Source: an uncultured Gammaproteobacteria bacterium | GTDB taxonomy: Bacteria > Patescibacteriota > Patescibacteriia > Magasanikbacterales > UBA922 | Direction of reading: 5' to 3' | Assembly (NCBI GenBank): GCA_964522405.1 | Contig: CAZFTR010000006.1 | Location: forward strand, 2,430-66,429 | Length of the DNA stretch: 64,000 bases | Shown: piece by piece, positions 1 to 64,000 of the stretch | How the letters are laid out: each line of letters begins with the position of its first letter | How positions within the stretch are numbered: position 1 is the first letter of the stretch | Position numbers and translations under genes: made by a program | Notes under the pieces: generated by a model | What the model saw: only the letters and a program-made list of their open reading frames with translations | Told to the model about the DNA's origin: nothing | Database searches by the model: none

Positions 1-182
1 AGGAAAATATGAACACCAAGAAGATTAGAAAATTTGCAGAAGAAATTAAGAAAAAGGTTGGTATTAAAATAGAATTTATAGGTGAGGAATATACCACCAA
101 AGAAGCAGAAAGTATGGGGGGAGAAGTGAGTCTTGATGAGAAATCAGCCATGCTTATTCTTCAAAGTTATTTAAGTGGATAG
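1..182 (+). CDS. 3' partial CDS, possibly C-terminal end of a YqgF/RuvX-like Holliday junction resolvase
   Basis: Open frame from window start to TAG at 180-182; tail ...LDEKSAMLILQSYLSG resembles RuvX C-terminus; below ORF-track length cutoff. Confidence 0.3.
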   Translation, partial: ENMNTKKIRKFAEEIKKKVGIKIEFIGEEYTTKEAESMGGEVSLDEKSAMLILQSYLSG

Positions 183-191
183 TGCGGTATT

Positions 192-974
192 ATGCAAGCA
201 ATTACACTCAGTCGCAAAAATTTCCGAGAATACGATCAGGTAATTTCAGTATATACCAAAGAAAAAGGAAGATTGGATTTAATTGCACGCGGAGTAAAAA
301 AAACTACAAGCAGAAATTCGGCTCATCTTGAGCCTTTTTCTTTTGTTGATATTGAAACAGCAAATGGCAAAGAATTTAATATACTAACCAAAGTTAGATC
401 GGTTTATTATTTTCCCAAAATCAGATCAGATTTGGAAAAAAGTCTAAGTGCTCAATTTGCAGTTTTGTTTTTGACCAAATTAGTTCAAGTTGAATATTCA
501 GATAAAAGAGTTTTTGAATATTTAAAAGATTTTTTAAAATTTTTGGAATTAACGCCAAGTCCAAAATCAATTCTACTAGATGCCTATATTCTTGGAATCT
601 TGAGAATTTTCGGTCTAAGTCCAATGCTTGATAGTTGTGTTTTATGTTCCAAAACATTTAGAGAGATAGTAAAAAAACAATTAAATACAGACAAAGAAAA
701 AAGAAAACCCGCAGGATTTTATTTTGCAGGCGGTGGAATAGTTTGCCCGGATTGTAGAGTAGAGAAAATTCAGGTGGGGGAGCAGGTATCAATATGTGGA
801 TTAAAAGAAATAAGTAATATGATTTTTTTGCTCAAGGCAAATTTAAAAGCCGTAAGTACTCTTGAAATTTCTCGTGCTGAGCAGAAAAGATTACATGGTT
901 TGATTTATCAATATACACTTTATCATTCAGAGAAGAAGATTGTTGATTGGGGGAGATTAATAGTTAGTAGTTAA
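192..974 (+). CDS. recO: DNA repair protein RecO
   Basis: 260 aa; N-terminal OB-fold-like region and C-terminal CxxC...CxxC zinc motif (CSKTF...CPDC) typical of RecO. Confidence 0.65.
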   Translation: MQAITLSRKNFREYDQVISVYTKEKGRLDLIARGVKKTTSRNSAHLEPFSFVDIETANGKEFNILTKVRSVYYFPKIRSDLEKSLSAQFAVLFLTKLVQVEYSDKRVFEYLKDFLKFLELTPSPKSILLDAYILGILRIFGLSPMLDSCVLCSKTFREIVKKQLNTDKEKRKPAGFYFAGGGIVCPDCRVEKIQVGEQVSICGLKEISNMIFLLKANLKAVSTLEISRAEQKRLHGLIYQYTLYHSEKKIVDWGRLIVSS

Positions 975-1124
975 CAGAAAACAGTTAACAGTAGTGATTG
1001 GTGAGTGATGAATAGTGGCGGATGATAGGTAATTTCCCCTCCTTTCCAGGGAGTGGGTTAGGGGGTGGTTTCGCGCAAACAAAAAATCCAGCGCCTAGCT
1101 GGTTTTAAAATTTTCCTTTGGGCG

Positions 1125-1153
1125 GCGACAGAGATGTTCGATCTCTGTCGCCG
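1125..1153. terminator. Perfect 12-bp stem hairpin (ggcgacagagat/atctctgtcgcc) downstream of the island-1 ORF
   Basis: Seen directly; T/A-rich flanks on both strands. Confidence 0.4.
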
Positions 1154-1192
1154 CGCCAGTGTGAGTTTTGAGTGCGTTGTGTTGATGACCTT

Positions 1193-1486
1193 TCAGCCCG
1201 CCAATCCGATCAAGATCAGCAGGACCACGACGCCGACCCCGACACCGACGTAGGCCAGCAGCCGGCGACGGCGCTGACGCTCGAGTTGGATCCAGTCCAG
1301 CTCGGTCGGTGTGGGCAAGGCGCGGAAAGCGGCCTCGGCCTCGCGCGTGTCCCAGTGGACTTCGTGGGCGTTGTCGAAACGGCTGATCGCCCAACGCACG
1401 ATGCGGTAGCCAACGTAGATGGCCAACGCCAGTCCACCTGTCATTATGGTCAACACAACCAAGAAAATACAGCCACCTCTGCTCAC
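1193..1486 (-). CDS. Small membrane protein (2 predicted TM helices), GC-rich foreign ORF, GTG start
   Basis: 97 aa with hydrophobic N- and C-terminal segments; AAGGGGG Shine-Dalgarno 7 nt upstream of GTG; alternative overlapping frame 1095-1538 is less protein-like. Confidence 0.45.
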   Translation of the reverse strand: MSRGGCIFLVVLTIMTGGLALAIYVGYRIVRWAISRFDNAHEVHWDTREAEAAFRALPTPTELDWIQLERQRRRRLLAYVGVGVGVVVLLILIGLAG

Positions 1487-1786
1487 GTTTAGTCCCCCTT
1501 AACGTGTTCTTGTGGACAAAATCTAGATATTCATCCAAACTTAATCCACAAGAAAACAGTGTAGTATATCATAAAAAAAGCCTTTTGTCAAGGCAAAAAA
1601 GCCAAAATATTGCCAATTTTAGCCAAAAATGATACTATTTTAACAGTTTACTCTTTGGATTTTTTAAGAGTTACTAAATTAATTTTACAAGGTATTCGGA
1701 TTTACGGATAAATTCTGATAATTCGGATACACTTTATTTATTCGAATATCCGGATACAGCCACTAAATTACATAAAGGTTATTATT

Positions 1787-3079
1787 ATGAACATCCATAT
1801 AAAATCCGCATCCCAACATATCGACCAAGAAGTAACAATTCAAGGCTGGCTAAACAACAAACGTTCATCCGGTTCAATTGCTTTTCTTGAGCTTCGAGAT
1901 GGCTCTGGGTTTATCCAAGCCGTAGTTGCCAAAAATGCAATTGATGAAAAAGTTTGGCAGAGTGTTGAAAAAGCAACCCAAGAAACATCACTCTCAGTAA
2001 CCGGTAAAATCTCTAAACATCCCAAAAAAGAAAATGTTTTTGAACTTCAAGTTTCAGGAATTGAAATAGTTCATATTTCAAATGAGTATCCAATTACCAA
2101 AAAAGAACATGGTCCAGAATTTCTTCTTGATAATCGTCATCTCTGGCTTAGAAGTAAAAAACAATGGGCTGTTCTTCGTCTTCGCCATTTAGTAAAAACT
2201 GGATTTCAAGATTATTTTAATTCCAATGGCTATATTGAATTAGACACTCCAACTTTCACACCAAATGCTTGCGAAGGAACTACTGACTTATTTGAAGTAG
2301 ATTATTTTGGGACTACAGCTTACTTAACTCAGAACGGACAATTATATTTGGAAGCAATGGCCATGTCTTTTGGAAAAGTCTATGATCTTTGTCCAAATTT
2401 TCGTGCGGAAAAATCTAAAACCAGAAAACATCTTACAGAATTTTGGTCGCTCAATCCGGAAATTGCTTTTATAGATCATGAAGAAAGTTTGAAAATTCAA
2501 GAAGAGTGCACAAAGCATATGGTTAAATATGTTCTTGAGCATGGTAAACAGGAATTAGAACTGCTTGAAAGAGATATCTCAGAATTGCAAGCAATAGTAG
2601 ATGGTCAATTTATGCATTATGAATATGCAGACGCAATAGAAGAATTACAAAAACGCGGTTCCAAGATTCAGTATGGAGATGATCTCGGAGCAGAAGATGA
2701 AGTGCTTTTGACAGAAGATTCTCTAGTTCCTGTGATAGTGAAAAATTGGCCAAAGAAGATCAAACCTTTTTATATGAAAGATCATCCAGAAAAAGAAGGA
2801 GTGGTGTTAAATGCCGATGTCTTAGCTTCAAAAGGTTTTGGAGAAATAATCGGCGGATCTCAGCGTGAAGATGACTATGATCTACTAAGATCAAGAATAG
2901 AAAAAGAAGGTTTGGATTTAGAAGTATTTGAATGGTATCTAGATCTTCGAAAATATGGTTCAGTTCCTCATTGTGGCTTTGGAATTGGTATTGAGCGCAT
3001 GACTCGTTGGATGGCTGGTATACATCATATTCGGGAAACAATTCCATTTCCAAGAATGCTTAATCGCATCAAACCCTAA
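1787..3079 (+). CDS. asnS: Asparaginyl-tRNA synthetase (class IIb)
   Basis: 430 aa; motifs TQNGQLYLEA, FRAEKSKTRKHLTEFWSLNPEIAF and GGSQRE...HCGFGIGIER match AsnRS signatures. Confidence 0.8.
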   Translation: MNIHIKSASQHIDQEVTIQGWLNNKRSSGSIAFLELRDGSGFIQAVVAKNAIDEKVWQSVEKATQETSLSVTGKISKHPKKENVFELQVSGIEIVHISNEYPITKKEHGPEFLLDNRHLWLRSKKQWAVLRLRHLVKTGFQDYFNSNGYIELDTPTFTPNACEGTTDLFEVDYFGTTAYLTQNGQLYLEAMAMSFGKVYDLCPNFRAEKSKTRKHLTEFWSLNPEIAFIDHEESLKIQEECTKHMVKYVLEHGKQELELLERDISELQAIVDGQFMHYEYADAIEELQKRGSKIQYGDDLGAEDEVLLTEDSLVPVIVKNWPKKIKPFYMKDHPEKEGVVLNADVLASKGFGEIIGGSQREDDYDLLRSRIEKEGLDLEVFEWYLDLRKYGSVPHCGFGIGIERMTRWMAGIHHIRETIPFPRMLNRIKP

Positions 3080-3207
3080 GAAGCAGAATATACTACACGG
3101 ATTTTATAAAATGTGCTATAATATTTTCATAAGATAATTGGCAAAAAATACAATTTTTGCAGATCTTATGACTATGCAATTTTTGGCATAGATAATTTCT
3201 ATTAAGC

Positions 3208-6200
3208 ATGCGTGGGTCCACAAGACACACAATTATGCAGATAAAAACGGCAGTCAAAAAACTACTGCCTAGTAAGCTTAAACGTTATCAAAAAATAGCG
3301 CTTTTTGCGTTCGTTTTGCTTGGATCATTATTTTTTATTTCGAGTGTTGCTCAGGCAGGACAAGGTCCGGTTACTGATCTTATCAATGGTTTAATCAGTG
3401 CTGTATCTTGGATGCTAATTGTTACTGCTCGTATTTGTATTGGTTTTACTATATTTTTCCTAAGATTTTTTATAACTTTGGCCAGCTACAATGATTATAT
3501 AAATGCCGATATTGTTAAGCTGGGTTGGATCATGGTTCGTGATGTGGCCAATATGGGATTTGTAGTGGCTATGTTGGTTATTGCTTTTGCTACAATTCTT
3601 GGAATTGAGCAATATGAATTCAAAAAAGGTCTGGTAAAAGTCATACTGGCAGCAGTATTTATCAATTTCAGTAATTTGATTGCTCAGGTTTTTATTGACG
3701 CAGCACATGTTTTTACAATTACATTTTTAAACGCAATTTCAGTTACAGCAGGTGGTAATCTGATCACCATGTTCCAGCTCGATAAGATGCTGGATTTTGC
3801 TTCGAACAAGCCTCCTGGTGAGCTTAAGTTTGAAGTTCTGGGTGGTTCTATAGTTGCCTTTGTTTTTTCATTTATGGCTATGGCAGCTATGGGAGCCTAT
3901 GTTCTCGTTATGATGCTTCGTGTAGTTTTGCTTTGGGCTCTTATAATTTTGTCACCACTTGCTTATATTTTTGCAGTTTTACCGAAGACTGAGAAATATT
4001 CTCAAGAATGGTGGAAAGAATTTGGAGAGCAGGTCATGGTGGCGCCAATCATGGTATTTTTCCTATGGTTGTCTTTTGCAGCGCTCGGAAGCGGACAAGC
4101 GCTTGAACAAATCAATTCTTCCCCAGGTGCAGTACCACTGAAGATAAAAACCACAACTGACTATTCTGTATCTTTGACCAAAATTTCAACTTGGGAAAAC
4201 ATGGCCAATTTCTTGTTGGCTATAACTTTCATGTATATTGGTATTCAAAAAGTTGGTGAATCAGGCGCTTATGGAGGAAAAATTCTGCAAAATACCATGA
4301 GTACAGCCAAGAAGATCGGAGTTATTGCAAGTGGATATGCCACAGGAAGATGGTTGGTTGGCGGCGCAGCAGATGTCGGTAAAAAAGGTGTAAAAGAAGG
4401 TCTTTATCGACTTCCTCTTGTTGGTGGAGAAAAATGGGAAAGATATGCTAAGACTTTTGGTCATGGAATAAAAGGTATGTACATGGGTAAGGGTTTTGAA
4501 ATTACAGAAAAGGGTGAGCAGATACAGGGGGATTTGCGCGAAGAACAGACATTGGCAAAAGCATTAAAGGCTGGTGGTTCAGAAGCACTGGCTGGAGATA
4601 TAGAAAGATTAGAAGCACAGCAATCGGCAGCTAATATCAATTTAGAGGGTCAAAGAACAAACTTAGAAGCACAAGAGGCCGCTGGAGATATGGTGAATGC
4701 AGAGAAGACTAGAGCAGGTATAGCAGAAACAGAACGTGAGCTCGAAACCATAGAAGGTCATCTTGCAACAAATAAGAGGGTTAAGGAAAGAATTGACCGT
4801 GAAGGTTATACAGCGGATGATGTGGATGAAATTGAGCAAAATATCCAAGATCTGCAAAAACAATTAAAAGGTCAAGTTGGTGGTCGAGGCGGAGGAAGAG
4901 TGAGTGGCCTAATAGGTGCTATGGCTCGCGCCAATATCAAATCTCAAAAACGTCTCGCTAAAACTGAAAGACAGGCAGATGAAAGAAAACAATTACTCTG
5001 GAAAAGAACCGGTTCCCAGGCTGGTGGTTATTTGGTTGGAATGGGTCGTGTCGGTGATGTATACAGAGGAAGAGAAGCACAAGATCGTGTGGAGCGTGGC
5101 TGGCTAGCAGCTGAGTCTATGCGCTCCAAGGCCAAAGATGAAGAGTATGAAACCATGGGAAAAATGGAAGTTCTGGCCAAGCCACGTCTTAAATACAATG
5201 TAAATACTGGAGAGATTACTTATGAAGATACCAAAGGAACTGTAGCAGAGAGAATAGCAGAGCATGAAGTTGGACGTGATCAGTATCAAGATGCAATTAA
5301 GAAGCTGCAAGGTGAGGCAAGATTGAAAATTGTTGCTGATTTTGATGCTAATATGTCAAAATCTAATAATATTTCAGCAGAAATAGATAAATTGAAAAAA
5401 GAATTAGAAAATGTTGATAGTCCGGAATTTGCCAATAAAATTAAAAAGAGAATTGAACAGTTGGAGCAAGAGTTATCAGGTGTGGAGAGGGGAAGTGAGG
5501 AAGGACAGAAGTTGACTGATGAAATTAAAGTTTTTAAGGGTGTTAGAGATTCATTAGCTTTTGCTCAAGCTCAAAAAAATATACAGGATTTAGAAGCTCA
5601 AACCACTGCAGACGGTTTTGACCCAAGTTCTGAGAAGGGTCAGGAAATGTTGCGTGAATTGGAGCGTCTAAGAGAAGAATTTAGTGCAGAAGGTGGAGAA
5701 CAGAAAATACAAAAATGGGAAAGTTGGAAAACAGATCTAGACGATGGAATTCTTCATGAAGAGAGAAGAAGAGAGCAGAATAGAGAGATTACTGAACAAA
5801 AAAGAGAAGAATTGAAAACAGTTACCGATGAAGATGAACGAGCTAGGATTATAAAAATGATCGAAAGAGGAGAGGAGCATGACTCCAAATCTGCTTCAAT
5901 AATTACAGATTTAAAATCTCGACGATCATTACTTGATGATCCTGATAATTTAGATTTGGTTGAAAAAGAAATTGATGCTGCTCAAAGAAGATTCACAGAT
6001 TGGGTTCCAGCTGATGCTGAAGAGGCTGAGGCGTATAGAGCAGAGAGAACTGAGAAAGAGGCAGAGTTGGCGAGGTTGAGAGAAGAATACGCTCCTTTTG
6101 CGGAGGATGATGTTAGGGCTAAAGAATTACAAGAACAAATTTCTCAAAAAGAGGCTCAGTTAAATGGTATTGATATTAATAGCGATGAAGGAAGAGCTCG

Positions 6201-9200
6201 TTTGCAAGCGCAACAAGAATTACCTGAGGATTTAAGGTTGTTGGAGTCCATGGACGGATATATGTATGGTTTGCAATATTATAGAGATTGGTCACAAGCT
6301 AGACATGACTCTCAAGATGAAGATTTAACTCAAGATGAGAGAGATCAAGCTGCTCAGAGATTTGCAGATATGGATGCTGTGTTTACTGATCACAATTCAA
6401 ATGAAAGAAAAGCTTTTAATAGAGTGGTTGGCATTCAAAATGGTTTAAGTGATGAAATCAGAGGTTATGAAGATAGAAAAAGAGAGATTGATACTGAGAT
6501 GCAAGGATTGCAAGCTATAATAGATGATCCAAATGAATCAGATGAAAACAAGGCTACTGCTGCCCAAAGCATAGGTACTTTAAATGCTGAAAAAGCAGAT
6601 ATTGATACCAATCATGCAAGAGCAGAACGTAGACATGGTATGATAGCTGATGTGTTTTCTAATGATGATTTAGATACAGCACTAAATCAAACAATCACTG
6701 AAAAGATAGGGCAACTAGATGAAGCCATTGCAAAACAATTAGTTGATTTTGGTCCTGCCGGTAGAGCTGGAACCGAAAGAGAAATAGAAGATTTGCGTGC
6801 TGAACATACTGAACGGACGGCAGCAAAAAGAACTCAAGTCCAAGCTGCTCGCCAAAGCGCCAAAGCAGCAATCAGTGCTCAGATAGATGATCAACAAGCA
6901 GCACTCAAAAAAGTACAACAAGGCGTTGTCAAGACAATGACCGGTGTAACCTATGGTTCATTCTTACAAACCAAGGCAGAAGCGCAAATAGTAAGCGAAA
7001 TTCTTGATGCAGATGAAAAGAGATTGGTAGAAGGTCAACTTCAGAAGGAATATAATCTTGGTGCTTTGGTTGATGCCGCTGCTTCTCAAGACAATCGAGG
7101 AGATTGGAGTAAGAGTGTGCAAGCGGCTCGTGAAGAAGGAAAAGTAATCGCAGCTGAGATCGATAAAAAAAGAAAAATTGAAATTGGAAATTTTGATAGG
7201 CAGCTTAGCGGTTTACAAGATAAAAGAGGAGAACTGCAGAAGCAGGCTGATACTTATGGAGCTGCTTCTAGAATTGAAAAAGCAATGACCGGGCTTGATG
7301 CCAAAGCACAAGAATTGAGAGATCAGAAAGATGCGGTTGATGCTAGCGCTGACTCTGATCAAAATAAAAAGAAAAAGAAAGATGCTCTTGATAAGCAACT
7401 GGCTGCTCTGGCACAAAACAGACAAAAAATGGCTGATGATTTGAAGAAAGCCACAAAAGATCGAGATAAGCTTGCTGGTGTGGAAAAAGGAATGTCAGAC
7501 GATGAAAAGAAGACGAAGAGAGAAGAAGGTGAGGCTGCCATTAAGACACAATTAAATACTACTGATTCAGACATATTTACTCTTTCTTCAACTATAAAAG
7601 ATAAAGAAAAAGCTTTGGAAGAAACTGATACTTACTGGGCAGAATTGATGCGCAGAAAAAAACAAAATGCAAGAAAGGTAAAAGATGAACAAACCAGCCT
7701 CGATAAAAGGGCTAATCGATTGCGTTCTGGAGACACTGGTGCTGCCAATGAGATCATTGAATCTATTGAAACAGCTCTTAGTGAAGAACAAGCTAAACCT
7801 GTCGCAGCCAGAGATGAAGCAAAAATTGACAAACTAAAAGGTGATCTTACTTCCATGCGCAAGATTAAGTCCAAGATTGGAAGGGCAGGTCTGGCTTGGC
7901 GCTATGGTGTGGCCAAAGGTAAGCAGGCTGATGCTACTCGTGGTTATAAATATGCTCATAATCTCTTGCTTTCAGAAGCAGAACAGAGGGCAATTCATGA
8001 TGAAAGAGGACTTGATACACCGAAATCAACTCTTACTGAACTGATTGAGGAATATGGAAAGAGTTTTGGTGAGATGTCAGTTGATAGTTTTGTAGCCAAT
8101 GCCGGACCTATGCTAACTAAAATGCTCAAGAAAAATAAAGCAGGTACTATGACTGAGCAAGATCGAGCAGCTCTCATGGGACTTTTTAAGCGTGGGTTTG
8201 ATCGAGCTTGGATTGATGACGCTATTTATGCCATTATGGACAATGAAGAAGCCAAAGAATTAATTGGTGATGAGTTGGGATGGACAAATTCAAAGTATTC
8301 TGATGAAAAAGTAAGAGATATTCAAATGCTTTTTGCCACTGGAGCAAATGTTGATTTTGTAAAAGACAATGCTGTGGTAACTTCAATTTCAGATGTTCTT
8401 GAAAATGATCATGGAATTAGAAATACAGAAGAAGTGATGAAGATGATGAGCACAGGTGTTTATTTGGATAAATCAGGTGTGGATGTTAGTCAACAAGTAC
8501 ATGATAAAGTTCGTGAATCAATGGCGTCTACCAATACAAAATTCAGTAGTGAACAAGAACAGAATTTTGTAAATTTCTTTAAGCATCTAGTTAAGGGAGA
8601 TGAGCAGGCATTGCTGGACGTGCAATCTCAGAGAAATAAAATTGTTGGTGGTTGGATGAAAGAAATCAGAGCCAGACAATCAGAAATGCAATATTTAGGT
8701 AATCTGCGTCCGGAAGCCATTGCCAACGGCCACTATGAAAACGCCGGTTGGGCTCTGACCCGTGAAGTTGGTGGTGGTGAATCACTCTATGTAGCTCAGG
8801 GTTTGAGAAGCGCTAGAGCTCATGTGATGGGAGATGTGAGAAAATCAGATGTGCGAACTCGTGCTAAATCTCAGACTCATTCTTGGGCTGATCTGGATGA
8901 GAGAAATGGACAAGTAGTAACCCAGATCAGAGAAGGTCAATTTACAGATACTTTCAATGGTATTGATCCTAGAACTTTTAACAGTATTAACCCGCGTGCT
9001 CGTGTGCATATGATGGGTCTTTCCGGTAGTGATAAATACTCTGATTTTCGAGATGGATCTGATGGTTCATTTACAGCAGCTCGAATGACTGATAGTACCG
9101 GCGCGCTTACCAATGCCGGAAAAACTTGGTCTCAAGAACTTTCTCAGGATAGTGTGTATGGTAGTCATTTCAAAAAAGCCAAAACTAGAGATCGCCAACA

Positions 9201-9534
9201 GGAATTGATGTCAGCCGGTATTATGAATAGGCTCTATGCTCGTGAGATTCGTGGAAATACTCATGGATTCCTCATGCTTGCTGCAGAAGCTGCCGGTATG
9301 GATCCAACCCAGGCAGCGCGTGATGGTAAAATTAATTTTAAAATGTATAATCCCGCAGAAGGAAAAGAAATAAGATATCGAGATGTAAACAGATTGATCG
9401 ATGATTTCAATAGAGGAGATTGGGAAATGGATGCCAATGGAAGATTTAGTAGAAGTTCTAAACCTTCATCTCAATTGCAACATTTCACTCCGTCAAGTGG
9501 AAAGGCAGATGAGGATTATTATCTCGATGAATAA
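3208..9534 (+). CDS. Giant membrane protein: N-terminal TrbL/VirB6-like polytopic domain fused to ~1700-aa charged coiled-coil region
   Basis: 2108 aa; signal peptide plus about 6-7 TM helices in the first ~330 aa, then long E/K/R/Q/A-rich heptad-like sequence; genomic context with PrgI-like and VirB4. Confidence 0.55.
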   Translation: MRGSTRHTIMQIKTAVKKLLPSKLKRYQKIALFAFVLLGSLFFISSVAQAGQGPVTDLINGLISAVSWMLIVTARICIGFTIFFLRFFITLASYNDYINADIVKLGWIMVRDVANMGFVVAMLVIAFATILGIEQYEFKKGLVKVILAAVFINFSNLIAQVFIDAAHVFTITFLNAISVTAGGNLITMFQLDKMLDFASNKPPGELKFEVLGGSIVAFVFSFMAMAAMGAYVLVMMLRVVLLWALIILSPLAYIFAVLPKTEKYSQEWWKEFGEQVMVAPIMVFFLWLSFAALGSGQALEQINSSPGAVPLKIKTTTDYSVSLTKISTWENMANFLLAITFMYIGIQKVGESGAYGGKILQNTMSTAKKIGVIASGYATGRWLVGGAADVGKKGVKEGLYRLPLVGGEKWERYAKTFGHGIKGMYMGKGFEITEKGEQIQGDLREEQTLAKALKAGGSEALAGDIERLEAQQSAANINLEGQRTNLEAQEAAGDMVNAEKTRAGIAETERELETIEGHLATNKRVKERIDREGYTADDVDEIEQNIQDLQKQLKGQVGGRGGGRVSGLIGAMARANIKSQKRLAKTERQADERKQLLWKRTGSQAGGYLVGMGRVGDVYRGREAQDRVERGWLAAESMRSKAKDEEYETMGKMEVLAKPRLKYNVNTGEITYEDTKGTVAERIAEHEVGRDQYQDAIKKLQGEARLKIVADFDANMSKSNNISAEIDKLKKELENVDSPEFANKIKKRIEQLEQELSGVERGSEEGQKLTDEIKVFKGVRDSLAFAQAQKNIQDLEAQTTADGFDPSSEKGQEMLRELERLREEFSAEGGEQKIQKWESWKTDLDDGILHEERRREQNREITEQKREELKTVTDEDERARIIKMIERGEEHDSKSASIITDLKSRRSLLDDPDNLDLVEKEIDAAQRRFTDWVPADAEEAEAYRAERTEKEAELARLREEYAPFAEDDVRAKELQEQISQKEAQLNGIDINSDEGRARLQAQQELPEDLRLLESMDGYMYGLQYYRDWSQARHDSQDEDLTQDERDQAAQRFADMDAVFTDHNSNERKAFNRVVGIQNGLSDEIRGYEDRKREIDTEMQGLQAIIDDPNESDENKATAAQSIGTLNAEKADIDTNHARAERRHGMIADVFSNDDLDTALNQTITEKIGQLDEAIAKQLVDFGPAGRAGTEREIEDLRAEHTERTAAKRTQVQAARQSAKAAISAQIDDQQAALKKVQQGVVKTMTGVTYGSFLQTKAEAQIVSEILDADEKRLVEGQLQKEYNLGALVDAAASQDNRGDWSKSVQAAREEGKVIAAEIDKKRKIEIGNFDRQLSGLQDKRGELQKQADTYGAASRIEKAMTGLDAKAQELRDQKDAVDASADSDQNKKKKKDALDKQLAALAQNRQKMADDLKKATKDRDKLAGVEKGMSDDEKKTKREEGEAAIKTQLNTTDSDIFTLSSTIKDKEKALEETDTYWAELMRRKKQNARKVKDEQTSLDKRANRLRSGDTGAANEIIESIETALSEEQAKPVAARDEAKIDKLKGDLTSMRKIKSKIGRAGLAWRYGVAKGKQADATRGYKYAHNLLLSEAEQRAIHDERGLDTPKSTLTELIEEYGKSFGEMSVDSFVANAGPMLTKMLKKNKAGTMTEQDRAALMGLFKRGFDRAWIDDAIYAIMDNEEAKELIGDELGWTNSKYSDEKVRDIQMLFATGANVDFVKDNAVVTSISDVLENDHGIRNTEEVMKMMSTGVYLDKSGVDVSQQVHDKVRESMASTNTKFSSEQEQNFVNFFKHLVKGDEQALLDVQSQRNKIVGGWMKEIRARQSEMQYLGNLRPEAIANGHYENAGWALTREVGGGESLYVAQGLRSARAHVMGDVRKSDVRTRAKSQTHSWADLDERNGQVVTQIREGQFTDTFNGIDPRTFNSINPRARVHMMGLSGSDKYSDFRDGSDGSFTAARMTDSTGALTNAGKTWSQELSQDSVYGSHFKKAKTRDRQQELMSAGIMNRLYAREIRGNTHGFLMLAAEAAGMDPTQAARDGKINFKMYNPAEGKEIRYRDVNRLIDDFNRGDWEMDANGRFSRSSKPSSQLQHFTPSSGKADEDYYLDE

Positions 9535-9543
9535 AAAATAATT

Positions 9544-10737
9544 TTGGCGCTAATTAAAAATATGTTTTCATTGCCAACTATAATAATGCAACTTTATCCG
9601 GGTAAGACTGAAGAAGAGATTCAGGCTATTTCTGATGCTTGTCTTAGGGGTGGAGCAAATTATTATCACCGAACTTGGAAAGAAGTAAAAAAAGAAGATC
9701 TGGGCAAAGAAGAGGTTATTCTTAATTTGATTCGCACTATTCACACTTCTCAGCATTCATATTGGGGCGGGGTTGACGAAATTATGAGATCATTGGAAGA
9801 ATGGTCAGACGGAATAATTATTTTTGAAGGCCTAAACAAAGAACAAAATGAATTTTATCAGAGATTTTATTGTTTTATTGGATTTTTGAATTTTGCTTAT
9901 ATTGAATTTAAGAGAAAATTATTTTTGCTTGAATCTAGATTTCTTGTTTTGGCCTGTATCTGGGAAATTCCGGTCTATGTCAATGTACAACTTTATTTTT
10001 CCAGATATGCCTTTGTGGAAGGTATGAGAAATGATGCTATTCTCATGGCTGATTCTATTGAGAGAAATTGGGCGCCGGTAGGAGAAGAGGGTAGAGCGGA
10101 ATTAACTGTTGAAGAGTGGGTTAGGAAATTCAATGAAAAACCATTTACTAATTTTGGTGGTAGAATTGATGATTATTTTGTAGATAATTTGGAAGTAAAT
10201 AGATTTGATCAAGGAGTTCAAAATGTTTTGAGAAAAATCTTTACTCTTTATTGGGGGCTTAGATCCGGATCTGTCTGGAGAGAAATTTCAGAAGATTTGC
10301 ATATTGCCGGATATGAAAACAAAAAAGTGAGAGAAAATAAGACTGCAGATCAATATTACTTGCAAATGCTCCAAGAAGCTGATAAAGAAGGATTTCTTAT
10401 CTGGCTCACGAGTTATGATCATTTTGTAGATTGGGTACTTGCTGTTGGAAAAAGTGATGAGTTTATGAATCAATTATTTTATATTCTTACTCAGAAAGTT
10501 GATTTGGATGATGTTGAAGAATTAGGTTATTTTGTAGATTTGATGGAGGCTTTGCAAAAAAATGAATGGTCACTTGGTTCTGATTTGGTTTACTATGATG
10601 AGGAAACTTCAGGTTTTAGATGGAATCAAGACATAATTGAAGCTCTAAAAGAAGAGGTTGAGTATGTAAAATTATATGGAGAAAAACCAAGACCCCAAGT
10701 GTTAACTATGCCTGAGAAATTAGATATAAAAGAATAG
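9544..10737 (+). CDS. Hypothetical protein (T4SS-cluster associated)
   Basis: 397 aa ORF, coding-like composition, no recognised motif. Confidence 0.5.
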   Translation: MALIKNMFSLPTIIMQLYPGKTEEEIQAISDACLRGGANYYHRTWKEVKKEDLGKEEVILNLIRTIHTSQHSYWGGVDEIMRSLEEWSDGIIIFEGLNKEQNEFYQRFYCFIGFLNFAYIEFKRKLFLLESRFLVLACIWEIPVYVNVQLYFSRYAFVEGMRNDAILMADSIERNWAPVGEEGRAELTVEEWVRKFNEKPFTNFGGRIDDYFVDNLEVNRFDQGVQNVLRKIFTLYWGLRSGSVWREISEDLHIAGYENKKVRENKTADQYYLQMLQEADKEGFLIWLTSYDHFVDWVLAVGKSDEFMNQLFYILTQKVDLDDVEELGYFVDLMEALQKNEWSLGSDLVYYDEETSGFRWNQDIIEALKEEVEYVKLYGEKPRPQVLTMPEKLDIKE

Positions 10738-10743
10738 AAAATT

Positions 10744-12246
10744 ATGCCTCCAGCTGTTAAAAAACAGACTCAATCAGCCCAAGGTCCTGTTAATCAGGGC
10801 ATTTTGGTTAAAAAGGCAGACGGTAGTACAGTTCGAGTTTCTTTTGATGAATTTAAAAGACTCAGAGAAAACATTTCTAGGAAACAGCCGGCAGAACAGG
10901 TTGTAGAGCCACCGGCTATACCGAAAAAAAGATCTGAAAAAGTAGCAAAAAAAGTAAAAGATTTTGCAGAAAAAGAACAGATATCTTCTATAAAAGGTCA
11001 ACGCATTGCCAGGAAGAGACCTGGTCTTTTGCAAAAAAAGAGAGCAGTAGCTCCGCCGCAACCTGTTCAGAAAAAGATCGAAGATCAGGTTAAAACCAAG
11101 ATGCCTTTGTCTGATCCAAGAATAATTCGTGCTAGAAAGACCAAAACTGTAGTCAGCAAACCAAAAATTTCAGCTCCAAAATTGACAAAAAAAGATTCTC
11201 TACCTCTTTTGCATGAAAAACTTGAAGAGCAGGATCTGATTGAGAGGGATTTATCTGATATTACAACTCATGATCATATTGTTGACGAAGTTGTGCAAGA
11301 GTTTCCCATGTCAATTGCTCCTGAGCTTCAGATGCGCATGAGATCTCTTATTGTTTCTTTTTTAAGAGGAGTTCGAGATAAGCATCAGTTTCATGAATAT
11401 GCTATACAGGCTGCGGGGAGCGGTGGTATTGGTTTGACTGATGAACAAGCTTCTAGGTTGGTACTTGTTATAGAAAAAAATAGAAAAGAGTATGAAAGTG
11501 GAAAAATAGAAAAAACCAAGAGTCAAGCAAAAAAAGCAGTTTTGAGTAGTAGGCTCAAAGCTCGAGGAGTACCAGTTAAACCTGTTAGCGCTTATAAGCC
11601 AGAAACTAAAAAGATTCAAAAACAAAACCCATCAAAAATTCAAAAAGCTCTTGTCAAAGAACCAATAGATGATCTGGCAACCACAACTCCGCTAGTGGAT
11701 AGTTTTATTGATCAGGCAATTGCCAAGAAGCAGGCAGAAAAAGTTAATGTGGTTAAAAAGGAACCAACAATAGAAGAACAAAAGCCTGAAGCTAGAAATA
11801 TCGATTTAGTAGAAGCTGTAAAAAATATACAATCAAGACCGACTACACCGACCATAAAAACCAGTGTTGTCAATCAAAAGAAAACAAATAAGCTGGTACA
11901 TGATGTTAGTCATATAAGAACAGAGCATAAGACTGTCGGTCCTCAGGAAGAAATGTTGAGATATGCCAAAATTGATTTTAATAGATTAGCCAGTGACCCC
12001 GAGCATGCTGCCAGACGTTTGATTGCTAAGTTTAATGGTTGGAAAGAAGAGTCTTTTATGATGTATCTGCAAGCTAGAGCTGCATGGTTTAAAAGTCCTT
12101 TATACAAACAATTTCAAGACTCTGCGTTGAAGGCTATTAATAAACGTTTAACTATAAAAAAAACAGTTGAAGGTTCAAAAGATCTAGGATTGTCTTTGCC
12201 GGAATTTCTAGCTATTCTTGAGGTAAATAAAGCGCTGGCTTTATAA
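10744..12246 (+). CDS. Hypothetical lysine-rich basic protein (T4SS-cluster associated)
   Basis: 500 aa; long K/P/Q-rich basic low-complexity N-terminal two thirds, structured C-terminus. Confidence 0.5.
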   Translation: MPPAVKKQTQSAQGPVNQGILVKKADGSTVRVSFDEFKRLRENISRKQPAEQVVEPPAIPKKRSEKVAKKVKDFAEKEQISSIKGQRIARKRPGLLQKKRAVAPPQPVQKKIEDQVKTKMPLSDPRIIRARKTKTVVSKPKISAPKLTKKDSLPLLHEKLEEQDLIERDLSDITTHDHIVDEVVQEFPMSIAPELQMRMRSLIVSFLRGVRDKHQFHEYAIQAAGSGGIGLTDEQASRLVLVIEKNRKEYESGKIEKTKSQAKKAVLSSRLKARGVPVKPVSAYKPETKKIQKQNPSKIQKALVKEPIDDLATTTPLVDSFIDQAIAKKQAEKVNVVKKEPTIEEQKPEARNIDLVEAVKNIQSRPTTPTIKTSVVNQKKTNKLVHDVSHIRTEHKTVGPQEEMLRYAKIDFNRLASDPEHAARRLIAKFNGWKEESFMMYLQARAAWFKSPLYKQFQDSALKAINKRLTIKKTVEGSKDLGLSLPEFLAILEVNKALAL

Positions 12247-12314
12247 ATGAGAATAAGTTTATATTTTTTTAAGGAAATGTGTTTTTGGTATATTAAGTGT
12301 GATATAATGTAGGT

Positions 12315-12749
12315 ATGCAACAATTTGTTGTTCCACAATTTATCGATGTAGAAGATAAGATTTTTGGTCCTATTACCATACGACAGTTTATTATTTTATT
12401 GTTTGGTGGACTTTTGATTTTTTTGGCCTTTAGATATGGTGATTTATCTTTGTTTATAACTACAGCAGTTATTGTAGGTGGTCTGTCTCTTACATTTGCA
12501 TTTATAAAAGTGAATGGCCAAACTTTTCATTATTTTTTGCTCAATATTACTCAAACAGCCAAAAAACCATCTCTTAGAATTTGGAATAAAAATTATACCA
12601 AAAAAGAATTAGAGTTTTATAGAAAAGAAGCATCTGATTTTGAACCTATTGAACATATTGAAACCAAAGAAGTAAAAAGAGATAGAATTAGAGATTTGGC
12701 TTTACTTGTAAATACAGGAGGTTTTTACCGTCCAGACGAATATAGCTAG
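12315..12749 (+). CDS. PrgI/VirB3-like small membrane protein
   Basis: 144 aa with two adjacent TM helices, located immediately upstream of VirB4, as in Gram-positive-type T4SS; extended -10 (TGTGATATAAT) upstream. Confidence 0.45.
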   Translation: MQQFVVPQFIDVEDKIFGPITIRQFIILLFGGLLIFLAFRYGDLSLFITTAVIVGGLSLTFAFIKVNGQTFHYFLLNITQTAKKPSLRIWNKNYTKKELEFYRKEASDFEPIEHIETKEVKRDRIRDLALLVNTGGFYRPDEYS

Positions 12750-12753
12750 ATAT

Positions 12754-13446
12754 ATGAAGAACAAAAAAAACAAAAAACAAAAAACAAAAAAACCTTCAAC
12801 TCAGGTTCATTTGCCGATTGCAGAGGTAAAAGACGGTACTGTAGTCCTAAAAGACGGAACTTTGCGAGCTGTTTTGCTTGTTTCCAGTATAAATTTTGCT
12901 CTTAAGTCTGAAGATGAACAGAATGCAGTTATATCAGCTTATGTTGGTTTTTTGAATTCTATTGATTTTCCTTTACAGATTGTTGTTCAATCCAGAAAAT
13001 TACAAATACGACCTTATCTTGAACAATTAGATGAGTTGCAGAAAAAACAAAAAGACAATCAGCTTCTAAGAATGCAGATTGCAGATTATCGTTCATTTAT
13101 CAAGGAGTTGGTTGAAATGGGTCAGATCATGACTAAGAGATATTTTGTGGTGGTTCCTTATGATCCACTTTCAAATAGAAAAAAAAGTTTTTGGAATAGA
13201 TTCAAAGAAGTTGTGAAACCGATTATAAGTATTCGTTTAAAAGAGGAGAGATTTCAAGAGAGAAGAGAGGAGCTAGATTTGAGATTAAGACATGTTAAAA
13301 ATGGTTTATCAAGTATTGGTCTCCGAGTAGAGCAGTTGGATACTCAAACATTGATTGAATTATTTTATGCAACTTACAATCCCGATGTAGGGTTTTCAGA
13401 AACATTGGGAGATGTTGAAGATATAAATATTGAGCGCATGCTCTAA
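12754..13446 (+). CDS. virB4: VirB4/TrbE N-terminal domain (separated from ATPase domain by a single in-frame TAA)
   Basis: 230 aa; motif AEVKDGTVVLKDGTLRAVLLVSSINFALKSEDEQ typical of the VirB4 N-terminal domain; same reading frame as the downstream ORF. Confidence 0.55.
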   Translation: MKNKKNKKQKTKKPSTQVHLPIAEVKDGTVVLKDGTLRAVLLVSSINFALKSEDEQNAVISAYVGFLNSIDFPLQIVVQSRKLQIRPYLEQLDELQKKQKDNQLLRMQIADYRSFIKELVEMGQIMTKRYFVVVPYDPLSNRKKSFWNRFKEVVKPIISIRLKEERFQERREELDLRLRHVKNGLSSIGLRVEQLDTQTLIELFYATYNPDVGFSETLGDVEDINIERML

Positions 13447-13455
13447 AGAATAATT

Positions 13456-15336
13456 ATGGCATTTAAACCTGTAAGTTTTGGACAAGAAGCACCTGAAAAA
13501 AGGCCGTCATTTTTGCGTAAGAAAAAAAGCGAAAAAGAGGTTGAAGAAACTCTGGTAAGTTTGGAAGAAGAGCGATTGTACAGAGAGGGGACAGTGGCTA
13601 TTCGTGATTTGATTGCTCCTTCTGCTTTCAAGGTTGAATCTACTTTTATCCAGCTTGGAAATACATTTTTGCGCACTATTTTTGTAGTAACCTATCCGAG
13701 ATATATTGCAGTTGGTTGGAATACTCCTATTTTGAATTTGAATATTACCATGGATATCAGCATGTTTTTTTATCCTGTGAAATCTACTATTATCCTCAAA
13801 CAACTCAAGAAAAAAGTTGGAGCTATAGAAGCACAGATTTCTGCAGATGCAGAAAAAGGTGCTCCTCGAGATCCGATTCGTGAAACAGCTCTGAGAGATA
13901 TTGAACAGCTTAGAGATGATCTTACTCAGGGAGTTGAACATTTTTTCCAGTACGCTTTTTATGTGACCATTTATTCACAGGACAAAGATGAACTAGACAA
14001 GACTACCGAGGACATTGAAAATATTTTTGGTTCAAAATTAATTTATACCAAAAATGTGCTTTTTCAAGCTGAACAAGGTTTTACTTCTACACTTCCACTC
14101 GGCATAGATGAGTTAAGCATTGCTTTTAACATGAATTCTTCTCCGATAGCAGCTTCATTTCCTTTTGTTTCGTCTGAGTTGACTAGTGATAATGGAATTT
14201 TATATGGTATCAATCGACATAATAATAGTTTAATTTTGTTTGACAGATTTAGTTTGCAAAATGGAAATATGGTAGTTTTTGCTACTGCCGGTGCTGGTAA
14301 ATCTTATGCGATTAAGCTCGAAGTGCTTAGAAGTTTGATGTTTGGAACAGATATCATTGTCATAGACCCGGAGATGGAATACTTGCATCTTGCAGAAGCT
14401 GTTGGTGGTACTTATATAAATATTTCTCTAGGTTCAGATAGCAAGGTGAATCCTTTTGATTTGCCGACCAAGCCGATCGGTGGTGAATCTGCCGAAGATG
14501 TTATCCGAAAAGCTATTAGTACAGTCAAGGGTTTGCTCAAAATTATGTTTTCCGGTTTTACTCCTCAGGAAGATTCTATTTTGGATACAGCACTGAAGGA
14601 AACTTATGCCAAAAAAGACATTACACCATCATCAGATTTTTCAAATGCAGAACCTCCAATTATGCAGGATTTATTGGATATTTTGGAGGGTATGGAAGGT
14701 GCTGAAACCATGGTCCTCAAATTACAAAAATACACAGAAGGTACCTTTTCAGGATTATTTAATTCTCCCACCAATGTTGATATGAACAATCAGCTGGTAG
14801 TTTTCAGTGTGCGTGACTTAGAAGATGAGCTTAGGCCATTGGCAATCTATACTTTGATAAATTATATTTGGGCTTTGGTTCGGTCAGAACTAAAGAAAAG
14901 AATACTGGTAATCGATGAGGCTTGGTGGTTGATGAGACATGAAGATAGTGCCAAATTTATTCATGCCTTGGTCAAACGTTGTCGAAAATACTACCTGGGT
15001 GTTACTACTATTACCCAGGACGTTAATGATTTCTTATTATCACCTTATGGACAAGCAATTATTACCAATTCAGCTGCTCAGCTTTTGATGCGTCAATCTC
15101 CAGCATCAGTTGATTTGGTCAAAAAAGTATTTATGTTGACAGAAGGAGAGAAATATCTTTTACTTGAAGGGGTAGAAGGTGAAGGAATCTTTTTTGCTGG
15201 GAACAAACATGCAGCCATAAAAGTAGTTGCTTCTTATACAGAACATCAACTAATCACATCTGACCCTAAACAGCTTTTAGAGATAGAGCGTTCAAAAGCA
15301 GAATTTAATAAGCAATTCAAAGATCAACAAATTTAA
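13456..15336 (+). CDS. virB4: VirB4/TrbE/CagE-family type IV secretion ATPase (C-terminal ATPase portion)
   Basis: 626 aa; Walker A VVFATAGAGKSYAIK, Walker B LVIDEAWW, conserved VirB4 C-terminal motifs. Confidence 0.8.
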   Translation: MAFKPVSFGQEAPEKRPSFLRKKKSEKEVEETLVSLEEERLYREGTVAIRDLIAPSAFKVESTFIQLGNTFLRTIFVVTYPRYIAVGWNTPILNLNITMDISMFFYPVKSTIILKQLKKKVGAIEAQISADAEKGAPRDPIRETALRDIEQLRDDLTQGVEHFFQYAFYVTIYSQDKDELDKTTEDIENIFGSKLIYTKNVLFQAEQGFTSTLPLGIDELSIAFNMNSSPIAASFPFVSSELTSDNGILYGINRHNNSLILFDRFSLQNGNMVVFATAGAGKSYAIKLEVLRSLMFGTDIIVIDPEMEYLHLAEAVGGTYINISLGSDSKVNPFDLPTKPIGGESAEDVIRKAISTVKGLLKIMFSGFTPQEDSILDTALKETYAKKDITPSSDFSNAEPPIMQDLLDILEGMEGAETMVLKLQKYTEGTFSGLFNSPTNVDMNNQLVVFSVRDLEDELRPLAIYTLINYIWALVRSELKKRILVIDEAWWLMRHEDSAKFIHALVKRCRKYYLGVTTITQDVNDFLLSPYGQAIITNSAAQLLMRQSPASVDLVKKVFMLTEGEKYLLLEGVEGEGIFFAGNKHAAIKVVASYTEHQLITSDPKQLLEIERSKAEFNKQFKDQQI

Positions 15337-15346
15337 TTAGAAAAAT

Positions 15347-15940
15347 ATGTTAACCCTCAGACAAAGAGTTTTTGTGGCAATCAGTATTATTATGGCAGTT
15401 GTTCTTGCTATTGTTTTATTATTTCTTTATAGGAAATCACAAGTACCGACTGAAATAGAATATGATGGTGGAGATCAGCCACTTCAGGCAAGTGAAGAAG
15501 TTGTTAGTGAGACTGAGTTTGAAGTGAGCGGGGGTATATCTGTAATATCTCCAAAACAAGCTATTGAACCGGGCGCGCTTTATGCTCAAAATTTAGCGCG
15601 GGTATTTGTTGAGAGATTTGCAACTTATTCCAATCAAAATAAAAATCAACATATAGAAGATGTAAAGCCCTTAGCAACTGACAGAATGATTAGCTGGATT
15701 GATACACAGAAAATTGAGCAGAATACTAAATATAGCGGTGTTACTACTGATGTTATGAGTATTGAAATACAAGAGCAATCAGAAGAGAAAACAATTGTAA
15801 AAATAAATGCTCAGCAGGTTGTCCGTTCTCAAGTTGATGGACAAGTTGGTCTGTCAGAAGAAATTATTCAGAAAAAAGCCAGAGTTGAACTTATAAAACA
15901 AGCTGGAGAGTGGAAAGTAGATGGATTTTTTTGGGAATAG
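15347..15940 (+). CDS. Membrane-anchored hypothetical protein (single N-terminal TM; possible VirB8-like role)
   Basis: 197 aa, N-terminal TM then soluble domain; position after VirB4. Confidence 0.35.
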   Translation: MLTLRQRVFVAISIIMAVVLAIVLLFLYRKSQVPTEIEYDGGDQPLQASEEVVSETEFEVSGGISVISPKQAIEPGALYAQNLARVFVERFATYSNQNKNQHIEDVKPLATDRMISWIDTQKIEQNTKYSGVTTDVMSIEIQEQSEEKTIVKINAQQVVRSQVDGQVGLSEEIIQKKARVELIKQAGEWKVDGFFWE

Positions 15941-15974
15941 ATTTTTTGGTCATAGTATATTTTAGGAGGGACTT

Positions 15975-16700
15975 ATGAATTTAAAAAAATATTTTAAAAC
16001 ATTTTTGTATTTATCAAAAGAGGCTTTGTTTCCTCTTTTTTGTATCTCTTGTTCAGCTGAGGGTGATATTTTATGCCAGACTTGCTACATAGCCCTTGAG
16101 ACATATGCTGTTTTTGCCTGTCCTGTTTGTGGTCTCAATAATAATACAGGAGAGGTTTGTAAAAAGTGCTTGTCAGATTCATTTCTACAAAAACATCTTG
16201 CTCTTGGTAGATTTTCAGAAGATTCAATAATACAAAAATTATTGTATGAATATAAGTATAATTATGTCTTGGATATTTTGAAAATTTTTGAGAAATTAAT
16301 TGATAATTTTATTGATAGATATAAGAGTTTTTTTCTTGAAATTGATTTTATTGTTTCAGTTCCACTTCATAGGAGGCGTTTTGCAGAAAGGGGATTTAAT
16401 CAAGCAGATGACCTTGCTTTGGTTTTAGCTTCTAAGATTGATCGGCCTGTCTTGGATTCAGTCTTAAAGAGGATTGTAAATACTTCTCAACAAGCCAAAT
16501 TAACCAAGACCGAAAGACAGAAAAATATAGATAGCGCTTTTGTTATAAACCAAAAAAATTCTCTAAATTTAGCCAATAAATCATTATTGTTAGTTGATGA
16601 TGTTTTAACCACTGGCTCAACTATGCAAGCTTGTGCCAGGCAGTTCAAGGATAATTTCAAGGCAGTTAAGATACGGGCATTTACCTTGGCTAGAGGTTGA
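15975..16700 (+). CDS. comFC: ComF family protein (ComFC-like phosphoribosyltransferase)
   Basis: 241 aa; N-terminal CxxC...CxxC zinc finger and C-terminal PRTase motif LLLVDDVLTTGSTM. Confidence 0.7.
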   Translation: MNLKKYFKTFLYLSKEALFPLFCISCSAEGDILCQTCYIALETYAVFACPVCGLNNNTGEVCKKCLSDSFLQKHLALGRFSEDSIIQKLLYEYKYNYVLDILKIFEKLIDNFIDRYKSFFLEIDFIVSVPLHRRRFAERGFNQADDLALVLASKIDRPVLDSVLKRIVNTSQQAKLTKTERQKNIDSAFVINQKNSLNLANKSLLLVDDVLTTGSTMQACARQFKDNFKAVKIRAFTLARG

Positions 16701-16753
16701 CTTTTTTGCCATTTTCATTTACAATGTATTAACCAATATCCAGATACCACTAT

Positions 16754-16840
16754 GGAGAGATGCCTGAGTGGTTGAAAGGGGCACCCTGCTAAGGTGTTGT
16801 ATCCTAACGGGTACCGAGGGTTCGAATCCCTCTCTCTCCG
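16754..16840 (+). tRNA. tRNA-Ser (anticodon GCU)
   Basis: Acceptor GGAGAGA/TCTCTCC, anticodon loop CTGCTAA, long variable arm, T-loop TTCGAAT. Confidence 0.8.
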
Positions 16841-16896
16841 CCGGGCTTTGCCCAGATGTTTTGCACATTGAATAGTTGAATTTTTGTTAAAATGGT

Positions 16897-16986
16897 GGAG
16901 GGATGGCAGAGCGGTTGAATGCGACGGTCTTGAAAACCGTTGTCCGTGAAAGCGGACCAAGAGTTCGAATCTCTTTCCCTCCGCCA
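16897..16986 (+). tRNA. tRNA-Ser (anticodon UGA), CCA encoded
   Basis: Acceptor GGAGGGA/TCCCTCC, anticodon loop CTTGAAA, long variable arm, T-loop TTCGAAT, 3' GCCA. Confidence 0.8.
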
Positions 16987-17066
16987 TTTTAATAAATATA
17001 AAAAGCCACACAGTTTGCGGCTTTTTTTATTTATGCTATATTATTATATATTTATATAATTAAAAT

Positions 17067-17756
17067 ATGCATCAAGCAAATCCTGGTAAAAAACTAGAAA
17101 TTGAAGTCAGTGGCAGGAAATATCAGAGAATTCCTGTAAAAACTCATGTTATTGTAGACTCAGATAATATTGAAGATTTAGTACAAAAATATCTTAAAAA
17201 TTATTTAAAAGAGAATGACCTGGTTTTTATGAGTGAAAGAGTTGTAGCTATTACCCAAGGTCGGGCTATACCTATAAAAGATATCAGGCCCAGCTTTTTT
17301 GCAAAATTTTTAACAAAGTTTGTTCATAAATCTCCATATGGAATTGGTTTGGGAATTCCAGAGACTATGCAGCTAGCAATTGAAGAGGTGGGATTGATTA
17401 GAATATTATTTGCTGCTTTTGTAGCCGCAGCTACTAAGCCTTTTGGTCTAAAGGGTATGTTTTATAGAATAGCAGGAAGACAAGCTGCTGCAATTGATGG
17501 TCCGTGTTCATATACTTTGCCTCCTTATAACCAATACGCAACTCTTGCTCCGGCAAATCCTAACCAAGTTGCAAAAGAATTAAAATCAAAATTTAATCAT
17601 GACTTTGTGGTAATAGATGCCAATGATCTGGGTGTAGATGTTCTTGGAATCTCAGATAAAAATATTGGGATGGAGTTTGCTGAAAAAGTTTTTCAGGATA
17701 ATCCTCTTGGTCAGTCAAACGAACAAACTCCATTTTGTATTGTTCGTGAAATTTAA
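17067..17756 (+). CDS. F420-0:gamma-glutamyl ligase-like (CofE family) protein
   Basis: 229 aa; segment LVFMSERVVAITQGRAIPIKDI resembles the CofE/FbiB ligase motif; assignment tentative. Confidence 0.4.
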   Translation: MHQANPGKKLEIEVSGRKYQRIPVKTHVIVDSDNIEDLVQKYLKNYLKENDLVFMSERVVAITQGRAIPIKDIRPSFFAKFLTKFVHKSPYGIGLGIPETMQLAIEEVGLIRILFAAFVAAATKPFGLKGMFYRIAGRQAAAIDGPCSYTLPPYNQYATLAPANPNQVAKELKSKFNHDFVVIDANDLGVDVLGISDKNIGMEFAEKVFQDNPLGQSNEQTPFCIVREI

Positions 17757-17822
17757 GATTATCTATTATTATCTTAATCCACACATTTACGAATTTGGCT
17801 AAATTTGCTATAATTTTATCAT

Positions 17823-18287
17823 ATGAAACCTAATATACAGCCTGATAATAGTGATGCTTTTGCAATGTTTTTTAAGACTATTGCTCCTGGTGGCAAAGCG
17901 TCAATGTCAGCTTTTCCCACAAAAGCGCCTGAATCTTGGGATATATCCCAAGAAGAGGGGAAATTGGCAGTAGATATTGCCCAAACAGATGACAAAATTA
18001 TGGTAGTGTCCACTATGGCCGGTTCACTTGTAGACAGCATAGAAGTTTATGTCCAAAACGATGTTCTTACTATCAGAGGTGAGCGAGTTTCTCCAGTAGA
18101 GCTTAGTGAAGAAATAAATTATATCCACGAAGAGTGCTTTTGGGGGAAATTTTCTCGTACTATTGTTTTGCCTTCAGAAGTAAAAGGTGAATTGGCAAGT
18201 GCAGAATTCAAAAGCGGAATATTAAAGATAGAAATACCGAAAAGAAAAACTGATAATAAGATTCCAGTTATTGTAGTAGAAGAGTAA
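17823..18287 (+). CDS. Hsp20/alpha-crystallin family small heat shock protein
   Basis: 154 aa; alpha-crystallin domain with C-terminal ...GILKIEIPKR motif. Confidence 0.75.
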   Translation: MKPNIQPDNSDAFAMFFKTIAPGGKASMSAFPTKAPESWDISQEEGKLAVDIAQTDDKIMVVSTMAGSLVDSIEVYVQNDVLTIRGERVSPVELSEEINYIHEECFWGKFSRTIVLPSEVKGELASAEFKSGILKIEIPKRKTDNKIPVIVVEE

Positions 18288-18296
18288 AAATGATTT

Positions 18297-20294
18297 ATGA
18301 AGTTTGACCTAAAGTCTTTTTTAGATAAAAAAAAGAATATCAAGATTTCATGGAGAAGGATAGGAATAGCCCTTGCTTTTTTTGTTGTCTTGATTTCGGT
18401 TTTACTTTTTGGATTAATTTCTTATGCTCAGGGTTATAAAGATCGCGTTTCCCCTGGTGTGCATGTCGGATCTATTTCCATAGGTGGAATGGATCGTGCA
18501 GAACTGAATAGATTTTTGGAAACCATGAAAGACAAACTCTTCAAAGATGGAATACATATTTCTTATTCAGTTCTTGATCAGGAAAAATCATTTGTTATTG
18601 ATCCTTTAGATCAGGAGAATCTTTTGAATGCAGAGTTGGACACAGAGCTAGCTGCTGATCAGATTATCAATTATGGGAAACATGGAAGTACCTTGGTCAG
18701 GTCAATTTCAACAGTTTTTTCGAGAGTTAGACAGCCAGAGATCAATTTAAGTTCTGTTTCTTTGAACAGGAGTAGGCTATTGGAATTAATTGATCAAGGT
18801 ATAAATGGTCATGAAGTCAAAGCCAAAAATGCTGAGTTGATTATTGATTCTGTCGAACCTCTCAAATATACAATTACTGATTCTCATCCTGGAATAGCAT
18901 TTGAATACAGTGATGCAGCTGGACAGGTTTTATCTTCTTGGTCAAAATTGTCTGTGCCTGATATTAAAGTTGCTACCAATATTGATCAGCCTCTAATTGC
19001 CACCAAAGATCTTGACAGTATTGAAGAAAAATTAGAAATGATATTTGAGGTAGGTCCGCATTTTATACATTACCAATATCCCGATAGTAAAAAAGAGCAA
19101 GTTTGGAAAATTTCTAAGCAGAAAATCGCAGAATTCCTTGTGCCTCAAATAAGTGTTAATAATTTGGTAATACTTGGACTTGCTCCTTCTTCAACTATAG
19201 AATTTATAGAGTATGAAATAGCTGATTTAGTTGAAACTGAGTCTCGCGATGCAATTTTTGAGTTGAATTCTGAAGGTAAAAAAGTTGTTGATTTCCAAAG
19301 TTCTTTATATGGTGTTGGCATTGACAGAGAACAGACTTATGCTGATATAAATTCAGCAATTTGGTCCAGATTTTTAACTGAAATGGAGATTTCTACCAGC
19401 ACAGATCTTACTGTTCAGGTTGTTGATCCGGATTTGAAACTTGAAGATGCTAATGATCTCGGAATAAAAGAAAAGTTGGGGAGTGGCTTTTCAAATTTTT
19501 CAGGAAGTCCTAGAAATCGTATTTTAAATATTAAAAATGCTGTTTATAATAAACTTCATGGAACTCTTGTTCCTCCTGAAGAAGAATTTTCATTAGTAAA
19601 TTCTCTCAGACCTTTTACTCTAGAGGCAGGGTATTTGCCAGAGTTGGTTATAGTCGGAGATAGAATCAAGCCGGAAGTTGCCGGAGGTTTATGTCAAGTT
19701 GGTACAACAATTTTTAGAGCAACTATGAATTCTGGAATGCCAATTACTCAGAGAGTTAACCATGGTCTAGTTGTTGGCTATTATAACGATCCTTCAAATG
19801 GAAATCCGGGTACAGATGCCACTATTTATGATGGCTGGCCGGATTTTAGATTTAAAAATGATACAGGTTCTCATATTCTCATAACTGTTTCTATGAATGT
19901 AAGCACTGGACATCTCGAATTTGCTATGTGGGGCACAAGTGATGGTAGAAAAGGGAGTTATACCCCACCAAAAGTATCCAAATGGATCCCAGTAGGTGAG
20001 TACAAAGAAATTATAACAGATGACCTTGAGCCTGGAGAAAAAGAATGTCAGAGCGCGCATCCGGGAGCAGTTGCTTCATTTACCTATATTCGGGAATTGG
20101 CAAATGGAGAAAAAGAAGAAAGAGTATTTAATAGTAGATATAGAGCAGTTCCAAAAACTTGTTATATTGGCCGAGAAGAAGAAAAAGAATGTCAAGAAGA
20201 TGATGAAGAATGTGTAGTTGATGAAATTGCCGAAGAAGAGGATGAAAATAACGAAAATTCAGATTCTCCTCTAAACCCAGAACAAATAGGTTAA
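18297..20294 (+). CDS. VanW-domain protein with N-terminal TM and acidic C-terminal tail
   Basis: 665 aa; VanW signature GGLCQVGTTIFRATMNSGMPITQRVNHG; terminal ECQEDDEECVVDEIAEEEDENNENSD. Confidence 0.7.
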   Translation: MKFDLKSFLDKKKNIKISWRRIGIALAFFVVLISVLLFGLISYAQGYKDRVSPGVHVGSISIGGMDRAELNRFLETMKDKLFKDGIHISYSVLDQEKSFVIDPLDQENLLNAELDTELAADQIINYGKHGSTLVRSISTVFSRVRQPEINLSSVSLNRSRLLELIDQGINGHEVKAKNAELIIDSVEPLKYTITDSHPGIAFEYSDAAGQVLSSWSKLSVPDIKVATNIDQPLIATKDLDSIEEKLEMIFEVGPHFIHYQYPDSKKEQVWKISKQKIAEFLVPQISVNNLVILGLAPSSTIEFIEYEIADLVETESRDAIFELNSEGKKVVDFQSSLYGVGIDREQTYADINSAIWSRFLTEMEISTSTDLTVQVVDPDLKLEDANDLGIKEKLGSGFSNFSGSPRNRILNIKNAVYNKLHGTLVPPEEEFSLVNSLRPFTLEAGYLPELVIVGDRIKPEVAGGLCQVGTTIFRATMNSGMPITQRVNHGLVVGYYNDPSNGNPGTDATIYDGWPDFRFKNDTGSHILITVSMNVSTGHLEFAMWGTSDGRKGSYTPPKVSKWIPVGEYKEIITDDLEPGEKECQSAHPGAVASFTYIRELANGEKEERVFNSRYRAVPKTCYIGREEEKECQEDDEECVVDEIAEEEDENNENSDSPLNPEQIG

Positions 20295-20321
20295 TAATCT
20301 TCTATAATTAAAATAGCCTAG

Positions 20322-20348
20322 CAACTTTATGATGCTAGGCTATTTTTG
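20322..20348 (+). terminator. Intrinsic terminator after vanW-like gene
   Basis: Hairpin agcctagca...tgctaggct followed by ATTTTT. Confidence 0.5.
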
Positions 20349-20590
20349 ACTAAAATAAAACCCCTCCGATATTCATCGGAGGGGTAGCTAGATTTTTAGG
20401 ATTATCTTCCTAACCCGTATCCAAGAAGGTGTATTCGAGGCAAAGACGAGCCTTGGCCTGTACTTCCCTGAAACACACCCCCATGCTTGTCGTGGATACA
20501 GGATTGCACTTACTTAACCTTTTAACTTGATTAACCTGTTAAATAAGCCCTGTCCTGTATACATAATCCTTGGTTTCTAGCGAACTGACA
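20348..20590 (-). ncRNA. Candidate structured ncRNA (~240 nt; identity unassigned, possibly SRP RNA-like)
   Basis: Minus-strand consensus promoter TTGACA(20614-20619)-17 nt-TATTAT(20591-20596); 5' and 3' ends pair (ctag..aggattat / ataatcct..ctag); ends in strong GC hairpin (ggggtagc side, 20352-20376) plus U-run; internal segment GUGUGUUUCAGGGAAGUACAGGCCAAGGC loosely resembles SRP RNA domain IV. Confidence 0.4.
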
Positions 20591-20752
20591 ATAATAACAT
20601 AAAATTGACTCTTTGTCAATACCTAGGATGTGGATTTGTTAAAAATTGGCTTATTTTAGCTAAACTTATGCAGGTTTTTATTATAGCAGATTTGGGATTA
20701 AAAAAACATAAAATTCCGCCTCTAGGCGGAATTTTATGTTTTTTCGAATCTT

Positions 20753-21379
20753 TTATTTAATCACCTTATCAACTAATCCATATTTAACTGATTCAGTTGC
20801 ATTCATAAAATAGTCCCGATCACTGTCTTTTTCTATTTTTGCCAGATCTTGTCCGCTATGTTCGGCGAGGATGTGGTTGAGTTTATCTTTTATTCTAAGT
20901 ATTCTCTCTGCATGGATTTTAATATCGCTGGCCTGTCCCTGTGTCCCACCCAGAACTTGATGGATCATTACTTCACTATTTGGCAGACAGAATCTCTTGC
21001 CTTTTGCTCCGGCTGTAAGTAGAACTGAGCCCATGCTTGCTGCCATACCAATACATATAGTGGACACATCAGATTTAATATATTGCATGGTGTCATAAAT
21101 TGCCATTCCTGCTGTAACTGAACCTCCAGGAGAGTTGATATATAATTTGATATCTTTGTCTGGGTCTTGGTTCTCTAGAAAGAGCATCTGGGCAATTACT
21201 AGATTTGCTACATTGTCGTCAATGGCACTTCCCAGGAAAATTATTCTGTCTTTTAAAAGGCGAGAATAAATATCATAGGCGCGCTCTCCGTGAGAACTTT
21301 TTTCTATTACTGTAGGTATAAGATATTGTGATCTGATTTCAGGAGTTATATCAATTTTTTCTTGTCTAAGTGTGTGCAT
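20753..21379 (-). CDS. clpP: ATP-dependent Clp protease proteolytic subunit
   Basis: 208 aa; ClpP motifs incl. catalytic Ser context [11 protein letters not shown] and His/Asp regions. Confidence 0.9.
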
Positions 21380-21418
21380 ATTTTTCTATTTAATTCTGAA
21401 TAAATTATAACACGCAAA

Positions 21419-22417
21419 TTATTGTTTAACAAATGTTATTTTATTTTTTTCCAATGTTTCAAAAAAGTATTTTACAGCTTGGTCAAGTGGTTTATTTATG
21501 CTAAATCCAGAAGCTTTTTTATGGCCACCACCACCGAACATCTTTGCGATTTTTGACACATCAACATCGTTCTTTGTAGTCCTCATGCTTATTTTTACAG
21601 TTTTGTCTTGGTTTTCCTTGAATACCATTGAAGCTACCCCTTCTTTTAGATGGTTTAACATGTTAGCAATACCTTCAAGCTCTTCCTCTTTTACCTGGTT
21701 TTTGCCAAAGTCTTCTTGTTTTAAGATTGTATAAGCAATATTTGTTGTTGGGTCGATAACAAGTCTAGATAGTACAATCCCAGTGGTTTTTAAAGCAGCT
21801 ACTGATTTGTTTTGAATCATGCATTTTCTAATAATTCCGGTGTTGGCATGCTGTCTTGAGAGTTCACTGGCTATAGAAAGTGCTTTTTTTGAAGTACCTG
21901 AATTAGAAAAATTGCTGGTATCATATAAAAGTCCTGTCATTAGACTGGTGGCAATTTCTTCATCTATATCAATATCATTTACTTTAAAAAAATTATACAG
22001 AATTTCTGTTGTTGATGAAGAGTCTGGAATCACTAAATTTATATTTCCGTAGAGTTCATTTGAACTGTGATGATCAATATTTATAAGAGTGGGCTGATAA
22101 TCCAGTTTATTTATAAATTCTTCAATTCCTGCATAATCAAGACTACTACAATCAACAGTTAAAATATGCGAAAATTTTTCTTTTTTCCAAATTGACGGAC
22201 TTGTTTTGAGTTCATTGGCATGTTCCAGGAAAGAAAGAGTTGAGGGAGATTCAGTTGCGCAAAAAATAACATGTTTGATGTTCATGCGATCAAGTATTTG
22301 AGCCATAGCAGTTGCAGCACCCATTGCATCTCCATCAGGGTTCTGATGGGGGACTATCATTATGCTGTCAGCTTTTTTTAGCTCATTATAAATTTGTTTT
22401 GCTATTCTTTGTGGCAT
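21419..22417 (-). CDS. nrnA: DHH-family phosphoesterase (NrnA-like oligoribonuclease/pAp phosphatase)
   Basis: 332 aa; DHH motifs (HQNPDGDAMGA, NIDHH) and DHHA1 GGGGHKKASG. Confidence 0.75.
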   Translation of the reverse strand: MPQRIAKQIYNELKKADSIMIVPHQNPDGDAMGAATAMAQILDRMNIKHVIFCATESPSTLSFLEHANELKTSPSIWKKEKFSHILTVDCSSLDYAGIEEFINKLDYQPTLINIDHHSSNELYGNINLVIPDSSSTTEILYNFFKVNDIDIDEEIATSLMTGLLYDTSNFSNSGTSKKALSIASELSRQHANTGIIRKCMIQNKSVAALKTTGIVLSRLVIDPTTNIAYTILKQEDFGKNQVKEEELEGIANMLNHLKEGVASMVFKENQDKTVKISMRTTKNDVDVSKIAKMFGGGGHKKASGFSINKPLDQAVKYFFETLEKNKITFVKQ

Positions 22418-22458
22418 ATATCTATTTTCACATTTATAATTTAGTATAAATTACAAAT

Positions 22459-22862
22459 GTGGACCTCCTTTCTCCTTGTTTTGTCCACGCTTGTTCACGC
22501 CATCATCTGACCGTCTTCGAAGTTGAGGTCGGTCGCGAAGAGCGCGAAGAAGCAGGTGGCGAACATCATGCCTGTGGCCCAGCTGTCCGGAGTCAGCACC
22601 GAGGCGCAGAAACCGAAGGACAGCATCAAGTGCATCCAGCTCCTGTTCCTAACCAGGATCCAGGCCAGCATAATGCCGAGGAAGATGACCACGACGCTAA
22701 TCAGGATCTGTCCGATGGGCGGATTGCCGGTTGCTGCCACGATGAGCTCGGGCAGGATCAGGCCGATGAGGGCCATGACGAACGCTCCAGCCTGAGCGTT
22801 GGCATTATCAGAGTCCATTTTCCCTCCCAGGATCTCTCATTGACCCTTAAAGAACCCTAGCA
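22459..22862. other. High-GC island 2 (compositionally foreign segment)
   Basis: ~60% GC block between nrnA and smc; one ORF with strong RBS. Confidence 0.6.
22495..22818 (-). CDS. Small polytopic membrane protein (3-4 TM), GC-rich foreign ORF
   Basis: 107 aa hydrophobic; GGGAGGG Shine-Dalgarno 4-5 nt upstream of ATG on minus strand. Confidence 0.45.
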   Translation of the reverse strand: MDSDNANAQAGAFVMALIGLILPELIVAATGNPPIGQILISVVVIFLGIMLAWILVRNRSWMHLMLSFGFCASVLTPDSWATGMMFATCFFALFATDLNFEDGQMMA

Positions 22863-22952
22863 AAGCATTATATATGGATTGCCAGAGTTTGTCAATAATG
22901 ATATAATTTTAGCAAAATCAATTGTTTTTAATTGAGATTTTCGTGATTATTT

Positions 22953-25900
22953 ATGTATTTGAAGAAAATCGAACTTAATGGCTTTAAGTCATTTGCAAAT
23001 TCAACTATTCTAGAATTCCCTAAACCAAAAAAGGGATTATTTAGTATTACAGCAATAGTGGGTCCAAATGGTAGTGGTAAAAGCAATGTTGCTGATGCTA
23101 TTCGTTGGGTAATGGGTGAACAGAGTCTCAAGCAAATTCGAGGCAAGAAAAGTGAAGATGTAATATTTGGTGGCTCAGAAGGAAAAGGGAAAATGAGTGT
23201 AGCAAGTGTTACTATTACTCTTGATAATAGTGATAAAAGGGCACCTGTTGATTATGAGGAATTAGTTATAACCAGAAGAGTTTATAGAAGTGGAGAGAGT
23301 GAATATATTATAAATGGAAATTCTGTAAGATTGCTTGATTTGCATATACTTTTGGCACAGGCTCAGTTTGGTCAGGGATCCTATTCAATAGTTGGACAGG
23401 GGATGATTGATCAACTGCTTTTACAAAGTTCTGCAGAGCGTAAAAATTTTTTTGATGAGGCTGTTGGTATCAAGGAGTTTCAGATCAAAAGACATCAGGC
23501 AGTTTTGAAATTAAATAGAACCAATGAGAATATCAAACAGGCTGATATGATCCTTTCTGAAGTTGAACCAAGAATGAAATCACTTAGAAGACAAGTAAAA
23601 AAACTTGAACAAAGACAAGATCTTGAAACAAATCTTGATGATTTACAAGAGAGATATTATGCAACGGTTTATAATAGTCTTTCAGAAACTATAGAAAAAT
23701 TAGAAAGTGAACAAAAACATCATGAAGAAGAATATAAAAAAGTCCATACATCACTTGGGGGAGTTCAAGAAGAATTAAGTTCACTTGCAAAAGAAGAATC
23801 AAGACATGATCAGTTTCAAGCATTACAAAATCAATATCAGGATTTGGTTCACAAAAAAAATCAAATGGAGAGAGACAGAGCAGTTTTGGTAGGTAGGCTT
23901 CATACAGAATATTCAAAAGCAGGAAAGCAAAATATTGCTTGGTTAGAAAAAAAGATAGAAGATCTGGATTTAGAATATCAGAAAATTAGCAAAGATGTAG
24001 AGGTATATGAGTCTAAATTCAAAAAAGCTAAGGAAAATTTAGTAGAATTAAATCATCAATTGTCTGAACTTGAACAAAATAAATTCAAAACACAAAAACA
24101 AATTGTGGAATTAGAAAAAGGAATTTTTGAAACAAATAATACAGAGAGAATAATGCCTAGATCAGGATTTAGAGCGGTTGAAGCTATCTTAAATCAGAAA
24201 AATCAATTTAGCGGATTAATTTATGGAATGGTTGCAGAGCTTGGAAGGGTGGATGACAGACTTAAGTTATCTCTTGAGGTTGCTGCAGGATTTAATCTCA
24301 CCTCAATTGTGGTTGAAAATGATCAGGTTGCGAGTGAGTGTATAAATTTTTTAAAAAAGCATCAGCTTGGTCTTGCTACTTTTTTGCCTTTAAATAAAAT
24401 TAAAGCCCGTCCGGTTCCACATAATATTGATCAATTGTTAAATAATCCAGGTGTGGAAGGTCTTGCAGTGGATTTAATAGAGCATGATCAGAAATTTAAA
24501 AATATTTTTTCCTATGTTTTTGGCGCCACACTCGTAGTAAAAGATGTAAAATCAGCCAGAGATGTAGGAATTGGAAGGGCTAGAATGGTCACTCTCGAGG
24601 GAGATATGTTGAGCACAGGAGGTTCTATGAAGGGTGGTTACAGGAGAAAAACAAACTATTCAATTGGTTTTTCATCTGACGTAAGCTCTCTTTTGACAAA
24701 TACTCAGAATACTGAAGAAAAATTACAAGAGTTAAAAGAATCACTTGGCGAGGTCGAGGATCAGTTTTCTCAAAAACAAAAGCAAATAATGGAATTTAAA
24801 TCAGAGAATGGAGTTTTGGAAAATAAGCTTGAATTAACTGTTAAAAAACAAAATGACCTGGCTGGTGAAAAATCATCTTTTGAGCAGGAGTTGTCACTCA
24901 ATAAATTGGATCCTGCTGAGTATGACGATATGATGAAAGAAATAGAAAAAAGCAAAGAAGATGTTTCAGGTTCAATAGAATCAATTGTCAAAGAAATAAA
25001 TCAGGTTCAAAAACAAATTGAGCAGTTCAATGAAAAAGAAGAAGAGAAAAGAAAAAGAATTTTTGAATTGCAGGATCAGATGCAGGTTGTTCAGTCTGAG
25101 TTAAATACTATTTCTGATAAGAAAAATCATATCCAAGTCGAACTTGCCAAAGTCTATACTAGGCGTGAGGATCTGGAAGAAGATGCTTATCAGGAATTAA
25201 AAGAACATATAGAGTTGATAGTTAGAAAAGCAGGAAAGTTGTTTGATCAAAAAGAATTGGACAGTGCAAAGGTTCAAATTGAAAAAATAAAATATAAATT
25301 GAGCTTGATAGGTGGAATTGATGAAGAAGTTATGCAAGAGTATGAAGAGACCAAAGAAAAATATCAACATTTGATTGCTGATTTGAATGATTTGAAAAAA
25401 GCTTCAATAGACCTGGAAGAGCTTATAAAAGAATTGGATAAGGTGATGAAAAAGAGGCATGCGCAAGCATTTAAGAAAATCAAAAAAGAATTTGCCAGAT
25501 ACTTTAAGATTTTATTTGAAGGTGGCAAGGCAGAATTGTTAGAAGTTTATGGAAAAGAAGGTGAAGAAGAGAGAGAAGATGATGAAGAAGAAATAGAGGA
25601 TGAGGAGCTTGATCAAAAAAAGAAAAAAAGAAAAAGAAAAATTTTACAGGGAATAGATATTTCAGCTACTCCTCCAGGAAAGAAAATTAAAAATATTACA
25701 GCGCTTTCCGGAGGTGAAAGAACTTTAACATCAATTGCTCTGGTTTGCGCTATTTTACATACAAATCCACCGCCATTTGTATTGTTAGATGAAGTCGAAG
25801 CAGCGCTTGATGAAGCAAATACTGTTCGTTTTACAAAGATTTTGCAGGAATTGGCTGAGCAGTCTCAATTTATATTGATTACACATAATAGAGCTACTAT

Positions 25901-25982
25901 GCACTCAGCAGATGTGCTCTATGGTGTGACTATGGGAAATGACGGAGTGAGTAAGTTGGTTAGTATTGGCTTGGGTGGTTAG
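22953..25982 (+). CDS. smc: Chromosome segregation protein SMC (compact form)
   Basis: 1009 aa; N-terminal Walker A GPNGSGKSN, long coiled coils with hinge, C-terminal signature LSGGERTLTSIAL and Walker B VLLDEVEAALD. Confidence 0.85.
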   Translation: MYLKKIELNGFKSFANSTILEFPKPKKGLFSITAIVGPNGSGKSNVADAIRWVMGEQSLKQIRGKKSEDVIFGGSEGKGKMSVASVTITLDNSDKRAPVDYEELVITRRVYRSGESEYIINGNSVRLLDLHILLAQAQFGQGSYSIVGQGMIDQLLLQSSAERKNFFDEAVGIKEFQIKRHQAVLKLNRTNENIKQADMILSEVEPRMKSLRRQVKKLEQRQDLETNLDDLQERYYATVYNSLSETIEKLESEQKHHEEEYKKVHTSLGGVQEELSSLAKEESRHDQFQALQNQYQDLVHKKNQMERDRAVLVGRLHTEYSKAGKQNIAWLEKKIEDLDLEYQKISKDVEVYESKFKKAKENLVELNHQLSELEQNKFKTQKQIVELEKGIFETNNTERIMPRSGFRAVEAILNQKNQFSGLIYGMVAELGRVDDRLKLSLEVAAGFNLTSIVVENDQVASECINFLKKHQLGLATFLPLNKIKARPVPHNIDQLLNNPGVEGLAVDLIEHDQKFKNIFSYVFGATLVVKDVKSARDVGIGRARMVTLEGDMLSTGGSMKGGYRRKTNYSIGFSSDVSSLLTNTQNTEEKLQELKESLGEVEDQFSQKQKQIMEFKSENGVLENKLELTVKKQNDLAGEKSSFEQELSLNKLDPAEYDDMMKEIEKSKEDVSGSIESIVKEINQVQKQIEQFNEKEEEKRKRIFELQDQMQVVQSELNTISDKKNHIQVELAKVYTRREDLEEDAYQELKEHIELIVRKAGKLFDQKELDSAKVQIEKIKYKLSLIGGIDEEVMQEYEETKEKYQHLIADLNDLKKASIDLEELIKELDKVMKKRHAQAFKKIKKEFARYFKILFEGGKAELLEVYGKEGEEEREDDEEEIEDEELDQKKKKRKRKILQGIDISATPPGKKIKNITALSGGERTLTSIALVCAILHTNPPPFVLLDEVEAALDEANTVRFTKILQELAEQSQFILITHNRATMHSADVLYGVTMGNDGVSKLVSIGLGG

Positions 25983-26166
25983 TTTAGTTTTTCTTAATGT
26001 TTTTCGTTGACAATAATTAGTAATGTTATATACTTTAAATATTGGTAAGTTTGAAGCTCAGTAATCGAACTTTGTATATAAAAATCCCCAAAAGGGGATT
26101 TTTATATACTTTGAAACAATTAAGATTTTTTTAATGGTGTTTATTATAAAATATTATCGGTGGAAA

Positions 26167-26240
26167 GGGCGGAGGCTGGCTGGGCCAAATTCAAACTTAC
26201 CATTTTGAATATTGGAGTTCGATTCTCCCTCCGTCCACCA
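26167..26240 (+). tRNA. tRNA-like element with aberrant arms (anticodon region TAC in an 8-nt loop; possibly tRNA-Val(UAC)-derived or pseudo-tRNA), CCA encoded
   Basis: Acceptor GGGCGGA/TCCGTCC, canonical T-loop GGAGTTCGATTCTCC, 3' ACCA; but 3-nt D-loop and 8-nt anticodon loop cttaccat; followed by terminator. Confidence 0.4.
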
Positions 26241-26370
26241 CTGAATTTGACAAAAAAAATTATAAATGATAATTTAATACTTATATGAATCACCAATGTA
26301 TTATTAAAACTGCTAAGAAGACAAAGAAGATCTCGCTCGCGGGTTAGTGTTTTGTTGTATACATTTACAT

Positions 26371-26396
26371 GTCCCGCAGAAAGCGGGATTTTTTAT
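26371..26396 (+). terminator. Intrinsic terminator (tcccgc-agaaa-gcggga + T7)
   Basis: Seen directly downstream of tRNA-like element. Confidence 0.5.
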
Positions 26397-26431
26397 TGTA
26401 GAAGTGAATTTAATAAAGGATGTGAGCACGA

Positions 26432-28069
26432 GTGGCGTGCTTGTATCCCCTTAGAGTTCATTTCACCGTAAAGAGTAGGGAGAGTTCCTTGAGAAGACAT
26501 CCAGGAAGGCGGAAAAGGGTAGTCGCCAAGTTCGGCGGCAGCTCGGTGGCTTCGGCAGTCATGCTGCTCACCATCTCCGAGATCGTAAAAGACCGGCGAC
26601 GGCGGCAGCGCGATTGGATCGTGGTCTCGGCTGCGGGCAAGCGCAGGCAGGTCAAAGGTGATGTAAAAGTCACTGATCTGCTGATCATCTTGCAGAACTT
26701 GATGGAGGACAGCACGCCCAATGACCACCAGGTCAAAGCGTCAGACTTCCAGACGGTCTGCAAGTGGGCGGGCGGCGAGAACAACCTGAGCGTGGACACA
26801 CTCTGGGAATTCATTGCCGAGCATCATCGCCAGATCGCCAGTCATGACGAGATCAACTTCGACATCGAGCCCATCCTCGGCAAGATCAAGAACGAGATCG
26901 TTACCAAGAAGGGTCGAGCATTCACTGTCAGCCGCGGCGAGTACCTTATGGCGTGCATCGTGGCTCAAGTGCTCGGTTACGAGTTCGTTGACGCGGCTCA
27001 GTTGGTCAAGTTCGACGTCGACCAGGCTGGCAACGTTCGGCTCAACGAGCACGAGACCAAGAAGCAGATCCAGGCTCACTGTCTGGGACACAAGTGCGTC
27101 ATCCCCGGCTTCTACGGCTCGAGCATCGAGAACCAGGATCAGATTCTGGTCTTCTCTCGTGGTGGTTCGGACATCTCGGGGGCGCTGATCGCTGCAGCAC
27201 TTTCGACCGACGTCTACGAGAACTGGACCGATGTGCCTGGCGTGGCCATGGCTGATCCTCGGTTCTTCGGAAAGAACGGCCGACGCTGGGTCAAGTGGAT
27301 CTCGGAGATCAGCTACCGAGAGCTTCGTGAAGCAGTTTACGCCCAGGTCCTCCACGAGGACGCCGTTCAGCCGGTTCGCAAGCACGGGATCCCCATCAAC
27401 ATCCGTTGCACTCTGCGTCCTGATCACCCCGGAACCATGGTGGTGCGAGATCGTCGACCTAACGAACGCCTGGTGCAGATCATCGCGGGCCGTAGTGGCT
27501 TCGTGAGTCTGTGCATTGGTCGGGACGAGAGCAACGACGAGATCGGCTACGCAGCTACCATCCTCGAGGTGCTCAAGGCTGAGGGGATTTGGTTCCACCA
27601 CGTGGCGACCAGTATCGATTCGATCAGTGTCATCATCCCTGCCGAGGCACTGAGCAATGGCAAGCTTCGGGACGCGATTCAGGCCATTCGAGATCAGGTC
27701 GAGCCTGACCGTCTGGTTCCGCTCGACGATTTGGCGCTGATCTGCCTGGTGGGCGACCAGGTGGGTGTCAACTCCAACAAGGTCCTGGCCTATGCTCACG
27801 CCGGGCTCTGGAACGCTGGCATCGAGGGGGTGCGTTTGGTCGAGATGGGGTCGTCTCAGCAGAACGTTATCGTCGGAGTCAACAAGTCTGAGCTCGAGGA
27901 CGCCATACGTGCTCTGCACGACGTGTTCGCCAGCTCTACGTTCTCGGGCAAGCTGCTGGCGCTTGGACGTGCCCGGCTTCGGCTGATGCGTCCGGGAACT
28001 GTCCTCACTCGAGCGGGCAACAAGCTCGGACGGTTGGTGCGAATGGCCAAGTTGCGCCGACAGGCCTGA
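26432..28069 (+). CDS. lysC: Aspartate kinase (amino-acid kinase domain + two ACT domains) with arginine-rich N- and C-terminal extensions
   Basis: 545 aa; KFGGSSV, WIVVSAAG, SRGGSDISGALIAAALSTDVYENWTDVPGVAMADPRF, C-terminal ACT repeats; true start may be TTG at 26489 preceded by AGGGAG. Confidence 0.7.
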   Translation: MACLYPLRVHFTVKSRESSLRRHPGRRKRVVAKFGGSSVASAVMLLTISEIVKDRRRRQRDWIVVSAAGKRRQVKGDVKVTDLLIILQNLMEDSTPNDHQVKASDFQTVCKWAGGENNLSVDTLWEFIAEHHRQIASHDEINFDIEPILGKIKNEIVTKKGRAFTVSRGEYLMACIVAQVLGYEFVDAAQLVKFDVDQAGNVRLNEHETKKQIQAHCLGHKCVIPGFYGSSIENQDQILVFSRGGSDISGALIAAALSTDVYENWTDVPGVAMADPRFFGKNGRRWVKWISEISYRELREAVYAQVLHEDAVQPVRKHGIPINIRCTLRPDHPGTMVVRDRRPNERLVQIIAGRSGFVSLCIGRDESNDEIGYAATILEVLKAEGIWFHHVATSIDSISVIIPAEALSNGKLRDAIQAIRDQVEPDRLVPLDDLALICLVGDQVGVNSNKVLAYAHAGLWNAGIEGVRLVEMGSSQQNVIVGVNKSELEDAIRALHDVFASSTFSGKLLALGRARLRLMRPGTVLTRAGNKLGRLVRMAKLRRQA

Positions 28070-28258
28070 TCTACAATTCTACTCGTTACGCTGCGGACTA
28101 GACGCTGACCAGTAGGATTCGCTGCGCAAGCAGTATCGGCCCCAAGCTTACGGGGGAGCTGGGGAAGGCGGGCGCGAATGTTACTCCGCAGACATTCGCA
28201 AGCCCTTTCTAGAAATTTTTCATAAGTTTTTATAAAGGGCTTAATCGGAGGATGCCAA

Positions 28259-28537
28259 ATGGCAGAAGAAGAAAAGAAGAAAGAGTTCGCAGTCGTCTCA
28301 GTGATGATCTGCACTGATCAGGTGGTCTTGTCGCTTCGTGATGGCGACTCATGCGGCGGGTTCCCGCCCTGCGACGCCAAGATTGCGAAGGGCGACTGGA
28401 TCGAGTCGGACGGCGTTGTCTCGTTCGAGGGTCAGGAGGTTCAGATCCAGGACGGACTCGAGGGGATCGCTGAGATCTACATCATCGGTGGAAGGGTGCG
28501 CCAGAACCGAGGTCGGATCACGACCATGGTTCCTTAG
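28259..28537 (+). CDS. Small hypothetical protein (92 aa), GC-rich foreign ORF
   Basis: GGAGG 7 nt upstream of ATG; no recognised family (contains SCGGFPPCD). Confidence 0.4.
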   Translation: MAEEEKKKEFAVVSVMICTDQVVLSLRDGDSCGGFPPCDAKIAKGDWIESDGVVSFEGQEVQIQDGLEGIAEIYIIGGRVRQNRGRITTMVP

Positions 28538-28627
28538 TCTGCATTGGCTACACCAACATCCACTCCGGGGCGACATTGCGCTCTCCTCGGGGTGGAAAGG
28601 AAAAATTTTATGCTATAATAAAAATAT

Positions 28628-29854
28628 ATGAATCAAGAATTTAAAATAGGTAATCATAAAGCAACAGATATAGTAGAAAAATTTGGAACGCCTACCTATG
28701 TTTATGATTTGCAGGTTGTCCGAGATAGGGTAGAGGACTTGCAAAAAAGAATTGGTGCTTATCCTAAAACTGAGTTTCTTTATGCTGTAAAAGCAAATTA
28801 TAATCCTTTTTTGGTGGGTGAGATTATAAATTTGGGTTGTGGAATTGATGCAGTTTCAGCAGAAGAGGTCTTGCTTGCTATTAAATGCGGAGCTGATAAA
28901 TCCAAAATCATGTTCACTGGAAACAATATGACAGATGAGGAGATGAGAAGTGTTCATGAGCTTGGAGTTTTACTAAATATTGGGTCACTTTCGCGTTTAG
29001 AGAAATACGGAAAGGAGTTTCCAGGAAGCAAGGTAAGCATTAGATTTAATCCAAATATTGGAATTGCCTCTCATGAAAGCAATATTACCGGTGGGCCTGA
29101 TTCGAAATTCGGTATCTCATTTAAAAAAGTAGAAGAAGTAAAAGAAATCGCAAACAAGTATAACTTGAACATAATTGGTGTTCATCAACATATTGGTTCT
29201 GGATGGTTACGTTTGCGCGAACCAATTCTTGCTCTTGATGTTATTCTGGAGATTGCTGAGCAATTTTCAAATCTTGAATTTGTCGATGTTGGTGGTGGTT
29301 TTGGTATTCCCTATAAGCCAGAGCAAAATCGTCTAGACATTGGGCTTTTGGGAGAACAAATCAATAAACGCTTTTCAGCGTTTTGTCAGAAATATGGTCG
29401 CGAAATCACACTTAGGTTTGAGCCTGGTAGATATGTAGTGGCTGAATCAGGTCATTTACTAACTAGAGTAAATACAATAAAAGAATCAATTAGCAGAAAA
29501 ATCATTGTTGGAACAGATACCGGAATGCATCATCTGGTGCGAGTAGCCATGTACGATTCATATCATCCCATAGTTAATGCCAGTAATCTGGATGGTATGA
29601 TGCAAGAGTATGATGTCACTGGAAATATTTGTGAATGTGCTGATTTTTTTGCAAGAAACCGAATGCTTCCTGAAATCCGAGAGGGGGATCTTCTTAGTAT
29701 AGATATTGCCGGAGCTTATGGAATGGCCATGGCATATAATTATCAGTTTAGAGGGTTGCCAGCAGAAATAATGATAGATGGAGATCAATTGGTTGAGATC
29801 AGAAAAAGAGAAACTTTTGATGACCTATTTTCTAGATACAATTATGAAACTTGA
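28628..29854 (+). CDS. lysA: Diaminopimelate decarboxylase (PLP-dependent, fold-type III)
   Basis: 408 aa; YAVKANYNP PLP-lysine motif, GGGFGIPY, Orn/DAP decarboxylase architecture. Confidence 0.85.
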   Translation: MNQEFKIGNHKATDIVEKFGTPTYVYDLQVVRDRVEDLQKRIGAYPKTEFLYAVKANYNPFLVGEIINLGCGIDAVSAEEVLLAIKCGADKSKIMFTGNNMTDEEMRSVHELGVLLNIGSLSRLEKYGKEFPGSKVSIRFNPNIGIASHESNITGGPDSKFGISFKKVEEVKEIANKYNLNIIGVHQHIGSGWLRLREPILALDVILEIAEQFSNLEFVDVGGGFGIPYKPEQNRLDIGLLGEQINKRFSAFCQKYGREITLRFEPGRYVVAESGHLLTRVNTIKESISRKIIVGTDTGMHHLVRVAMYDSYHPIVNASNLDGMMQEYDVTGNICECADFFARNRMLPEIREGDLLSIDIAGAYGMAMAYNYQFRGLPAEIMIDGDQLVEIRKRETFDDLFSRYNYET

Positions 29855-30638
29855 ATTCACAAAATTTCATGGTACTGGAAATGACATGATAATGATCGAT
29901 AATCTTCTTGGTGCAATTTCTCTTTCTAAGGAGCAAATAAAAAATATATGTGATAGACATTTTGGTGTTGGGGCTGATGGTTTAATTTTGGTTGAAAGTA
30001 GTAAAAAAGGCGCAGATTGTTTTATGAATTACTATAATGGCGATGGTACACCTGTTGAAATGTGTGGAAATGGCGCCAGATGTACAGCTGGTTTTTTTAG
30101 AAAAATTTCAGGTAATTTAAAAGAAGTATTGAAAATTGAGACCAGATCCGGGATAAAAGATATTTTAGTTAATAATGAAAATACTTTTACAGTAAATCTG
30201 GGTAAACCACTTTTTCAAAGTGAGAATTTTCCTTCAAGACCAACCAAGCTTTTTAGTTTTAATTTCCATTTTGCTTCAATGGGAAATCCCCATGCTGTGG
30301 CTTTTGTACCAAAAGTAGACAATATTCCACTTGCCTCAGTAGGTCCAAATGTTGAAACTCATGAATATTTTCCAAAGGGTATAAATGTTGAATTTGTAGA
30401 GGTTGTAGATAAAGATCAGATAAAAATGATAGTTTGGGAAAGAGGATCAGGTGTAACTCTTGCTTGTGGAACCGGAGCCTGCGCAGCATTCGCAGTTAGT
30501 AGAAAAATTCATAATATTGAGTCTACGGCAGAGGTTTTACTTCCTGGAGGGTCTATAAACATTTCGGAAAATGAAAATGGTGAGGTTAGTATGAGAGGAG
30601 AGGTTGAGGAGGTGTATTCTGGATTTATTGAGGTCTAA
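29844..30638 (+). CDS. dapF: Diaminopimelate epimerase
   Basis: Start moved to ATG 29844 (MKLEFTKFHGTGNDMIMID); catalytic Cys motifs MCGNGARC and ACGTGACAA; ORF-track start 29778 overlaps lysA by 77 nt. Confidence 0.85.
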   Translation: MKLEFTKFHGTGNDMIMIDNLLGAISLSKEQIKNICDRHFGVGADGLILVESSKKGADCFMNYYNGDGTPVEMCGNGARCTAGFFRKISGNLKEVLKIETRSGIKDILVNNENTFTVNLGKPLFQSENFPSRPTKLFSFNFHFASMGNPHAVAFVPKVDNIPLASVGPNVETHEYFPKGINVEFVEVVDKDQIKMIVWERGSGVTLACGTGACAAFAVSRKIHNIESTAEVLLPGGSINISENENGEVSMRGEVEEVYSGFIEV

Positions 30639-30659
30639 TCTTGGTTTTTTGCTTAAATA

Positions 30660-30688
30660 TTGACAAAAAAAAGCATTTTTGCTATAAT
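30660..30688 (+). promoter_or_regulatory. Consensus sigma70-type promoter for rpsP (TTGACA-17-TATAAT)
   Basis: Exact consensus hexamers with 17-nt spacer ~85 nt upstream of rpsP start. Confidence 0.5.
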
Positions 30689-30771
30689 ATCGCCAGCTTA
30701 AAAACCGTCAAACCCGGCTTAGTCGGATCGCTCTTAGGTAATTAAGCTGTTTATTTTTATAAAATACAATT

Positions 30772-31392
30772 ATGTTGGTAATTCGCCTTCAAAGAATTGG
30801 AAAGAAGAAGCGACCAAGCTATCGTTTTGTGATTTCAGAAAAAACTCGTGATCCACAAGCCAAAAGCCTTGAAATTTTAGGTCATTATGATCCTATTCAA
30901 GATCCAAAAGTACTTGAGATCAAGAAAGATAGAATCGAGTTTTGGCTATCACAAGGTGCTACACTTTCTGATACTGTCCATAATATCCTTGTTAAAGAGG
31001 GTGTGATTGAAGGACAAAAACGCAGATCAGTAAATATTTCAAAAAAAAGACAGGTCAAGCTAGATGAAAAGAAATCAGCTGAAGAAGAAAAAGCAAAAGA
31101 AGCTAAAGCTGCAGCTGAGCAAGCAAAAGAAGAAGAAAAAGCCAAAGCTGCAGAAGAGGCAGCAAAAGCAAAAGAAGAAGCTGAAAAACCTGCAGAGCCA
31201 GAAGTAAAAGAAGAAACCCCTGCAGAAGAACTAAAAGCTGAAGAAAAAGTAGAAGAAAAAGTAGAAGAAACTCCAGAGCCGACAGTTGAAGAAAAACCTG
31301 CAGAAGAAGAAAAGAAAGAAGAGGCTCTTGTAGAGGAGTCTAAGGCTGAGGAAGTAAAAGAAGAGCCAAAAGTAGAAGAATCAAAAGAGTAA
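30772..31392 (+). CDS. rpsP: 30S ribosomal protein S16 with long E/K/A-rich low-complexity C-terminal extension
   Basis: N-terminus MLVIRLQRIGKKKRPSYRFVISEKTRDP...GHYDP matches bS16; ~120-aa repetitive tail. Confidence 0.85.
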   Translation: MLVIRLQRIGKKKRPSYRFVISEKTRDPQAKSLEILGHYDPIQDPKVLEIKKDRIEFWLSQGATLSDTVHNILVKEGVIEGQKRRSVNISKKRQVKLDEKKSAEEEKAKEAKAAAEQAKEEEKAKAAEEAAKAKEEAEKPAEPEVKEETPAEELKAEEKVEEKVEETPEPTVEEKPAEEEKKEEALVEESKAEEVKEEPKVEESKE

Positions 31393-31407
31393 TCTAGAAA
31401 CAAAGTA

Positions 31408-31433
31408 AAAACCCCGACTGATTCGGGGTTTTT
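31408..31433 (+). terminator. Intrinsic terminator after rpsP
   Basis: ccccgactgattcgggg hairpin + TTTTT. Confidence 0.55.
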
Positions 31434-31443
31434 AAATTGGTAA

Positions 31444-31659
31444 TTATTTTTTTGCTTTCAAGCCGGATATTGATAAAGCAAAAATAAAAAGGTACATGAC
31501 AAAACCATACACACATACCGGTAGTCCAATCATGTATGAGCATCCGCCATCTATTGGGCAAGTTTGTCTGAACAGTTCTCCATAGGATAAATATCCTGAA
31601 AAGAGAAGTCCTGCAATTGAAATTGCCAGGATAGTTTTAAGAGCTGTTTGTTTTTTCAT
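31444..31659 (-). CDS. Small 2-TM membrane protein with four cysteines (CPIDGGC...PVC)
   Basis: 71 aa ORF, hydrophobic segments; function unknown. Confidence 0.35.
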   Translation of the reverse strand: MKKQTALKTILAISIAGLLFSGYLSYGELFRQTCPIDGGCSYMIGLPVCVYGFVMYLFIFALSISGLKAKK

Positions 31660-31718
31660 ATATTATAGTTGTTTGAATTACGCATCTATTATAACTCTTT
31701 TTGAGAATTTTTTGTATA

Positions 31719-31747
31719 TTGACAATAGTCAAAATATCTGTTATAGT
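31719..31747 (+). promoter_or_regulatory. Consensus sigma70-type promoter for khpA (TTGACA-17-TATAGT)
   Basis: Seen directly ~80 nt upstream of start. Confidence 0.45.
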
Positions 31748-31826
31748 ATAGCCCTATGAAGTTGTCCCGGTTTTTCGGGATGTCGACAGCTTTATGTGTA
31801 ATTAATAATTTATATAGACAGAAGAT

Positions 31827-32171
31827 ATGGAAGAACATCAAGACCAACAGTTTCTGGAGTTCATTGCCAAAGCAATTGTGAACCACCCAGAGGACGTTAA
31901 GTCAACAAGAACTGTTGATGAACGTGGTGTGTTGCTTACTTTGGATGTAAACCAAAGTGACATCGGTTATGTTATCGGAAGACGTGGTCAAACTGTGCGT
32001 GCTTTACGTACATTACTACGTGTGGTTGGTGCTAAAAACAGTGCCAGTGTTAATCTTAAGATTAATGAACCAGAAGGTAGTGAACACCGTCGTCGTGATA
32101 CACGCGAAGAATCAAGTGAAACTTCAACTGAAGATATTGATACAAGCGCTATCGACAATCTAGAGATTTAA
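31827..32171 (+). CDS. khpA: KH-domain RNA-binding protein KhpA (YlqC/UPF0109) with acidic C-terminal tail
   Basis: 114 aa; FLEFIAKAIV...VIGRRGQTVRALRTLLRVVGAK GxxG KH motif; usual position between rpsP and rimM. Confidence 0.7.
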   Translation: MEEHQDQQFLEFIAKAIVNHPEDVKSTRTVDERGVLLTLDVNQSDIGYVIGRRGQTVRALRTLLRVVGAKNSASVNLKINEPEGSEHRRRDTREESSETSTEDIDTSAIDNLEI

Positions 32172-32195
32172 TTAGATTTTATCTCAATCAATCCA

Positions 32196-32232
32196 GCTCC
32201 TCGACAGGGCTGGATTTTATTTATAGATCTTG
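32196..32232 (+). terminator. Intrinsic terminator after khpA
   Basis: atccagc...gctggat hairpin followed by TTTATTTAT. Confidence 0.5.
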
Positions 32233-32340
32233 ATAGGTCTTTTTTTGTTAGAACTATCACTAAAATGAGCAGTAGTGCCTTTTAAGAATTATTTAATGGA
32301 TATTATGTTACCATCTAAATACGTTTTGTTGGTTGTTCCC

Positions 32341-32402
32341 GGTCACGAAATGGGTTGACTGTCTAGCCCCTCGGTCAATCGGAGGATTCGTGGCCCGGAA
32401 TA
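32341..32402 (+). promoter_or_regulatory. Candidate structured 5' leader element (nested helices) upstream of beta-helix protein gene
   Basis: Outer pairing ccggtcacgaa/ttcgtggcccgg enclosing inner hairpin ttgac-14nt-gtcaa; locally GC-enriched; family not recognised. Confidence 0.25.
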
Positions 32403-32422
32403 ATTAATTAAATAAGTTTTTT

Positions 32423-33901
32423 ATGTATAAGGAGAAAATTTTTATTTGGGGTGCAAGTTTAAGTTTGGTATTAGTCAGTTTTTTTGTAGTCAGTCCGGTT
32501 CAGGCAAAAGTTTTTTATGTCAATAGTTCTGGAGATAAATCTGATCAGAGCGATTTGGATCAGAAGTGTAGTACTGGGGATATGATAGTTGTTAGTGGTG
32601 TGGAGCAAGAGGAGTGCAGTTTGCGCGCTGCCATAGAAGAGTCAAATGTAAATGGTGAGAGTGATATTATTTATTTTTTGCATCAAATAAAAAATATATT
32701 GGTAAATGAAAGATTAAAGATAGAGCCTGATAATTTCCCAGGTCAAAATAGTACCATAATTCGTGGAAATATTGCCATTGATGCTAAATATCAGGATAAA
32801 GTATTTCAAATTGCAGAGGGCGCCAATGTGGTTATGAGTCATATTGGTATAACCGGCGGTATGGTGAAAACAGGATCAAATCTAGAAGGGGCTGGAATTA
32901 CCAATCATGGTAATTTAGATTTATTTGATGTTAGTATTTTTGGAAATATTGTAAAGCATGATGATCAGATTGATGGTTCATATATTCGTGGAGCAGGAAT
33001 ATTTAATTCAAGTAAGGGAAAATTAAGTATTTTTCGTTCAAATATTGGTCCTAGAAATATTTTAAAAGGGTCGGGATTTGATGCAGAAGCGCATGGAGCT
33101 GGAATTTTTAATGCAGGAGAATTAGAAATTAAAAAGACTAATATATTTAATAATTATGTTTTTGCTAAATCTACCGGAGAAGTGGGATTTGCAAAAAGTA
33201 GGGGAGGAGGGATTTACAATGTCACATTTGAACGAGTGGATATTGATAATTCAGCAATTTATAATAATAGAGTTTATGCAACCATCTCTGAAATAGGTTT
33301 GAATGCCAGAGCACAGGGTGCGGGAATTTATGGAAAAGCTTGGACAGAAATGCACATTACCAACACTACTATAAGTGGTAATCAGACATTTGTAAAAGCC
33401 GGAGGACCGAATAGTTTTGGATTTGCTCATGGTGGTGCTGTGTATCTTGCAGCTCATACAAAAACATATTTTGCCAACTCGACTATTGCCAACAATAAAT
33501 TAAATATGTCTAGTTACAATTCTGGAAATGTTTCAGGGGTGGGCTCTGCAGTATTTGCAGTTTATACCGGACTTTCTGATGTCAGATTGAAAAATACAAT
33601 TTTAGATAATCCAGGAGAAAATTGCAATTACAAATTGGCCACAGATGGATATAATATCTCGTCAGATTATACTTGTAAGCTGAGTGGTCTTGGAGATAAA
33701 CAAGGCTTGAGTTCAAAACTTGCAGATTTAAAAAATAATGGGGGATTTACCAAGACTCAAGCTTTGAAACAAGACAGTCCTGCAATAAATGCAGGGAATC
33801 CAAATGGCTGCTATGATTTTGAGGGAAGTCAGATAAAAAGAGATCAGAGAGGAAAAATCCGACCTTTAAATTCTTGTGATGTGGGTGCTTATGAAAAATA
33901 A
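32423..33901 (+). CDS. Secreted right-handed beta-helix repeat protein (Pmp-like GAGI repeats)
   Basis: 492 aa; signal peptide; repeated GAGIFN/GAGIYG/GGGIYN motifs typical of parallel beta-helix adhesin-like proteins. Confidence 0.5.
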   Translation: MYKEKIFIWGASLSLVLVSFFVVSPVQAKVFYVNSSGDKSDQSDLDQKCSTGDMIVVSGVEQEECSLRAAIEESNVNGESDIIYFLHQIKNILVNERLKIEPDNFPGQNSTIIRGNIAIDAKYQDKVFQIAEGANVVMSHIGITGGMVKTGSNLEGAGITNHGNLDLFDVSIFGNIVKHDDQIDGSYIRGAGIFNSSKGKLSIFRSNIGPRNILKGSGFDAEAHGAGIFNAGELEIKKTNIFNNYVFAKSTGEVGFAKSRGGGIYNVTFERVDIDNSAIYNNRVYATISEIGLNARAQGAGIYGKAWTEMHITNTTISGNQTFVKAGGPNSFGFAHGGAVYLAAHTKTYFANSTIANNKLNMSSYNSGNVSGVGSAVFAVYTGLSDVRLKNTILDNPGENCNYKLATDGYNISSDYTCKLSGLGDKQGLSSKLADLKNNGGFTKTQALKQDSPAINAGNPNGCYDFEGSQIKRDQRGKIRPLNSCDVGAYEK

Positions 33902-34774
33902 TTATTTAAGGAGGTAGATGGCAATAAGAGCTAGTATAAAAGGTAAAATCATTTTCTTGGTAAATTTTTCTTTGAATACAAAAATTCCAATCGATGAAAT
34001 TACTACCAGAGTTCCAATTGAAACCAGAGAAAAAACTTGGGTTGCGGTTGAGAGTGAAAGTGCTGTATAGAGTGCTGCCAAAGAGGTTGAGATCAAAATA
34101 CCAATTCCCAGCGAACCAATAGAATTTTTCCAACCAATAGTCAGATTCTTTTTTGAAAAAAGTGCCAGTAGGGTGATAGTAATAAAGGATCCGATGTATT
34201 GAAGTTGTAAAACCTGTAATGGTTCGTTGTGGTCAACTGCGAATTTTACAATGAATTTGGCAAATCCTTGAACAACTATTGCTATTGTTATCCATTTGAT
34301 CCATTTAAGGTAGTTAAAGCTTTTTTCACTGCCCCGGTGTGTATTTTTTTGGTAAAACAAAAGTGTTGCTGTGATTGCCAGAATTAGTCCAATGATCTTT
34401 TTGATGCCACCTGGAGTGGAGGTAGAAAGAATCTGATGTTCTCCGAGAAAGAGAATTGCCAAGAATATGGGAATCAAATCTGACATTTTTTTGGTTACTG
34501 TGGTTTTGGAGAGTGATTGTTTTTTGGAGTGATAGGTTGCTGAAATGCCAAAGGCGTACATAAAACCAATTCCCAGAAACCAAAATGTTGCATCACCAAA
34601 TTTTGCGTCAGGTTTGAGAACAGCAAGATAAATTGAGATGGTGGCTATTGAAGCAATGTATTGATAAAACAATATTTGATAGGGGTGAATTTTGTGAACA
34701 AAAATTTTACCAAAATATTGCCCTATGCTCATTGCTGCAACATGACCAAGAATTAATAAATGCCAGATTTGCAT
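33902..34774 (-). CDS. Polytopic membrane protein (EamA/DMT-like transporter, ~10 TM)
   Basis: 290 aa hydrophobic with two-fold repeat organisation. Confidence 0.4.
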   Translation of the reverse strand: MQIWHLLILGHVAAMSIGQYFGKIFVHKIHPYQILFYQYIASIATISIYLAVLKPDAKFGDATFWFLGIGFMYAFGISATYHSKKQSLSKTTVTKKMSDLIPIFLAILFLGEHQILSTSTPGGIKKIIGLILAITATLLFYQKNTHRGSEKSFNYLKWIKWITIAIVVQGFAKFIVKFAVDHNEPLQVLQLQYIGSFITITLLALFSKKNLTIGWKNSIGSLGIGILISTSLAALYTALSLSTATQVFSLVSIGTLVVISSIGIFVFKEKFTKKMILPFILALIAIYLLK

Positions 34775-34775
34775 A

Positions 34776-35555
34776 CTAGATTTTATTAAGTTTTCTAACT
34801 ATTTTTGCTGAGATTCTTCTACTCACAAATCTGTTTAAAAAAATCAAAACCTTGTTTTTTAAACCGGGAATAAAAATAGTTTTTTTATTGATAATCTGCC
34901 TATATCCCGCGAGAGCCACTTTTTCCGGAGTCATGATTTTTCCTTCAAAAAACCTAGCTCCTTTTATGTTGGCAGTTTTTTCAAATTCTGTTCTGGTAGC
35001 ACCTGGTGCAAGTGTTCCAATATAAACTCCGGTTCCATTTAATTCATTAGCAAGCGCTTCTGAAAAACTTAAGACATAGGCCTTGGTGGCAAAATATACT
35101 GCCATTATCGGTCCCGGTTGAAAAGCAGCAGTTGAAGCAATATTGAGAATACTTCCGGATTTTCTTTCAATCATATCTTTGACAAAAAGATGGGTTAGAG
35201 ATGTTAGAGCTGAAATATTTAAGTTAATCATCTTGGTTTGCTGATCTAAATTCAGTTCATGAAAAAAACCATAAGCACCGATCCCGGCATTGTTTATCAA
35301 AATATCTACCTCGATTCCTTTTTCTTTCAGTTCATTATAAATTTTTTGAGGAGAATCTGTATTTACCAAATCAGCTTGAATAGTATAAATTTTTACCTGA
35401 TTTTTTTCAGATAATTCTTTAGAGATATTATCCAATTTTTCTTTTGTTCGTGCAACTAAAACAAGATCATAGTTTCTGGATGCAAAAAGTTTTGCAAATT
35501 CCAGACCTATGCCACTTGTCGCTCCTGTGATCAGTACTGTGTGTTTTTTGTCCAT
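34776..35555 (-). CDS. Short-chain dehydrogenase/reductase (SDR) family oxidoreductase
   Basis: 259 aa; TGATSGIG NAD(P)-binding motif, NNAG, catalytic YxxxK region. Confidence 0.8.
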   Translation of the reverse strand: MDKKHTVLITGATSGIGLEFAKLFASRNYDLVLVARTKEKLDNISKELSEKNQVKIYTIQADLVNTDSPQKIYNELKEKGIEVDILINNAGIGAYGFFHELNLDQQTKMINLNISALTSLTHLFVKDMIERKSGSILNIASTAAFQPGPIMAVYFATKAYVLSFSEALANELNGTGVYIGTLAPGATRTEFEKTANIKGARFFEGKIMTPEKVALAGYRQIINKKTIFIPGLKNKVLIFLNRFVSRRISAKIVRKLNKI

Positions 35556-35560
35556 AATAA

Positions 35561-36049
35561 TTATCCAAAAAGCATATCCATAATAGCCAGAATCAATATG
35601 GCCCCGCCAATTCCAATCACTAATTTTTCAAGTGTTGTAAAAGTTAATTCAAGTTTCTCAGACGGATCTTTTTTGTTAATTTCATTGATGATATTTTGCG
35701 CTTCCATAATTGGCCAAAAACTGGCAAAACCAAGAAGTAGGTATGGTTCCGGTAGAAAACCGAGCAGAGAAATGACAATATAAAATACGGCCAGCTGAAT
35801 TGAAGAAAAGACAATTTTTTTCTTTTTGTATAAATTTGTAATTCGGTCGAAAAGCGGGAAACAATAAATAACAGAAAAAAGCGCTCTAAAAATTGGCATG
35901 ATTTTTGATTTTTCATGTTGTTTAACAATCATCCAATTCATCCAAAACCAGTACAGTTCATAAATTCCAAAAGTGCAAATTGAAAGCAGGGCAATTTTTA
36001 AAGGATGAATTGTTGGAAATTTTAATTGTTTTGTTTCTTTTTCTTCCAT
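35561..36049 (-). CDS. Hypothetical membrane protein
   Basis: 162 aa, several TM segments. Confidence 0.4.
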   Translation of the reverse strand: MEEKETKQLKFPTIHPLKIALLSICTFGIYELYWFWMNWMIVKQHEKSKIMPIFRALFSVIYCFPLFDRITNLYKKKKIVFSSIQLAVFYIVISLLGFLPEPYLLLGFASFWPIMEAQNIINEINKKDPSEKLELTFTTLEKLVIGIGGAILILAIMDMLFG

Positions 36050-36112
36050 ATTTTAGTAATTAAAGATCTTTCTTATTTGTTGGTAAGTATTGTTGCAAAT
36101 ATGTCAGAAGGA

Positions 36113-36760
36113 TTAAATCTTTCCGGTGAATACCACTTCTCCGTCTTTTTCTATTAACCATTTTGATAAGAATATCTTTTCAAAATTGCCTTTTTCAAAT
36201 TCTATTGGTTTAATAATTCTCAAAATATCTCCCGGACTTACTTTTATTCCAGTATCAAAATCTGCATTTTTAAAACTGTCATATACTAGATGAGTACAGT
36301 AAAATTTATCCGGGCCATTTTCAAAAAGAAAATCAAATGGTTTGCCGATTTGGCTTTTTGCGTATTTGACTGCTGAAGATGTAATTTTCTTTCTTCCCTC
36401 CTCATTAATTTTTGGTCGTAGAAGAATCAGGCTATCATATTCTTTAAAAATTTTTTTGAGTGAAATATATTCAACCCCATCAGCTGCTGCATGAACACCT
36501 CTTCTGTGGCCAACATACAATATTGAGTGAGTAACCGGCTCAAATGTTGTTAGTCTGACTGCTCTTCTCAAAGATCCTACTAATAGAATATCTCCAGCTC
36601 GGATAATTTTTTTGATCTGGTGGTATTCTTTTTTGGTTAGCATTTTTTCACGAAAACTTATTTTTGTAACAGAAAACATGAACATTAGATTTGCAGCTAT
36701 TTTTTCCCAAATACTGGCGTCTTTGGTGAAGTTTTTTATTATGTGATGTTTATATTTCAT
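36113..36760 (-). CDS. YiiX/DUF830-like permuted papain-fold protein
   Basis: 215 aa; GDILLVGS..., SHSILYVG, GKPFDF...FYCTHLVYDSF pattern consistent with the permuted NlpC/P60-like family. Confidence 0.4.
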   Translation of the reverse strand: MKYKHHIIKNFTKDASIWEKIAANLMFMFSVTKISFREKMLTKKEYHQIKKIIRAGDILLVGSLRRAVRLTTFEPVTHSILYVGHRRGVHAAADGVEYISLKKIFKEYDSLILLRPKINEEGRKKITSSAVKYAKSQIGKPFDFLFENGPDKFYCTHLVYDSFKNADFDTGIKVSPGDILRIIKPIEFEKGNFEKIFLSKWLIEKDGEVVFTGKI

Positions 36761-37629
36761 GTCATGGTTCTTAATCTTTTTATTCTCTCATGTGCTGGTG
36801 GATGAGTAGAGAACATATTTACAAAGGTTTTTTTCTTGATGGGATTTGATATAAATAAGTGTGCAGTTGCAGTGCTGGCAGTTTCAAGACCTATTTTTGA
36901 ATTGGATATTTTTTCTAATGCGCTGGCCAGCCCTTCCGGATATCTGGTAAGTAGTGAACCGGAAGCGTCAGCAAGAAATTCTCTTTTTCTAGATATTGCT
37001 AGTTTTATTAGTTCTGAAATAATAGGAGATAGTATTAGAAGTGCTAGGCCGACCAGTGCTATAATCCCACTAGTATTTCCTTTTCTGCTTCTTCCTCCGT
37101 ATATTCGCATACGAAAAGTATAATCAGCAAGTAGGGCAATTGTTCCAACTAGAACCACGACAATAGTCATTAGTCGGATATCAAAGTTTCTGATATGTGA
37201 AAGTTCATGTGCTATTACTCCTTCAAGCTCTTGTTTTTCAAGCGAGTTTAACAATCCTTGGGTCACTGCAATTGAAGCATGCTCTGGATCTCGTCCGGTT
37301 GCAAATGCATTCAGGGCATTTGAATTGATAATATGAATTTTTGGCATGGGAATTCCAGCAGTAATTGAGAGGTTTTCTACTAAGCGCCAAAGTTTGGGAT
37401 GGTCTTTTTTCTCTATTTGTTTTGCTTTGGTTGATTTGAGTGCTATTTTGTCTCCTTTGTAATATCCAGTGAGTGACATTGTAATTGCGATTATCATAGC
37501 AAAGACCACTGCGCCGTATCCATAACCCATAAATTCATTGAAAGCCCAGCCAATTGCAATTACAAAAACCACAAAAATCAAAATTAGAAGATTGGTTTTT
37601 CTTTTATTAGAGTCTATTTCTGAGTACAT
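36757..37629 (-). CDS. htpX: Zinc metalloprotease HtpX homologue (M48)
   Basis: 290 aa; HELSHI zinc motif, 4 TM topology, typical HtpX length. Confidence 0.8.
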   Translation of the reverse strand: MYSEIDSNKRKTNLLILIFVVFVIAIGWAFNEFMGYGYGAVVFAMIIAITMSLTGYYKGDKIALKSTKAKQIEKKDHPKLWRLVENLSITAGIPMPKIHIINSNALNAFATGRDPEHASIAVTQGLLNSLEKQELEGVIAHELSHIRNFDIRLMTIVVVLVGTIALLADYTFRMRIYGGRSRKGNTSGIIALVGLALLILSPIISELIKLAISRKREFLADASGSLLTRYPEGLASALEKISNSKIGLETASTATAHLFISNPIKKKTFVNMFSTHPPAHERIKRLRTMT

Positions 37630-37679
37630 ATCTAGTTAGTAGCTGACAGTTTGTAGTTTACAGTTAACAATTTGCAGAT

Positions 37680-38243
37680 TTATAATTTTACCTCTACATT
37701 TTCTCTTTCTTTTTCATCTTCTACTTCAAAAAATTCAAATTTAGTGAATTTGAGCATTCCAGCAATCATATTATTGGGAAAAGTTTCAATCTTGGTATTA
37801 AAATCCCGAACCATTCCGTTGTAAAATCTGCGAGAGGCTTGGATTTTGTTCTCTGTATCAGACAGCTCATCCATTAGTTGGGCAACATTTTGGTTTGCTT
37901 TTAGGTCTGGGTACGCTTCAACAGCAATTTGTAGTTGTCCCAACATATTTCCCAACATTCCTTCTGTTTTTGCTAGTTCTTTGGTTTTCCCACCTTTTTG
38001 TTCTTCTACAGCCTTTGATCGGTATTTAGTTATTTTTTCCAGTAACTCTCTTTCATGCTTCATAAAGCCTTTTACGCTGGAGACCAGATTGGGGATCAGG
38101 TCATGACGTCTTTTTAGTTGCACATCAATATCACTCCAACCTTCCTTGGCACGATTTTTTAGCCTAATTAGGCTGTTGAAAACTCCAATTATCCATAGTG
38201 CTAGTAGCACTACAATCCCTATTATAAAATAGCTTAATTTCAT
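37680..38243 (-). CDS. lemA: LemA family protein
   Basis: 187 aa; N-terminal TM followed by LemA domain; conserved LemA-HtpX gene pair. Confidence 0.75.
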   Translation of the reverse strand: MKLSYFIIGIVVLLALWIIGVFNSLIRLKNRAKEGWSDIDVQLKRRHDLIPNLVSSVKGFMKHERELLEKITKYRSKAVEEQKGGKTKELAKTEGMLGNMLGQLQIAVEAYPDLKANQNVAQLMDELSDTENKIQASRRFYNGMVRDFNTKIETFPNNMIAGMLKFTKFEFFEVEDEKERENVEVKL

Positions 38244-38327
38244 ATTAATTATTAACTTGAATAAACTGTATTATTATGACATAATACTTCCATTATTTTA
38301 CCTTTTTTAGTACATTTCAGTCAATCT

Positions 38328-39503
38328 ATGATTACAGCAATAATTTTTATCGTAATTTTAAGTATTTTAGTATTGGCCCATGAGTGGGGTCATTTTATTA
38401 CTGCCCGAAAATCCGGCATGAAGGTTTATGAGTTTGGAATTGGTTTTCCACCCCGCGCTTTTGGCTTTTACAAGGATCCAAAAACCGGAAAATTTGTTTT
38501 TGTTGGTGGAAAGGGTAAAAGTAAGCTCAGTGAAACAGTTGGTGGAGAAGAAAAAGAAGTTACTGATGAATTCCCATCCACTCTTTATTCTATAAATTGG
38601 CTTCCTTTGGGTGGTTTTGTAAAGATTAAGGGAGAAAATGGAGAAAATGCTCAAGATCCGGATAGTTTTGGATATCATCCTGCTTGGAAAAAATTAGTTG
38701 TTTTGGTAGCAGGTGTATTTATGAATTTTGTCTTGGCAGCAGTTTTACTTGGATTTGGGTTTATGATTGGGTTGCCAGCCGATGCTCAGATGCTTTCAGA
38801 TAAGCATGCAGTAGTGGTAGAAGAGCCGTCAGTCATAATTCAGCAAGTTGATCCAGAAACTCCGGCAGAAGAGGCAGGTTTACAGTTTGGGGATAAAATT
38901 TTGCAAATAAATGGTACAGAAGTGGTGGATGCTGCTCAGCTAGTTGAGGCAGTCGGAGAAAATGGCGAAAAAACCATTGAAATTGAAATTCTTAGGGGAG
39001 ATGAAAGTCTAAATTTGGCTATTACACCAAAAAAATTAAAAGAAGATGGGCCAGCAAAGATCGGAGTTATGCTTGCAGATGCCGGAATTGTGCGATATCC
39101 TTGGTATATAGCCATATTCAAGGGGTTTAGTGCTGCTTGGTTTGCTACAATCAATATAATTATTGCTTTTTACGCACTTATTAAGGGGTTGATATTAGGG
39201 CAAGGAGTGCCATTTAGTGTGGCCGGTCCTGTGGGAATAGCTGTGGTGGTTGGTAAGAGTGCCAGACTTGGGTTGAATTACTTGATAAATGTGACAGCAA
39301 TGATTTCTCTTAGTTTGGCAGTTATAAATATTTTGCCTATTCCAGCACTTGATGGTGGTCGAGCATTGTTTGTGATTATTGAAAAGATTACTGGTAGGCC
39401 GGTTCCGCTTAAGTATGAGCAGGTGGCACATACAATTGGATTTTTATTACTTATGGCTTTGATTATATTTATTACTGTCAAAGATGTGATTGGGTTATTT
39501 TAA
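38328..39503 (+). CDS. rseP: RIP metalloprotease RseP (site-2 protease, M50, with PDZ domain)
   Basis: 391 aa; HEWGHF HExxH motif in TM1, PDZ region, C-terminal LDGG motif. Confidence 0.8.
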   Translation: MITAIIFIVILSILVLAHEWGHFITARKSGMKVYEFGIGFPPRAFGFYKDPKTGKFVFVGGKGKSKLSETVGGEEKEVTDEFPSTLYSINWLPLGGFVKIKGENGENAQDPDSFGYHPAWKKLVVLVAGVFMNFVLAAVLLGFGFMIGLPADAQMLSDKHAVVVEEPSVIIQQVDPETPAEEAGLQFGDKILQINGTEVVDAAQLVEAVGENGEKTIEIEILRGDESLNLAITPKKLKEDGPAKIGVMLADAGIVRYPWYIAIFKGFSAAWFATINIIIAFYALIKGLILGQGVPFSVAGPVGIAVVVGKSARLGLNYLINVTAMISLSLAVINILPIPALDGGRALFVIIEKITGRPVPLKYEQVAHTIGFLLLMALIIFITVKDVIGLF

Positions 39504-39864
39504 AATTATGAGCAGTGATGATAATAACAATTTAACTAATATTGAGAGTGTAAGATATAGAAAATGGTTGGAAGAAATCTTTCCTGAAGATGGAGATTAT
39601 GGTATAGAAAGAGAAGAGTTAGTAGATGGTTTTGTAGAGCAGTTTTCAGATTTGAAAGAAGGTAGTTATGAGGAAAAAGTTCATGAAACTTGGAGACAGA
39701 TGCGACCTTTTTTTCAAATGGTCCGAGAGGCAAATCATGGAATTATTGAAATGTATATTTTGTTAGCTTTAGATAAAGTAGTTGATGCCAAAAAAGAAGT
39801 AAAAACACCCAGAGCAGATGCAGAAATACACCGACCTGATTTCACAAAACCAAGAAAAAAATAA
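39490..39864 (+). CDS. Hypothetical protein
   Basis: 124 aa ORF overlapping rseP end by 14 nt. Confidence 0.4.
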   Translation: MGYFKIMSSDDNNNLTNIESVRYRKWLEEIFPEDGDYGIEREELVDGFVEQFSDLKEGSYEEKVHETWRQMRPFFQMVREANHGIIEMYILLALDKVVDAKKEVKTPRADAEIHRPDFTKPRKK

Positions 39865-39870
39865 TTTCTT

Positions 39871-40902
39871 ATGAAAAAACAATTAGAAACAATTCAAAAA
39901 GATTTTGAAAAAGGAATGAGTGGAATCAAATCTATTTCTGAACTTGAGTCTTTTGAGCAGGAATATTTTTCTAGAAAATCCGGAAAAATGTCTGTTATTA
40001 TGAAAGATATGAAAGATCTTTCAGTTGAAGACAAAAAAGAAATAGGAAAATTAAGTAATCAAATAAAGATCCAATTTATTGCAGACATAGAAACCAAAAG
40101 AAGCGAACTTGAGAGTGTGAAATGGGATTCAATAGAGTCAGAAGATGCGCTTGACGTAACAACTCCAAATTTAACAGACAAGAATAAGGGAAGCATCCAT
40201 CCGGTAACTCGAGCCAGATGGGCCATGGAAGATGTTGCTCGTTCTATGGGCTTTATTATAGAGGATGGTCCTGAACTTGAAAGTGATTTTTATGTTTTTG
40301 AGGGATTAAATTTTCCTCCAGATCATCCAGCGAGAGAAAGCATGGATACTTTTTATATAAAAAATAACAAAGATCAGTGCATGAGAGCTCATGTATCAAA
40401 TCTGCAAGTTAGAATGCCGGAGAAACACGGAGTGCCTCTGCGGGCTGCCTATCCGGGAAGAGTTTTTCGAAATGAAGCCACTGATGCCAGTCATGAGCAC
40501 ACTTTTGATCAGTTTGAAGCAATTGTAATTGATCGAGATATAAATATTGGGCACCTGATTGGGGTTATCAAGGAGTTACTCAGAGGACTCTTTAAAAAAG
40601 ATGTAAAAATTCGTTTGCGACCCGGGCATTTTCCTTTTGTAGAGCCTGGATTTGAAATGGATATTGCCTGCATGCTTTGCTCAGGTGATGGTTGCCCAGT
40701 TTGTAAACATACTGGCTGGGTAGAGATGCTTGGTTGTGGTCTAACTCATCCGGAAGTTATTCGAGCTGGAGGTTATGATCCAAATGAATGGCGAGCATTT
40801 GCTTTTGGTATGGGATTGACTCGGCTGGCCATGATGAAATATGGAATAAAAGATATACGACTTTTCCAGTCAGGTGATCTTAGATTTTTAAATCAGTTTT
40901 AA
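39871..40902 (+). CDS. pheS: Phenylalanine--tRNA ligase alpha subunit
   Basis: 343 aa; class II motifs incl. FPPDHPARESMDTFY and GFAFGMGLTRLAM. Confidence 0.9.
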   Translation: MKKQLETIQKDFEKGMSGIKSISELESFEQEYFSRKSGKMSVIMKDMKDLSVEDKKEIGKLSNQIKIQFIADIETKRSELESVKWDSIESEDALDVTTPNLTDKNKGSIHPVTRARWAMEDVARSMGFIIEDGPELESDFYVFEGLNFPPDHPARESMDTFYIKNNKDQCMRAHVSNLQVRMPEKHGVPLRAAYPGRVFRNEATDASHEHTFDQFEAIVIDRDINIGHLIGVIKELLRGLFKKDVKIRLRPGHFPFVEPGFEMDIACMLCSGDGCPVCKHTGWVEMLGCGLTHPEVIRAGGYDPNEWRAFAFGMGLTRLAMMKYGIKDIRLFQSGDLRFLNQF

Positions 40903-40903
40903 T

Positions 40904-43336
40904 ATGCTTATAAGTACTAATTGGCTAAAAGACTTTGTTTCTCTGGAGGAGAAAATTGATTCAGAGGAGCTTTCATTGCAACTTACAATGCATTCTTTTG
41001 AAGTTGAAGAAATAAGAGATCTTTCAGAGAACCTGGAAAATGTCGTAGTTGGTGAAATTAAAACTTTGTCAAAACATCCTGATGCAGATAAGTTAACAGT
41101 CTGTGAAGTTGGCATCGGTGATGAAACAGTTGAGATTGTTTGTGGTGGTTCAAATCTTCGAGAAGGAATGAAAATCGCGCTTGGGAAAGTCGGGGCAAAA
41201 GTTAAATGGCATGGAGAAGGAGATCTTGTTGAATTAAAACCAACCAAAATTCGTGGAGTAAAATCGCTTGGGATGATTTGCGCTGCAGAAGAGATTGGTC
41301 TTGGTGAGATTTTCCCGAAGAGTGATGAAAAAGAAATTCTGGATCTTGGAGATATTGAGGATAATCCAGGTACACCACTTGCTAGTGCTCTTGGTTTTGA
41401 TGACTTGGTAATAGATGTGGATAATAAATCTATTACTCATCGGCCGGATCTTTGGGGGCATTATGGTGTTGCTCGTGAGATTGCCGCATTAAGAGGAGAA
41501 AAACTAAAGAAATTAGATCCTGCACGCATAAAAGAAGGAAAAAATAAAATAGAAGTAGATGTAGAAGATCCAGTACTTTGTCCTAGATATATGGCAGTGG
41601 GGATGGAAGGAATTAAGATAGGAGACTCTCCAGAATGGATGCAGAAAAAGCTTCTTTCAGTAGGTCTTCGGCCAATAAACAATATTGTGGACATTACAAA
41701 TTATATTATGCAAGAAATTGGTCAACCAATGCATGCCTTTGATGCGCAAAAGCTAGGAAGTGAAATTAAAATTAGACATGCAGAAAGGGGTGAGAAGTTT
41801 ACTGCCTTAGATAAAACAAAACATAAATTAACAGAAGAAATGCTGGTTATTGCTGATTCATCAAAACCAGTTGCAGTTGCTGGTGTTATTGGAGGAGAAG
41901 ATAGTGGGGTTACAGAGAACACAACAAGTGTAGTTTTTGAATCAGCAAATTTCCATTCTACAAATGTGCGCAGAACTGCGTTAGCGCTTGGGATTCGGAC
42001 TGATTCATCAACAAGATTTGAAAAATCACTTGATCCAAATAATTGTGAATTAGCACTAAGAAGAGCTGTTGAGTTAGTTTTAGAAATTATACCAGGTTCA
42101 CGAGTTAGCAGCCGTGTTGCTGATGACTCAAATTTTAATTTAAATCAAGGTCCAATTCGACTTGAATTAGATTTTTTAAATGAAAAAATTGGAGTAGAAA
42201 TCGAAAAGAAAAAAGTGATTAGTATTCTTGAGAATTTGGGTTTTGGGGTGAAAGATAAAAAAGACATTTTAGTGGTTAGTGTCCCAAGTTGGCGCGCTAC
42301 CAAGGATATTTCAATTCCAGAAGATCTTGTCGAAGAGGTGGCTCGTATATATGGATATGAAAATATTCCGGTTAGTTTGCCAAAGTTTTCAATTACACCT
42401 CCGCCGGAAAATGCACTTCGAGATATAATTCGTTCTGTTCAGACTACACTTGCTCGAGAATGTGGCTTCAATGAGACGAGTAATTATTCATTTATTTCTC
42501 CAGAGTTGTTAGAAAAATTAGAATTAGACACAAGAAAATATATCGAATTAGATAATCCAGTTTCAAAGGACCGTCCATTTTTGCGCAGAACACTAATTGC
42601 AAATATGCTGGAAAATGTTGAGTCAAATTTGCATAGGTTCGACCGAGTTGCTTTATTTGAAGTTGGTAGAACTTATATTGCAGAAGAAAAGGGCATGGAA
42701 ATGAAACCTGGAACAGGGGAGTTTTTGCCAAAACAGGATACTATTCTAGGGGTTGTATTTGCTCAGAAAGATTTAGACGCTCCATTTTATGAAGTTTCAG
42801 GATGTATTGATAGGGTTTCTAGAGCTCTTAGTACTGATTTGAAAGTTATTAAATCAGATTCAAAAAAATATTTACTTGCTCATCCAGGAAGATTGGGTGA
42901 AATTATGCTAGGAAAACAAAATGTTGGGTATATTTCAGAATTACATCCAAAATTACAACAAAAAATGGGAATTGTGGAGAGAGTTGCAATTCTTGAACTA
43001 AATTTAAGTATCTTATCAGAGAATTTAGAAGAAATTATTAGGTATGAGTCTCCAGCTGAATATCCAGAGGTTGGCAGAGATATTGCTTTTGTTTGTGATG
43101 CGCAAGTTGCACATGTAGGTTTAGTAGAATCAATGAAAAATCTGGATAAGCTAATTTCAAAAATAGAATTATTTGATGTTTATACTGGAAAAGGAATTGA
43201 GAAAGGAAAAAAGAGCATGGCTTATCATGTGGAGTATAGGTCAGATCAGAAAACTCTTGAGGCTGGTGAGGTTGATCAGATTCATGAGAAATTGATTGAA
43301 GAGCTTAAGAGTAAATTTGGTGTTGAGGTTAGGTAA
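40904..43336 (+). CDS. pheT: Phenylalanine--tRNA ligase beta subunit
   Basis: 810 aa; N-terminal tRNA-binding (Myf) domain, B3/4, B5, FDX-ACB domains; follows pheS. Confidence 0.9.
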   Translation: MLISTNWLKDFVSLEEKIDSEELSLQLTMHSFEVEEIRDLSENLENVVVGEIKTLSKHPDADKLTVCEVGIGDETVEIVCGGSNLREGMKIALGKVGAKVKWHGEGDLVELKPTKIRGVKSLGMICAAEEIGLGEIFPKSDEKEILDLGDIEDNPGTPLASALGFDDLVIDVDNKSITHRPDLWGHYGVAREIAALRGEKLKKLDPARIKEGKNKIEVDVEDPVLCPRYMAVGMEGIKIGDSPEWMQKKLLSVGLRPINNIVDITNYIMQEIGQPMHAFDAQKLGSEIKIRHAERGEKFTALDKTKHKLTEEMLVIADSSKPVAVAGVIGGEDSGVTENTTSVVFESANFHSTNVRRTALALGIRTDSSTRFEKSLDPNNCELALRRAVELVLEIIPGSRVSSRVADDSNFNLNQGPIRLELDFLNEKIGVEIEKKKVISILENLGFGVKDKKDILVVSVPSWRATKDISIPEDLVEEVARIYGYENIPVSLPKFSITPPPENALRDIIRSVQTTLARECGFNETSNYSFISPELLEKLELDTRKYIELDNPVSKDRPFLRRTLIANMLENVESNLHRFDRVALFEVGRTYIAEEKGMEMKPGTGEFLPKQDTILGVVFAQKDLDAPFYEVSGCIDRVSRALSTDLKVIKSDSKKYLLAHPGRLGEIMLGKQNVGYISELHPKLQQKMGIVERVAILELNLSILSENLEEIIRYESPAEYPEVGRDIAFVCDAQVAHVGLVESMKNLDKLISKIELFDVYTGKGIEKGKKSMAYHVEYRSDQKTLEAGEVDQIHEKLIEELKSKFGVEVR

Positions 43337-43339
43337 ATG

Positions 43340-43452
43340 ACAATGAACAATAATCAAAGAGCAATAAACAATAAGAGGCCAACAATATAATACAGAAAAC
43401 AAATAATAAGTTATATGTGACATTGATCATTGTTTACTGATTATTGTTCATT
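43340..43452. repeat. Perfect 15-bp inverted repeat pair (caatgaacaataatc / gattattgttcattg) separated by 83 bp
   Basis: Seen directly in the pheT-downstream intergenic region. Confidence 0.6.
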
Positions 43453-43540
43453 GTGCGGATTTTGTGTTATAATATTCATACTTATAAATTTAACCATCAC
43501 TGGTGAAAAATGCCTGTCACCCGGATGGAGGGGAAAAACT

Positions 43541-43897
43541 ATGGACTTCAATACTAGTCAGGATTTACTCTATATAGTATTATCTTTTTCAATAATTTGG
43601 TTTACAGTATTTCTTTGCTGGCTGCTTTATCAAGCAGCAAGAGTTCTCAGAAATGCCAACAAGATTATTGAAAATCTTACCGAGAAATTAGAGCTTATTG
43701 CTGACGCAATTGAGTTCATCAGAAAAAAAGTAGACACCATGAGTGGGAAAATGGGAATGTTTGGTTCGATGATGTCAACTGTAGTAGATAAATTTGTAAT
43801 TGGGAAAATTTCAGGCAAGCTTCAAGAAAAAGTAGATAAGTTGGAAAAGAAGAAAAAGCCCAAGAAAAAGACCACAGCCAAAAAGAAGAAGAAATAA
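43541..43897 (+). CDS. Small membrane protein with lysine-rich C-terminal tail (start moved to ATG 43541)
   Basis: GGAGGGG Shine-Dalgarno 7 nt upstream of ATG 43541; ORF-track start 43430 lies inside the upstream inverted repeat. Confidence 0.45.
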   Translation: MDFNTSQDLLYIVLSFSIIWFTVFLCWLLYQAARVLRNANKIIENLTEKLELIADAIEFIRKKVDTMSGKMGMFGSMMSTVVDKFVIGKISGKLQEKVDKLEKKKKPKKKTTAKKKKK

Positions 43898-43925
43898 AAA
43901 AAGCCCCGTAAATCGGGGCTTTTAA
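43898..43925 (+). terminator. Intrinsic terminator (agccccg-taaat-cggggct + TTTT)
   Basis: Seen directly. Confidence 0.55.
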
Positions 43926-43935
43926 ATTGTCTATT

Positions 43936-44544
43936 TTATTTTACAATTAAACTACCTTTCATCTCCCCATGCCCAGATCCACAATAAACTGAACAGAAGA
44001 ATGAAAAAGTTCCTATTTTGTCTGCGGTAAATTCAATGATTTTAGTTTCACCGGGTTCAAGTTCTTGATTGATACCAAATTCTGAAATTATAAGACCGTG
44101 ACTGACATCAATACTTTTTACCACTAGCCGCACTTTATCACCTTTATTAACAGTAATTACAGATGGTTCAAATTGCCATTTTTTAGCAGTGATATTAAAT
44201 TCTTTTGTCTCTGTTTTTATTTCTTCTGGAATCACTTCCGTAGTTTCAGATTTTTTCTCAATTTTTTCTTTTACCATCTCAACTTCTATCTTCTGCTCTT
44301 TTTTTACCATCTCTTCTTTTACTATCTCATCTTTTATTTTCTCTTCTTCTTTTACCATCTCAACCTCTATCTTTTCCTCTTCAGCGATAATTTTTGTTTC
44401 TGAATCAGAATCTAGTTCTAGTTTTACCTCAACTTCTTTCATAGCTGCTTTTTCTTGAGTTGGAGTTTCTGATGGAGTGCATCCAGCCCCAACTGTAATT
44501 AGCAATACAAATAGGATTGCTGATAATTTATATATTTTTTGCAT
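43936..44544 (-). CDS. Cupredoxin-domain lipoprotein with CuA-like copper-binding motif and repetitive E/K/V-rich linker
   Basis: 202 aa; lipobox LITVGAGC; C-terminal HGL...CSVYCGSGHGEM resembles the COX2/CuA ligand set (H, C, C, H, M). Confidence 0.5.
   Translation of the reverse strand: MQKIYKLSAILFVLLITVGAGCTPSETPTQEKAAMKEVEVKLELDSDSETKIIAEEEKIEVEMVKEEEKIKDEIVKEEMVKKEQKIEVEMVKEKIEKKSETTEVIPEEIKTETKEFNITAKKWQFEPSVITVNKGDKVRLVVKSIDVSHGLIISEFGINQELEPGETKIIEFTADKIGTFSFFCSVYCGSGHGEMKGSLIVK
44190..44460. repeat. Imperfect tandem repeats (~60-70 bp unit) inside the cupredoxin gene linker
   Basis: Repeated tttaccatctcaac(t/c)tctatctt units encoding KIEVEMVKE-type repeats. Confidence 0.5.
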
Positions 44545-44612
44545 ATATTTTGATTAAAATTTATGCAATCTAGTATATCAGAATTGAATTTTCTTCTCAA
44601 GTAGCCGGTGCT

Positions 44613-47600
44613 ATGATTAAAATTGATAAAAACCAACTATTAGTATATTATACATCTACTATGTCCAAGTTCACACATCTTCATGTGCACTCTCATTACT
44701 CGCTTTTAAATGGTCTTACCAAGATAAAACCGCTGGTTAAAGCTGCCAAAAAGCGGGGATTTGATGCTCTTGCGCTTACTGATTATGGATCAATGTATGG
44801 GGCTATTGAGTTTTACCGAGCTTGCCAGGCAGAGGAGATTAAGCCGATTATTGGATTTGAAGCTTTTGTGGCTCCTCGCAGTAGACATGACAAAGATCCT
44901 GAACATGACAAAGAAGTATATAATCTAACACTTCTGGCAGAAAACTATGATGGATATAGAAATCTGATGAAATTATCTTCTCTTGGTCATCTTGAAGGTT
45001 TTTTCAATGAAAAACCGAGAATTGATTTAGAGCTTCTTGAAAAATATCATGATGGGGTTATTGTGCTTTCCGGATCAATAAAAGGTCAAATTCCACAATT
45101 TCTCAAAAATAACAAAATAGAGGAAGCAACTGAACTTGCCAAAAAATACCATGATATTTTGGGACAAGATAATTTCTTTCTTGAGCTCCAGGATCATCCG
45201 GCAATTTCCGGGCAAGTTGATGTGAACACAAAACTTATTCAATTATCAAAGGATTTAAATATTCCGTTGGTGGTTACTCGAGATGTTCACTATCTGGAGC
45301 CAACCGATGCTGATGCTCAAGATATTCTTACTTGTATTGGAAATGGTTGGAAAGTTGGTCAGCCTAACAGAGAAGATTATCGTCAAGTTGATCGATCTCT
45401 AAATACTGCTCAAGATATTTCTTCTCGTTTTCGCCATGTTTCAGAGGCTATAGAAAACACAGGAAAAATTGCTGATCGAGTCAACATAGAAATTGAACTG
45501 GATAATTGGCATTTTGCTCCGGTTGACCTGCCGCCTGGAAAAACAGCAGATCAGCATTTGCGAGATGAGGCTTTTCGTTGTGTTACAGATTTTTATCCGG
45601 AGTTGACCGATGAATTAACCAAGCGTATTGATTATGAATTAGATATTATCAAGACAAAAGGTTATTCTCCATATTTTATCTGTGTTGCAGACTATGTTCG
45701 TTATGCAAAACAAAATGGAATTGTAGAATCAACTCGTGGGTCTGCTGCCGGTTCTTTGGTTTCTTATGTTTTGGGAATTACTACAGTTGATCCGATGAGA
45801 TTTAAACTTCCATTTGAAAGATTTTTAAATCCTTTTAGGCCCAGTCCACCTGATGTTGATACAGATTTTGCTGATGATCGTCGCGATGAAATGATTCAGT
45901 ATGTTACCAAGAAATATGGTTCAGATAAAGTTGCCCAAATCATTACTTTCGGAACCATGGCAGCGCGTGCCAGTGTTCGAGATGTGGGAAGAGCAATGGG
46001 CTTTGCTTATGGTTTTTGTGACCAGGTTGCAAAATTAATTCCTCCGGGAGCGCAAGGTTTTCCTATGACTATAGAAAGGGCTCTAAAAGAAGAGCCTGAT
46101 TTAAAAAAACTCTACGATACCAATGAAGATGTAAAAAAATTGCTTGATCTTGCGCAACAAGTAGAAGGATGTGCTCGCCATACTTCGATTCATGCAGCTG
46201 GAGTGGTTATCTCACCAACTCCACTTATAGATTTTTCTCCGGTTCAAAGAGAAACCGGAGGAGATAGGATTACCACCCAATATGAAATGCATTCAGTAGA
46301 GGCTGCTGGAGTTTTAAAAAACGATTTTCTGGGAATTAGAAATCTGGCAATTCTTGGAAACGCAGTTGAGATCGTAGAAAAAACTACCGGAGATAAGATA
46401 GATATTTATAATCTTCCACTTGATGATCAGGATACATTTGAGAAATTAGCACGAGGAGAAACAATGGGAGTTTTTCAGCTCTCAGGTTCTGGAATGACCA
46501 GATGGCTCAAAGAACTAAAGCCCAATCGAATTGAAGATATTATGGCCATGGTGGCGCTCTATCGTCCAGGCCCAATGGATGTGATTCCAGATTATATTTA
46601 CCGAAAATATCATCCGGAGGCAGTCAGCTATCCTGACCCAAGATTGGAGAATATTCTTGAGGCGTCTTATGGTCTTTTGGTTTATCAGGATGACGTCATG
46701 CTTACTGCTATTGAACTGGCAGGTTATGATTGGATGGAAGCAGATAAATTTCGAAAAGCCATGGGAAAGAAAATTCCCGAAGAAATGGCCAAACAGAAAA
46801 TTAAGTTTTATCAGGGATGCCGTGATCATGGAAATTTAAAGAAAGACTTAATTGATGATCTTTGGAAAGCAATTGAACCCTTTGCTGCTTATGGATTTAA
46901 CAAGGCTCATGCAGCCAGTTATGGAATTGTTGCTTATCAAACTGCATATATGAAAGCACATTATCCGGTGCAGTACATGACATCAGTTCTTCAAGCAGAA
47001 GCAAAAGATACTGAGAAAGTTGCAGCAATTGTTCATGAGTGTGATCGCATGGGAATTGATGTGCTTCCTCCGGATGTAAATGAAAGTTTTAGAAATTTTG
47101 CCATGGTTTCCAAGCAAGGTGAGAAAGGAAGAATCCGTTTTGGAATGACAACGATAAAGGGTCTTGGTGAACATATTTCCGGAGTTATTTATCAGGAAAG
47201 AAAAAAACATGGTCAATATACCAGTTTGGAAAATATGTTAGAGAGAATTGATGATAAAGATCTCAACAAAAGATCACTCGATGCTCTGATTAAATCAGGA
47301 TCACTGGATTGTTTTGGACATGACAGGGGAGTGCTTCTGGCAAATATTGAAAATATATTATTTTTTGTAAAACAGTTTCGAGAAAAATCAACCAATAATC
47401 AGGATTCGCTTTTTTCCGGAACAGCAATAGCATTTGATGAGAAAGTGGTTTTAAAACCGGCAGAAGAAGCAACCATGGATGAAAAATTAGTTTGGGAAAA
47501 AACACTTTTGGGTTTGTATGTTTCTTCACATCCATTTGCGCCATTTGAAGAAAAATTAAAAGATAAGGTGATACCACTTAACCAAATAGAAGACGGTGAA

Positions 47601-48134
47601 AGAGATGCTTGGGTTACAGTTGGTGGGGTAATAGATAAAGTTACCAGAAAAATTACTAAAAAAGGTTCAGTAATGCTTTTTGTAACCCTGGCTGACAGGT
47701 CCGGTTCAATGGAGATGTTAGTTTTTCCAAAGAAGTTTGAAGAAACCAAAGATCTTTGGGAAGAGGGAAAAGTAGTTTGTATAGTTGGAAAAACCCCCAA
47801 AGAAGAAGGGGATAATAAAATATTTGTAGAAAATGTACATGTATTAAACCTAGAAAATGCTGAGCAGGTTAGCCGACATGTCTCGCTTGGAAGTTCAGTT
47901 GAAGCCAAAAAAGAAAAAATCAAAACCGCTCAAATTTCTATTTCAAAAGAAGAATTAAAATCTCTTACAGATGAATTAAAAGAATTATTTGAAAAATTTC
48001 CAGGGCAGTATTTATTATACCTGGATATTCTCGGACAAAAAGTAAAAACTCAGACTAAGATTGAAGCGAGTGAGGAGTTTGAAAAAGAACTTGAAGAGAT
48101 AATTGGAGAAGGCAAGTTTAGGAAGTTTGAATAG
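44613..48134 (+). CDS. dnaE: DNA polymerase III alpha subunit
   Basis: 1173 aa; N-terminal PHP domain HLHVHSHYSLL, polymerase core, OB-fold C-terminus. Confidence 0.9.
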   Translation: MIKIDKNQLLVYYTSTMSKFTHLHVHSHYSLLNGLTKIKPLVKAAKKRGFDALALTDYGSMYGAIEFYRACQAEEIKPIIGFEAFVAPRSRHDKDPEHDKEVYNLTLLAENYDGYRNLMKLSSLGHLEGFFNEKPRIDLELLEKYHDGVIVLSGSIKGQIPQFLKNNKIEEATELAKKYHDILGQDNFFLELQDHPAISGQVDVNTKLIQLSKDLNIPLVVTRDVHYLEPTDADAQDILTCIGNGWKVGQPNREDYRQVDRSLNTAQDISSRFRHVSEAIENTGKIADRVNIEIELDNWHFAPVDLPPGKTADQHLRDEAFRCVTDFYPELTDELTKRIDYELDIIKTKGYSPYFICVADYVRYAKQNGIVESTRGSAAGSLVSYVLGITTVDPMRFKLPFERFLNPFRPSPPDVDTDFADDRRDEMIQYVTKKYGSDKVAQIITFGTMAARASVRDVGRAMGFAYGFCDQVAKLIPPGAQGFPMTIERALKEEPDLKKLYDTNEDVKKLLDLAQQVEGCARHTSIHAAGVVISPTPLIDFSPVQRETGGDRITTQYEMHSVEAAGVLKNDFLGIRNLAILGNAVEIVEKTTGDKIDIYNLPLDDQDTFEKLARGETMGVFQLSGSGMTRWLKELKPNRIEDIMAMVALYRPGPMDVIPDYIYRKYHPEAVSYPDPRLENILEASYGLLVYQDDVMLTAIELAGYDWMEADKFRKAMGKKIPEEMAKQKIKFYQGCRDHGNLKKDLIDDLWKAIEPFAAYGFNKAHAASYGIVAYQTAYMKAHYPVQYMTSVLQAEAKDTEKVAAIVHECDRMGIDVLPPDVNESFRNFAMVSKQGEKGRIRFGMTTIKGLGEHISGVIYQERKKHGQYTSLENMLERIDDKDLNKRSLDALIKSGSLDCFGHDRGVLLANIENILFFVKQFREKSTNNQDSLFSGTAIAFDEKVVLKPAEEATMDEKLVWEKTLLGLYVSSHPFAPFEEKLKDKVIPLNQIEDGERDAWVTVGGVIDKVTRKITKKGSVMLFVTLADRSGSMEMLVFPKKFEETKDLWEEGKVVCIVGKTPKEEGDNKIFVENVHVLNLENAEQVSRHVSLGSSVEAKKEKIKTAQISISKEELKSLTDELKELFEKFPGQYLLYLDILGQKVKTQTKIEASEEFEKELEEIIGEGKFRKFE

Positions 48135-48136
48135 AA

Positions 48137-48308
48137 CTGTCATCTCGAGCGGAATAAGGCCGAGCAAAGCCCTGTTGCTCGCGAGCGACAGGGCGAGGCG
48201 AGAGCGAATGAAGTGGGGGAATCCCTTGGTAAATAAGTGAAGTGGGAAGTAAATCAAGGGATCTCTCGACTTCGTTTTTCTTTCAGAAAACTCCGCTCGA
48301 GATGACAA
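48137..48308. repeat. 172-bp element bounded by 17-bp terminal inverted repeats (ctgtcatctcgagcgga / tccgctcgagatgacaa) with nested internal inverted repeats
   Basis: 16/17 IR match; internal near-perfect 13-bp hairpin gccctgttgctcg/cgagcgacagggc; nested cgagag/ctctcg and atcccttg/caagggat; duplicated tgaagtggg. Confidence 0.5.
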
Positions 48309-48312
48309 TATA

Positions 48313-48350
48313 AAAAGCACCCCCTGAATTACTTCAGAGGGTGTTTGATT
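48313..48350. terminator. Bidirectional intrinsic terminator-like hairpin (accccctgaa-ttac-ttcagagggt + TTTGATTTTG)
   Basis: Seen directly. Confidence 0.4.
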
Positions 48351-48424
48351 TTGAGTGCCCGCCGTCCGTGTCGCTCGGGGCAGGCGCGGGGGCGGGGTGG
48401 GGAGGAGGGAATGGTGGTGGGGGC

Positions 48425-48877
48425 TCAGCGGTTGAGTTTGGGTTTCTCGGGGCGGATCTCGATTGTCCAGCGTGGTCCCAGCCAGGACCAGCGCTTGACC
48501 GCCAGGTAGTCGTGGCTGTCGATCCTGCGATCCTTGGACGAGTCCCTGACGTGGATGATCTTGATCACTGTGCGTCCGAATCGGTCGACCCGGACGTAGA
48601 GACGCCAGAAGGGTTCCAGTTCGGCGCTGTCTGAGGCGTTCTTGATCATCTCCGCGGCAGCTTCGATGCTGACGCTGACATTGCTGTCGGGCGCGATGAT
48701 CAGTACGCGCTCTGAGGGGTCGGTGCCGGCGGCGTAGCCGACGATCTTGGAGTCGCTGAACTCCGTGAACGTCGCCACCCCAACCTTGCGGTTGAGAAAC
48801 GCCACGATTCTTCTCAGTCTCGCCTCCAGTCTCTCTGTTGTTTCGCTTCTCTTGGGGTTATCGAACATTGACCTCAT
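48425..48877 (-). CDS. Hypothetical protein (150 aa), GC-rich foreign ORF
   Basis: Coding-like GC3-rich codon usage; GGAGGA immediately upstream of ATG; no recognised family. Confidence 0.45.
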   Translation of the reverse strand: MRSMFDNPKRSETTERLEARLRRIVAFLNRKVGVATFTEFSDSKIVGYAAGTDPSERVLIIAPDSNVSVSIEAAAEMIKNASDSAELEPFWRLYVRVDRFGRTVIKIIHVRDSSKDRRIDSHDYLAVKRWSWLGPRWTIEIRPEKPKLNR

Positions 48878-48948
48878 TCCTCCGGAATCACTAGCCGGCT
48901 CATGCCGGGCAAACTGATATTGCGGCTATATTACCGCTTGCTTGGATT

Positions 48949-49215
48949 TTAGTCAAATGCTACATCCCCATTTTCTTTTGCTTTTTTGTCTTCATATGGA
49001 GCAATCTGGCGACGGTAGAATTCCAGCTTGGCTGATTCAAGTGCACCGATAAGTTCATTGTAGTCTGCGTATCTTCCTTCTCCGCGTAGTTTTAGAAGAA
49101 GTTTGGTAATTGTATAATTTATTTCTCCTGCTCTTTGGTCTGTATTTATGATTTCCGCGAGGGCATTAATTTTTGGATCTAGGCGATCTCGGTCTTCTTG
49201 TAGAATGTAGGGCAT
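48949..49215 (-). CDS. Hypothetical protein (88 aa)
   Basis: AT-rich native-like ORF. Confidence 0.4.
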   Translation of the reverse strand: MPYILQEDRDRLDPKINALAEIINTDQRAGEINYTITKLLLKLRGEGRYADYNELIGALESAKLEFYRRQIAPYEDKKAKENGDVAFD

Positions 49216-49310
49216 AGAATTTTAGTTAATAGTTAACAGTTTACAGCTGATAGTTAATAGTTGTTTTTTTGTTTACTACTAACTGTAAACTGTCAGCTGT
49301 AAACTAAAAA
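49216..49310. repeat. Intergenic imperfect palindrome built from GTTAACAG/GTTTACAG/CAGCTG words
   Basis: ttaacagtttacagctgatagtt ... ctgtcagctgtaaactaa inverted arrangement; related word sets recur at 961-1030 and 37630-37680. Confidence 0.45.
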
Positions 49311-50507
49311 TTACAATTTAGTTAAATCTGTTTTTATTCTATTAAGCAATAGTGGTGCAATAAAAGTTGAAAGCGCCATTAATACTAATAATAAATATAA
49401 ACCTGACGAATCAAAAGTTGTTATAAAAAGCAAAGGAACAAAACTAAGTGATCGACCGGTCAGGTTTACTGTTTCTCGTATAACCAGATATTCAACTCGG
49501 TGGGTGATATGATCTTTGAGTCCATGGAGTAGATTTTGATAATAAACTCTTCCGACTAGAGTTATGGTTGGTTCCAGCATTTCTTTTATTGAACCATAAA
49601 TAATATAAATCACAAAGCCTGGCCAAGCAATAAGTGAAAGAGTTGCAGCTGATAATAATCCTCCTGAAAACAAAGCTAATTTTTTATAATATTTATAGTG
49701 AAAATATTTTCCAATAATTAAGGTAGTAATAATAGACCAAAATGTGAAAAAAGAAATCCAGCTTCCAACTTTGAATTCGCTGGCTAAAATTGTTAACAGA
49801 AAAATAGGAATTATTTTTCGTATTGCTCCTATCTGTCCAAAATTAATAAAGAAATAGTTTACTGTTGCCAATTTGAGGTCTGTTTTCTTTTTTACGATTT
49901 TGAGAGTTTCAAAAAGATGAAATTTATTTTTTGTGTGAACATGAGTTTGTATATTACCCAGCAAAAGACAGGCAAAAATACCCGCAAGTCCAAGCAAGAA
50001 AATGTTTCCATAACCAAAACCAAAAGCATTGATACTGATTAGAAAACCACCCAGAGCCGGGGCAAGTAGATTTGCTACAGTAGTTAGTGATCTGTCTAGT
50101 CCTGCATAATTACCACGATTTTTGGTGTGAGTTAGATCAAAACTTAAGACATGATAGCTAAGCCAGTACATGGCATTGAAAATTCCATATCCAACAGCAA
50201 CAGGTATAATATGATTGGCAACATTGTCGCCAACAATAAACATTAGAAACAAGTAAAGCCCCATTCCCAGTGTTCCTATATTTTTGATCGATCTCACATA
50301 GCCTTTTTTGGCTAAGGGAGCGAAAAGCCAGAAGAATATAGTATGGGAAATATAAAAAGCAATTTCAAAGATGGCAATCTGGGAAAGATCATTGGTAAGA
50401 TTCCAAATATAAAGACTTATAAAAAGCCTAAAAAGAGTTCTGGTGAATACCCAGAAAGTGTGCGAAACCAGGAGTTGCTTGAGAACAGGAAGAGAAATAT
50501 TATTCAT
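49311..50507 (-). CDS. MFS-type transporter
   Basis: 398 aa, 12 predicted TM helices in two 6-TM halves. Confidence 0.65.
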   Translation of the reverse strand: MNNISLPVLKQLLVSHTFWVFTRTLFRLFISLYIWNLTNDLSQIAIFEIAFYISHTIFFWLFAPLAKKGYVRSIKNIGTLGMGLYLFLMFIVGDNVANHIIPVAVGYGIFNAMYWLSYHVLSFDLTHTKNRGNYAGLDRSLTTVANLLAPALGGFLISINAFGFGYGNIFLLGLAGIFACLLLGNIQTHVHTKNKFHLFETLKIVKKKTDLKLATVNYFFINFGQIGAIRKIIPIFLLTILASEFKVGSWISFFTFWSIITTLIIGKYFHYKYYKKLALFSGGLLSAATLSLIAWPGFVIYIIYGSIKEMLEPTITLVGRVYYQNLLHGLKDHITHRVEYLVIRETVNLTGRSLSFVPLLFITTFDSSGLYLLLVLMALSTFIAPLLLNRIKTDLTKL

Positions 50508-51552
50508 AAACCTTCCAGTTTGGATTTGCTTTTACCGCTTTCCAGTCATTAAATTCTTTTTTTGAGGCTTTGAAATATGCAGCGGCTCCGATCATGGCAG
50601 CATTGTCCATGCAATATTTAGGCTCAGGGTAGAGAACTGGAATATCTAGAGCTGACTTTAGAGTTTTTCTAAGTTTTTTGTTTGCAGAAACTCCACCAGC
50701 GACAATTATAGTTTTTGGTTGATATTTTTTTGCGGCTCTAAAGGTTTTTTTTACCAAGACATCAACTATCGCTTGTTCAAAACTGGCACAGAAATCATCT
50801 ATAGTGATTTGGTTCTGATTAGATTGTCCAAACCAAGTTGAAATTTTTCCAAGAGGGTTAGTTCTAAGAGTTGCCAATTTATTATCTCGCAACCAATAGA
50901 GCGCAGAGGTTTTAAGACCGGAAAAACTAAAATCAAAATTCTTTTTATCCAGCATGGGGCGCGGAAATGGAATTGCGTTAGCATTTCCATTTTCAGCATG
51001 TTTAGAAATTTTTGGTCCACCCGGATAATCCAATCCCAGAAGTTTGGCAACCTTATCAAAAGCTTCACCAGCAGCATCGTCTGTAGTTTTTCCAATTAGT
51101 TCGTATTGGCCATGATTTTTCATCAAGATTAGTTCTGTGTGCCCACCACTAACTATAAGTGCAATAGCTGGAAATTCAATTTTTTGATTATCGAGAAGAA
51201 CCGAGTGGATATGTCCTTCGATATGATTTATAGAGATAAAAGGAATATCCCAGAGATAGCTCAGAGCTTTTGCAGCTTCTGTTCCAACCAATAGTCCAGT
51301 GATAAGCCCTGGGCCAGTTGTGGCTGCGATAATATCGGGTTTTTCCTGGTTTTTCATTACTTCTTCAATCACCGGCATGATGTTTTCTGCGTGGGCTCTT
51401 CCAGCTACTTCCGGAACTACACCGCCATATTTTTGGTGAATGTCAATTTGACTAGCGGTTTTTTCTGAGATAATTTCAAAAATGCCTTGGTCAATTTTGA
51501 GCAGAGCAACAGATGTGTCGTCACATGAGCTTTCAATGGCTAAGATTTTCAT
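50500..51552 (-). CDS. tsaD: tRNA N6-adenosine threonylcarbamoyltransferase
   Basis: 350 aa; MKILAIESSCDDTSVAL N-terminus, metal-binding HxxGH (HIEGH), Kae1/TsaD family. Confidence 0.9.
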   Translation of the reverse strand: MKILAIESSCDDTSVALLKIDQGIFEIISEKTASQIDIHQKYGGVVPEVAGRAHAENIMPVIEEVMKNQEKPDIIAATTGPGLITGLLVGTEAAKALSYLWDIPFISINHIEGHIHSVLLDNQKIEFPAIALIVSGGHTELILMKNHGQYELIGKTTDDAAGEAFDKVAKLLGLDYPGGPKISKHAENGNANAIPFPRPMLDKKNFDFSFSGLKTSALYWLRDNKLATLRTNPLGKISTWFGQSNQNQITIDDFCASFEQAIVDVLVKKTFRAAKKYQPKTIIVAGGVSANKKLRKTLKSALDIPVLYPEPKYCMDNAAMIGAAAYFKASKKEFNDWKAVKANPNWKVYE

Positions 51553-51640
51553 ATTTTTATTCTACAAAACAATTCTAACAGAAAGAGGGGTTTTTTTCTA
51601 GAGTAAATAAAAAACTACCTTAAATAAGATAGTCTTCTGG

Positions 51641-52200
51641 GCGTCCTCCTTTTGACGCCTCCTTGGTTTTGGGTAAAAGAGCCTGGGATTGGATGTTCAC
51701 CAGAACGGCGAGCAATTGCGGCAGGGCACCGCGGTGGTGGGTTAGTCGTTGTCGAACTCTCCGTCGATGGGTTCGTGCGGGTAGGCGCCTCCCTCCAAGA
51801 GCTCTTTCTTCAGGGTGAGGAGGGTCTGCTCGCCGAGCTCGCCGTCGGCGATGAGGTCGGTGTCCTCCAGTCCCTCGGAGAGGATGAGCATGATCAGGTA
51901 GGCCTGGATCTGCTTGAGCGTCGGCATCCCGTCGGGCAGACTGACCTCGTCGTCGTACATGCGCTGCACGGTGGCGCGGTCGATCTGGCCGGTGACCTCG
52001 AGGCCGTCCGTGGCCTCCTGGTACTGGCGCAGCGCCAGCTCGGTCTGCTCACCGAGCTCGCCGTCGGCGATGAGGTTCTCGGTGTTGTGTCCCGCGACGA
52101 TCAGGAAGGCCTGAACGCCTTTGATTCTTTTGTTGCTGAGCTCGATAGTCATGGTCCGTGCAATCTCCGTAGTTGTTCCGTCCGATTCTGAATCGAACTT
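51641..52200. other. High-GC island 5 (compositionally foreign segment)
   Basis: ~62% GC block between tsaD and the tRNA region. Confidence 0.6.
51742..52152 (-). CDS. Protein with two tandem peptidoglycan-binding (PG_binding_1-like) repeats, GC-rich foreign ORF
   Basis: 136 aa; repeated IADGELGEQTELALRQYQ / IADGELGEQTLLTLKKEL motifs matching the DG-FG--T--AV--FQ PG-binding consensus. Confidence 0.5.
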   Translation of the reverse strand: MTIELSNKRIKGVQAFLIVAGHNTENLIADGELGEQTELALRQYQEATDGLEVTGQIDRATVQRMYDDEVSLPDGMPTLKQIQAYLIMLILSEGLEDTDLIADGELGEQTLLTLKKELLEGGAYPHEPIDGEFDND

Positions 52201-52280
52201 TAAGACTGCTTTATTATATATAGAATTTATTATTTGTCAAGGTTTTTAGTTTGGTTTTATAAAATATATTTATAAAAAAA

Positions 52281-52306
52281 CAACAGAACCAAAAATGGTT
52301 CTGTTG
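52281..52306 (-). terminator. Intrinsic terminator (caacagaacc-aaaaat-ggttctgttg, U-run on minus strand)
   Basis: 10-bp perfect stem; minus-strand T7 follows; terminates element X. Confidence 0.5.
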
Positions 52307-52340
52307 CAAGGAATAAACGGTAAACGTATGTCATACCGTT

Positions 52341-52470
52341 TGGTAGCCCCAAGGGGAATCTCAGTCGCTACTTCGTGCTCCTGGGAAAACCTTCTGGTTT
52401 TCCCAACCTTTCCTCAGCATGTAAGGGGGCTCTGCCCCCTTACCATCCCCCAGTTCGATTCCCTCACCAA
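52341..52470 (-). ncRNA. tRNA-like structured element X ending in a copy of the tRNA-Glu 3' end plus CCA
   Basis: 3' end ...attccccttggggctacca duplicates 18 nt of the tRNA-Glu T-arm/acceptor; two internal hairpins (gtaaggggg-cagag-cccccttac and gggaaaacc-agaa-ggttttccc); own downstream terminator; no intact cloverleaf. Confidence 0.3.
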
Positions 52471-52475
52471 TCTAC

Positions 52476-52513
52476 AATAAAAGACAACCAACTTTCAGTC
52501 GGTTGTCTTTTAT
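52476..52513. terminator. Bidirectional intrinsic terminator after tRNA-Glu (aaagacaacc ... ggttgtcttt with A/T runs)
   Basis: Seen directly. Confidence 0.55.
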
Positions 52514-52515
52514 TG

Positions 52516-52587
52516 TAGCCCCAAGGGGAATCGAACCCCTGTTTTCTGGATGAAAACCAGATGTCCTAACCACTAGACGATGGGGCC
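52516..52587 (-). tRNA. tRNA-Glu (anticodon UUC)
   Basis: Minus-strand cloverleaf GGCCCCATCGTCTAGTGGTTAGGACATCTGGTTTTCATCCAGAAAACAGGGGTTCGATTCCCCTTGGGGCTA; anticodon loop TTTTCAT. Confidence 0.85.
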
Positions 52588-52760
52588 GTCTTAGTTTCTA
52601 TTTAAAATAGATGAGAAGATTATATCTGTTTTTTGAAATTTAGTCAAGATTTTGATTATATTTCCTCCACAAGACACTAAAGCCATTACTTTGCGAAGGA
52701 AGACAGACAGTTCAGAATATTCCTTATTTTAGGCAAAAATCGCTTTTCCACACTTATCTA

Positions 52761-52789
52761 TTGACTAAAAACACAAAAACAAGTAATAT
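52761..52789 (+). promoter_or_regulatory. Near-consensus promoter (TTGACT-17-TAATAT) and ~170-nt structured leader upstream of rplJ (possible L10 autoregulatory leader)
   Basis: Hexamers seen directly; leader contains hairpin ctccgat-gtatat-atcggag; leader function inferred from conserved rplJL regulation. Confidence 0.35.
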
Positions 52790-52971
52790 ATAGCTCACAT
52801 ACCGCAGACAGTAGCTCTCCGATGTATATCGGAGTTAAATACGCTACCGAGGTGACAAATACTTTCTTGACTGAGAGTATACAAAGGTCGCGCCTAAACG
52901 TTTCTGTGGTTGAATAAACCACTTTTTTGTTTCTATTTTTTTAGAAACACAATATAACTTAATAATAAGTT

Positions 52972-53493
52972 ATGGCAAAAACTAAACAATTAAAAGAACA
53001 AGCTATACAAGATTTGGTAGATAATATTAAATCTGCTAAATCAGTGGTATTTGCTAATTTTCAAGGCTTAAAAGTTAGTGAGTCAGAAGAACTTCGTGGC
53101 AAATGTCGTGAACAGAAAATTGACTATCTTGCTAGTAAAAAAACTTTGCTTAAAAAAGCATTGTCTGAAGCTGGCTTTGATGTTGACACTAAGAGCTTTG
53201 AAGGTGGTGTTGCTGCTGTATTTGGTACAGAGGATGAAGTAGCTCCTGCTCAAGTTATTGCTGGCTATGCCAAAGACCACGAAGTTGTAAAAATCTTCGG
53301 TGGAATTTTGGAAGGCAATTTTATTGATGCAGCAAAAGTTACTGAACTTTCTAAATTACCAAGCAAGCAAGAACTTTATGCAAAATTGGTTGGATCAATC
53401 AATGCTCCAGTTTCTGGTTTTGTAAATGTACTTGCTGGCAATTTGCGTGGCTTAGTTGGTGTTCTTAATTCTATTAAAGAATCAAAAGCTTAA
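52972..53493 (+). CDS. rplJ: 50S ribosomal protein L10
   Basis: 173 aa; uL10 family N-terminal domain and L7/L12-binding C-terminal helix. Confidence 0.85.
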
Positions 53494-53516
53494 TAAAAAT
53501 ATTAATATATAAATTT

Positions 53517-53936
53517 ATGACTGAAGAAACACAAGAAAAAACTCCAGTGGAAGTTCCAGCAAAATTCAAATCTCTTGTAGAAGAGATTGAAAAAATGTCT
53601 GTTCTTGATCTTTCTGAATTGGTTTCAATTCTAGAAGACAAGTTTGGTGTTAGTGCTGCTGCTCCAGCTATGATGATGGCTGGTCCTGCAGCTGGCGCTG
53701 GTGATGCTGGTGCTGCTGAAGAAAAGACTGAATTCAATGTTGAGTTAACTGACATTGGTGGAAACAAGATTGCAGTTATCAAAGCTGTTAAAGCTGCAAC
53801 TGGTCTTGGTCTTGCTGACGCTAAAGCTCTTGTTGATGGCGCTCCTGCTACTATTAGGGAAGCTGTTAAAAAAGAAGAGGCTGAAGCTCTTAAAGCTTCT
53901 ATTGAAGAAGCTGGTGGTAAAGCTGAACTTAAATAA
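53517..53936 (+). CDS. rplL: 50S ribosomal protein L7/L12
   Basis: 139 aa; Ala-rich hinge and conserved C-terminal domain ...[22 protein letters not shown]...EAGGKAELK. Confidence 0.9.
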
Positions 53937-53940
53937 TAGT

Positions 53941-53972
53941 TTTACAATCAAAAAATCCCTGATAATTTCAGG
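53941..53972 (+). terminator. Intrinsic terminator after rplL
   Basis: atccctga-taattt-cagggat hairpin + TTTTTTG. Confidence 0.6.
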
Positions 53973-53991
53973 GATTTTTTGTTTTTATAGA

Positions 53992-56271
53992 TTACAATGC
54001 AAATTTGTATATTCTGTTACTATCCAAAACATAAACTGATCCATCCTCCTCATCTATTGCCATTGATTTTGGATCCTGCCACTCTTGGGCAGTAAATTGC
54101 TGTCTGAATTTTCCATCTTTATTCAATACTATGATGCGCTGATTGGTTGATTCAAGGATGTAAAGATTGTTTGAGTCTGAATTTGTCCAAATCAATTTTG
54201 GATTTTCAAGTTTTGGATCAAGTCCACTGATTTCAAATGATTGAGGATTTCCTCTGAAAAATTTAACAATTTCTCCATTTTGTTTGAGTACAAATATATT
54301 TCCATCTACTATTATCGATACTCCATCGCTAAGGTCTGTTGAGGTGTCTTGTATCCAGGGAGAGCCTTGATCATAGCCGGTTTGTGTGGGATTGTGTTTG
54401 TAGATTTGATTATTTTGAGTATCTAAACTGTAGATTTTTCTATTGTAGATGTTTAGAGATTTTATGCTGATATTTTCATTTTGGTATGAGATGTCTTTGG
54501 CTGTTATTGCTCCTGATTCTATGTTATAACCAGCTATCCTGTTATCTTTAGTTAGCAATACGGCATAGTTTTTTTCATGATCTGCTGCAGAAGCGATAAA
54601 GTTTTTAATAGTATCAAGTGTTTGAACTGAGTTTTCAGCATTACTGGTATTTATCTCGTAGAGCATGCCGTCTTCTGATCCAAAAACAATCAATTTACCA
54701 TCTATGAGTTCCATAGTTTCAGCTTGAGCATTTTCGTTTAATGATTCAATTGCAAAAAATAATTCTGGTTGAACAACTTTCATATTTCTTAATTTTTGTA
54801 GAAATACATCAAGCTGTGAATTTAATTCAGTTATTTTTTCTTTTTCTTTTTTCTTTTTATCAGGGAGTGTTTTTACCAGTTCTTCAGCTTCTTTGAGTAG
54901 TTCAAATGCTTTTTTCTTTTCATCATATACTAGTGCTGCTTCTGCTGCATCTTTTTTGTCTATTACTGCTTGAACTGTGTTATTGTATTGTTCAGCTTGT
55001 GCGTCCCTGTTTTCTTTTACCTTCAAGTAGGTTAGGCTGCTGACAAAAAATATACCAAGGACAATAGTTATGCTTAGGATTAATTTGCTTATAATCGGCA
55101 TTCTCTGAACAAATTCTTTTTTATCCCCAACTGTTTTTTTCAGTGAGCGAACTGTGTGAGACCGAACGTCTTTTTTGTTGGTGATAATAAAAAACAAAGT
55201 ACGCAACATTTCCAGTACTTTGGATACTGCCTTTAAAATAATTAAACCAATACCTTTTCCAATAGTGAAAATTGCCTGTCCTAGTGATATAAGTAGTTTG
55301 CCCCAAAAAGTATTTTCTGGTTTTTCAGCTTTTTTTCTATAATTTGTTTCAACTCGATATTGTCTATGCTCTCTTTTTGGCTTGTTTTCTTTTGTGTCTT
55401 CTTTATGTTTTGAAGATTTTGATACTGATTTTTTTTCTGAACCCTTTCCCTTTTTTTGCTTGCCAATATCTTTTACTCTTCCTTTTAAATATCCCAAGAT
55501 AGGAGGGGATAGGGTTTCTTCGGTTGTCTTTGCTGATTCCAGTAGTTTGTTTAGAGATTCTTTTGAACCTTGTTGATGGTCTTTTGGAGCTTGTCCGGTT
55601 CTGGGCGTATCATGTTTGTCTGTTATGTGTAGAACTATTCCACCAAAAGAAGTATCTTCACTCATGTCTTGTAAAACTTTTTGAATATGTTCTGCGCTGA
55701 TTCTGGTGGATTTATTGGTAAATATTTTTCTTATTCTATCATAGCTAAAATAATCAAGAATATGAGGTGTGCATATTAATACATAATCTCCAGGGTTTAT
55801 ATTTCCTTCTATCATTTCAGAAAATAATTGTTCAGTTTGCTCTGTCTCCTGATCAATAATTCTGGTGTATGAGAGTTTGTCTTTGTTTTTGAAAAAAAGA
55901 GCAACCTTAGGATCACCATGATAAGTAAGAGATAATTTTTTGTCTTGCATAACACCAACTATGCAGTGTATCTCAGTATTTTCGTATTGCAATATATGAT
56001 GAGCTCTTCTATTTATTTCCTGTAAAATCTGCTCAAGCAAATTTTCAGATTGTTCTTCTTCGTCATAGTATCTGCTCTCTATGTCATCGATTATTTTTTG
56101 TAGATATTCAATTTGTTCTTCATATCCATTTTTTATTTCTGCTACAACAAAAAAATAGCCTCTTTTTTTCTCATATTCAGAGACTGGTTCGGCAATATGC
56201 AAGAGCACATGTGATTTTTTGTGGTTTTTCCCCTCTACAAAAAATTCATGCAATTCTAATATATTATTCAT
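53992..56271 (-). CDS. Multidomain membrane protein: N-terminal PP2C/SpoIIE-like phosphatase-like domain, basic linker, TM segment, C-terminal beta-propeller-like repeats
   Basis: 759 aa; N-terminal pattern ...CIVGVMQD...GDYVLICTPHILDYFS resembles PP2C-fold; C-terminal repeated YxLD/IYSLD motifs; assignment tentative. Confidence 0.35.
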   Translation of the reverse strand: MNNILELHEFFVEGKNHKKSHVLLHIAEPVSEYEKKRGYFFVVAEIKNGYEEQIEYLQKIIDDIESRYYDEEEQSENLLEQILQEINRRAHHILQYENTEIHCIVGVMQDKKLSLTYHGDPKVALFFKNKDKLSYTRIIDQETEQTEQLFSEMIEGNINPGDYVLICTPHILDYFSYDRIRKIFTNKSTRISAEHIQKVLQDMSEDTSFGGIVLHITDKHDTPRTGQAPKDHQQGSKESLNKLLESAKTTEETLSPPILGYLKGRVKDIGKQKKGKGSEKKSVSKSSKHKEDTKENKPKREHRQYRVETNYRKKAEKPENTFWGKLLISLGQAIFTIGKGIGLIILKAVSKVLEMLRTLFFIITNKKDVRSHTVRSLKKTVGDKKEFVQRMPIISKLILSITIVLGIFFVSSLTYLKVKENRDAQAEQYNNTVQAVIDKKDAAEAALVYDEKKKAFELLKEAEELVKTLPDKKKKEKEKITELNSQLDVFLQKLRNMKVVQPELFFAIESLNENAQAETMELIDGKLIVFGSEDGMLYEINTSNAENSVQTLDTIKNFIASAADHEKNYAVLLTKDNRIAGYNIESGAITAKDISYQNENISIKSLNIYNRKIYSLDTQNNQIYKHNPTQTGYDQGSPWIQDTSTDLSDGVSIIVDGNIFVLKQNGEIVKFFRGNPQSFEISGLDPKLENPKLIWTNSDSNNLYILESTNQRIIVLNKDGKFRQQFTAQEWQDPKSMAIDEEDGSVYVLDSNRIYKFAL

Positions 56272-56399
56272 ATTTTGCTAAATTTTGCCTATAAATCAAT
56301 AATTGCCAGTTTTGACATAATACCTAGGAATTATTATACTATATTCTACTATTTTATAACAATTAGATATCTACAAGATATTGCTGATATTTTATTTTT

Positions 56400-57014
56400 T
56401 TGCTAAGAATCATAGTTAATTATATGCTTGAACAATTATTTGGTTCAAAGACCAGACTAAAACTACTAAGGACTTTTTTTAGAGAAACAGAGCGGGCTTT
56501 TTTTGTGCGCGAGCTGGCTCGGGCTATTGATATGCAGATAAATGCAGTAAGAAGAGAGCTTAAATTACTGGTAGAGATTGGTTTAGTTGTGGAAATTGAT
56601 CATCAACCTGAAGATGAAGAAAAGAGTGGGGCAAGTCTGAGAAAATATTATCGACTTGATGATAGCTCAATTATTTATTCTGAATTGCAAGCGCTTTTGC
56701 TGAAAGAACAACTTATGGGAGAGCAGAGGTTTATAGAAGATTTGAAGAAAAAAGCAGGTGATATTAAACTTTTGGTTTTATCTGGAAAATTTACCGGAGA
56801 TCTGATTTCTGCCACTGATTTGCTTATTGTTGGAAAGATAAAGGAAAGGGTGTTGGCAAAAATGGTTGGTCAGTATGAAAAAGAATTTGGTTTTGACATA
56901 CGATATACTGTGATGAGTGCTGAAGAATTTGAAGAGAGGCGATATGTAATGGATAAATTTATTTTTTCTTTGTTTGAGTGCAAACATCTCAAGGCTGTAA
57001 ATGAATTAGTATAA
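56400..57014 (+). CDS. Hypothetical winged-helix-like protein (alternative start ATG 56424)
   Basis: 204 aa; N-terminal KTRLKLLRTFF...VRELARAI resembles wHTH; C-terminal domain unknown. Confidence 0.4.
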   Translation: MLRIIVNYMLEQLFGSKTRLKLLRTFFRETERAFFVRELARAIDMQINAVRRELKLLVEIGLVVEIDHQPEDEEKSGASLRKYYRLDDSSIIYSELQALLLKEQLMGEQRFIEDLKKKAGDIKLLVLSGKFTGDLISATDLLIVGKIKERVLAKMVGQYEKEFGFDIRYTVMSAEEFEERRYVMDKFIFSLFECKHLKAVNELV

Positions 57015-57016
57015 AT

Positions 57017-57418
57017 ATGTATTTATTGATCAATCTTTCTCAAAAAAACCAAATCAACCTATCTTTGTTCGATAGTAAAACCAAGAAAGATTGGCAGAGT
57101 GAGGGGCCAAATCGAGATCTACTAGTTTCTATTGATCAGTTTTTAAAAAAAGCACTCGTGGAGCATTCACTTTCAGGAAAAAAATTGAACAAAAAAGATG
57201 TTCAAGGAATTATGGTTGTGGTTGGAGCAGGAGGGTTTACCAGTACCAGAATCTCAACTGTGATTGCCAATGCTTTTTCTTATGCACAAGCTATTCCAGT
57301 TCTCTGTATTACTGAAAATCAGGTAGATAGTATCCAAGATCTAATACCAAAATTGCTTGATCAGCCAAAAGATCAATTTATCTCAGCCACTTATAGTGGC
57401 GAGCCAAATATTGGATAG
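57017..57418 (+). CDS. tsaB: TsaB/YeaZ-like protein, N-terminal domain only (short form)
   Basis: 133 aa; VVVGAGGFTSTRISTVIANAFSYAQAIPV matches the TsaB G-x-G-S-F-T-G-x-R motif; lacks the C-terminal half. Confidence 0.45.
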   Translation: MYLLINLSQKNQINLSLFDSKTKKDWQSEGPNRDLLVSIDQFLKKALVEHSLSGKKLNKKDVQGIMVVVGAGGFTSTRISTVIANAFSYAQAIPVLCITENQVDSIQDLIPKLLDQPKDQFISATYSGEPNIG

Positions 57419-57697
57419 ATGTATAATTTAAAATTAAAAATTTACGGATCAGTTCAGGGAGTTTTTTTCCGAGTTTTTGTCCAAGAAAATGCCAGGAAGT
57501 TGGGTCTGGTTGGGACTGTATTGAACGCGACTGATGGAACTTTGGAAATCATGGCAGAAGGTCAAAAAACAGAATTAGAAAAATTAAAAGCTCTCTGTCA
57601 GAATGGTCCTGAATTTGCCAAGATAGAAAAAATTGAAGAAGATTGGCAAGAGATAGAACATGGAAAATTTAGTGATTTTAACATAATTTATAAATAA
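57419..57697 (+). CDS. acyP: Acylphosphatase
   Basis: 92 aa; VQGVFFR and GLVGTVLNATDGTLEI match acylphosphatase signatures. Confidence 0.75.
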   Translation: MYNLKLKIYGSVQGVFFRVFVQENARKLGLVGTVLNATDGTLEIMAEGQKTELEKLKALCQNGPEFAKIEKIEEDWQEIEHGKFSDFNIIYK

Positions 57698-59227
57698 TTG
57701 ATTAAAATGCTTACTGATTATCAACGTTATAGATTTTATGAAATTCTTCCAGGCTTGTCTGTCTGGTCTACTTTGATATTAGCTTTATCATTGTCATTCA
57801 TCAAACCTCTATGGATGATTTATTTTATAATTATTTTTGATGTTTATTGGGTTTTGAAAGTAATTAATTTTTGTTTTTATCTGTCACTAGCTTGGTATAG
57901 GTTTAGGCGGGTGCGTTCATCTGATTGGAAAGATCGTCTCAAGCATGAAGTTGATAATTGGCAAGATAAAATGCATGTGGTTTTTCTTACTCTTTATAAT
58001 GAGGAGTGGGAAGTGGTTGAAAGTTCTCTGAAAAGTCTTGAAAATTCAATTTATGACAGGGAGAAATTTGTGGTGGTAATTGCTGGAGAAGAAAGAAAAA
58101 AGGAACATTTTGAAAAGATTTGCAAGAAGGTCCGTCAGAAATTTACAGATTCTTTTGGAGATATTGTTTATATTGCACATCCAAAAGATCTTAAAGGTGA
58201 GATCCCGGGAAAAGGTTCAAACCTGCATTTTGCTGAAAGAAGGATAAAAAGGTATATTGATGAAAAAGGTTGGGATTACAAAAAAGTAATTGCCACTATT
58301 TTTGATATAGATACTGTAGTTCATCATGAGTATTTTGCTTATCTGACTTATGTTTATTGTAAACATCCAAATCCTACCAGAAGTTCATATCAACCAATAG
58401 CAGTCTACAATAATAATATGTGGGATTCGCCTTCTGTGCTTCGAATTATGGCTTTTGGTACTACCTTTTGGATGCTGACTTCCTTGGCGCGTCAAGATGC
58501 TTTGGTAACTTTTTCTTCACATTCTATGAGTTTTCAGGCCATTGTTGACGCCGGTTTCCATGAAAAGAGAATTGTCAGCGAGGATTCCAGGATTTTTTAT
58601 CAGTGCTTGCTCAGATACAATGGAAATTATTCTGTAACCCCAATTTATCTGCCTGTATCCATGGATACAGTGCGTGATGACAAATGGTGGACTAGTGTGA
58701 AAAATCTTTATAAGCAGCAGAGGCGTTGGGCTTGGGGAGTTGAGCATGTTCCTTATTTGATGTGGGAATTTAGAAAAAAAAGAAAACAAATTCCTTGGTA
58801 TAAAAGATTTAAATGGATTTTTGTGGAGTGGGAAGGAAAATGGTCCTGGTCACTGGTGGCCTTATTGATTACTTTTTTGGGACAGCTACCTTTGCTTTTT
58901 GCTTCTGAGTCTGTTCGGCAAAGCGCATTATTTTTCAATGCTCCGCATATGCTGCAAATACTTATGACTTTGGCCATGCTTGGTCTTCTTTTGTCAGCTT
59001 TGCTTAGTTTTCCATTGTTGCCTAAGCGTCCGGATTCTCATCCAAAACATAAGTATATTACTATGCTTTTACAATGGACGCTTTTACCGATCTCTATGAT
59101 TTTTGTTAGTGCTATTCCGGCAATTGATGCTGTTACTCATCTGATGTTTGGCAAGTATCTTGGTTTCAATGTTTCCCAAAAACAAAGAAAGAAAAACCGG
59201 GAAGTCGCATTAAAAGCTATTAAATAA
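57698..59227 (+). CDS. Membrane-embedded family 2 glycosyltransferase (cellulose/chitin-synthase-like, QxxRW motif)
   Basis: 509 aa; N- and C-terminal TM helices, cytoplasmic GT-A domain with D,D,D residues and QQRRWAWG. Confidence 0.6.
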   Translation: MIKMLTDYQRYRFYEILPGLSVWSTLILALSLSFIKPLWMIYFIIIFDVYWVLKVINFCFYLSLAWYRFRRVRSSDWKDRLKHEVDNWQDKMHVVFLTLYNEEWEVVESSLKSLENSIYDREKFVVVIAGEERKKEHFEKICKKVRQKFTDSFGDIVYIAHPKDLKGEIPGKGSNLHFAERRIKRYIDEKGWDYKKVIATIFDIDTVVHHEYFAYLTYVYCKHPNPTRSSYQPIAVYNNNMWDSPSVLRIMAFGTTFWMLTSLARQDALVTFSSHSMSFQAIVDAGFHEKRIVSEDSRIFYQCLLRYNGNYSVTPIYLPVSMDTVRDDKWWTSVKNLYKQQRRWAWGVEHVPYLMWEFRKKRKQIPWYKRFKWIFVEWEGKWSWSLVALLITFLGQLPLLFASESVRQSALFFNAPHMLQILMTLAMLGLLLSALLSFPLLPKRPDSHPKHKYITMLLQWTLLPISMIFVSAIPAIDAVTHLMFGKYLGFNVSQKQRKKNREVALKAIK

Positions 59228-59230
59228 AAT

Positions 59231-60697
59231 ATGTTTGAGATTAGAAAAAAAAGAAGATTTTGGCCATATGTATTGTTGGTCTTTTTTATTTTTTTATTTT
59301 TTTCTGGAATTTACTTATATAATTTTGTTGTTAATTTTGATCCGGTTTCCTTTGCAAGTCATCCCTCAGTTCAAAAAGAGATTAAAAAACGAATTGGATC
59401 TGAAAATGTCGGGGCTTTTGAATTGGCTCCTTATCTGCTTGGTTTTGAAAAACCAAAAACTATTTTAGTTTTGTTTTTAAATAATACTGAATTAAGGCCT
59501 GGGGGAGGATTTATAGGAACTTATGCTGTTATTGAGATGAATAAGGGGAAAACCAGAGTTCTTAAACTTGAAGGAACTGAAAGTATTGATAATGCAGCTG
59601 ATAAATCTTTACTTCCTGAGCCGCTACCAATCATGAAAGAACAATTATTGGTTGACAGATGGTTTTTTAGGGATAGTAATTGGTCTCCGGATTTTAGTGA
59701 GAGTTCAAAAAAAGCCCTTGAATTATACAGGCTTGAAAATGGTCTTGCTGCAAATAAGATTGATGCTGTGGTGGGAATAACAACAGATGTATTGGAAGAG
59801 TTACTCTTGCTCACCGGTCCTGTCAGTGTTCAGGAAATTGAGTTTAATTCTGAAAATGTAACTGAAAAGCTGGAATATGAGGTTGAATATGCTTACAAAG
59901 AAAGAGGAATTTCATTTGCTGATCGAAAAAGAATTATTGAGCCTTTTATGCATGAGGTTTTGAATAGGCTGGCAAAAAAAGGCATATATAATATGAAAAA
60001 GTATTTTTCAGTTTTAGAAAAATTGGCCAGTGAAAAGCAGATTTTATTTTATTCTCCTGACCAAGAGTTGCATGAAATTGCCAAGAAGATCGGCTGGACA
60101 AATGAAATAGAGGAGGTGGATGGCGATTATCTGATGTGGATTGATGCTAATCTGGCTGCACTTAAAACCGATCATGCTCTTGAGAGAGATTTGAGTTATA
60201 CAATAGAAAATAAAAATGAGGAGTACCTTGCTAAAGCAAAAATGCAATATACTCACTCAGGATCATTTGATTGGAGAACCTCCAGATACCGAAGTTATAC
60301 TCGTCTTTTTGTTCCAAATGGCGCAAAATTAAATTCTATTATTTTTGATAATGGAGATACGCTCAAGGAATTTGACATGGAAGATGTTGATCTGGGTCAA
60401 GAATTAGGTAAACAATGGTTTGGAGTTTTTATTTCAATTGAACCGGGAGAAAGAGTCAGTCTGGAGTTTAATTATTCTTTGCCGGAAACAGTCATATATA
60501 GCAATGGTAGTTTGTACAAACTTTTTGTTCAGAAGCAGGCCGGAACTAAAAATCCGGGATTGACTCTAGGTCTGAATTTTGATAAAAATATACTACAGAC
60601 TGAGCCGGTGGAATCAGATCATAAGTCTGATAATTCATATTCATACCAAACAGATTTAAGAATAGATAGGGAGTTTTCAATTAAATTTAAAGAGTAA
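59231..60697 (+). CDS. DUF4012-domain protein (N-terminal TM anchor)
   Basis: 488 aa; ...VLFLNNTELRPGGGFIGTYAVIEM... matches the DUF4012 core; commonly adjacent to GT2 genes. Confidence 0.5.
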   Translation: MFEIRKKRRFWPYVLLVFFIFLFFSGIYLYNFVVNFDPVSFASHPSVQKEIKKRIGSENVGAFELAPYLLGFEKPKTILVLFLNNTELRPGGGFIGTYAVIEMNKGKTRVLKLEGTESIDNAADKSLLPEPLPIMKEQLLVDRWFFRDSNWSPDFSESSKKALELYRLENGLAANKIDAVVGITTDVLEELLLLTGPVSVQEIEFNSENVTEKLEYEVEYAYKERGISFADRKRIIEPFMHEVLNRLAKKGIYNMKKYFSVLEKLASEKQILFYSPDQELHEIAKKIGWTNEIEEVDGDYLMWIDANLAALKTDHALERDLSYTIENKNEEYLAKAKMQYTHSGSFDWRTSRYRSYTRLFVPNGAKLNSIIFDNGDTLKEFDMEDVDLGQELGKQWFGVFISIEPGERVSLEFNYSLPETVIYSNGSLYKLFVQKQAGTKNPGLTLGLNFDKNILQTEPVESDHKSDNSYSYQTDLRIDREFSIKFKE

Positions 60698-60699
60698 GT

Positions 60700-61707
60700 A
60701 TGTTGATAAAAAAAGTAGCAATTGATCTTGGAACTACCAATGTATTGGTTCATGTTCCTAAACATGGAATAGTAATCAATGAACCATCTGTAGTGGCGGT
60801 TTCCAAAGAAGATGGAAAAATTTTGGCGGTTGGAGTAGAGGCCAAAGAAATGATTGGAAGGACTCCGGATACTATTGTGGCAGATAGACCGCTAAAAGAT
60901 GGAGTAATAGCCAGCTACAAGACAACAGAAGCTATGCTAAGATATTTTATAAATAAAGCTCTGGGTGGCTTTCGTTTGTTCCGCCCGGAAGTTATGATTG
61001 CAGTTCCTGCCGGGATTACTTCTACAGAACGTCGTGCTGTGATTGATGCTGCTATGACAGCAGGAGCAAGAGCAGCATATATTATCAAGGAACCAATTGT
61101 GGCAGCTATTGGAGCGGATATTCCAATTGGGAGCGCTTCTGGTCATATGATTATAGACATTGGTGGTGGAACTGCTGAGATTGCAGTTATTTCACTTGGT
61201 GGAATTGTATCTTGTGGATCAGTTAGAATTGGTGGAAATAAATTTGACGCTTCGATTAGTGAACATATTAGAAGAAAGCATGGTTTGGCAATAGGAGAGA
61301 GAAGTTCAGAAGATGTAAAAATAAAAGTGGGTTCAGCCATGTTTATGAATAAGCCCCTTGAAATGGAAGTAAAGGGAAGAGATATGGTCAGTGGTTTGCC
61401 GAGAACTCTTACAGTGACTTCAGATGATACTACTGAAGCACTTCAGCATGACCTAGAGGGTTTGGTTCAAGCTGTTAAAGAAGTCCTTCATAAAACTCCA
61501 CCGGAACTTTCAGCAGATGTGATGGATAAGGGTATTATTATGTCCGGAGGTTCTAGTCAGCTTCGCAATCTTGATGAACTTTTTGCCGAAGCCACCGGTG
61601 TTGCTTGCTATGTTGCTGATGATCCACTTCTTTGCGTGGCCAAAGGAACCGGTGTTGCGCTTGAAAATCTGGAAAATTATAAGAGAAGCGTTTTGTCTAC
61701 TAAGTAA
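60700..61707 (+). CDS. mreB: Rod shape-determining protein MreB
   Basis: 335 aa; actin-fold phosphate-1/2 motifs [28 protein letters not shown]. Confidence 0.9.
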
Positions 61708-61718
61708 ACTGCAATTTT

Positions 61719-62927
61719 ATGAATGATCTTAGTAAGATAGATCTGGCTATAGAAAAATTAAAAAAAGGTGAAATAGTGATCATTGTTGATGATGAGAATA
61801 GAGAAAATGAGGGGGATTTAGTGATTTCTGCAGAGCATATTACACCGGAAAAAATGAGTTTTATAATTCGCTATACAGGTGGAGTTGTTTGTTTAGCTCT
61901 TTCAAATCAGATTGTAGACAAACTGCAACTGCCTCATATGGTCCCAAATAATACTTCTAAAAGAGAAACACCATTTACTGTAAGTATTGAAGCCAAAGAG
62001 GGGGTTGATACTGGCATTTCAGCAAAAGATCGAGTAACTACTATTCAAGCGGCCATAAATGACAAAGCGCAAGCAGAAGACCTGGTTAAACCTGGTCATG
62101 TTTTTCCTTTACGCGCGCATGATGGTGGAGTTCTCTGGAGAGGTGGTCATACCGAGGCTTCAGTGGATTTATGCAAGATAGCAGGACTGAAATCAGCTGC
62201 TGTAATAAGTGAGCTTATGAATGATGATGGAACTATGATGAGGATGAGCGATATTGAAAATTTTGCCAAAGAAAATGATCTTTTGGTAATATCAGTTGCA
62301 GAGATTATCGAACATAGGCATAAGACAGAAACTTTTATTGAACTTTTGGCTGAAACTGATTTAAAGACAGAAAGTGGAAATTGGCATTTGAAAGTTTACC
62401 ATGATTTATTGCACAAGACTGAACAGATAGCTTTGATAAAAGGAAAATTGAACAAAGATCTACCCACGCTGGTTAGAGTACATTCAGAATGCATGACCGG
62501 AGATATTTTTTCTTCAAAACATTGTGATTGTGGTCAACAACTGGATAAATCAATGGAAATCATAAATCAAGAAGGTGAGGGCGTGTTACTTTATATGAGG
62601 CAAGAAGGAAGGGGTATTGGTTTGGTGAATAAAATAAGGGCTTATGAGCTCCAACACAGAGATAAGCTTGATACTTATGAAGCAAATAAAAAATTAGGTT
62701 TTGCAGAAGATTTAAGAGATTATGGTGTAGGAGCTCAAATTCTCAAAGATATTGGTTGTGGCAAAATTCGTTTGATGACTAATAATCCAAAAAAAATGGG
62801 AGGCATATCAGGTTATGGAATTGAAGTGACAGAGCAAGTTCCAATTGAAATTGAGCCAAATGGTGTAGATGATGATTATCTAAAAGCAAAAAAAAATAAA
62901 ATGGGGCATATTTTGAAAAAAGTATAA
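61719..62927 (+). CDS. ribBA: Bifunctional 3,4-dihydroxy-2-butanone-4-phosphate synthase / GTP cyclohydrolase II
   Basis: 402 aa; RibB N-terminal half ([11 protein letters not shown]) and RibA C-terminal half with CxC...C zinc site and RQEGRGIGL. Confidence 0.9.
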
Positions 62928-62935
62928 ATTATTAT

Positions 62936-64000
62936 GGATCAATTTCTAATTCAAGCAATCGATTTGGCAAAGGAAGCGGTTGGTTTGGTTTCTCCCAATC
63001 CTGCAGTTGGTGCTTTGATTGTTCGAAATGGAAAAGTTATTGGAAAAGGATATACCAAACAAGCCGGAAAAAATCATGCTGAGATAGAAGCATTAAATTC
63101 AGTTAAAAATAAAAAATTACTAAAGGATGCAACCATGTATGTCACTCTTGAACCTTGTGCTCATTCTGGAAAAACAGCACCTTGTGCAGATGCAGTTGTC
63201 TCAGCCGGAATAAAAAAAGTAGTTATTGGCATGAAAGATCCTTTCACAGAAGTTAATGGAAAAGGAATTGGAAAATTGAAAAAAGCTGGAATTGGAGTTG
63301 AACTCTTGAATAAAAAATTGGAATTATTTCAGGAAGTAAAAAACTTAAATCAGCCTTTTTTGAAATTTGTAAAAACAGGTTTGCCTTTTGTGACTTTAAA
63401 AGCAGCAGTTTCTCTTGACGGAAAAATTGCCACAAGAGTCGGAGATTCAAAATGGATTAGCTCTGAAAGTTCCAGAAAAGATTCTAGAATAGAAAGAGGT
63501 GCGGCTGATTCAGTTTTGGTTGGAGTTGGAACTGTTAATGCAGATAATCCGGAACTTGCAGCACATGGTAAATTCAAAAATAAAAAATTATTAAGAGTAG
63601 TAATTGATCCGGAATTAAAATCAAATATCAAATCAAAGATTTTTAGAGATCAGAATGTATTTATTGCTCACACAGATCGGGCAAGCAAGAAAAATATTTT
63701 AAAATTTAAAAAATCAAGAATAAACATCAAGTCTTTTGGAAAGAAAAAAGTTTCTATAAAAGCTTTGTTAAAATATCTGGGACAAAAATCAATTCAGCAT
63801 ATTTTTGTAGAAGGTGGTGGGGGAGTTCATGGATCATTCCATGATGCAGCTTTGTCTGATAAAATACTGGTAGATCGAGTATTGTGGTATCTATCTCCAA
63901 AAATAATTGGCGGAGAGAATTCAGTGGATTCTGTAGCTGGAAATGGTATTAGAAAAATAAACCAAGTTCTGAAATTAGAACAAAAGAAAATCAAACAAAT
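62936..64000 (+). CDS. ribD: Riboflavin biosynthesis protein RibD (deaminase + reductase), 3' partial at window end
   Basis: Open frame to window end; CMP/dCMP deaminase zinc motif HAEIEAL...EPCAHSGKTAPC then reductase domain. Confidence 0.85.

Follow-up and report, generated by a model that had tools for sequence, protein, structure and literature searches.

An in-frame TAA separates a TrsD-like gene from a VirB4/TrsE-type ATPase gene in a Patescibacteria T4SS cluster

The locus and its gene neighborhood

The window (the whole stretch of DNA that was analyzed, 64,000 nt) carries two adjacent VirB4-related genes on the forward strand. As read from the sequence, the first (ORF1, 12754-13446, 230 aa) ends in a TAA stop at 13444-13446 and the second (ORF2, 13456-15336, 626 aa) starts with ATG. 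The gene junction (13444-13455, + strand) consists of the TAA of the trsD-like gene and a 9-nt spacer, AGAATAATT (13447-13455), after which the ATG of virB4 follows directly. Each start position equals 1 modulo 3, which places the two genes in one frame, and that TAA is the sole stop between them. An earlier reading of the DNA made without database searches (hereafter, the sequence-only reading) had described the pair as same-frame ORFs separated only by TAA and a spacer, and these coordinates were confirmed. A promoter and terminator scan of positions 9000-17000 returned counts at the level of shuffled sequence, with none inside the spacer.

Gene context was profiled in 80 loci, the closest of 351 confirmed relatives, which do not sample all Patescibacteria but come mainly from Magasanikbacteria, Falkowbacteria and lineages allied to them. 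Immediately upstream of ORF1 lies the gene for a small PrgI/VirB3-like membrane protein (12315..12749, + strand, 144 aa), which matched Pfam PF12666 PrgI (E 1.3e-8, 35.7 bits, cut-off 27) and has two hydrophobic, TM-like segments (residues 16-34 and 43-61). This prgI gene precedes the trsD-like gene, on the same strand, in 79/80 loci. The PrgI/VirB3, TrsD-like and VirB4 genes that characterize the Patescibacteria T4SS cluster (PMC12102498) are thus all present in the window.

Three further genes flank this core, all on the + strand. Downstream, a conserved gene for a 197-aa protein (15347..15940) occupies the same relative position in 56/80 loci; its product has an N-terminal TM-like segment (residues 1-19) and a weak, below-cut-off match to PF25155 NTF2_YvbJ (E 0.009), and is possibly a VirB8-like component. 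Upstream are a conserved 500-aa gene (10744..12246), found on the same strand ahead of ORF1 in 66/80 loci, and the gene of a giant protein of 2108 aa (3208..9534), found upstream in 38/80. The latter has about eight N-terminal hydrophobic segments, all between residues 27 and 290, and could be an extended VirB6-like component. Neither Pfam nor NCBIfam gave a match for 3208-9534, 9544-10737 or 10744-12246, and no relaxase or VirD4 was found by these models among the window genes examined. The cluster is chromosomal-looking, with housekeeping genes (class II aminoacyl-tRNA synthetase, RecO, ComF, SMC) on its flanks.

Two VirB4-related proteins and the position of the split

The TrsD-like gene (12754..13446, + strand) encodes a stand-alone protein homologous to the initial segment of the VirB4 N-terminal domain. 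It matched the NCBIfam TrsD/TraD model NF041427 (E 2.5e-8) with 34 bits, far under the curated cut-off of 200, and its product is homologous to, yet outside, the narrowly defined staphylococcal-type TrsD subfamily of that model. It also matched the N-termini of three NCBIfam VirB4 models (VirB4_plasma 90-234, CD1110 11-117 and VirB4_CagE 4-167). PF26593 TraC-like is assigned in the precomputed annotation of the identical protein and of all 120 closest homologues; a local Pfam-A hmmscan of ORF1 returned no family at E ≤ 0.01. A PDB sequence search with ORF1 gave chance-level matches only, and its kinship with VirB4 is visible only at the profile and fold level. For its AlphaFold model (pLDDT 79), the 13 best PDB fold matches were all TrwK/VirB4 chains, including R388 VirB4, with modest TM-scores (0.40-0.46). 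These profile and fold matches make the ORF1 product a small homologue of the VirB4 N-terminal part.

The known TrsD of pSK41 was compared directly by accession, since a tblastn search of ORF1 against plasmids had missed the staphylococcal plasmids and returned 31 weak matches, mostly to unnamed small Firmicute genes. By BLASTP, ORF1 and pSK41 TrsD share 28% identity (E 7e-8).

ORF2 (13456..15336, + strand) encodes a T4SS ATPase of the VirB4/TrsE type. It passed the cut-off of the NCBIfam CD1110-family VirB4 model NF045971 (349 bits, cut-off 325) and matched Pfam P-loop_TraG (E 2.6e-27; 95.9 bits, cut-off 25.8). The Walker A motif, ATAGAGKS (14281..14304, + strand; residues 276-283), was located from the translation and the TrsE alignment, and is enclosed by Pfam AAA_10 and DUF87 matches at residues 268-333. 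Residues 242-601 matched the VirB4 C-terminal domain structure 4AG5 (E 6e-47), and residues 270-571 matched TrwK 445-737 (E 4e-6). The protein is collinear with pSK41 TrsE end to end from the N-terminus (24% identity, E 2e-46), and its ATG aligns with the starts of the orthologues and of TrsE. The model cut-off, the Walker A motif with the C-terminal domain, and the PrgI/VirB3 neighbor together support assignment as a VirB4/TrsE ATPase.

Placed on the same models, the two proteins are collinear and jointly span a full VirB4, as the sequence-only reading had proposed: ORF1 and ORF2 cover positions 11-117 and 176-730 of CD1110, and 4-167 and 234-725 of VirB4_CagE (TIGR00929). That reading had further put the join at a natural domain boundary, with the N-terminal domain on one side and the ATPase domain on the other, which the matches do not bear out. 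ORF2 retains about 240-270 residues before its P-loop domain, with the split about 275 residues before Walker A, and the 4AG5 match begins only at residue 242, whereas the N-terminal domain of TrwK comprises residues 15-400 (PMC9259494). The split therefore lies inside the classical VirB4 N-terminal domain, around canonical residues 170-230. Measured against a fused VirB4, the TrsD-like protein makes up the first ~170-230 residues, the leading half of the N-terminal domain, and the ATPase gene encodes the remainder of that domain and the motor domain.

Nucleotide identity by codon position (1/2/3) was 0.65/0.81/0.39 for ORF1 and 0.74/0.88/0.41 for ORF2. Since position 2 exceeds position 1 and both far exceed position 3, the two genes are under strong purifying selection, and both are functional.

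Conservation of the split and alternative explanations

The junction could be analyzed in 75 of the 80 loci, all from other Patescibacteria species. The split falls at the same point in every one (75/75), with the ORF1 homologue ending in a stop and followed by the ATPase gene, so that the small gene is a separate one immediately upstream of a VirB4-type ATPase gene throughout, as it is in pSK41. The stop is TAA in 46 loci, TAG in 19 and TGA in 10, and gaps range from 1 to 235 nt (median 10). At one locus (L065) the trsD-like gene is present and no ATPase gene occurs within 4 kb downstream. The closest 120 homologues of ORF1 (66-77% identity) are 224-247 aa long and include no fused form, and none is fused among the best 150 representatives (132-443 aa) of 2610 matches at E ≤ 0.001 in a library of 1.84 billion proteins.

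The sequence-only reading had framed the locus as a VirB4 interrupted by an in-frame TAA, listing a genuine two-polypeptide VirB4 as one of four options. The orthologue comparison it called for and the uniformly short relatives favor that option: the split is conserved, and the TAA at 13444-13446 terminates the first gene in the normal way. We conclude that these are almost certainly two real, separately translated and co-transcribed genes of a Patescibacteria T4SS, encoding a TrsD-like protein and a VirB4/TrsE-type ATPase, directly after the VirB3-like prgI.

Among the other explanations, programmed readthrough of the TAA, yielding a fused VirB4 of 860 aa beside or instead of the two products, fares best and is still very improbable. 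It draws on the shared frame, the short distance of three sense codons from the stop to the ATG, and the third or so of orthologues that are likewise in frame. However, relative frames of 0, +1 and +2 occur in 23, 28 and 24 of the 75 loci, and the in-frame share (23/75) is the one third expected by chance; the shared frame here is a one-in-three coincidence. Neither the identity of the stop nor the sequence of the spacer is conserved, many spacers are 1-8 nt long or out of frame, and the pSK41 and Geobacillus pairs are out of frame. No suppressor tRNA was found in the window, whose tRNAs are limited to Ser-GCT, Ser-TGA and Glu-TTC, and TAA is the commonest terminator, ending 34 of the 49 retained window ORFs (≥100 aa). 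Occasional readthrough might still occur in this genome, but has no comparative support.

A recent nonsense mutation that turned a continuous virB4 into a pseudogene would also leave two in-frame ORFs one stop and 9 nt apart, and fused VirB4s with a homologous N-terminus do exist, both in the CD1110 and Mbov_0397 families and as a 942-aa protein of Vescimonas. The common breakpoint with its differing stops, gaps and frames, the lack of fused forms in both sets of nearest relatives (120 and 150), the purifying selection on both halves, and the alignment of the ORF2 ATG with the orthologue and TrsE starts all argue against it, and we regard pseudogenization as exceedingly improbable. Just as remote is a false stop created by an error in sequencing or assembly. 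Such an error is conceivable wherever a lone in-frame stop occurs, and nothing specific speaks for it here. The junction is base-for-base identical between the Logan assemblies of two runs, SRR31802803 and SRR31802801, and the orthologues all stop at the same point. Reassignment of TAA to a sense codon has practically no credibility, given that the standard bacterial code tiles the window with long ORFs (up to 2108 aa), most of them TAA-terminated, that the homologues end at the same position, and that the in-frame TAA codons which the sequence-only reading had suggested seeking in other genes were not seen in the SMC, class II aminoacyl-tRNA synthetase or RecO genes of the window.

With two separate genes as the preferred explanation, the products may re-assemble non-covalently into a VirB4-like subunit, by analogy with the R388 structure, in which VirB3 wraps around the VirB4 N-terminal domain (PMC9259494). 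By the same analogy, it would be through the TrsD-like piece that this subunit docks on PrgI/VirB3 at the membrane. Like nearly every gene in the window (one of the 49 ORFs has a clear AGGAGG and a second a 4-nt AGGA), ORF2 would be translated without a Shine-Dalgarno site, probably by re-initiation near the upstream stop, which would help to balance the two products. The strict conservation of the pair, its tight spacing and the strong purifying selection are consistent with the TrsD-like protein being an obligate partner of the ATPase and do not add a new type of system.

More tentatively, the TrsD/VirB4 break may be a single ancient event, or even ancestral, with a breakpoint common to pGO1-type Firmicutes and Patescibacteria, and the free TrsD-like piece an independent subunit; we consider this possible but rather doubtful. 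The piece might then be a VirB3/PrgI-docking adaptor whose stoichiometry or timing could differ from those of the ATPase. If true, this would give a function to TrsD, a protein without an experimental assignment (PMC12102498).

Comparison with known systems

One of the closest counterparts of the pair is trsD-trsE (traD-traE) of the staphylococcal conjugative plasmids pSK41/pGO1 (MPF_FATA, pGO1 subclass), where a VirB4-N-terminus homologue of ~227-230 aa likewise lies directly upstream of an ATPase gene of 626-672 aa. The breakpoint is the same, with ORF1 aligning with TrsD and ORF2 with TrsE from its N-terminus. In pSK41, trsD (227 aa) and trsE (672 aa) are separated by a 14-nt gap and lie in different frames. 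The differences are the low identity (28% and 24%, respectively), the score of ORF1 below the NCBIfam TrsD cut-off, and the setting, since pSK41 is conjugative and encodes a relaxase and a coupling protein close by, unlike the chromosomal-looking cluster of the window. A Geobacillus plasmid has the same arrangement: prgI is accompanied by one gene of 318 aa and by an ATPase gene of 636 aa, and these two overlap by 14 nt.

Fused VirB4 proteins (R388 TrwK, CD1110, Mycoplasma Mbov_0397), along with VirB3-VirB4 fusions, carry in a single chain what ORF1 and ORF2 encode collinearly, and both parts find their counterparts in TrwK, ORF1 through its fold and ORF2 in the ATPase region. The chain in the window differs in being divided at ~170-230, within the N-terminal domain. 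Vescimonas pMM35_02 is the opposite extreme, with PrgI, the TrsD-like part and the ATPase all in the 942-aa protein. When Patescibacteria and some Firmicutes are annotated, a trsD-like gene and a virB4 gene that lie side by side in one frame should be neither flagged as a disrupted VirB4 nor merged nor called pseudogenes.

The remote homology of TrsD to the VirB4 N-terminus has been stated for the Patescibacteria T4SS (Quinonero-Coronel et al. 2025, PMC12102498); the word TrsD is absent from the main text of Guglielmini et al. 2014, where we sought mention of this likeness. In the 2025 survey, TrsD beside virB4 was the most abundant T4SS component of Patescibacteria, with 2,272 TrsD homologues of which 1,664 adjoin virB4, and the TrsD homologue of Ca. 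Southlakia epibionticum, whose T4SS is essential (Wang et al. 2023, PMC10633639), was listed as essential (PMC12102498). The role of the TrsD-like piece bears on a T4SS that is essential to the epibiotic lifestyle in at least one cultivated member of the group. In these systems PrgI/VirB3, TrsD and VirB4 are clustered on one strand, with TrsD adjoining virB4, as in the window. For the VirB6-like polytopic protein and the VirB2-like pilins that belong near virB4, the window offers one candidate, the 2108-aa protein with its N-terminal hydrophobic segments as a possible VirB6-like component. The lineage also matches, the closest homologues being from Magasanikbacteria, and nothing material differs. 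The arrangement is therefore one already known for the ultra-small Patescibacteria, and the window provides another instance of it.

Two adjacent genes and the position of the break

ORF1 (12754-13446, forward strand; 230 aa), a TrsD-like gene, terminates in a TAA at 13444-13446, and a spacer of nine bases (AGAATAATT) separates this stop from the ATG at 13456 that starts ORF2 (13456-15336, forward strand; 626 aa). Inspection of the window sequence bore out these coordinates as given in the sequence-only reading, along with the shared frame of the two ORFs and the TAA as the sole stop between them. The same 230-aa protein, with the next gene 9 nt on, was found in Logan assemblies of two sequencing runs (SRR31802803 and SRR31802801), both contigs of which were identical to the window base for base over the junction. 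No promoter or terminator pattern was found between the ORFs in a pattern scan. The 5' end of ORF1 (12757-12795) consists of A-rich homopolymer runs coding for MKNKKNKKQKTKK; such runs are slippage-prone. The N-terminal ~13 residues of ORF1 are weakly conserved, because many orthologue matches begin at query residue 13-15.

Profile matches identify ORF2 as a VirB4-type ATPase, i.e., to the NCBIfam CD1110-family VirB4 model (349 bits, cut-off 325; model positions 176-730), Pfam P-loop_TraG (E 2.6e-27), and the solved VirB4 C-terminal domain 4AG5 (E 6e-47); it also matches residues 445-737 of TrwK, the VirB4 of R388. ORF1 covers the front that is absent from ORF2 (CD1110 positions 11-117, VirB4_CagE 4-167, and VirB4_plasma 90-234), and matched the TrsD/TraD family of staphylococcal conjugative plasmids with E 2.5e-8, far under the curated cut-off of that family. 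PF26593 was assigned to ORF1 in precomputed annotation, the local Pfam copy gave no match, and a sequence search of ORF1 against PDB returned none. The 13 best PDB matches of its AlphaFold model (mean pLDDT 79, from an input alignment of 47 sequences) were all TrwK/VirB4 chains (Foldseek probability 0.97-1.00), so that the predicted fold agrees with the profile matches to VirB4 at modest TM-scores (0.31-0.46 on the query). A PrgI/VirB3-type protein gene (12315-12749, forward strand) lies directly upstream of ORF1. The conserved genes run in the order prgI, trsD-like, virB4, the last two jointly spanning a VirB4.

The join had been placed at the boundary between the N-terminal and ATPase domains, which is not where it falls. 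Walker A (ATAGAGKS) occupies ORF2 residues 276-283, the match to the solved C-terminal domain begins at about residue 242, and the R388 VirB4 N-terminal domain comprises residues 15-400 (PMC9259494). The break, at about canonical VirB4 residue 170-230, is thus internal to the classical N-terminal domain, the back half of which is kept in ORF2.

Conservation of the split among orthologues

With ORF1 as query, 5.8 billion proteins yielded 6986 matches, the top 120 of which (66-77% identity) were mostly from Candidatus Magasanikbacteria and all 224-247 aa long. Exhaustive phmmer searching covered 1.84 billion cluster representatives, of which 2610 matched at E <= 0.001. Identity fell to ~35% within the best 150, all of which were 132-443 aa long, with no full-length VirB4 among them.

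The comparison of orthologues had been named as a test in the sequence-only reading, and the junction was measured in 80 loci fetched from species-representative genomes. These were the nearest 80 among 351 confirmed relatives, and Magasanikbacteria, Falkowbacteria, Uhrbacteria, Kerfeldbacteria, and unnamed Patescibacteria made up most of the sample. A stop ended the ORF1 homologue and was followed by the ATPase gene in all 75 loci with both parts on the contig. The stop was TAA in 46, TAG in 19, and TGA in 10, the gap ranged from 1 to 235 nt (median 10), and the frame of the ATPase gene relative to the upstream gene was 0 in 23, +1 in 28, and +2 in 24. Half of the junctions had a gap of <= 10 nt, and in eleven just one base lay between stop and start (TAATATG or TAGTATG). 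It follows that the break is old and conserved, with the junction sequence free to vary, and the shared frame in the window is a one-in-three chance outcome.

These splits establish the genuine two-gene arrangement, one of the options raised by the sequence-only reading, whose description of a VirB4 "interrupted" by a stop was mistaken. Programmed readthrough loses its comparative basis, because the shared frame is attributable to chance and the junctions vary. A recent nonsense mutation is ruled out by a break that is conserved while its junction varies.

Nucleotide identity to orthologues by codon position was 0.65/0.81/0.39 for ORF1 and 0.74/0.88/0.41 for ORF2, the pattern left by purifying selection acting on each of the two proteins. 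Under the standard bacterial code long ORFs tile the window, and TAA is the usual terminator here, given that it ends 34 of the 49 non-overlapping ORFs (>=100 aa). The window has no tRNAs other than Ser-GCT, Ser-TGA, and Glu-TTC. A clear AGGAGG Shine-Dalgarno precedes one of the 49 ORFs and a 4-nt AGGA one more, so its absence before ORF2 is normal here. The short gaps at orthologous junctions fit co-transcription and, presumably, close translational coupling.

At one locus (L065), no VirB4 ATPase gene was found in the 4 kb downstream of the trsD-like gene (5977-6642); the DNA there is of higher G+C and has no run of N. TrsD homologues away from virB4 are mentioned in PMC12102498. Many of the closest genomes (loci L003, L004, L006, L007, and others) bear the title "uncultured Gammaproteobacteria bacterium" in MAG TPA_asm records; since they have this Patescibacteria cluster, with proteins 64-70% identical, the titles look like mislabels.

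Neighboring genes and other regions

Just downstream of virB4, a 197-aa protein (15347-15940, forward strand) carries a hydrophobic segment at its N-terminus and weakly matches the NTF2-like family PF25155 (E 0.009), and its position is kept in 56 of the 80 loci. Its layout recalls VirB8-like proteins, which are rarely detectable in Patescibacteria and mostly confined to class ABY1 (PMC12102498). Upstream in the cluster, a 2108-aa protein (3208-9534, forward strand; gene kept in 38/80 loci) with about eight N-terminal hydrophobic segments matched no Pfam family and is possibly a VirB6-like protein in extended form or a surface protein. In 15975-16986, downstream of the cluster, a comF-like gene, which has the only clear AGGAGG Shine-Dalgarno in the window, is kept in position in 53/80 loci and is followed by two tRNA-Ser genes.

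The G+C content of 26001-28000 is 0.53, versus 0.33-0.40 for the other parts of the window; the stretch also has spurious ORFs that overlap on both strands, and no Rfam family matched in it. The real gene here (26432-28069) codes for an aspartate-kinase-like protein, an amino-acid kinase with ACT domains, and the base composition suggests horizontal acquisition of the gene. A PLP-dependent Orn/DAP/Arg decarboxylase gene (28628-29854) comes after it.

Proposed working of the pair and known systems

In R388, VirB3 wraps round the VirB4 N-terminal domain, which also mediates VirB4 dimerization (PMC9259494). The TrsD-like protein may bind the ATPase non-covalently, completing its N-terminal domain, and could supply the PrgI-docking surface at the membrane; the close spacing of the two genes would keep their products balanced.

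The staphylococcal conjugative plasmid pSK41 has trsD (227 aa), a 14-nt gap, and then a 672-aa ATPase gene in a different frame. Its TrsD matched ORF1 (28% identity, E 7e-8), and ORF2 aligned with its ATPase, starting at residue 18 against residue 4 and running to the end (E 2e-46); the breakpoint is therefore identical. A Geobacillus plasmid encodes prgI, a 318-aa gene with an ORF1-like domain, and a 636-aa ATPase gene, the last two overlapping by 14 nt. The opposite state occurs in Vescimonas fastidiosa pMM35_02, where one 942-aa fusion protein (WP_212822118.1; locus L082, 4608-7436) comprises PrgI, a part resembling ORF1 at residues 132-255, and the ATPase at 369-927; its annotation says merely "PrgI family protein". 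Fusion and fission are thus common in the VirB3-VirB4 module, and the split form is one standard state.

In Patescibacteria, TrsD has been reported as a remote homologue of the VirB4 N-terminal portion and the most abundant T4SS component, with 2,221 assemblies yielding 2,272 homologues (1,664 virB4-associated), and the homologue of Ca. Southlakia epibionticum ML1 listed as essential (Quinonero-Coronel et al. 2025, PMC12102498). Wang et al. 2023 (PMC10633639) describe conjugative systems of the Gram-positive type as the nearest to the essential T4SS of Ca. Southlakia epibionticum. Given these accounts, the two-gene arrangement in the window is one already described.

Follow-up and report, generated by a model that had tools for sequence, protein, structure and literature searches.

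Among described aspartokinases, the PRK09034 type, exemplified by 3TVI from Clostridium acetobutylicum, combines an amino-acid-kinase domain with two ACT domains and carries the motifs KFGGSS, SRGEY, RGGSD and WTDVxG..DPR in this order; Bacillus subtilis YclM/AKIII belongs to the same type. In Bacillota and Gammaproteobacteria, a lysine riboswitch (L box) lies before lysC and brings about lysine-dependent premature termination upstream of the aspartokinase. The trpL, thrL and hisL attenuators of E. coli work instead through a leader peptide, whose short ORF contains consecutive codons for the end product of the pathway, and through terminator and antiterminator helices that exclude each other; a ribosome terminating at the leader stop codon sits where it prevents the antiterminator from forming. 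In Thermus thermophilus, a leader peptide with tandem lysines reportedly controls the lysine (alpha-aminoadipate) cluster. Horizontally acquired genomic islands, to which the amelioration model applies (Lawrence and Ochman, 1997, cited in PMC12455944), are marked by a sharp compositional break, atypical codon usage and atypical translation signals.

Here, we describe a locus in a 64,000-nucleotide stretch of DNA (the window) that shares traits with each of these systems. Its features are as follows:

26247..26275, + strand: putative leader promoter (-35 TTGACA at 26247-26252; extended -10 TGaTAATTT at 26267-26275)
26285..26347, + strand: leader ORF of 20 codons, MNHQCIIKTAKKTKKISLAG, with homologous KKxKK leaders in relatives
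26371..26395, + strand: intrinsic terminator from the terminator scan (segment 3 GUCCCGC, loop, segment 4 GCGGGAU, U6)
26489..28069, + strand: aspartokinase (AK), 526 aa from the likely TTG start at 26489, assigned by family and structure matches
28174..28242, + strand: tandem hairpins A and B after the AK stop codon, kept in relatives
28259..28537, + strand: ORF92, 92 aa, with the Shine-Dalgarno sequence GGAGG at 28247-28251
28628..29854, + strand: lysA, diaminopimelate decarboxylase (TIGR01048, 361 bits; native GC3 0.26)
29844..30638, + strand: dapF, diaminopimelate epimerase (TIGR00652, 266 bits; native GC3 0.21)

A GC-rich block spans 26,420-28,600, with about 60% GC in a genome of about 35%; values within it run from 55 to 63%, against about 35% for the window, and its edges at about 26,420 and 28,600 are sharp. 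AK has a GC content of 0.59, and GC3 reaches 0.75 in AK and 0.73 in ORF92, compared with 0.16-0.36 in 46 native genes. Strong Shine-Dalgarno sequences precede both genes, while almost none are found at the native genes of the genome. A sequence-only reading of this DNA had called the composition of AK and ORF92 foreign, and both the GC3 values and the Shine-Dalgarno sequences support that description. One conceivable cause is an assembly chimera, in which GC-rich reads from a different organism had been fused to an AT-rich contig; only the abrupt compositional shift speaks for it, together with one Logan contig that begins exactly at the left block edge. However, two independent Logan assemblies from two runs are 100% identical over 26420-28646 and 26720-30046, crossing the right junction, and this rules out an assembly artefact as the source of the block. 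Moreover, five other lineages show this AT/GC/AT pattern as well; several of these loci were assembled twice, and one sits in a closed 1.23 Mb chromosome. The probability left to contamination is negligible.

The previously given AK length of 545 aa holds for the longest ORF (26432-28069, GTG start at 26432); the true start is likely the TTG at 26489, which is preceded by the Shine-Dalgarno sequence AGGGAGAG at 26477-26484. With this start, only about 10 surplus N-terminal residues (MRRHPGRRKR) are left, so that the N-terminal basic extension of the earlier reading is mostly an artefact of ORF calling, whereas the C-terminal one is retained. The latter is an Arg-rich tail of about 45 residues (482-526; 27932-28066), in frame and missing from all relatives, and it is probably the product of read-through into GC-rich sequence. 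Against Pfam, the ORF matches AA_kinase (E 9e-27) and ACT_9, and against NCBIfam it matches PRK09034 (333.5 bits, residues 31-501); the best solved-structure match is 3TVI (E 4e-77), aligned end to end. The catalytic motifs KFGGSS, SRGEY, FSRGGSD and WTDVPGV..ADPR are all kept, and AK most likely still phosphorylates aspartate. It belongs to a fast-evolving branch, specific to this lineage, of the monofunctional PRK09034/3TVI-type aspartokinases. As stated before, this GC-rich gene is the sole aspartokinase of the window, there being no second one within the 64 kb.

The metabolic role of AK is uncertain, because two related lineages, L077 and L079, keep AK without lysA-dapF, and because the 64-kb window yielded no asd, dapA or dapB. 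These observations would fit a protein that is no longer the entry enzyme of the DAP/lysine branch, in an operon that mainly turns scavenged DAP into lysine through dapF and lysA; the AK-like protein and its small partner ORFs would then serve another role related to lysine starvation, with a different substrate or in regulation. The same reading draws on the divergence of AK, which is much faster than that of the neighbouring genes and faster even than that of its own 3' non-coding hairpins, on substitutions of the RGGSD loop in some members (SGGTD in L004, RSGSD in L080), on scores beneath the curated equivalog cut-offs and on ACT domains that are weakly recognisable. However, the window AK retains every canonical motif of the nucleotide and aspartate sites and aligns with 3TVI over its whole length, and the absence of asd, dapA and dapB is a statement about the 64-kb window only. 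We consider the loss of the entry function unlikely.

The matches of lysA and dapF exceed the curated cut-offs, and their low GC3 agrees with the earlier description of native, AT-rich genes directly downstream of the block. The reported 11-nt overlap likewise holds, with dapF read from the ATG at 29844; this is also the start of the family match and of the L004 orthologue. Orthologues of lysA in L003, L004 and L080 are 66-70% identical, and the dapF orthologue of L004 is 56% identical. AK and ORF92 would be co-transcribed with lysA-dapF; the terminator scan gave no other + strand terminator between the leader terminator and the rpsP promoter (30660-30688), the next strong promoter after dapF. 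Co-regulation of lysA-dapF with AK is uncertain, since a plausible extended -10 box (TGcTATAAT, 28611-28619) lies 8 nt ahead of the lysA ATG, and lysA may possibly have a promoter of its own at this site.

Between AK and lysA, two structured elements precede ORF92. Hairpin A (28174-28199) has the stem GCGAAUGUU...GACAUUCGC; hairpin B (28200-28242) is long and AT-rich and ends 4 nt ahead of the ORF92 Shine-Dalgarno sequence. An inverted repeat was picked up here in the repeat search. Both hairpins, with other stem sequences, are also found in L077, L004, L079, L081 and L080, and neither matched a family in Rfam. As noted earlier, ORF92 is a small uncharacterised GC-rich ORF behind AK, and family-profile searches returned no match for it. 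Its homologue in L080, an ORF of 104 aa, likewise lies between AK and lysA; the two are 31-34% identical over their full length (Smith-Waterman z 8.1) and are the only members of the family among 5.8 billion proteins. The small ORF at the corresponding place in L004 is a marginal third member (z 3.0), probably homologous. An AF2 model (pLDDT 69.5) predicts a small all-beta protein, for which the fold search gave no match.

Upstream of the block, its sequence context points to a classical ribosome-mediated attenuator that would sense lysine, and this lysine-codon attenuator is a new finding. The link to lysine/DAP metabolism made in the sequence-only reading is thereby real. The candidate promoter was missed by the generic promoter scan because its -10 hexamer fits 3 of the 6 consensus positions; in a five-locus alignment, the TTGAC and TGnTA columns are invariant. 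The extended -10 ends 9 nt short of the leader ATG, and the leader ORF lacks a Shine-Dalgarno sequence, so that its translation, by leaderless or SD-independent initiation, must be assumed. Within it, the regulatory Lys codons AAG AAG ACA AAG AAG (26315-26329) are followed by segment 1 (AUCUCGC, 26330-26336), segment 2 (GCGGG, 26339-26343) and the stop codon (26345-26347). The core motif occurs once in the window, where chance alone would give 0.17 occurrences, and among the 95 loci retrieved it is confined to the six clade loci; homologous KKxKK leader ORFs lie in L080/L085, L077/L078, L004 and L003. Promoter, leader and terminator ahead of the block are conserved in five distinct loci, and these five sequences, together with folding predictions, form the basis of the model. 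Segment 2 can pair with segment 3 as an alternative antiterminator; in per-sequence folds, every expected helix forms, with -10.6 to -13.7 kcal/mol for the 3:4 helix and -12.6 to -17.3 kcal/mol for the 2:3 helix. Across loci, compensatory changes occur between segments 2 and 3 (G-C to A-U, U-A to C-G), and segments 1, 3 and 4 are altered together in L003. Rfam searches gave neither a family for the attenuator nor a lysine riboswitch.

In the proposed mechanism, transcription would begin at the conserved extended -10 promoter, and translation would start with the 20-codon leader ORF. With ample Lys-tRNA, the ribosome would reach the leader stop codon and cover segments 1 and 2, allowing the 3:4 terminator to form and ending transcription before AK. 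When Lys-tRNA is scarce, the ribosome would stall on AAG AAG xxx AAG AAG and cover segment 1; segment 2 would then pair with segment 3, leaving segment 4 unpaired, and the polymerase would continue through AK and ORF92, probably as far as lysA-dapF.

A GC-rich AK lies at the same position in six related lineages, and in five of the six it shares derived indels with the window AK. The gene order is SMC, sORF1, AK, ORF92 homologue, lysA in L080/L085; tgt, AK, probable small ORF, lysA-dapF in L004; queA, AK, lysA in L003; and SMC ... AK ... rpsP in L077/L078 and L079. The common AK traits are an insertion that follows the TDLL helix, one additional residue within the last ACT domain and the motif AQxLH. 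The AKs are mutually 25-48% identical, compared with 66-70% for lysA. Six AKs cluster in a distance tree with a bootstrap of only 48-52% for their monophyly, a grouping that long-branch attraction could have produced artificially; the L004/L077/L079 subgroup reaches 100%, and the AK of L003 (296 aa, truncated, without the clade insertion) is placed elsewhere. The window AK is 38-42% identical to Clostridia-type AKs and 41% to its closest clade member, and searches of 5.8 billion and 1.84 billion proteins gave no closer homologue. Judged by synteny and shared indels, its closest relatives are found solely in AT-rich small genomes of the same clade.

These relatives contradict the acquisition of the block in this genome, as the sequence-only reading had proposed. 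A single recent transfer from a GC-rich donor, placing AK and ORF92 beside native lysA-dapF, would explain the sharp edges, the GC3 contrast, the strong Shine-Dalgarno sequences and the lack of any sign of amelioration. It is, however, very improbable: at least five other lineages, with lysA only 66-70% identical, have an orthologous block in this position, and the relatives' loci share the derived indels, an ORF92 homologue, the upstream attenuator and the hairpins 3' of AK. Nor did a search of 1.84 billion representatives yield a donor-like AK, with nothing above about 42% identity over full length. The phylogenetic check on foreign origin essentially places the copy within its own lineage, among AT-rich clade genomes and with no GC-rich donor visible. 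We consider it reasonably probable that AK, the 3' hairpins and ORF92 are a long-standing part of a lysine-responsive operon of this clade of small, AT-rich, Patescibacteria-like genomes rather than a recent insertion, and that the block would have originated in an old transfer from a GC-rich, SD-using donor.

All copies of the block are GC-rich and Shine-Dalgarno-led, among native genes that are AT-rich and lack such sequences. Four-fold sites are saturated between relatives, and thus neutral synonymous sites and vertical inheritance cannot account for a GC3 of 0.75. Because GC at these sites is nonetheless 61-74% in five of seven AK copies (about 20-37% in lysA), the composition must be either actively maintained or repeatedly re-seeded. 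Re-seeding would mean that each lineage separately and fairly recently took its current [sORF1]-AK-ORF92 block, ousting the previous copy in place, from divergent representatives of a GC-rich, SD-using donor group, so far unsampled, or of a mobile-element pool with the same block. Each copy does look like a gene at equilibrium in a genome of 52-63% GC, with Shine-Dalgarno sequences kept and no GC3 amelioration in the window or L080; the range of AK GC3 among lineages (0.46-0.75) is that expected from differing residence times, and GC-rich ORFs in the same slot of L003 and L004 that are not detectably homologous suggest hot-spot turnover. Such replacement is nevertheless doubtful. An exhaustive search found no member of the AK subfamily in a GC-rich context, the flanks being AT-rich throughout; exchange at the exact site would need flank homology that a foreign donor would lack; and the block edges show no conserved integrase, repeats or att-like sites. 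Furthermore, residual synonymous identity between L077 and L079 is parallel in AK (z 4.3) and the native S16 gene (z 4.1), which is consistent with co-divergence.

Compared with the PRK09034 type, AK has the same domains and motif order and aligns end to end, but it is only 38-42% identical, falls under the curated cut-offs, and differs in an insertion of 20-30 aa that follows the first helices, a modified C-terminal ACT motif, the genome-specific tail, the small partner ORFs and very fast evolution within the clade. The leader shares the design of trpL, thrL and hisL described above, but it would sense lysine, precedes an aspartokinase(-lysA-dapF) operon in a Patescibacteria-like lineage, and starts without a Shine-Dalgarno sequence about 9 nt past the -10 box. 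It also differs in that its segments are alike in pairs, 1 with 3 and 2 with 4, so that the free RNA is predicted to fold into nested 1:4 plus 2:3 helices. The lysine riboswitch follows the same logic in the same place; the attenuator lacks an aptamer, and sensing would depend on Lys-tRNA through translation of the leader ORF. Finally, the block resembles acquired genomic islands in the three hallmarks named above, but it has neither mobility genes nor conserved flanking repeats, has not ameliorated in most lineages despite saturated synonymous sites, holds its position across deeply diverged relatives and is wired into a native regulatory leader.

Base composition changes abruptly around the aspartokinase gene (AK). 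Against a window average of ~35% GC, the block formed by AK, the hairpins that follow it and a 92-aa ORF (ORF92) reaches 55–63% GC, with sharp edges at ~26,420 and ~28,600. The third-position GC content (GC3) is 0.75 for AK and 0.73 for ORF92, compared with 0.16–0.36 in the native ORFs (n=46). The GC-rich block in AT-rich surroundings described in the sequence-only reading is thus real both by region and by gene, with the atypical composition, codon usage and sharp boundaries of a genomic island. The sequence of the block and its right junction is reproduced at 100% identity in two independent Logan assemblies; therefore, the block is not a chimera. The downstream genes lysA and dapF score above curated family cut-offs and, given a dapF start at 29844, overlap by 11 nt as proposed. 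The main features of the region are as follows.

26371–26395 (+), attenuator terminator, a hairpin followed by U6, from a terminator scan
26489–28069 (+), AK
28174–28199 and 28200–28242, tandem hairpins, ending 4 nt before the Shine-Dalgarno sequence (SD) of ORF92
28259–28537 (+), ORF92
28628–29854 (+), lysA
29844–30638 (+), dapF

The assignment of the 545-aa ORF as an aspartate kinase holds. It carries an AA_kinase domain (Pfam, E 9e-27, residues 28–325) followed by two ACT domains, as expected for EC 2.7.2.4, with ACT_9 matched at E 9e-10 and ACT_7 at 26.1 bits, marginally below the cut-off of 27. The closest solved structure is 3TVI (E 4e-77), and the motifs characteristic of aspartate kinases (N-terminal K-x-G-G-S/T; S/T-x-G-E; R-G-G-S-D; D-P-R) are all present in alignment with it as KFGGSS, SRGEY, FSRGGSD and WTDVPGVAMADPR. 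Because the scores against NCBIfam PRK09034 (333.5 bits, residues 31–501; cut-off 434) and TIGR00657 (163.5 bits; cut-off 208.7) fall under the curated cut-offs, the protein is, by its profile matches, a divergent aspartate kinase rather than a standard equivalog. It most likely still phosphorylates aspartate. In relatives the RGGSD motif deviates, to SGGTD in L004 and RSGSD in L080, two loci from related genomes introduced below. No asd, dapA or dapB was found within the 64-kb window, and AK occurs without lysA-dapF in loci L077 and L079; a role other than entry into the DAP pathway is possible.

Only one of the two Arg-rich terminal extensions that had been described is substantial. The longest ORF begins at 26432, and the likely start is the TTG at 26489, 3′ of the SD AGGGAGAG; therefore, the N-terminal extension amounts to only ~10 residues. 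The C-terminal tail of ~45 residues is real in the ORF and, in an alignment with relatives, unique to the window genome. A conjugation/type IV secretion-like cluster lies at 3208–15336; it includes a 2108-aa protein without a Pfam match, a PrgI-family protein (12315–12749) and a TraG/VirB4-like ATPase (13456–15336), and is followed by a ComF-like gene (15975–16700). This cluster prompted the idea that the Arg-rich tail serves as a type IV secretion signal, which was set aside, the tail being found in no relative.

Relatives of lysA (63–69% identical) pointed to related genomes that are small and AT-rich; additional loci came from further searches. Their AK genes and gene orders are listed here.

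AK loci in related genomes
L004 (closed 1.23 Mb chromosome): tgt, AK, probable small ORF, lysA-dapF; AK GC3 0.47
L003: queA, shortened AK (296 aa), lysA; AK GC3 0.46
L077/L078 and L079: SMC ... AK ... rpsP, without lysA-dapF; AK GC3 0.65
L080/L085: SMC, small ORF (sORF1), AK, 104-aa ORF, lysA; AK GC3 0.75
L081 (1.5 kb contig from a sample shared with the window): further AK copy with AT-rich edges, without neighbouring genes; AK GC3 0.65

The native neighbours in these loci have GC3 values of mostly ~0.17–0.37. AK stands at the corresponding locus in L003, L004, L077/L078, L079 and L080/L085; unlike a recent island, it is not absent from relatives. Identity among the AKs of this clade is only 25–48%, and that of lysA is 66–70%. 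Three derived characters are common to six AKs: the TDLL helix is followed by an insertion, the last ACT domain has gained one residue, and an AQxLH motif is present. In a distance tree these six cluster inside the PRK09034 type with weak bootstrap values of 48–52%; the L004/L077/L079 subgroup receives 100%. Metagenomes scanned with a two-sequence alignment added L085 as a single new clade locus, the other 13 hits being canonical AKs. The L003 protein (1097–1987) consists of the kinase domain alone, without ACT domains or the clade insertion, and may be decaying or separate in origin. Operon content also varies within the clade: in L077/L078 and L079, rpsP comes after the attenuator and AK with no lysA-dapF in between.

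The question whether ORF92 accompanies AK elsewhere has a positive answer in L080, where the 104-aa ORF is homologous to ORF92 (31–34% identity end to end, Smith-Waterman z 8.1); the small ORF of L004 joins them only marginally (z 3.0). Upstream of AK, L077 and L080 have a second small ORF in common, which the window lacks. No Pfam, NCBIfam or PHROG match was found for ORF92, and an AF2 model (pLDDT 69.5) gave no significant PDB fold match (best E 0.25). In each of the six loci, the AK stop codon is directly followed by two hairpins, first a GC-rich one of 9–10 bp and then a long AT-rich one; the stem sequences differ among loci and pairing is retained.

These comparisons bear on the proposal that AK and ORF92 were a recent foreign insertion beside native lysA-dapF. 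A scan covering all 1.84 billion representatives revealed no closer AK relative and nowhere placed the subfamily in GC-rich surroundings, and a word-based search was likewise negative for both. With identical copies set aside, the best full-length identity is ~41–42%, which is not that of a close donor homologue. Protein matches with top local identity or odd length (P0292, P0295, P0304, P0261 and others) were considered as donors and rejected; they lack the clade indels and are canonical AKs, fragments or fusions. Neither integrase or transposase genes nor flanking direct repeats were found at the block. The sole repeat at its edges is an imperfect 22-nt inverted repeat with p ~0.002 in the window alone; looked for in four relatives, it was absent, and it is therefore treated as a chance occurrence rather than a mark of mobility. 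A tRNA-like element lies ~180 nt upstream of the block, with the promoter, leader and terminator in between. Because the block is present in relatives, lacks mobility features and has no visible donor, it fails the tests for a recently inserted island, and the proposal is not upheld. It offers a cautionary case, in which a textbook compositional "foreign island" is a conserved, natively regulated operon component, and the event would be misdated if composition were the sole guide.

The tRNA-like element itself (26167–26241, +; ~2540–2618 in L077) receives no ARAGORN call and scores only 21.6 bits (E 0.43) against the Rfam tRNA-Sec model. Its acceptor stem contains a G-U pair, the T-arm is GGAGUUCGAUUCUCC, a 3′ CCA is present, and the place of the anticodon loop is taken by the 8-nt loop CUUACCAU. 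The element is kept in L077 with four compensatory pairs and an identical UUACCA loop, and positions 26043–26055 of the window are perfectly complementary to its anticodon arm over 13 nt.

Block and native genes differ in base composition at all three codon positions and in Lys codon choice. All clade AKs are similar in GC1 (0.59–0.65) and GC2 (0.40–0.46); their GC3 values are 0.75 (window, L080), 0.65 (L081, L077, L079) and 0.46–0.47 (L004, L003). At four-fold sites of identical amino acids, similarity between relatives is about what composition alone predicts, for AK and lysA alike, so these sites are taken to be saturated; in the closest pair (L077/L079), some leftover synonymous identity is seen in AK and in the native S16 gene. 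Within one operon, saturated synonymous sites are 61–74% GC in most AK copies versus ~20–37% in lysA. Sites that are saturated and at the same time GC-rich do not represent a fading ancestral signal. Either a gene-specific, GC-favouring force acts in situ, or the blocks were re-introduced separately from an unsampled GC-rich pool containing the same subfamily. Avoidance of lysine ("cognate bias") was considered as the cause of the high GC content; the AKs are Lys-poor (K/(K+R) 0.23–0.37), yet this leaves the four-fold GC content unexplained. Transcription-linked mutation bias is unlikely, since lysA-dapF, directly downstream on the same strand, is AT-rich.

Initiation signals divide the genes in a similar manner. 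With an SD called at a duplex energy of -6 kcal/mol or lower, SD-like sequences precede 1 of 46 native genes versus 5 of 6 GC-rich ORFs in the window, and likewise in every relative. Native genes, including those for S16, L10 and L7/L12, are essentially SD-less in the window, L003, L004, L077 and L080. A perfect TGnTATAAT lies 6–8 nt before the start codon of a few of them (12315, 17823, 28628), which suggests leaderless mRNAs; as a general feature of native genes, leaderless promoters were discounted, the enrichment being weak (10/47 versus 5.6 ± 2.2 in shuffles).

Including the AK block, the 64 kb contain five GC-rich blocks. Four further short GC-rich ORFs (GC3 0.79–0.90) have sharp edges:

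1193–1486 (-), short GC-rich ORF
22495–22818 (-), short GC-rich ORF
48425–48877 (-), short GC-rich ORF with GGAGGA abutting the start codon
51742–52152 (-), short GC-rich ORF with PG_binding_1 repeats

A strong SD was detected by scan in three of the four, and all except the last are orphans, as are nearly all other GC-rich ORFs of the window and its relatives. SD-led GC-rich orphans in relatives include L004 13324–14787 and L003 6676–7539 and 4735–5286. The 487-aa and 287-aa ORFs that occupy a common slot after a C39-like peptidase gene in L004 and L003 have no detectable similarity to each other, which hints that GC-rich genes turn over at fixed sites.

Tentatively, and with the odds against it, these observations might reflect two heritable gene classes: an AT-rich, SD-less majority and a GC-rich, SD-led, fast-evolving minority, including the AK block, with its own compositional equilibrium that has lasted through deep divergence. 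If true, this would require a gene-specific force favouring GC, for which the candidates are GC-biased gene conversion linked to repeated recombination or uptake of DNA at these loci, and selection associated with SD-dependent translation. Composition-based detection of horizontal transfer would then be systematically misled in this lineage. No report of persistently GC-rich genes in Patescibacteria was found in the literature. What sets GC content in bacteria is a long-standing question, and the contrast between AK and lysA, together with the SDs that set GC-rich genes apart from native ones, offers a natural system for weighing mutation bias, biased gene conversion and selection.

Three elements precede the AK block in each of five distinct loci: a TTGACA/TGnTA promoter, a short ORF encoding the lysine motif KKxKK, and a terminator. 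The window leader peptide is MNHQCIIKTAKKTKKISLAG (26285–26347); across the five loci the ORFs span 18–26 codons, with the clustered Lys codons being AAG, whereas native genes favour AAA ~4:1. The leader core has a single occurrence in the window, where chance predicts 0.17, and among 95 fetched loci it is confined to the six of the clade. Between the leader ORF and AK lies the intrinsic terminator, with equivalents in all relatives. Four segments make up the putative switch.

Segment 1 (AUCUCGC), immediately 3′ of the Lys codons
Segment 2, the final codons of the leader ORF
Segments 3 and 4, the two terminator arms

Per-sequence folds give -10.6 to -13.7 kcal/mol for the 3:4 terminator helix and -12.6 to -17.3 kcal/mol for the 2:3 antiterminator helix; the free RNA is predicted to form 1:4 pairing with 2:3 nested inside. 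Changes in segment 3 are matched in segment 2 (G-C to A-U, U-A to C-G) and accommodated by the invariant segment 4 through G-U pairs, while L003 displays a concerted change of segments 1, 3 and 4. This covariation of the antiterminator is based on five sequences and was judged from per-sequence folds instead of column counts, as the MAFFT alignment is shifted by one column for L077. Segment 2 corresponds to the last two to three leader codons in the four close loci, which places the stop codon such that a ribosome terminating there would cover the antiterminator segment. No lysine riboswitch (RF00168) was matched in the window at the gathering threshold, nor in 25983–28700 at E up to 1, and the element has no Rfam match. 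The leader region has the classical geometry of a ribosome-mediated attenuator, which here would sense lysine, and AK is predicted to be induced upon lysine starvation.

Between the attenuator and the rpsP promoter (30660–30688), no other terminator or consensus promoter was found on the + strand. A TGcTATAAT ends 8 nt before the lysA ATG, and for this reason lysA may have its own promoter besides that of the leader. The first codons of the leader ORF (TATATGAATCACCAATGTA, 26282–26300) and the lysA start (TATATGAATCAAGAATTTA, 28625–28643) are alike at 16 of 19 positions, a likeness also seen by eye in L004 and L080; it could be chance in AT-rich sequence or a common need of SD-less initiation.

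By gene content the host looks Patescibacteria-like, with the PrgI/VirB4-like cluster, ComF, DUF4012 and few metabolic genes; the Gammaproteobacteria label on the closest public genomes (L003, L004 and L005) may accordingly be wrong. A Patescibacteria-like gene order, rpsP followed by a KH-domain gene, is also seen, as is SMC, and the S16 protein (30772–31392) carries a Lys/Glu/Ala-rich C-terminal tail of ~120 residues. For this lineage, the leader region is a well-supported candidate for an attenuator that senses lysine through a leader peptide. It implies that transcription is coupled to translation and that amino-acid metabolism is regulated, in organisms usually viewed as host-dependent and metabolically minimal; no report of such an attenuator in Patescibacteria was found in the literature.

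Overall, the locus is a divergent aspartokinase under a leader-peptide attenuator, together with an unexplained, potentially important compositional phenomenon. The closest known enzymes are aspartokinases of the PRK09034/3TVI type, and horizontally acquired islands resemble the block in composition. Among regulators, the leader-peptide attenuators trpL, thrL and hisL are the nearest counterparts, and a lysine leader exists in Thermus thermophilus; a functional analogue is the lysine riboswitch that precedes lysC.

Follow-up and report, generated by a model that had tools for sequence, protein, structure and literature searches.

The PG_binding_1 domains of SleB (6tci), of the C-terminal part of CtpB (4c2f), of a Streptomyces Zn DD-peptidase (1lbu) and of phiKZ gp144 adopt the same three-helix bundle. 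In these cell-wall enzymes a catalytic domain accompanies the module, and those of cellular origin are exported. A further group of proteins, which includes a putative peptidoglycan-binding protein of C. difficile (5tv7) and proteins of 350–1250 aa with 4–9 repeats, consists mainly of PG_binding_1 repeats; the large multi-repeat proteins are built from complete repeats and some of them carry an M23 peptidase. A PG_binding_1-like fold is also found in the pro-domains of matrix metalloproteinases, where it acts as an intramolecular inhibitor with no involvement of peptidoglycan, and the fold can serve protein–protein contacts. At the level of the genome, islands at tRNA 3' ends are marked by an atypical composition, a tRNA-adjacent site and an exact repeat of the tRNA's 3' end, and in relatives the corresponding site is empty.

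Here we describe a GC-rich islet near a tRNA-Glu gene in a bacterial chromosome, whose single gene encodes a PG_binding_1-type protein. The protein shares with the cell-wall enzymes the core motif Q..L ... DG..G..T ... A...Q and superposes on their PG_binding_1 domains at 1.6–2.3 Å over ~60 residues, but unlike them it is stand-alone, leaderless and strongly acidic, and it carries an extra truncated copy of the repeat. It resembles the C. difficile protein and the 350–1250-aa proteins in consisting mainly of PG_binding_1 repeats, whereas its own family keeps to a fixed one and a half repeats in ~130 aa. Our searches retrieved no sequence or structure match to the matrix-metalloproteinase pro-domains, and the cysteine-switch motif is not evident in the islet protein. 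The features listed above for tRNA 3'-end islands are all present at this locus; in contrast to such islands, however, the gene is not enclosed by the tRNA-end copies, no integrase was found, the islet is a single gene of ~0.6 kb, and most relatives of the gene do not lie at tRNAs. We favour, with a probability of roughly 0.6, the interpretation that the islet is a horizontally acquired single-gene unit in the spacer between tRNA-Glu and tsaD, encoding a leaderless PG_binding_1-type protein, and that the adjacent tRNA scar is separate from it.

The window, by which we mean the whole 64-kb stretch of DNA that was analysed, is a segment of a bacterial chromosome with a base composition of 37% GC. 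It carries housekeeping genes, including those listed in Table 1, as well as an SMC-type chromosome-segregation gene and three tRNAs. The host is an ultra-small CPR/Patescibacteria bacterium, Magasanikbacteria-like in character; the TsaD encoded in the window shares 64–65% identity with its counterparts in L002 and L003, two Candidatus Magasanikbacteria genomes, and scans of genome and metagenome collections with TsaD found no host relative above 65% identity.

Table 1. Coordinates of the islet, the tRNA-Glu flank and the neighbouring genes in the 64-kb window
Feature	Position	Strand	Support or detail
dnaE	44613-48134	+	
tsaD	50500-51552	-	
GC-rich 3' tail past the stop codon	51641..51741	-	~100 nt; ends in hairpin 51639-51660
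Antisense ORF, 179 aa, most likely spurious	51652..52191	+	Pfam, family and structure support lies on the opposite strand
Islet CDS, 136-aa acidic protein (pI 4.1), no signal peptide	51742..52152	-	ORF call, Pfam, AlphaFold2
Truncated second repeat, aa 78-120; helices 79-92 and 108-120, no third	51793..51921	-	Internal alignment, model
Complete PG_binding_1 domain, aa 8-65; helices 7-19, 35-47 and 59-67	51958..52131	-	Pfam, Foldseek, PDB profiles
GGAG ribosome-binding site	52165-52168	-	12 nt before the ATG
5'-proximal hairpin in the 5' UTR, 8 bp	52180..52198	-	ViennaRNA fold
Sigma-70-type promoter: TTGACA, 16-nt spacer, TATAAT	52213..52240	-	12/12 consensus matches
Intrinsic terminator, 12-bp stem then T-run	52280..52307	-	Between displaced tRNA end and islet promoter
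Displaced copy of the tRNA-Glu 3' end, 18 nt exact, then encoded CCA	52341..52360	-	
GC-rich non-coding segment of 154 nt enclosed by the tRNA-end copies	52361..52514	-	22-bp hairpin 52472-52518
tRNA-Glu (anticodon UUC), intact	52515..52587	-	ARAGORN; Rfam tRNA, 68.1 bits
L10 and L7/L12	52972-53936	+	

The first-pass annotation had described the islet gene as a GC-rich 136-aa ORF made of two tandem PG_binding_1-like repeats. The ORF is present where it had been placed, on the minus strand, with 62.8% GC, and a search with PF01471 returned a significant match (E 1.6e-10, 41.4 bits against a cut-off of 23). This match is confined to a single stretch, aa 8–65, and takes in profile positions 3–57 of 57; the N-terminal half by itself scores 38.3 bits. 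The duplication within the protein is equally apparent. Its LIADGELGEQT motif occurs twice, the gene contains a 35-nt direct repeat (51823–51857 and 52042–52076, 34/35 identical), and internal alignment of aa 9–43 with aa 78–116 reaches a score of 78, while shuffled sequences give 24.5 ± 4.6. The second, truncated repeat is kept in the family alignment (A1). Because this second copy comprises two helices and its half of the protein reaches 12.8 bits alone (E 0.14, under the Pfam threshold), we regard the protein as one full domain followed by a partial repeat. The tandem architecture thus holds for the duplicated motif and the complete first domain, but not for a second domain of full length.

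Structural comparison gave a consistent picture. An AlphaFold2 model calculated from the family alignment (pLDDT 90.8, pTM 0.82) has three helices in the first half and two in the second. Foldseek matched it to the N-terminal domain of SleB (6tci, rmsd 1.6 Å over 58 columns), and further PG_binding_1 matches comprised SltB3, 5anz (1.9 Å), the Zn DD-peptidase 1lbu (2.3 Å) and 5tv7. Profile searches of the PDB matched CtpB, an L,D-transpeptidase and phiKZ gp144. Pfam reports PG_binding_1 only, with no catalytic domain of the muramidase, amidase or peptidase type, and no NCBIfam model matches the 136-aa protein at its cut-off. The earlier description of a peptidoglycan-binding module lacking a catalytic domain is therefore borne out by the Pfam, Foldseek, PDB and PHROG comparisons alike.

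PG_binding_1 is a common binding module of endolysins, and the gene could in principle be a prophage lysis remnant, that is, an endolysin binding domain that has lost its catalytic domain. Besides phiKZ gp144, two PHROG endolysin families match weakly (E 3e-5 and 1.6e-3), through the binding-domain part of the profiles only, and structural matches in BFVD are mostly endolysin-type proteins. Against this, tblastn of the islet protein found no match among 50,697 phage genomes, nor among 72,556 plasmid records, and a single-protein scan of IMG/VR returned no relative. Phage genes flank neither the islet nor the other loci of its family, and the two-repeat architecture of ~130 aa is kept as an intact family with its own promoter. 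We consider a phage remnant to be very improbable.

We were interested in the distribution of this protein. A word-indexed search of 5.8 billion proteins returned only the islet protein itself, and HMMER against 1.84 billion representatives gave 440 proteins at E ≤ 1e-3, the majority of them canonical proteins of large size with multiple PG_binding_1 repeats and, in some cases, an M23 peptidase. About 18 of the 440 are small homologues (126–183 aa) that match end to end in a single stretch and are 35–54% identical to the query by HMMER, or 31–41% in the A1 alignment; among themselves the family members are 22–46% identical. They have in common a length of ~130 aa, one and a half repeats, an acidic composition and the lack of a hydrophobic leader, and an aromatic-Pro-acidic motif near the C-terminus is frequent. 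One member is annotated as 'peptidoglycan-binding protein [Candidatus Magasanikbacteria bacterium]'. The small-protein family is previously undescribed and appears to be associated with CPR-like genomes.

Including the window, the family is represented by twelve loci, the other eleven being independent. All twelve lie in lower-GC genomes among housekeeping neighbours, which include comM (two loci), pyrF–pyrE (two loci), tsaD with tRNA-Glu (one locus), mraY, murG, folD–tsaE, ppdK and deoC. Several of these neighbourhoods are shared: comM in L077 and L086, pyrF–pyrE in L087 and L091, and tRNA-Glu/tsaD in the window and L084. Cell-wall genes (mraY, murG, a LysM–M23 peptidase and ftsW) lie near four of the twelve loci, an association that is suggestive at most.

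Comparison with the closest relatives indicates how the islet is placed within the chromosome. In L002 the gene order is tRNA-Glu, tsaD, dnaE, a small ORF and pheT, with tRNA-Glu at 63–135, tsaD from 177 (a 41-nt gap) and the end of dnaE 24 nt past tsaD. In L003, tRNA-Glu lies at 9878–9952 and tsaD at 10001, leaving 48 nt. The dnaE–tsaD–tRNA-Glu order is kept in L002 and L003/L092, and neither L002 nor L003 has a gene between tRNA-Glu and tsaD. Because this spacer measures 40–50 nt in the relatives and ~960 nt in the window, the islet gene represents a lineage-specific insertion into a conserved backbone; as in genomic islands, the site is empty in relatives and the insertion adjoins the 3' end of a tRNA. 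The neighbouring interval between tsaD and dnaE is also variable: the window has extra genes there, including another GC-rich ORF (48425–48877), and in L003 the slot is occupied by a GC-rich prs.

Abrupt compositional boundaries in a contig of metagenome-assembled origin might also arise from an assembly chimera, in which reads of a GC-rich organism had been joined into an AT-rich contig, and the first-pass annotation had named such a join as the event that would undo an integration reading. An independent Logan contig (SRR31802803_5888, 1283 nt) is 100% identical to positions 51530–52812 and takes in the entire islet together with the tsaD end, the tRNA and the two boundaries in composition. 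Since this contig is identical across both junctions, an assembly chimera is very unlikely. Moreover, an AT-rich consensus promoter and a terminator are arranged around the islet, and the identical layout recurs in 11 loci from unrelated samples, so that we treat the chance of a chimeric join as negligible.

The position of the islet beside tRNA-Glu had been taken to recall tRNA-targeted integration of foreign DNA. The distance of ~200 bp given for this neighbourhood needs correction: the start of the islet ORF is 362 nt from tRNA-Glu, and the figure fits instead the duplicated fragment at 52343–52360, 190 nt from the ORF start. The 18 nt of this fragment are an exact repeat of the tRNA-Glu 3' end at 52515–52532. 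Searching the window with this 18-nt end at ≤3 mismatches gives these two matches, and 0/100 shuffles gave at least two. The displaced copy is followed by CCA and the functional tRNA-Glu by CAA; in L003 the CCA of tRNA-Glu is encoded. The tRNA-end duplication is a genuine scar of site-specific recombination at tRNA-Glu, of which it bears the classical signature.

The 154-nt segment between the two copies holds an inverted 3'-end fragment of a different tRNA (52453–52469, ...GTTCGATTCCCTCACCA on the plus strand) and folds more stably than shuffles (z −3.4 and −4.3). A known RNA in 52343–52514 was considered and rejected, as Rfam at permissive thresholds returned, besides noise, only the tRNA and an L10 leader below threshold, and ARAGORN predicted neither a tRNA nor a tmRNA in this interval. 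Neither the remainder of the window nor any of 167 fetched loci contains another copy of the 154-nt segment.

The islet gene lies outside both tRNA-end copies, beyond the displaced copy and the terminator. No third copy of the tRNA end occurs in the window on the far side of the gene (≤3 mismatches). The suggestion that an integrase or recombinase might lie elsewhere on the contig did not lead to a candidate: no recombinase was detected by phmmer when the 64-kb window, translated in six frames, was searched with one tyrosine integrase and one serine recombinase, nor by Pfam on 19 window ORFs; the sensitivity of these searches is limited, and Pfam covered part of the ORFs. Because the scar does not enclose the islet gene, it is separate from the islet and merely adjacent to it. 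The terminator, the islet's own promoter, the lack of a third copy and of any recombinase found likewise lead us to treat scar and islet as two features.

These observations bear directly on a reading in which the gene was cargo of a tRNA-Glu-targeted integrative element from which the integrase and the distal attachment site later disappeared. The exact 18-nt duplicate, with CCA on the displaced copy, and the insertion immediately past the tRNA 3' end, where L002/L003 have an empty site, would both be expected of such an element. In addition, a second family member, P0037 (L084/L085), converges on a tRNA-Glu(UUC) of opposite orientation, with ~110 nt between it and the tRNA 3' end, and partial tRNA-Glu duplicates are also present in L003 and L084. 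However, the repeats enclose 154 non-coding nucleotides and exclude the gene; no att-like repeat flanks the family gene in L085; and of the eleven other family loci, ten lie away from tRNA-Glu. Together with the missing third copy and recombinase, these points make the element reading unlikely in our judgement. What survives of the integration claim is that foreign-looking DNA is inserted beside a scarred tRNA; it is supported only in part, because the copies enclose the 154-nt scar, the gene is outside and no integrase was found among the tested ORFs. The L084/L085 arrangement leaves some room for an association with tRNA-Glu, which could reflect shared ancestry with loss in L002/L003 or repeated targeting of the tRNA.

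The islet is organized as a compact transcription unit (Table 1) with a 5' UTR of ~53 nt, and much of this organization is common to the family. A TTGAC-type −35 box lies 82–97 nt upstream of the start codon in 12/12 loci, a purine-rich ribosome-binding site is present in every locus, and most of the twelve have a 5'-proximal stem of ~6–8 bp at a similar position but of differing sequence. Averaged over the twelve loci, GC content is 0.28–0.33 in the promoter, 0.45–0.52 in the 5' UTR and 0.60 in the coding sequence; past the stop codon it is 0.56–0.64 over the first 50 nt and then ~0.40. In L078 the equivalent of the tail is in frame and encodes a conserved C-terminal motif. The structured 3' tail of the islet also raised the idea of an integron cassette, which was set aside as no attC-like core sites were evident on inspection.

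Across roughly 51600–52200 the GC profile of the window, in 200-nt windows, rises from ~0.37 to 0.53–0.69. In the islet ORF the three codon positions have GC1/2/3 values of 0.67/0.31/0.90. Because GC3 is 0.90 against 0.16–0.29 in the genes around it, the GC excess of the islet resides in synonymous sites and not in amino-acid composition; GC2 is host-like. The antisense ORF of 179 aa is probably a by-product of this composition, since GC-rich DNA has few stop codons and it is the minus-strand ORF that has the support. At the other eleven loci the family gene likewise has GC3 of 0.57–0.98, compared with 0.25–0.58 for ordinary neighbours; the exceptions to low neighbour GC3 are GC-rich metabolic genes beside the family gene in L087, L090 and L091. 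In 12/12 loci, then, the family gene is a GC3-rich single-gene unit inside a lower-GC genome.

Absence from the closest relatives, the differing loci of the family and a donor-like codon usage favour acquisition, and we infer a horizontal origin for the islet gene. In the most likely course of events, horizontal acquisition would have brought a single-gene unit into the 40–50-nt tRNA-Glu/tsaD spacer. This unit would have comprised its own consensus promoter, the 5' stem-loop, the ribosome-binding site, the GC3-rich coding sequence and the GC-rich 3' tail, and its predicted product is one complete PG_binding_1 three-helix bundle with a truncated copy and no catalytic domain. The tRNA-Glu 3'-end scar would stem from a separate site-specific recombination event adjoining the islet. 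The searches of 5.8 and 1.84 billion proteins yielded no identifiable donor lineage, with the closest relatives ≤54% identical, and all loci lie in lower-GC genomes; a simple recent transfer from a GC-rich donor is therefore not demonstrated. A simple acquisition also has to contend with the GC2 of 0.31, which is low for a protein native to an organism of 65% GC, and the neighbourhoods that some family members share give a hint of partly vertical inheritance.

The same family data can be read in a second way, with the gene as an old vertical resident of CPR lineages whose GC-richness is maintained by mRNA selection or GC-biased recombination. The GC3 excess persists in 12/12 loci despite the 22–46% identity among members, and the GC excess follows the 5' UTR, the coding sequence and the first ~50 nt of the 3' tail, with AT-rich DNA outside. 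The promoter and hairpin layout is conserved, some loci form synteny pairs, GC2 is host-like, and no examined member is in a GC-rich genome. Nevertheless, the closest relatives by TsaD (L002 and L003, 64–65%) lack the gene at this site, whereas L084, whose TsaD is farther away (58% identity to that of the window), has one nearby, and the family gene occupies different loci in different genomes. The highly expressed host genes for L10 and L7/L12 prefer AT-ending codons (GC3 0.16–0.17), so a high GC3 is not what ordinary translational selection favours. No mechanism is known that would maintain a gene-specific GC bias of this kind. Strain pairs compared for synonymous changes were identical. We view long-term vertical residence as doubtful and retain horizontal acquisition as the preferred explanation.

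GC-rich genes are found elsewhere in these genomes. The window contains a GC-rich aspartokinase (26432–28069) whose best non-self match is 42% identical, and because this match is so distant the aspartokinase points to no identifiable donor. Further candidates of this type would be the peptidoglycan-binding family itself, three small orphan ORFs of the window, prs in L003, pyrF and pyrE in L087 and L091, and deoC in L090; several of the other GC-rich islets encode metabolic enzymes that are usually missing from CPR bacteria. We entertained the possibility that the islet exemplifies a class of 'GC-rich transcription-unit islets' that stay GC3-rich over long evolutionary times in AT-rich, Magasanikbacteria-like CPR genomes. 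Such a class might arise by an as yet unrecognised, integrase-independent exchange of cassettes from an unsampled GC-rich gene pool, for example that of the episymbionts' hosts, or through a localized GC-biased process, and it would exclude a one-off transfer followed by gradual drift to the base composition of the host. This proposal is speculative, and we think it rather unlikely.

Judged by its domain, the most likely activity of the islet protein would be the non-catalytic binding of ligands of the peptidoglycan or muropeptide type. The N-terminus, MTIELSNKRIKGVQ, leads directly into helix 1, inspection revealed no signal peptide or other export signal, and an in-frame extension of the ORF upstream is impossible. 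Because the protein lacks an export signal, its ligand may be a precursor or fragment of the cell wall that occurs in the cytoplasm; another possibility is non-classical export of the protein to the wall. A signal peptide is absent from every family member, which fits poorly with a role in the wall.

Frequent gene transfer in Patescibacteria has been described in a general account (PMC12455944); our literature search found nothing on GC-rich islets or on the islet-protein family in Patescibacteria or Magasanikbacteria. Taken alone, the protein is an unremarkable new representative of a known domain class and adds little. For annotation, the locus illustrates that a tRNA-end duplication beside an atypical gene is by itself no proof of tRNA-targeted integration. 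The one truly unexplained feature is the GC excess, which is both family-wide and transcription-unit-wide: in twelve of twelve loci, a family that diverges fast has a synonymous-site GC content far above that of its host genome. If the islets mark repeated capture from partner organisms, they could serve as a pointer to the hosts of these episymbionts; if the GC bias is instead maintained internally, base composition would be gene-specific here in a way that is unusual for bacteria.

Besides island 5, the GC-rich islet carrying the 136-aa PG_binding_1-type gene, the window holds four more sharp-edged GC-rich islets, with 54–58% GC against a background of 37%. The ORFs in these islets, whose GC3 is 0.73–0.82, code for a 97-aa and a 107-aa putative membrane protein, for an aspartokinase of 545 aa, accompanied by a 92-aa ORF, and for an orphan of 150 aa. 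TTGACA promoters lie immediately upstream in islets 1 and 2 as well. Searches of Pfam and PHROGs returned no match for the small ORFs of these four islets. Because the closest non-self homologue of the aspartokinase among 5.8 billion proteins searched is just 42% identical, no donor can be named for this gene. Directly upstream of the 150-aa GC-rich ORF, and perhaps co-transcribed with it, lies the DUF6899 gene, whose GC content is intermediate (40%). Comparable islets are formed by GC3-rich metabolic genes in related genomes (loci L003, L087, L091 and L090), and in two genomes a gene of the PG-binding family, the small proteins related to the 136-aa product, adjoins pyrF-pyrE.

Features of the window and of related loci
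Locus	Feature	Coordinates	Strand	Remarks
Window	GC-rich islet	1014-1519		
Window	VirB4/TraG-type P-loop ATPase	13456-15336		
Window	ComF-like phosphoribosyltransferase	15975-16700		after cluster 3208-15940
Window	VanW + PG_binding_4 protein	18297-20294	+	665 aa
Window	GC-rich islet	22443-22886		
Window	GC-rich islet	26411-28619		
Window	Aspartokinase, GC-rich	26432-28069	+	AA_kinase + ACT domains
Window	lysA (diaminopimelate decarboxylase), AT-rich	28628-29854		adjoins GC-rich aspartokinase gene
Window	GC-rich islet	48248-48929		
Window	DUF6899 protein	48949-49215	-	E 2.6e-29
Window	Ribosomal protein L10 leader-like element	52784-52937	+	upstream of rplJ; Rfam
L003	Partial tRNA-Glu duplicate (5' part)	9783-9805		
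L003	prs	11125-12126		GC3-rich islet
L084	Partial tRNA-Glu duplicates (5' parts)	845-856 and about 895-912		
L087	pyrF + pyrE	1507-2901		GC3-rich islet
L090	deoC	1440-2117		GC3-rich islet
L091	pyrF + pyrE	6711-8084		GC3-rich islet

Elsewhere in the window, a cluster at 3208-15940 codes for the P-loop ATPase, a protein of 2108 aa and several others that are unannotated; together with the ComF-like gene, this region may be related to type IV secretion or DNA uptake. The VanW/PG_binding_4 protein, of host-normal composition, is a second cell-wall-binding protein, unrelated to the 136-aa protein. The L10 leader-like element scored 41.9 bits, slightly below the Rfam gathering score of 44.

At L078, a locus with the PG-binding family member P0074, positions 1031-1096 encode TPGAVADVDLPPDGEGERKLV in frame straight after the TAG stop of that member, and this peptide matches the C-terminal tail VDLPSNGEGERNRL of the longer members P0094 and P0144. 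The match suggests that the TAG either arose recently by a nonsense mutation or is read through, and the GC-rich 3' tails of other family members may be relics of such a C-terminal extension. At L077 (10511-12791), in the genome with homologue P0042, the gene of a large serine recombinase borders a C-terminal fragment of comM (Mg-chelatase), with a slight overlap; such an arrangement would be expected had an integrated element split comM. The PG-binding gene is not part of this region but lies right beside it.

The 154-nt segment between the two copies of the tRNA-Glu 3' end (window 52343-52514) has a strong secondary structure: two GC-rich hairpins of 10 bp each, plus a closing stem that the two tRNA-end fragments make together. 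No Rfam family matched it; it could be what is left of an att region after decay, or a small RNA of unknown kind. Partial duplicates of tRNA-Glu, here consisting of 5' parts, also adjoin the tRNA gene in L003 and L084, two further genomes of the group, which suggests either recurrent rearrangement at tRNA-Glu or unrecognised interrupted tRNA-like genes.
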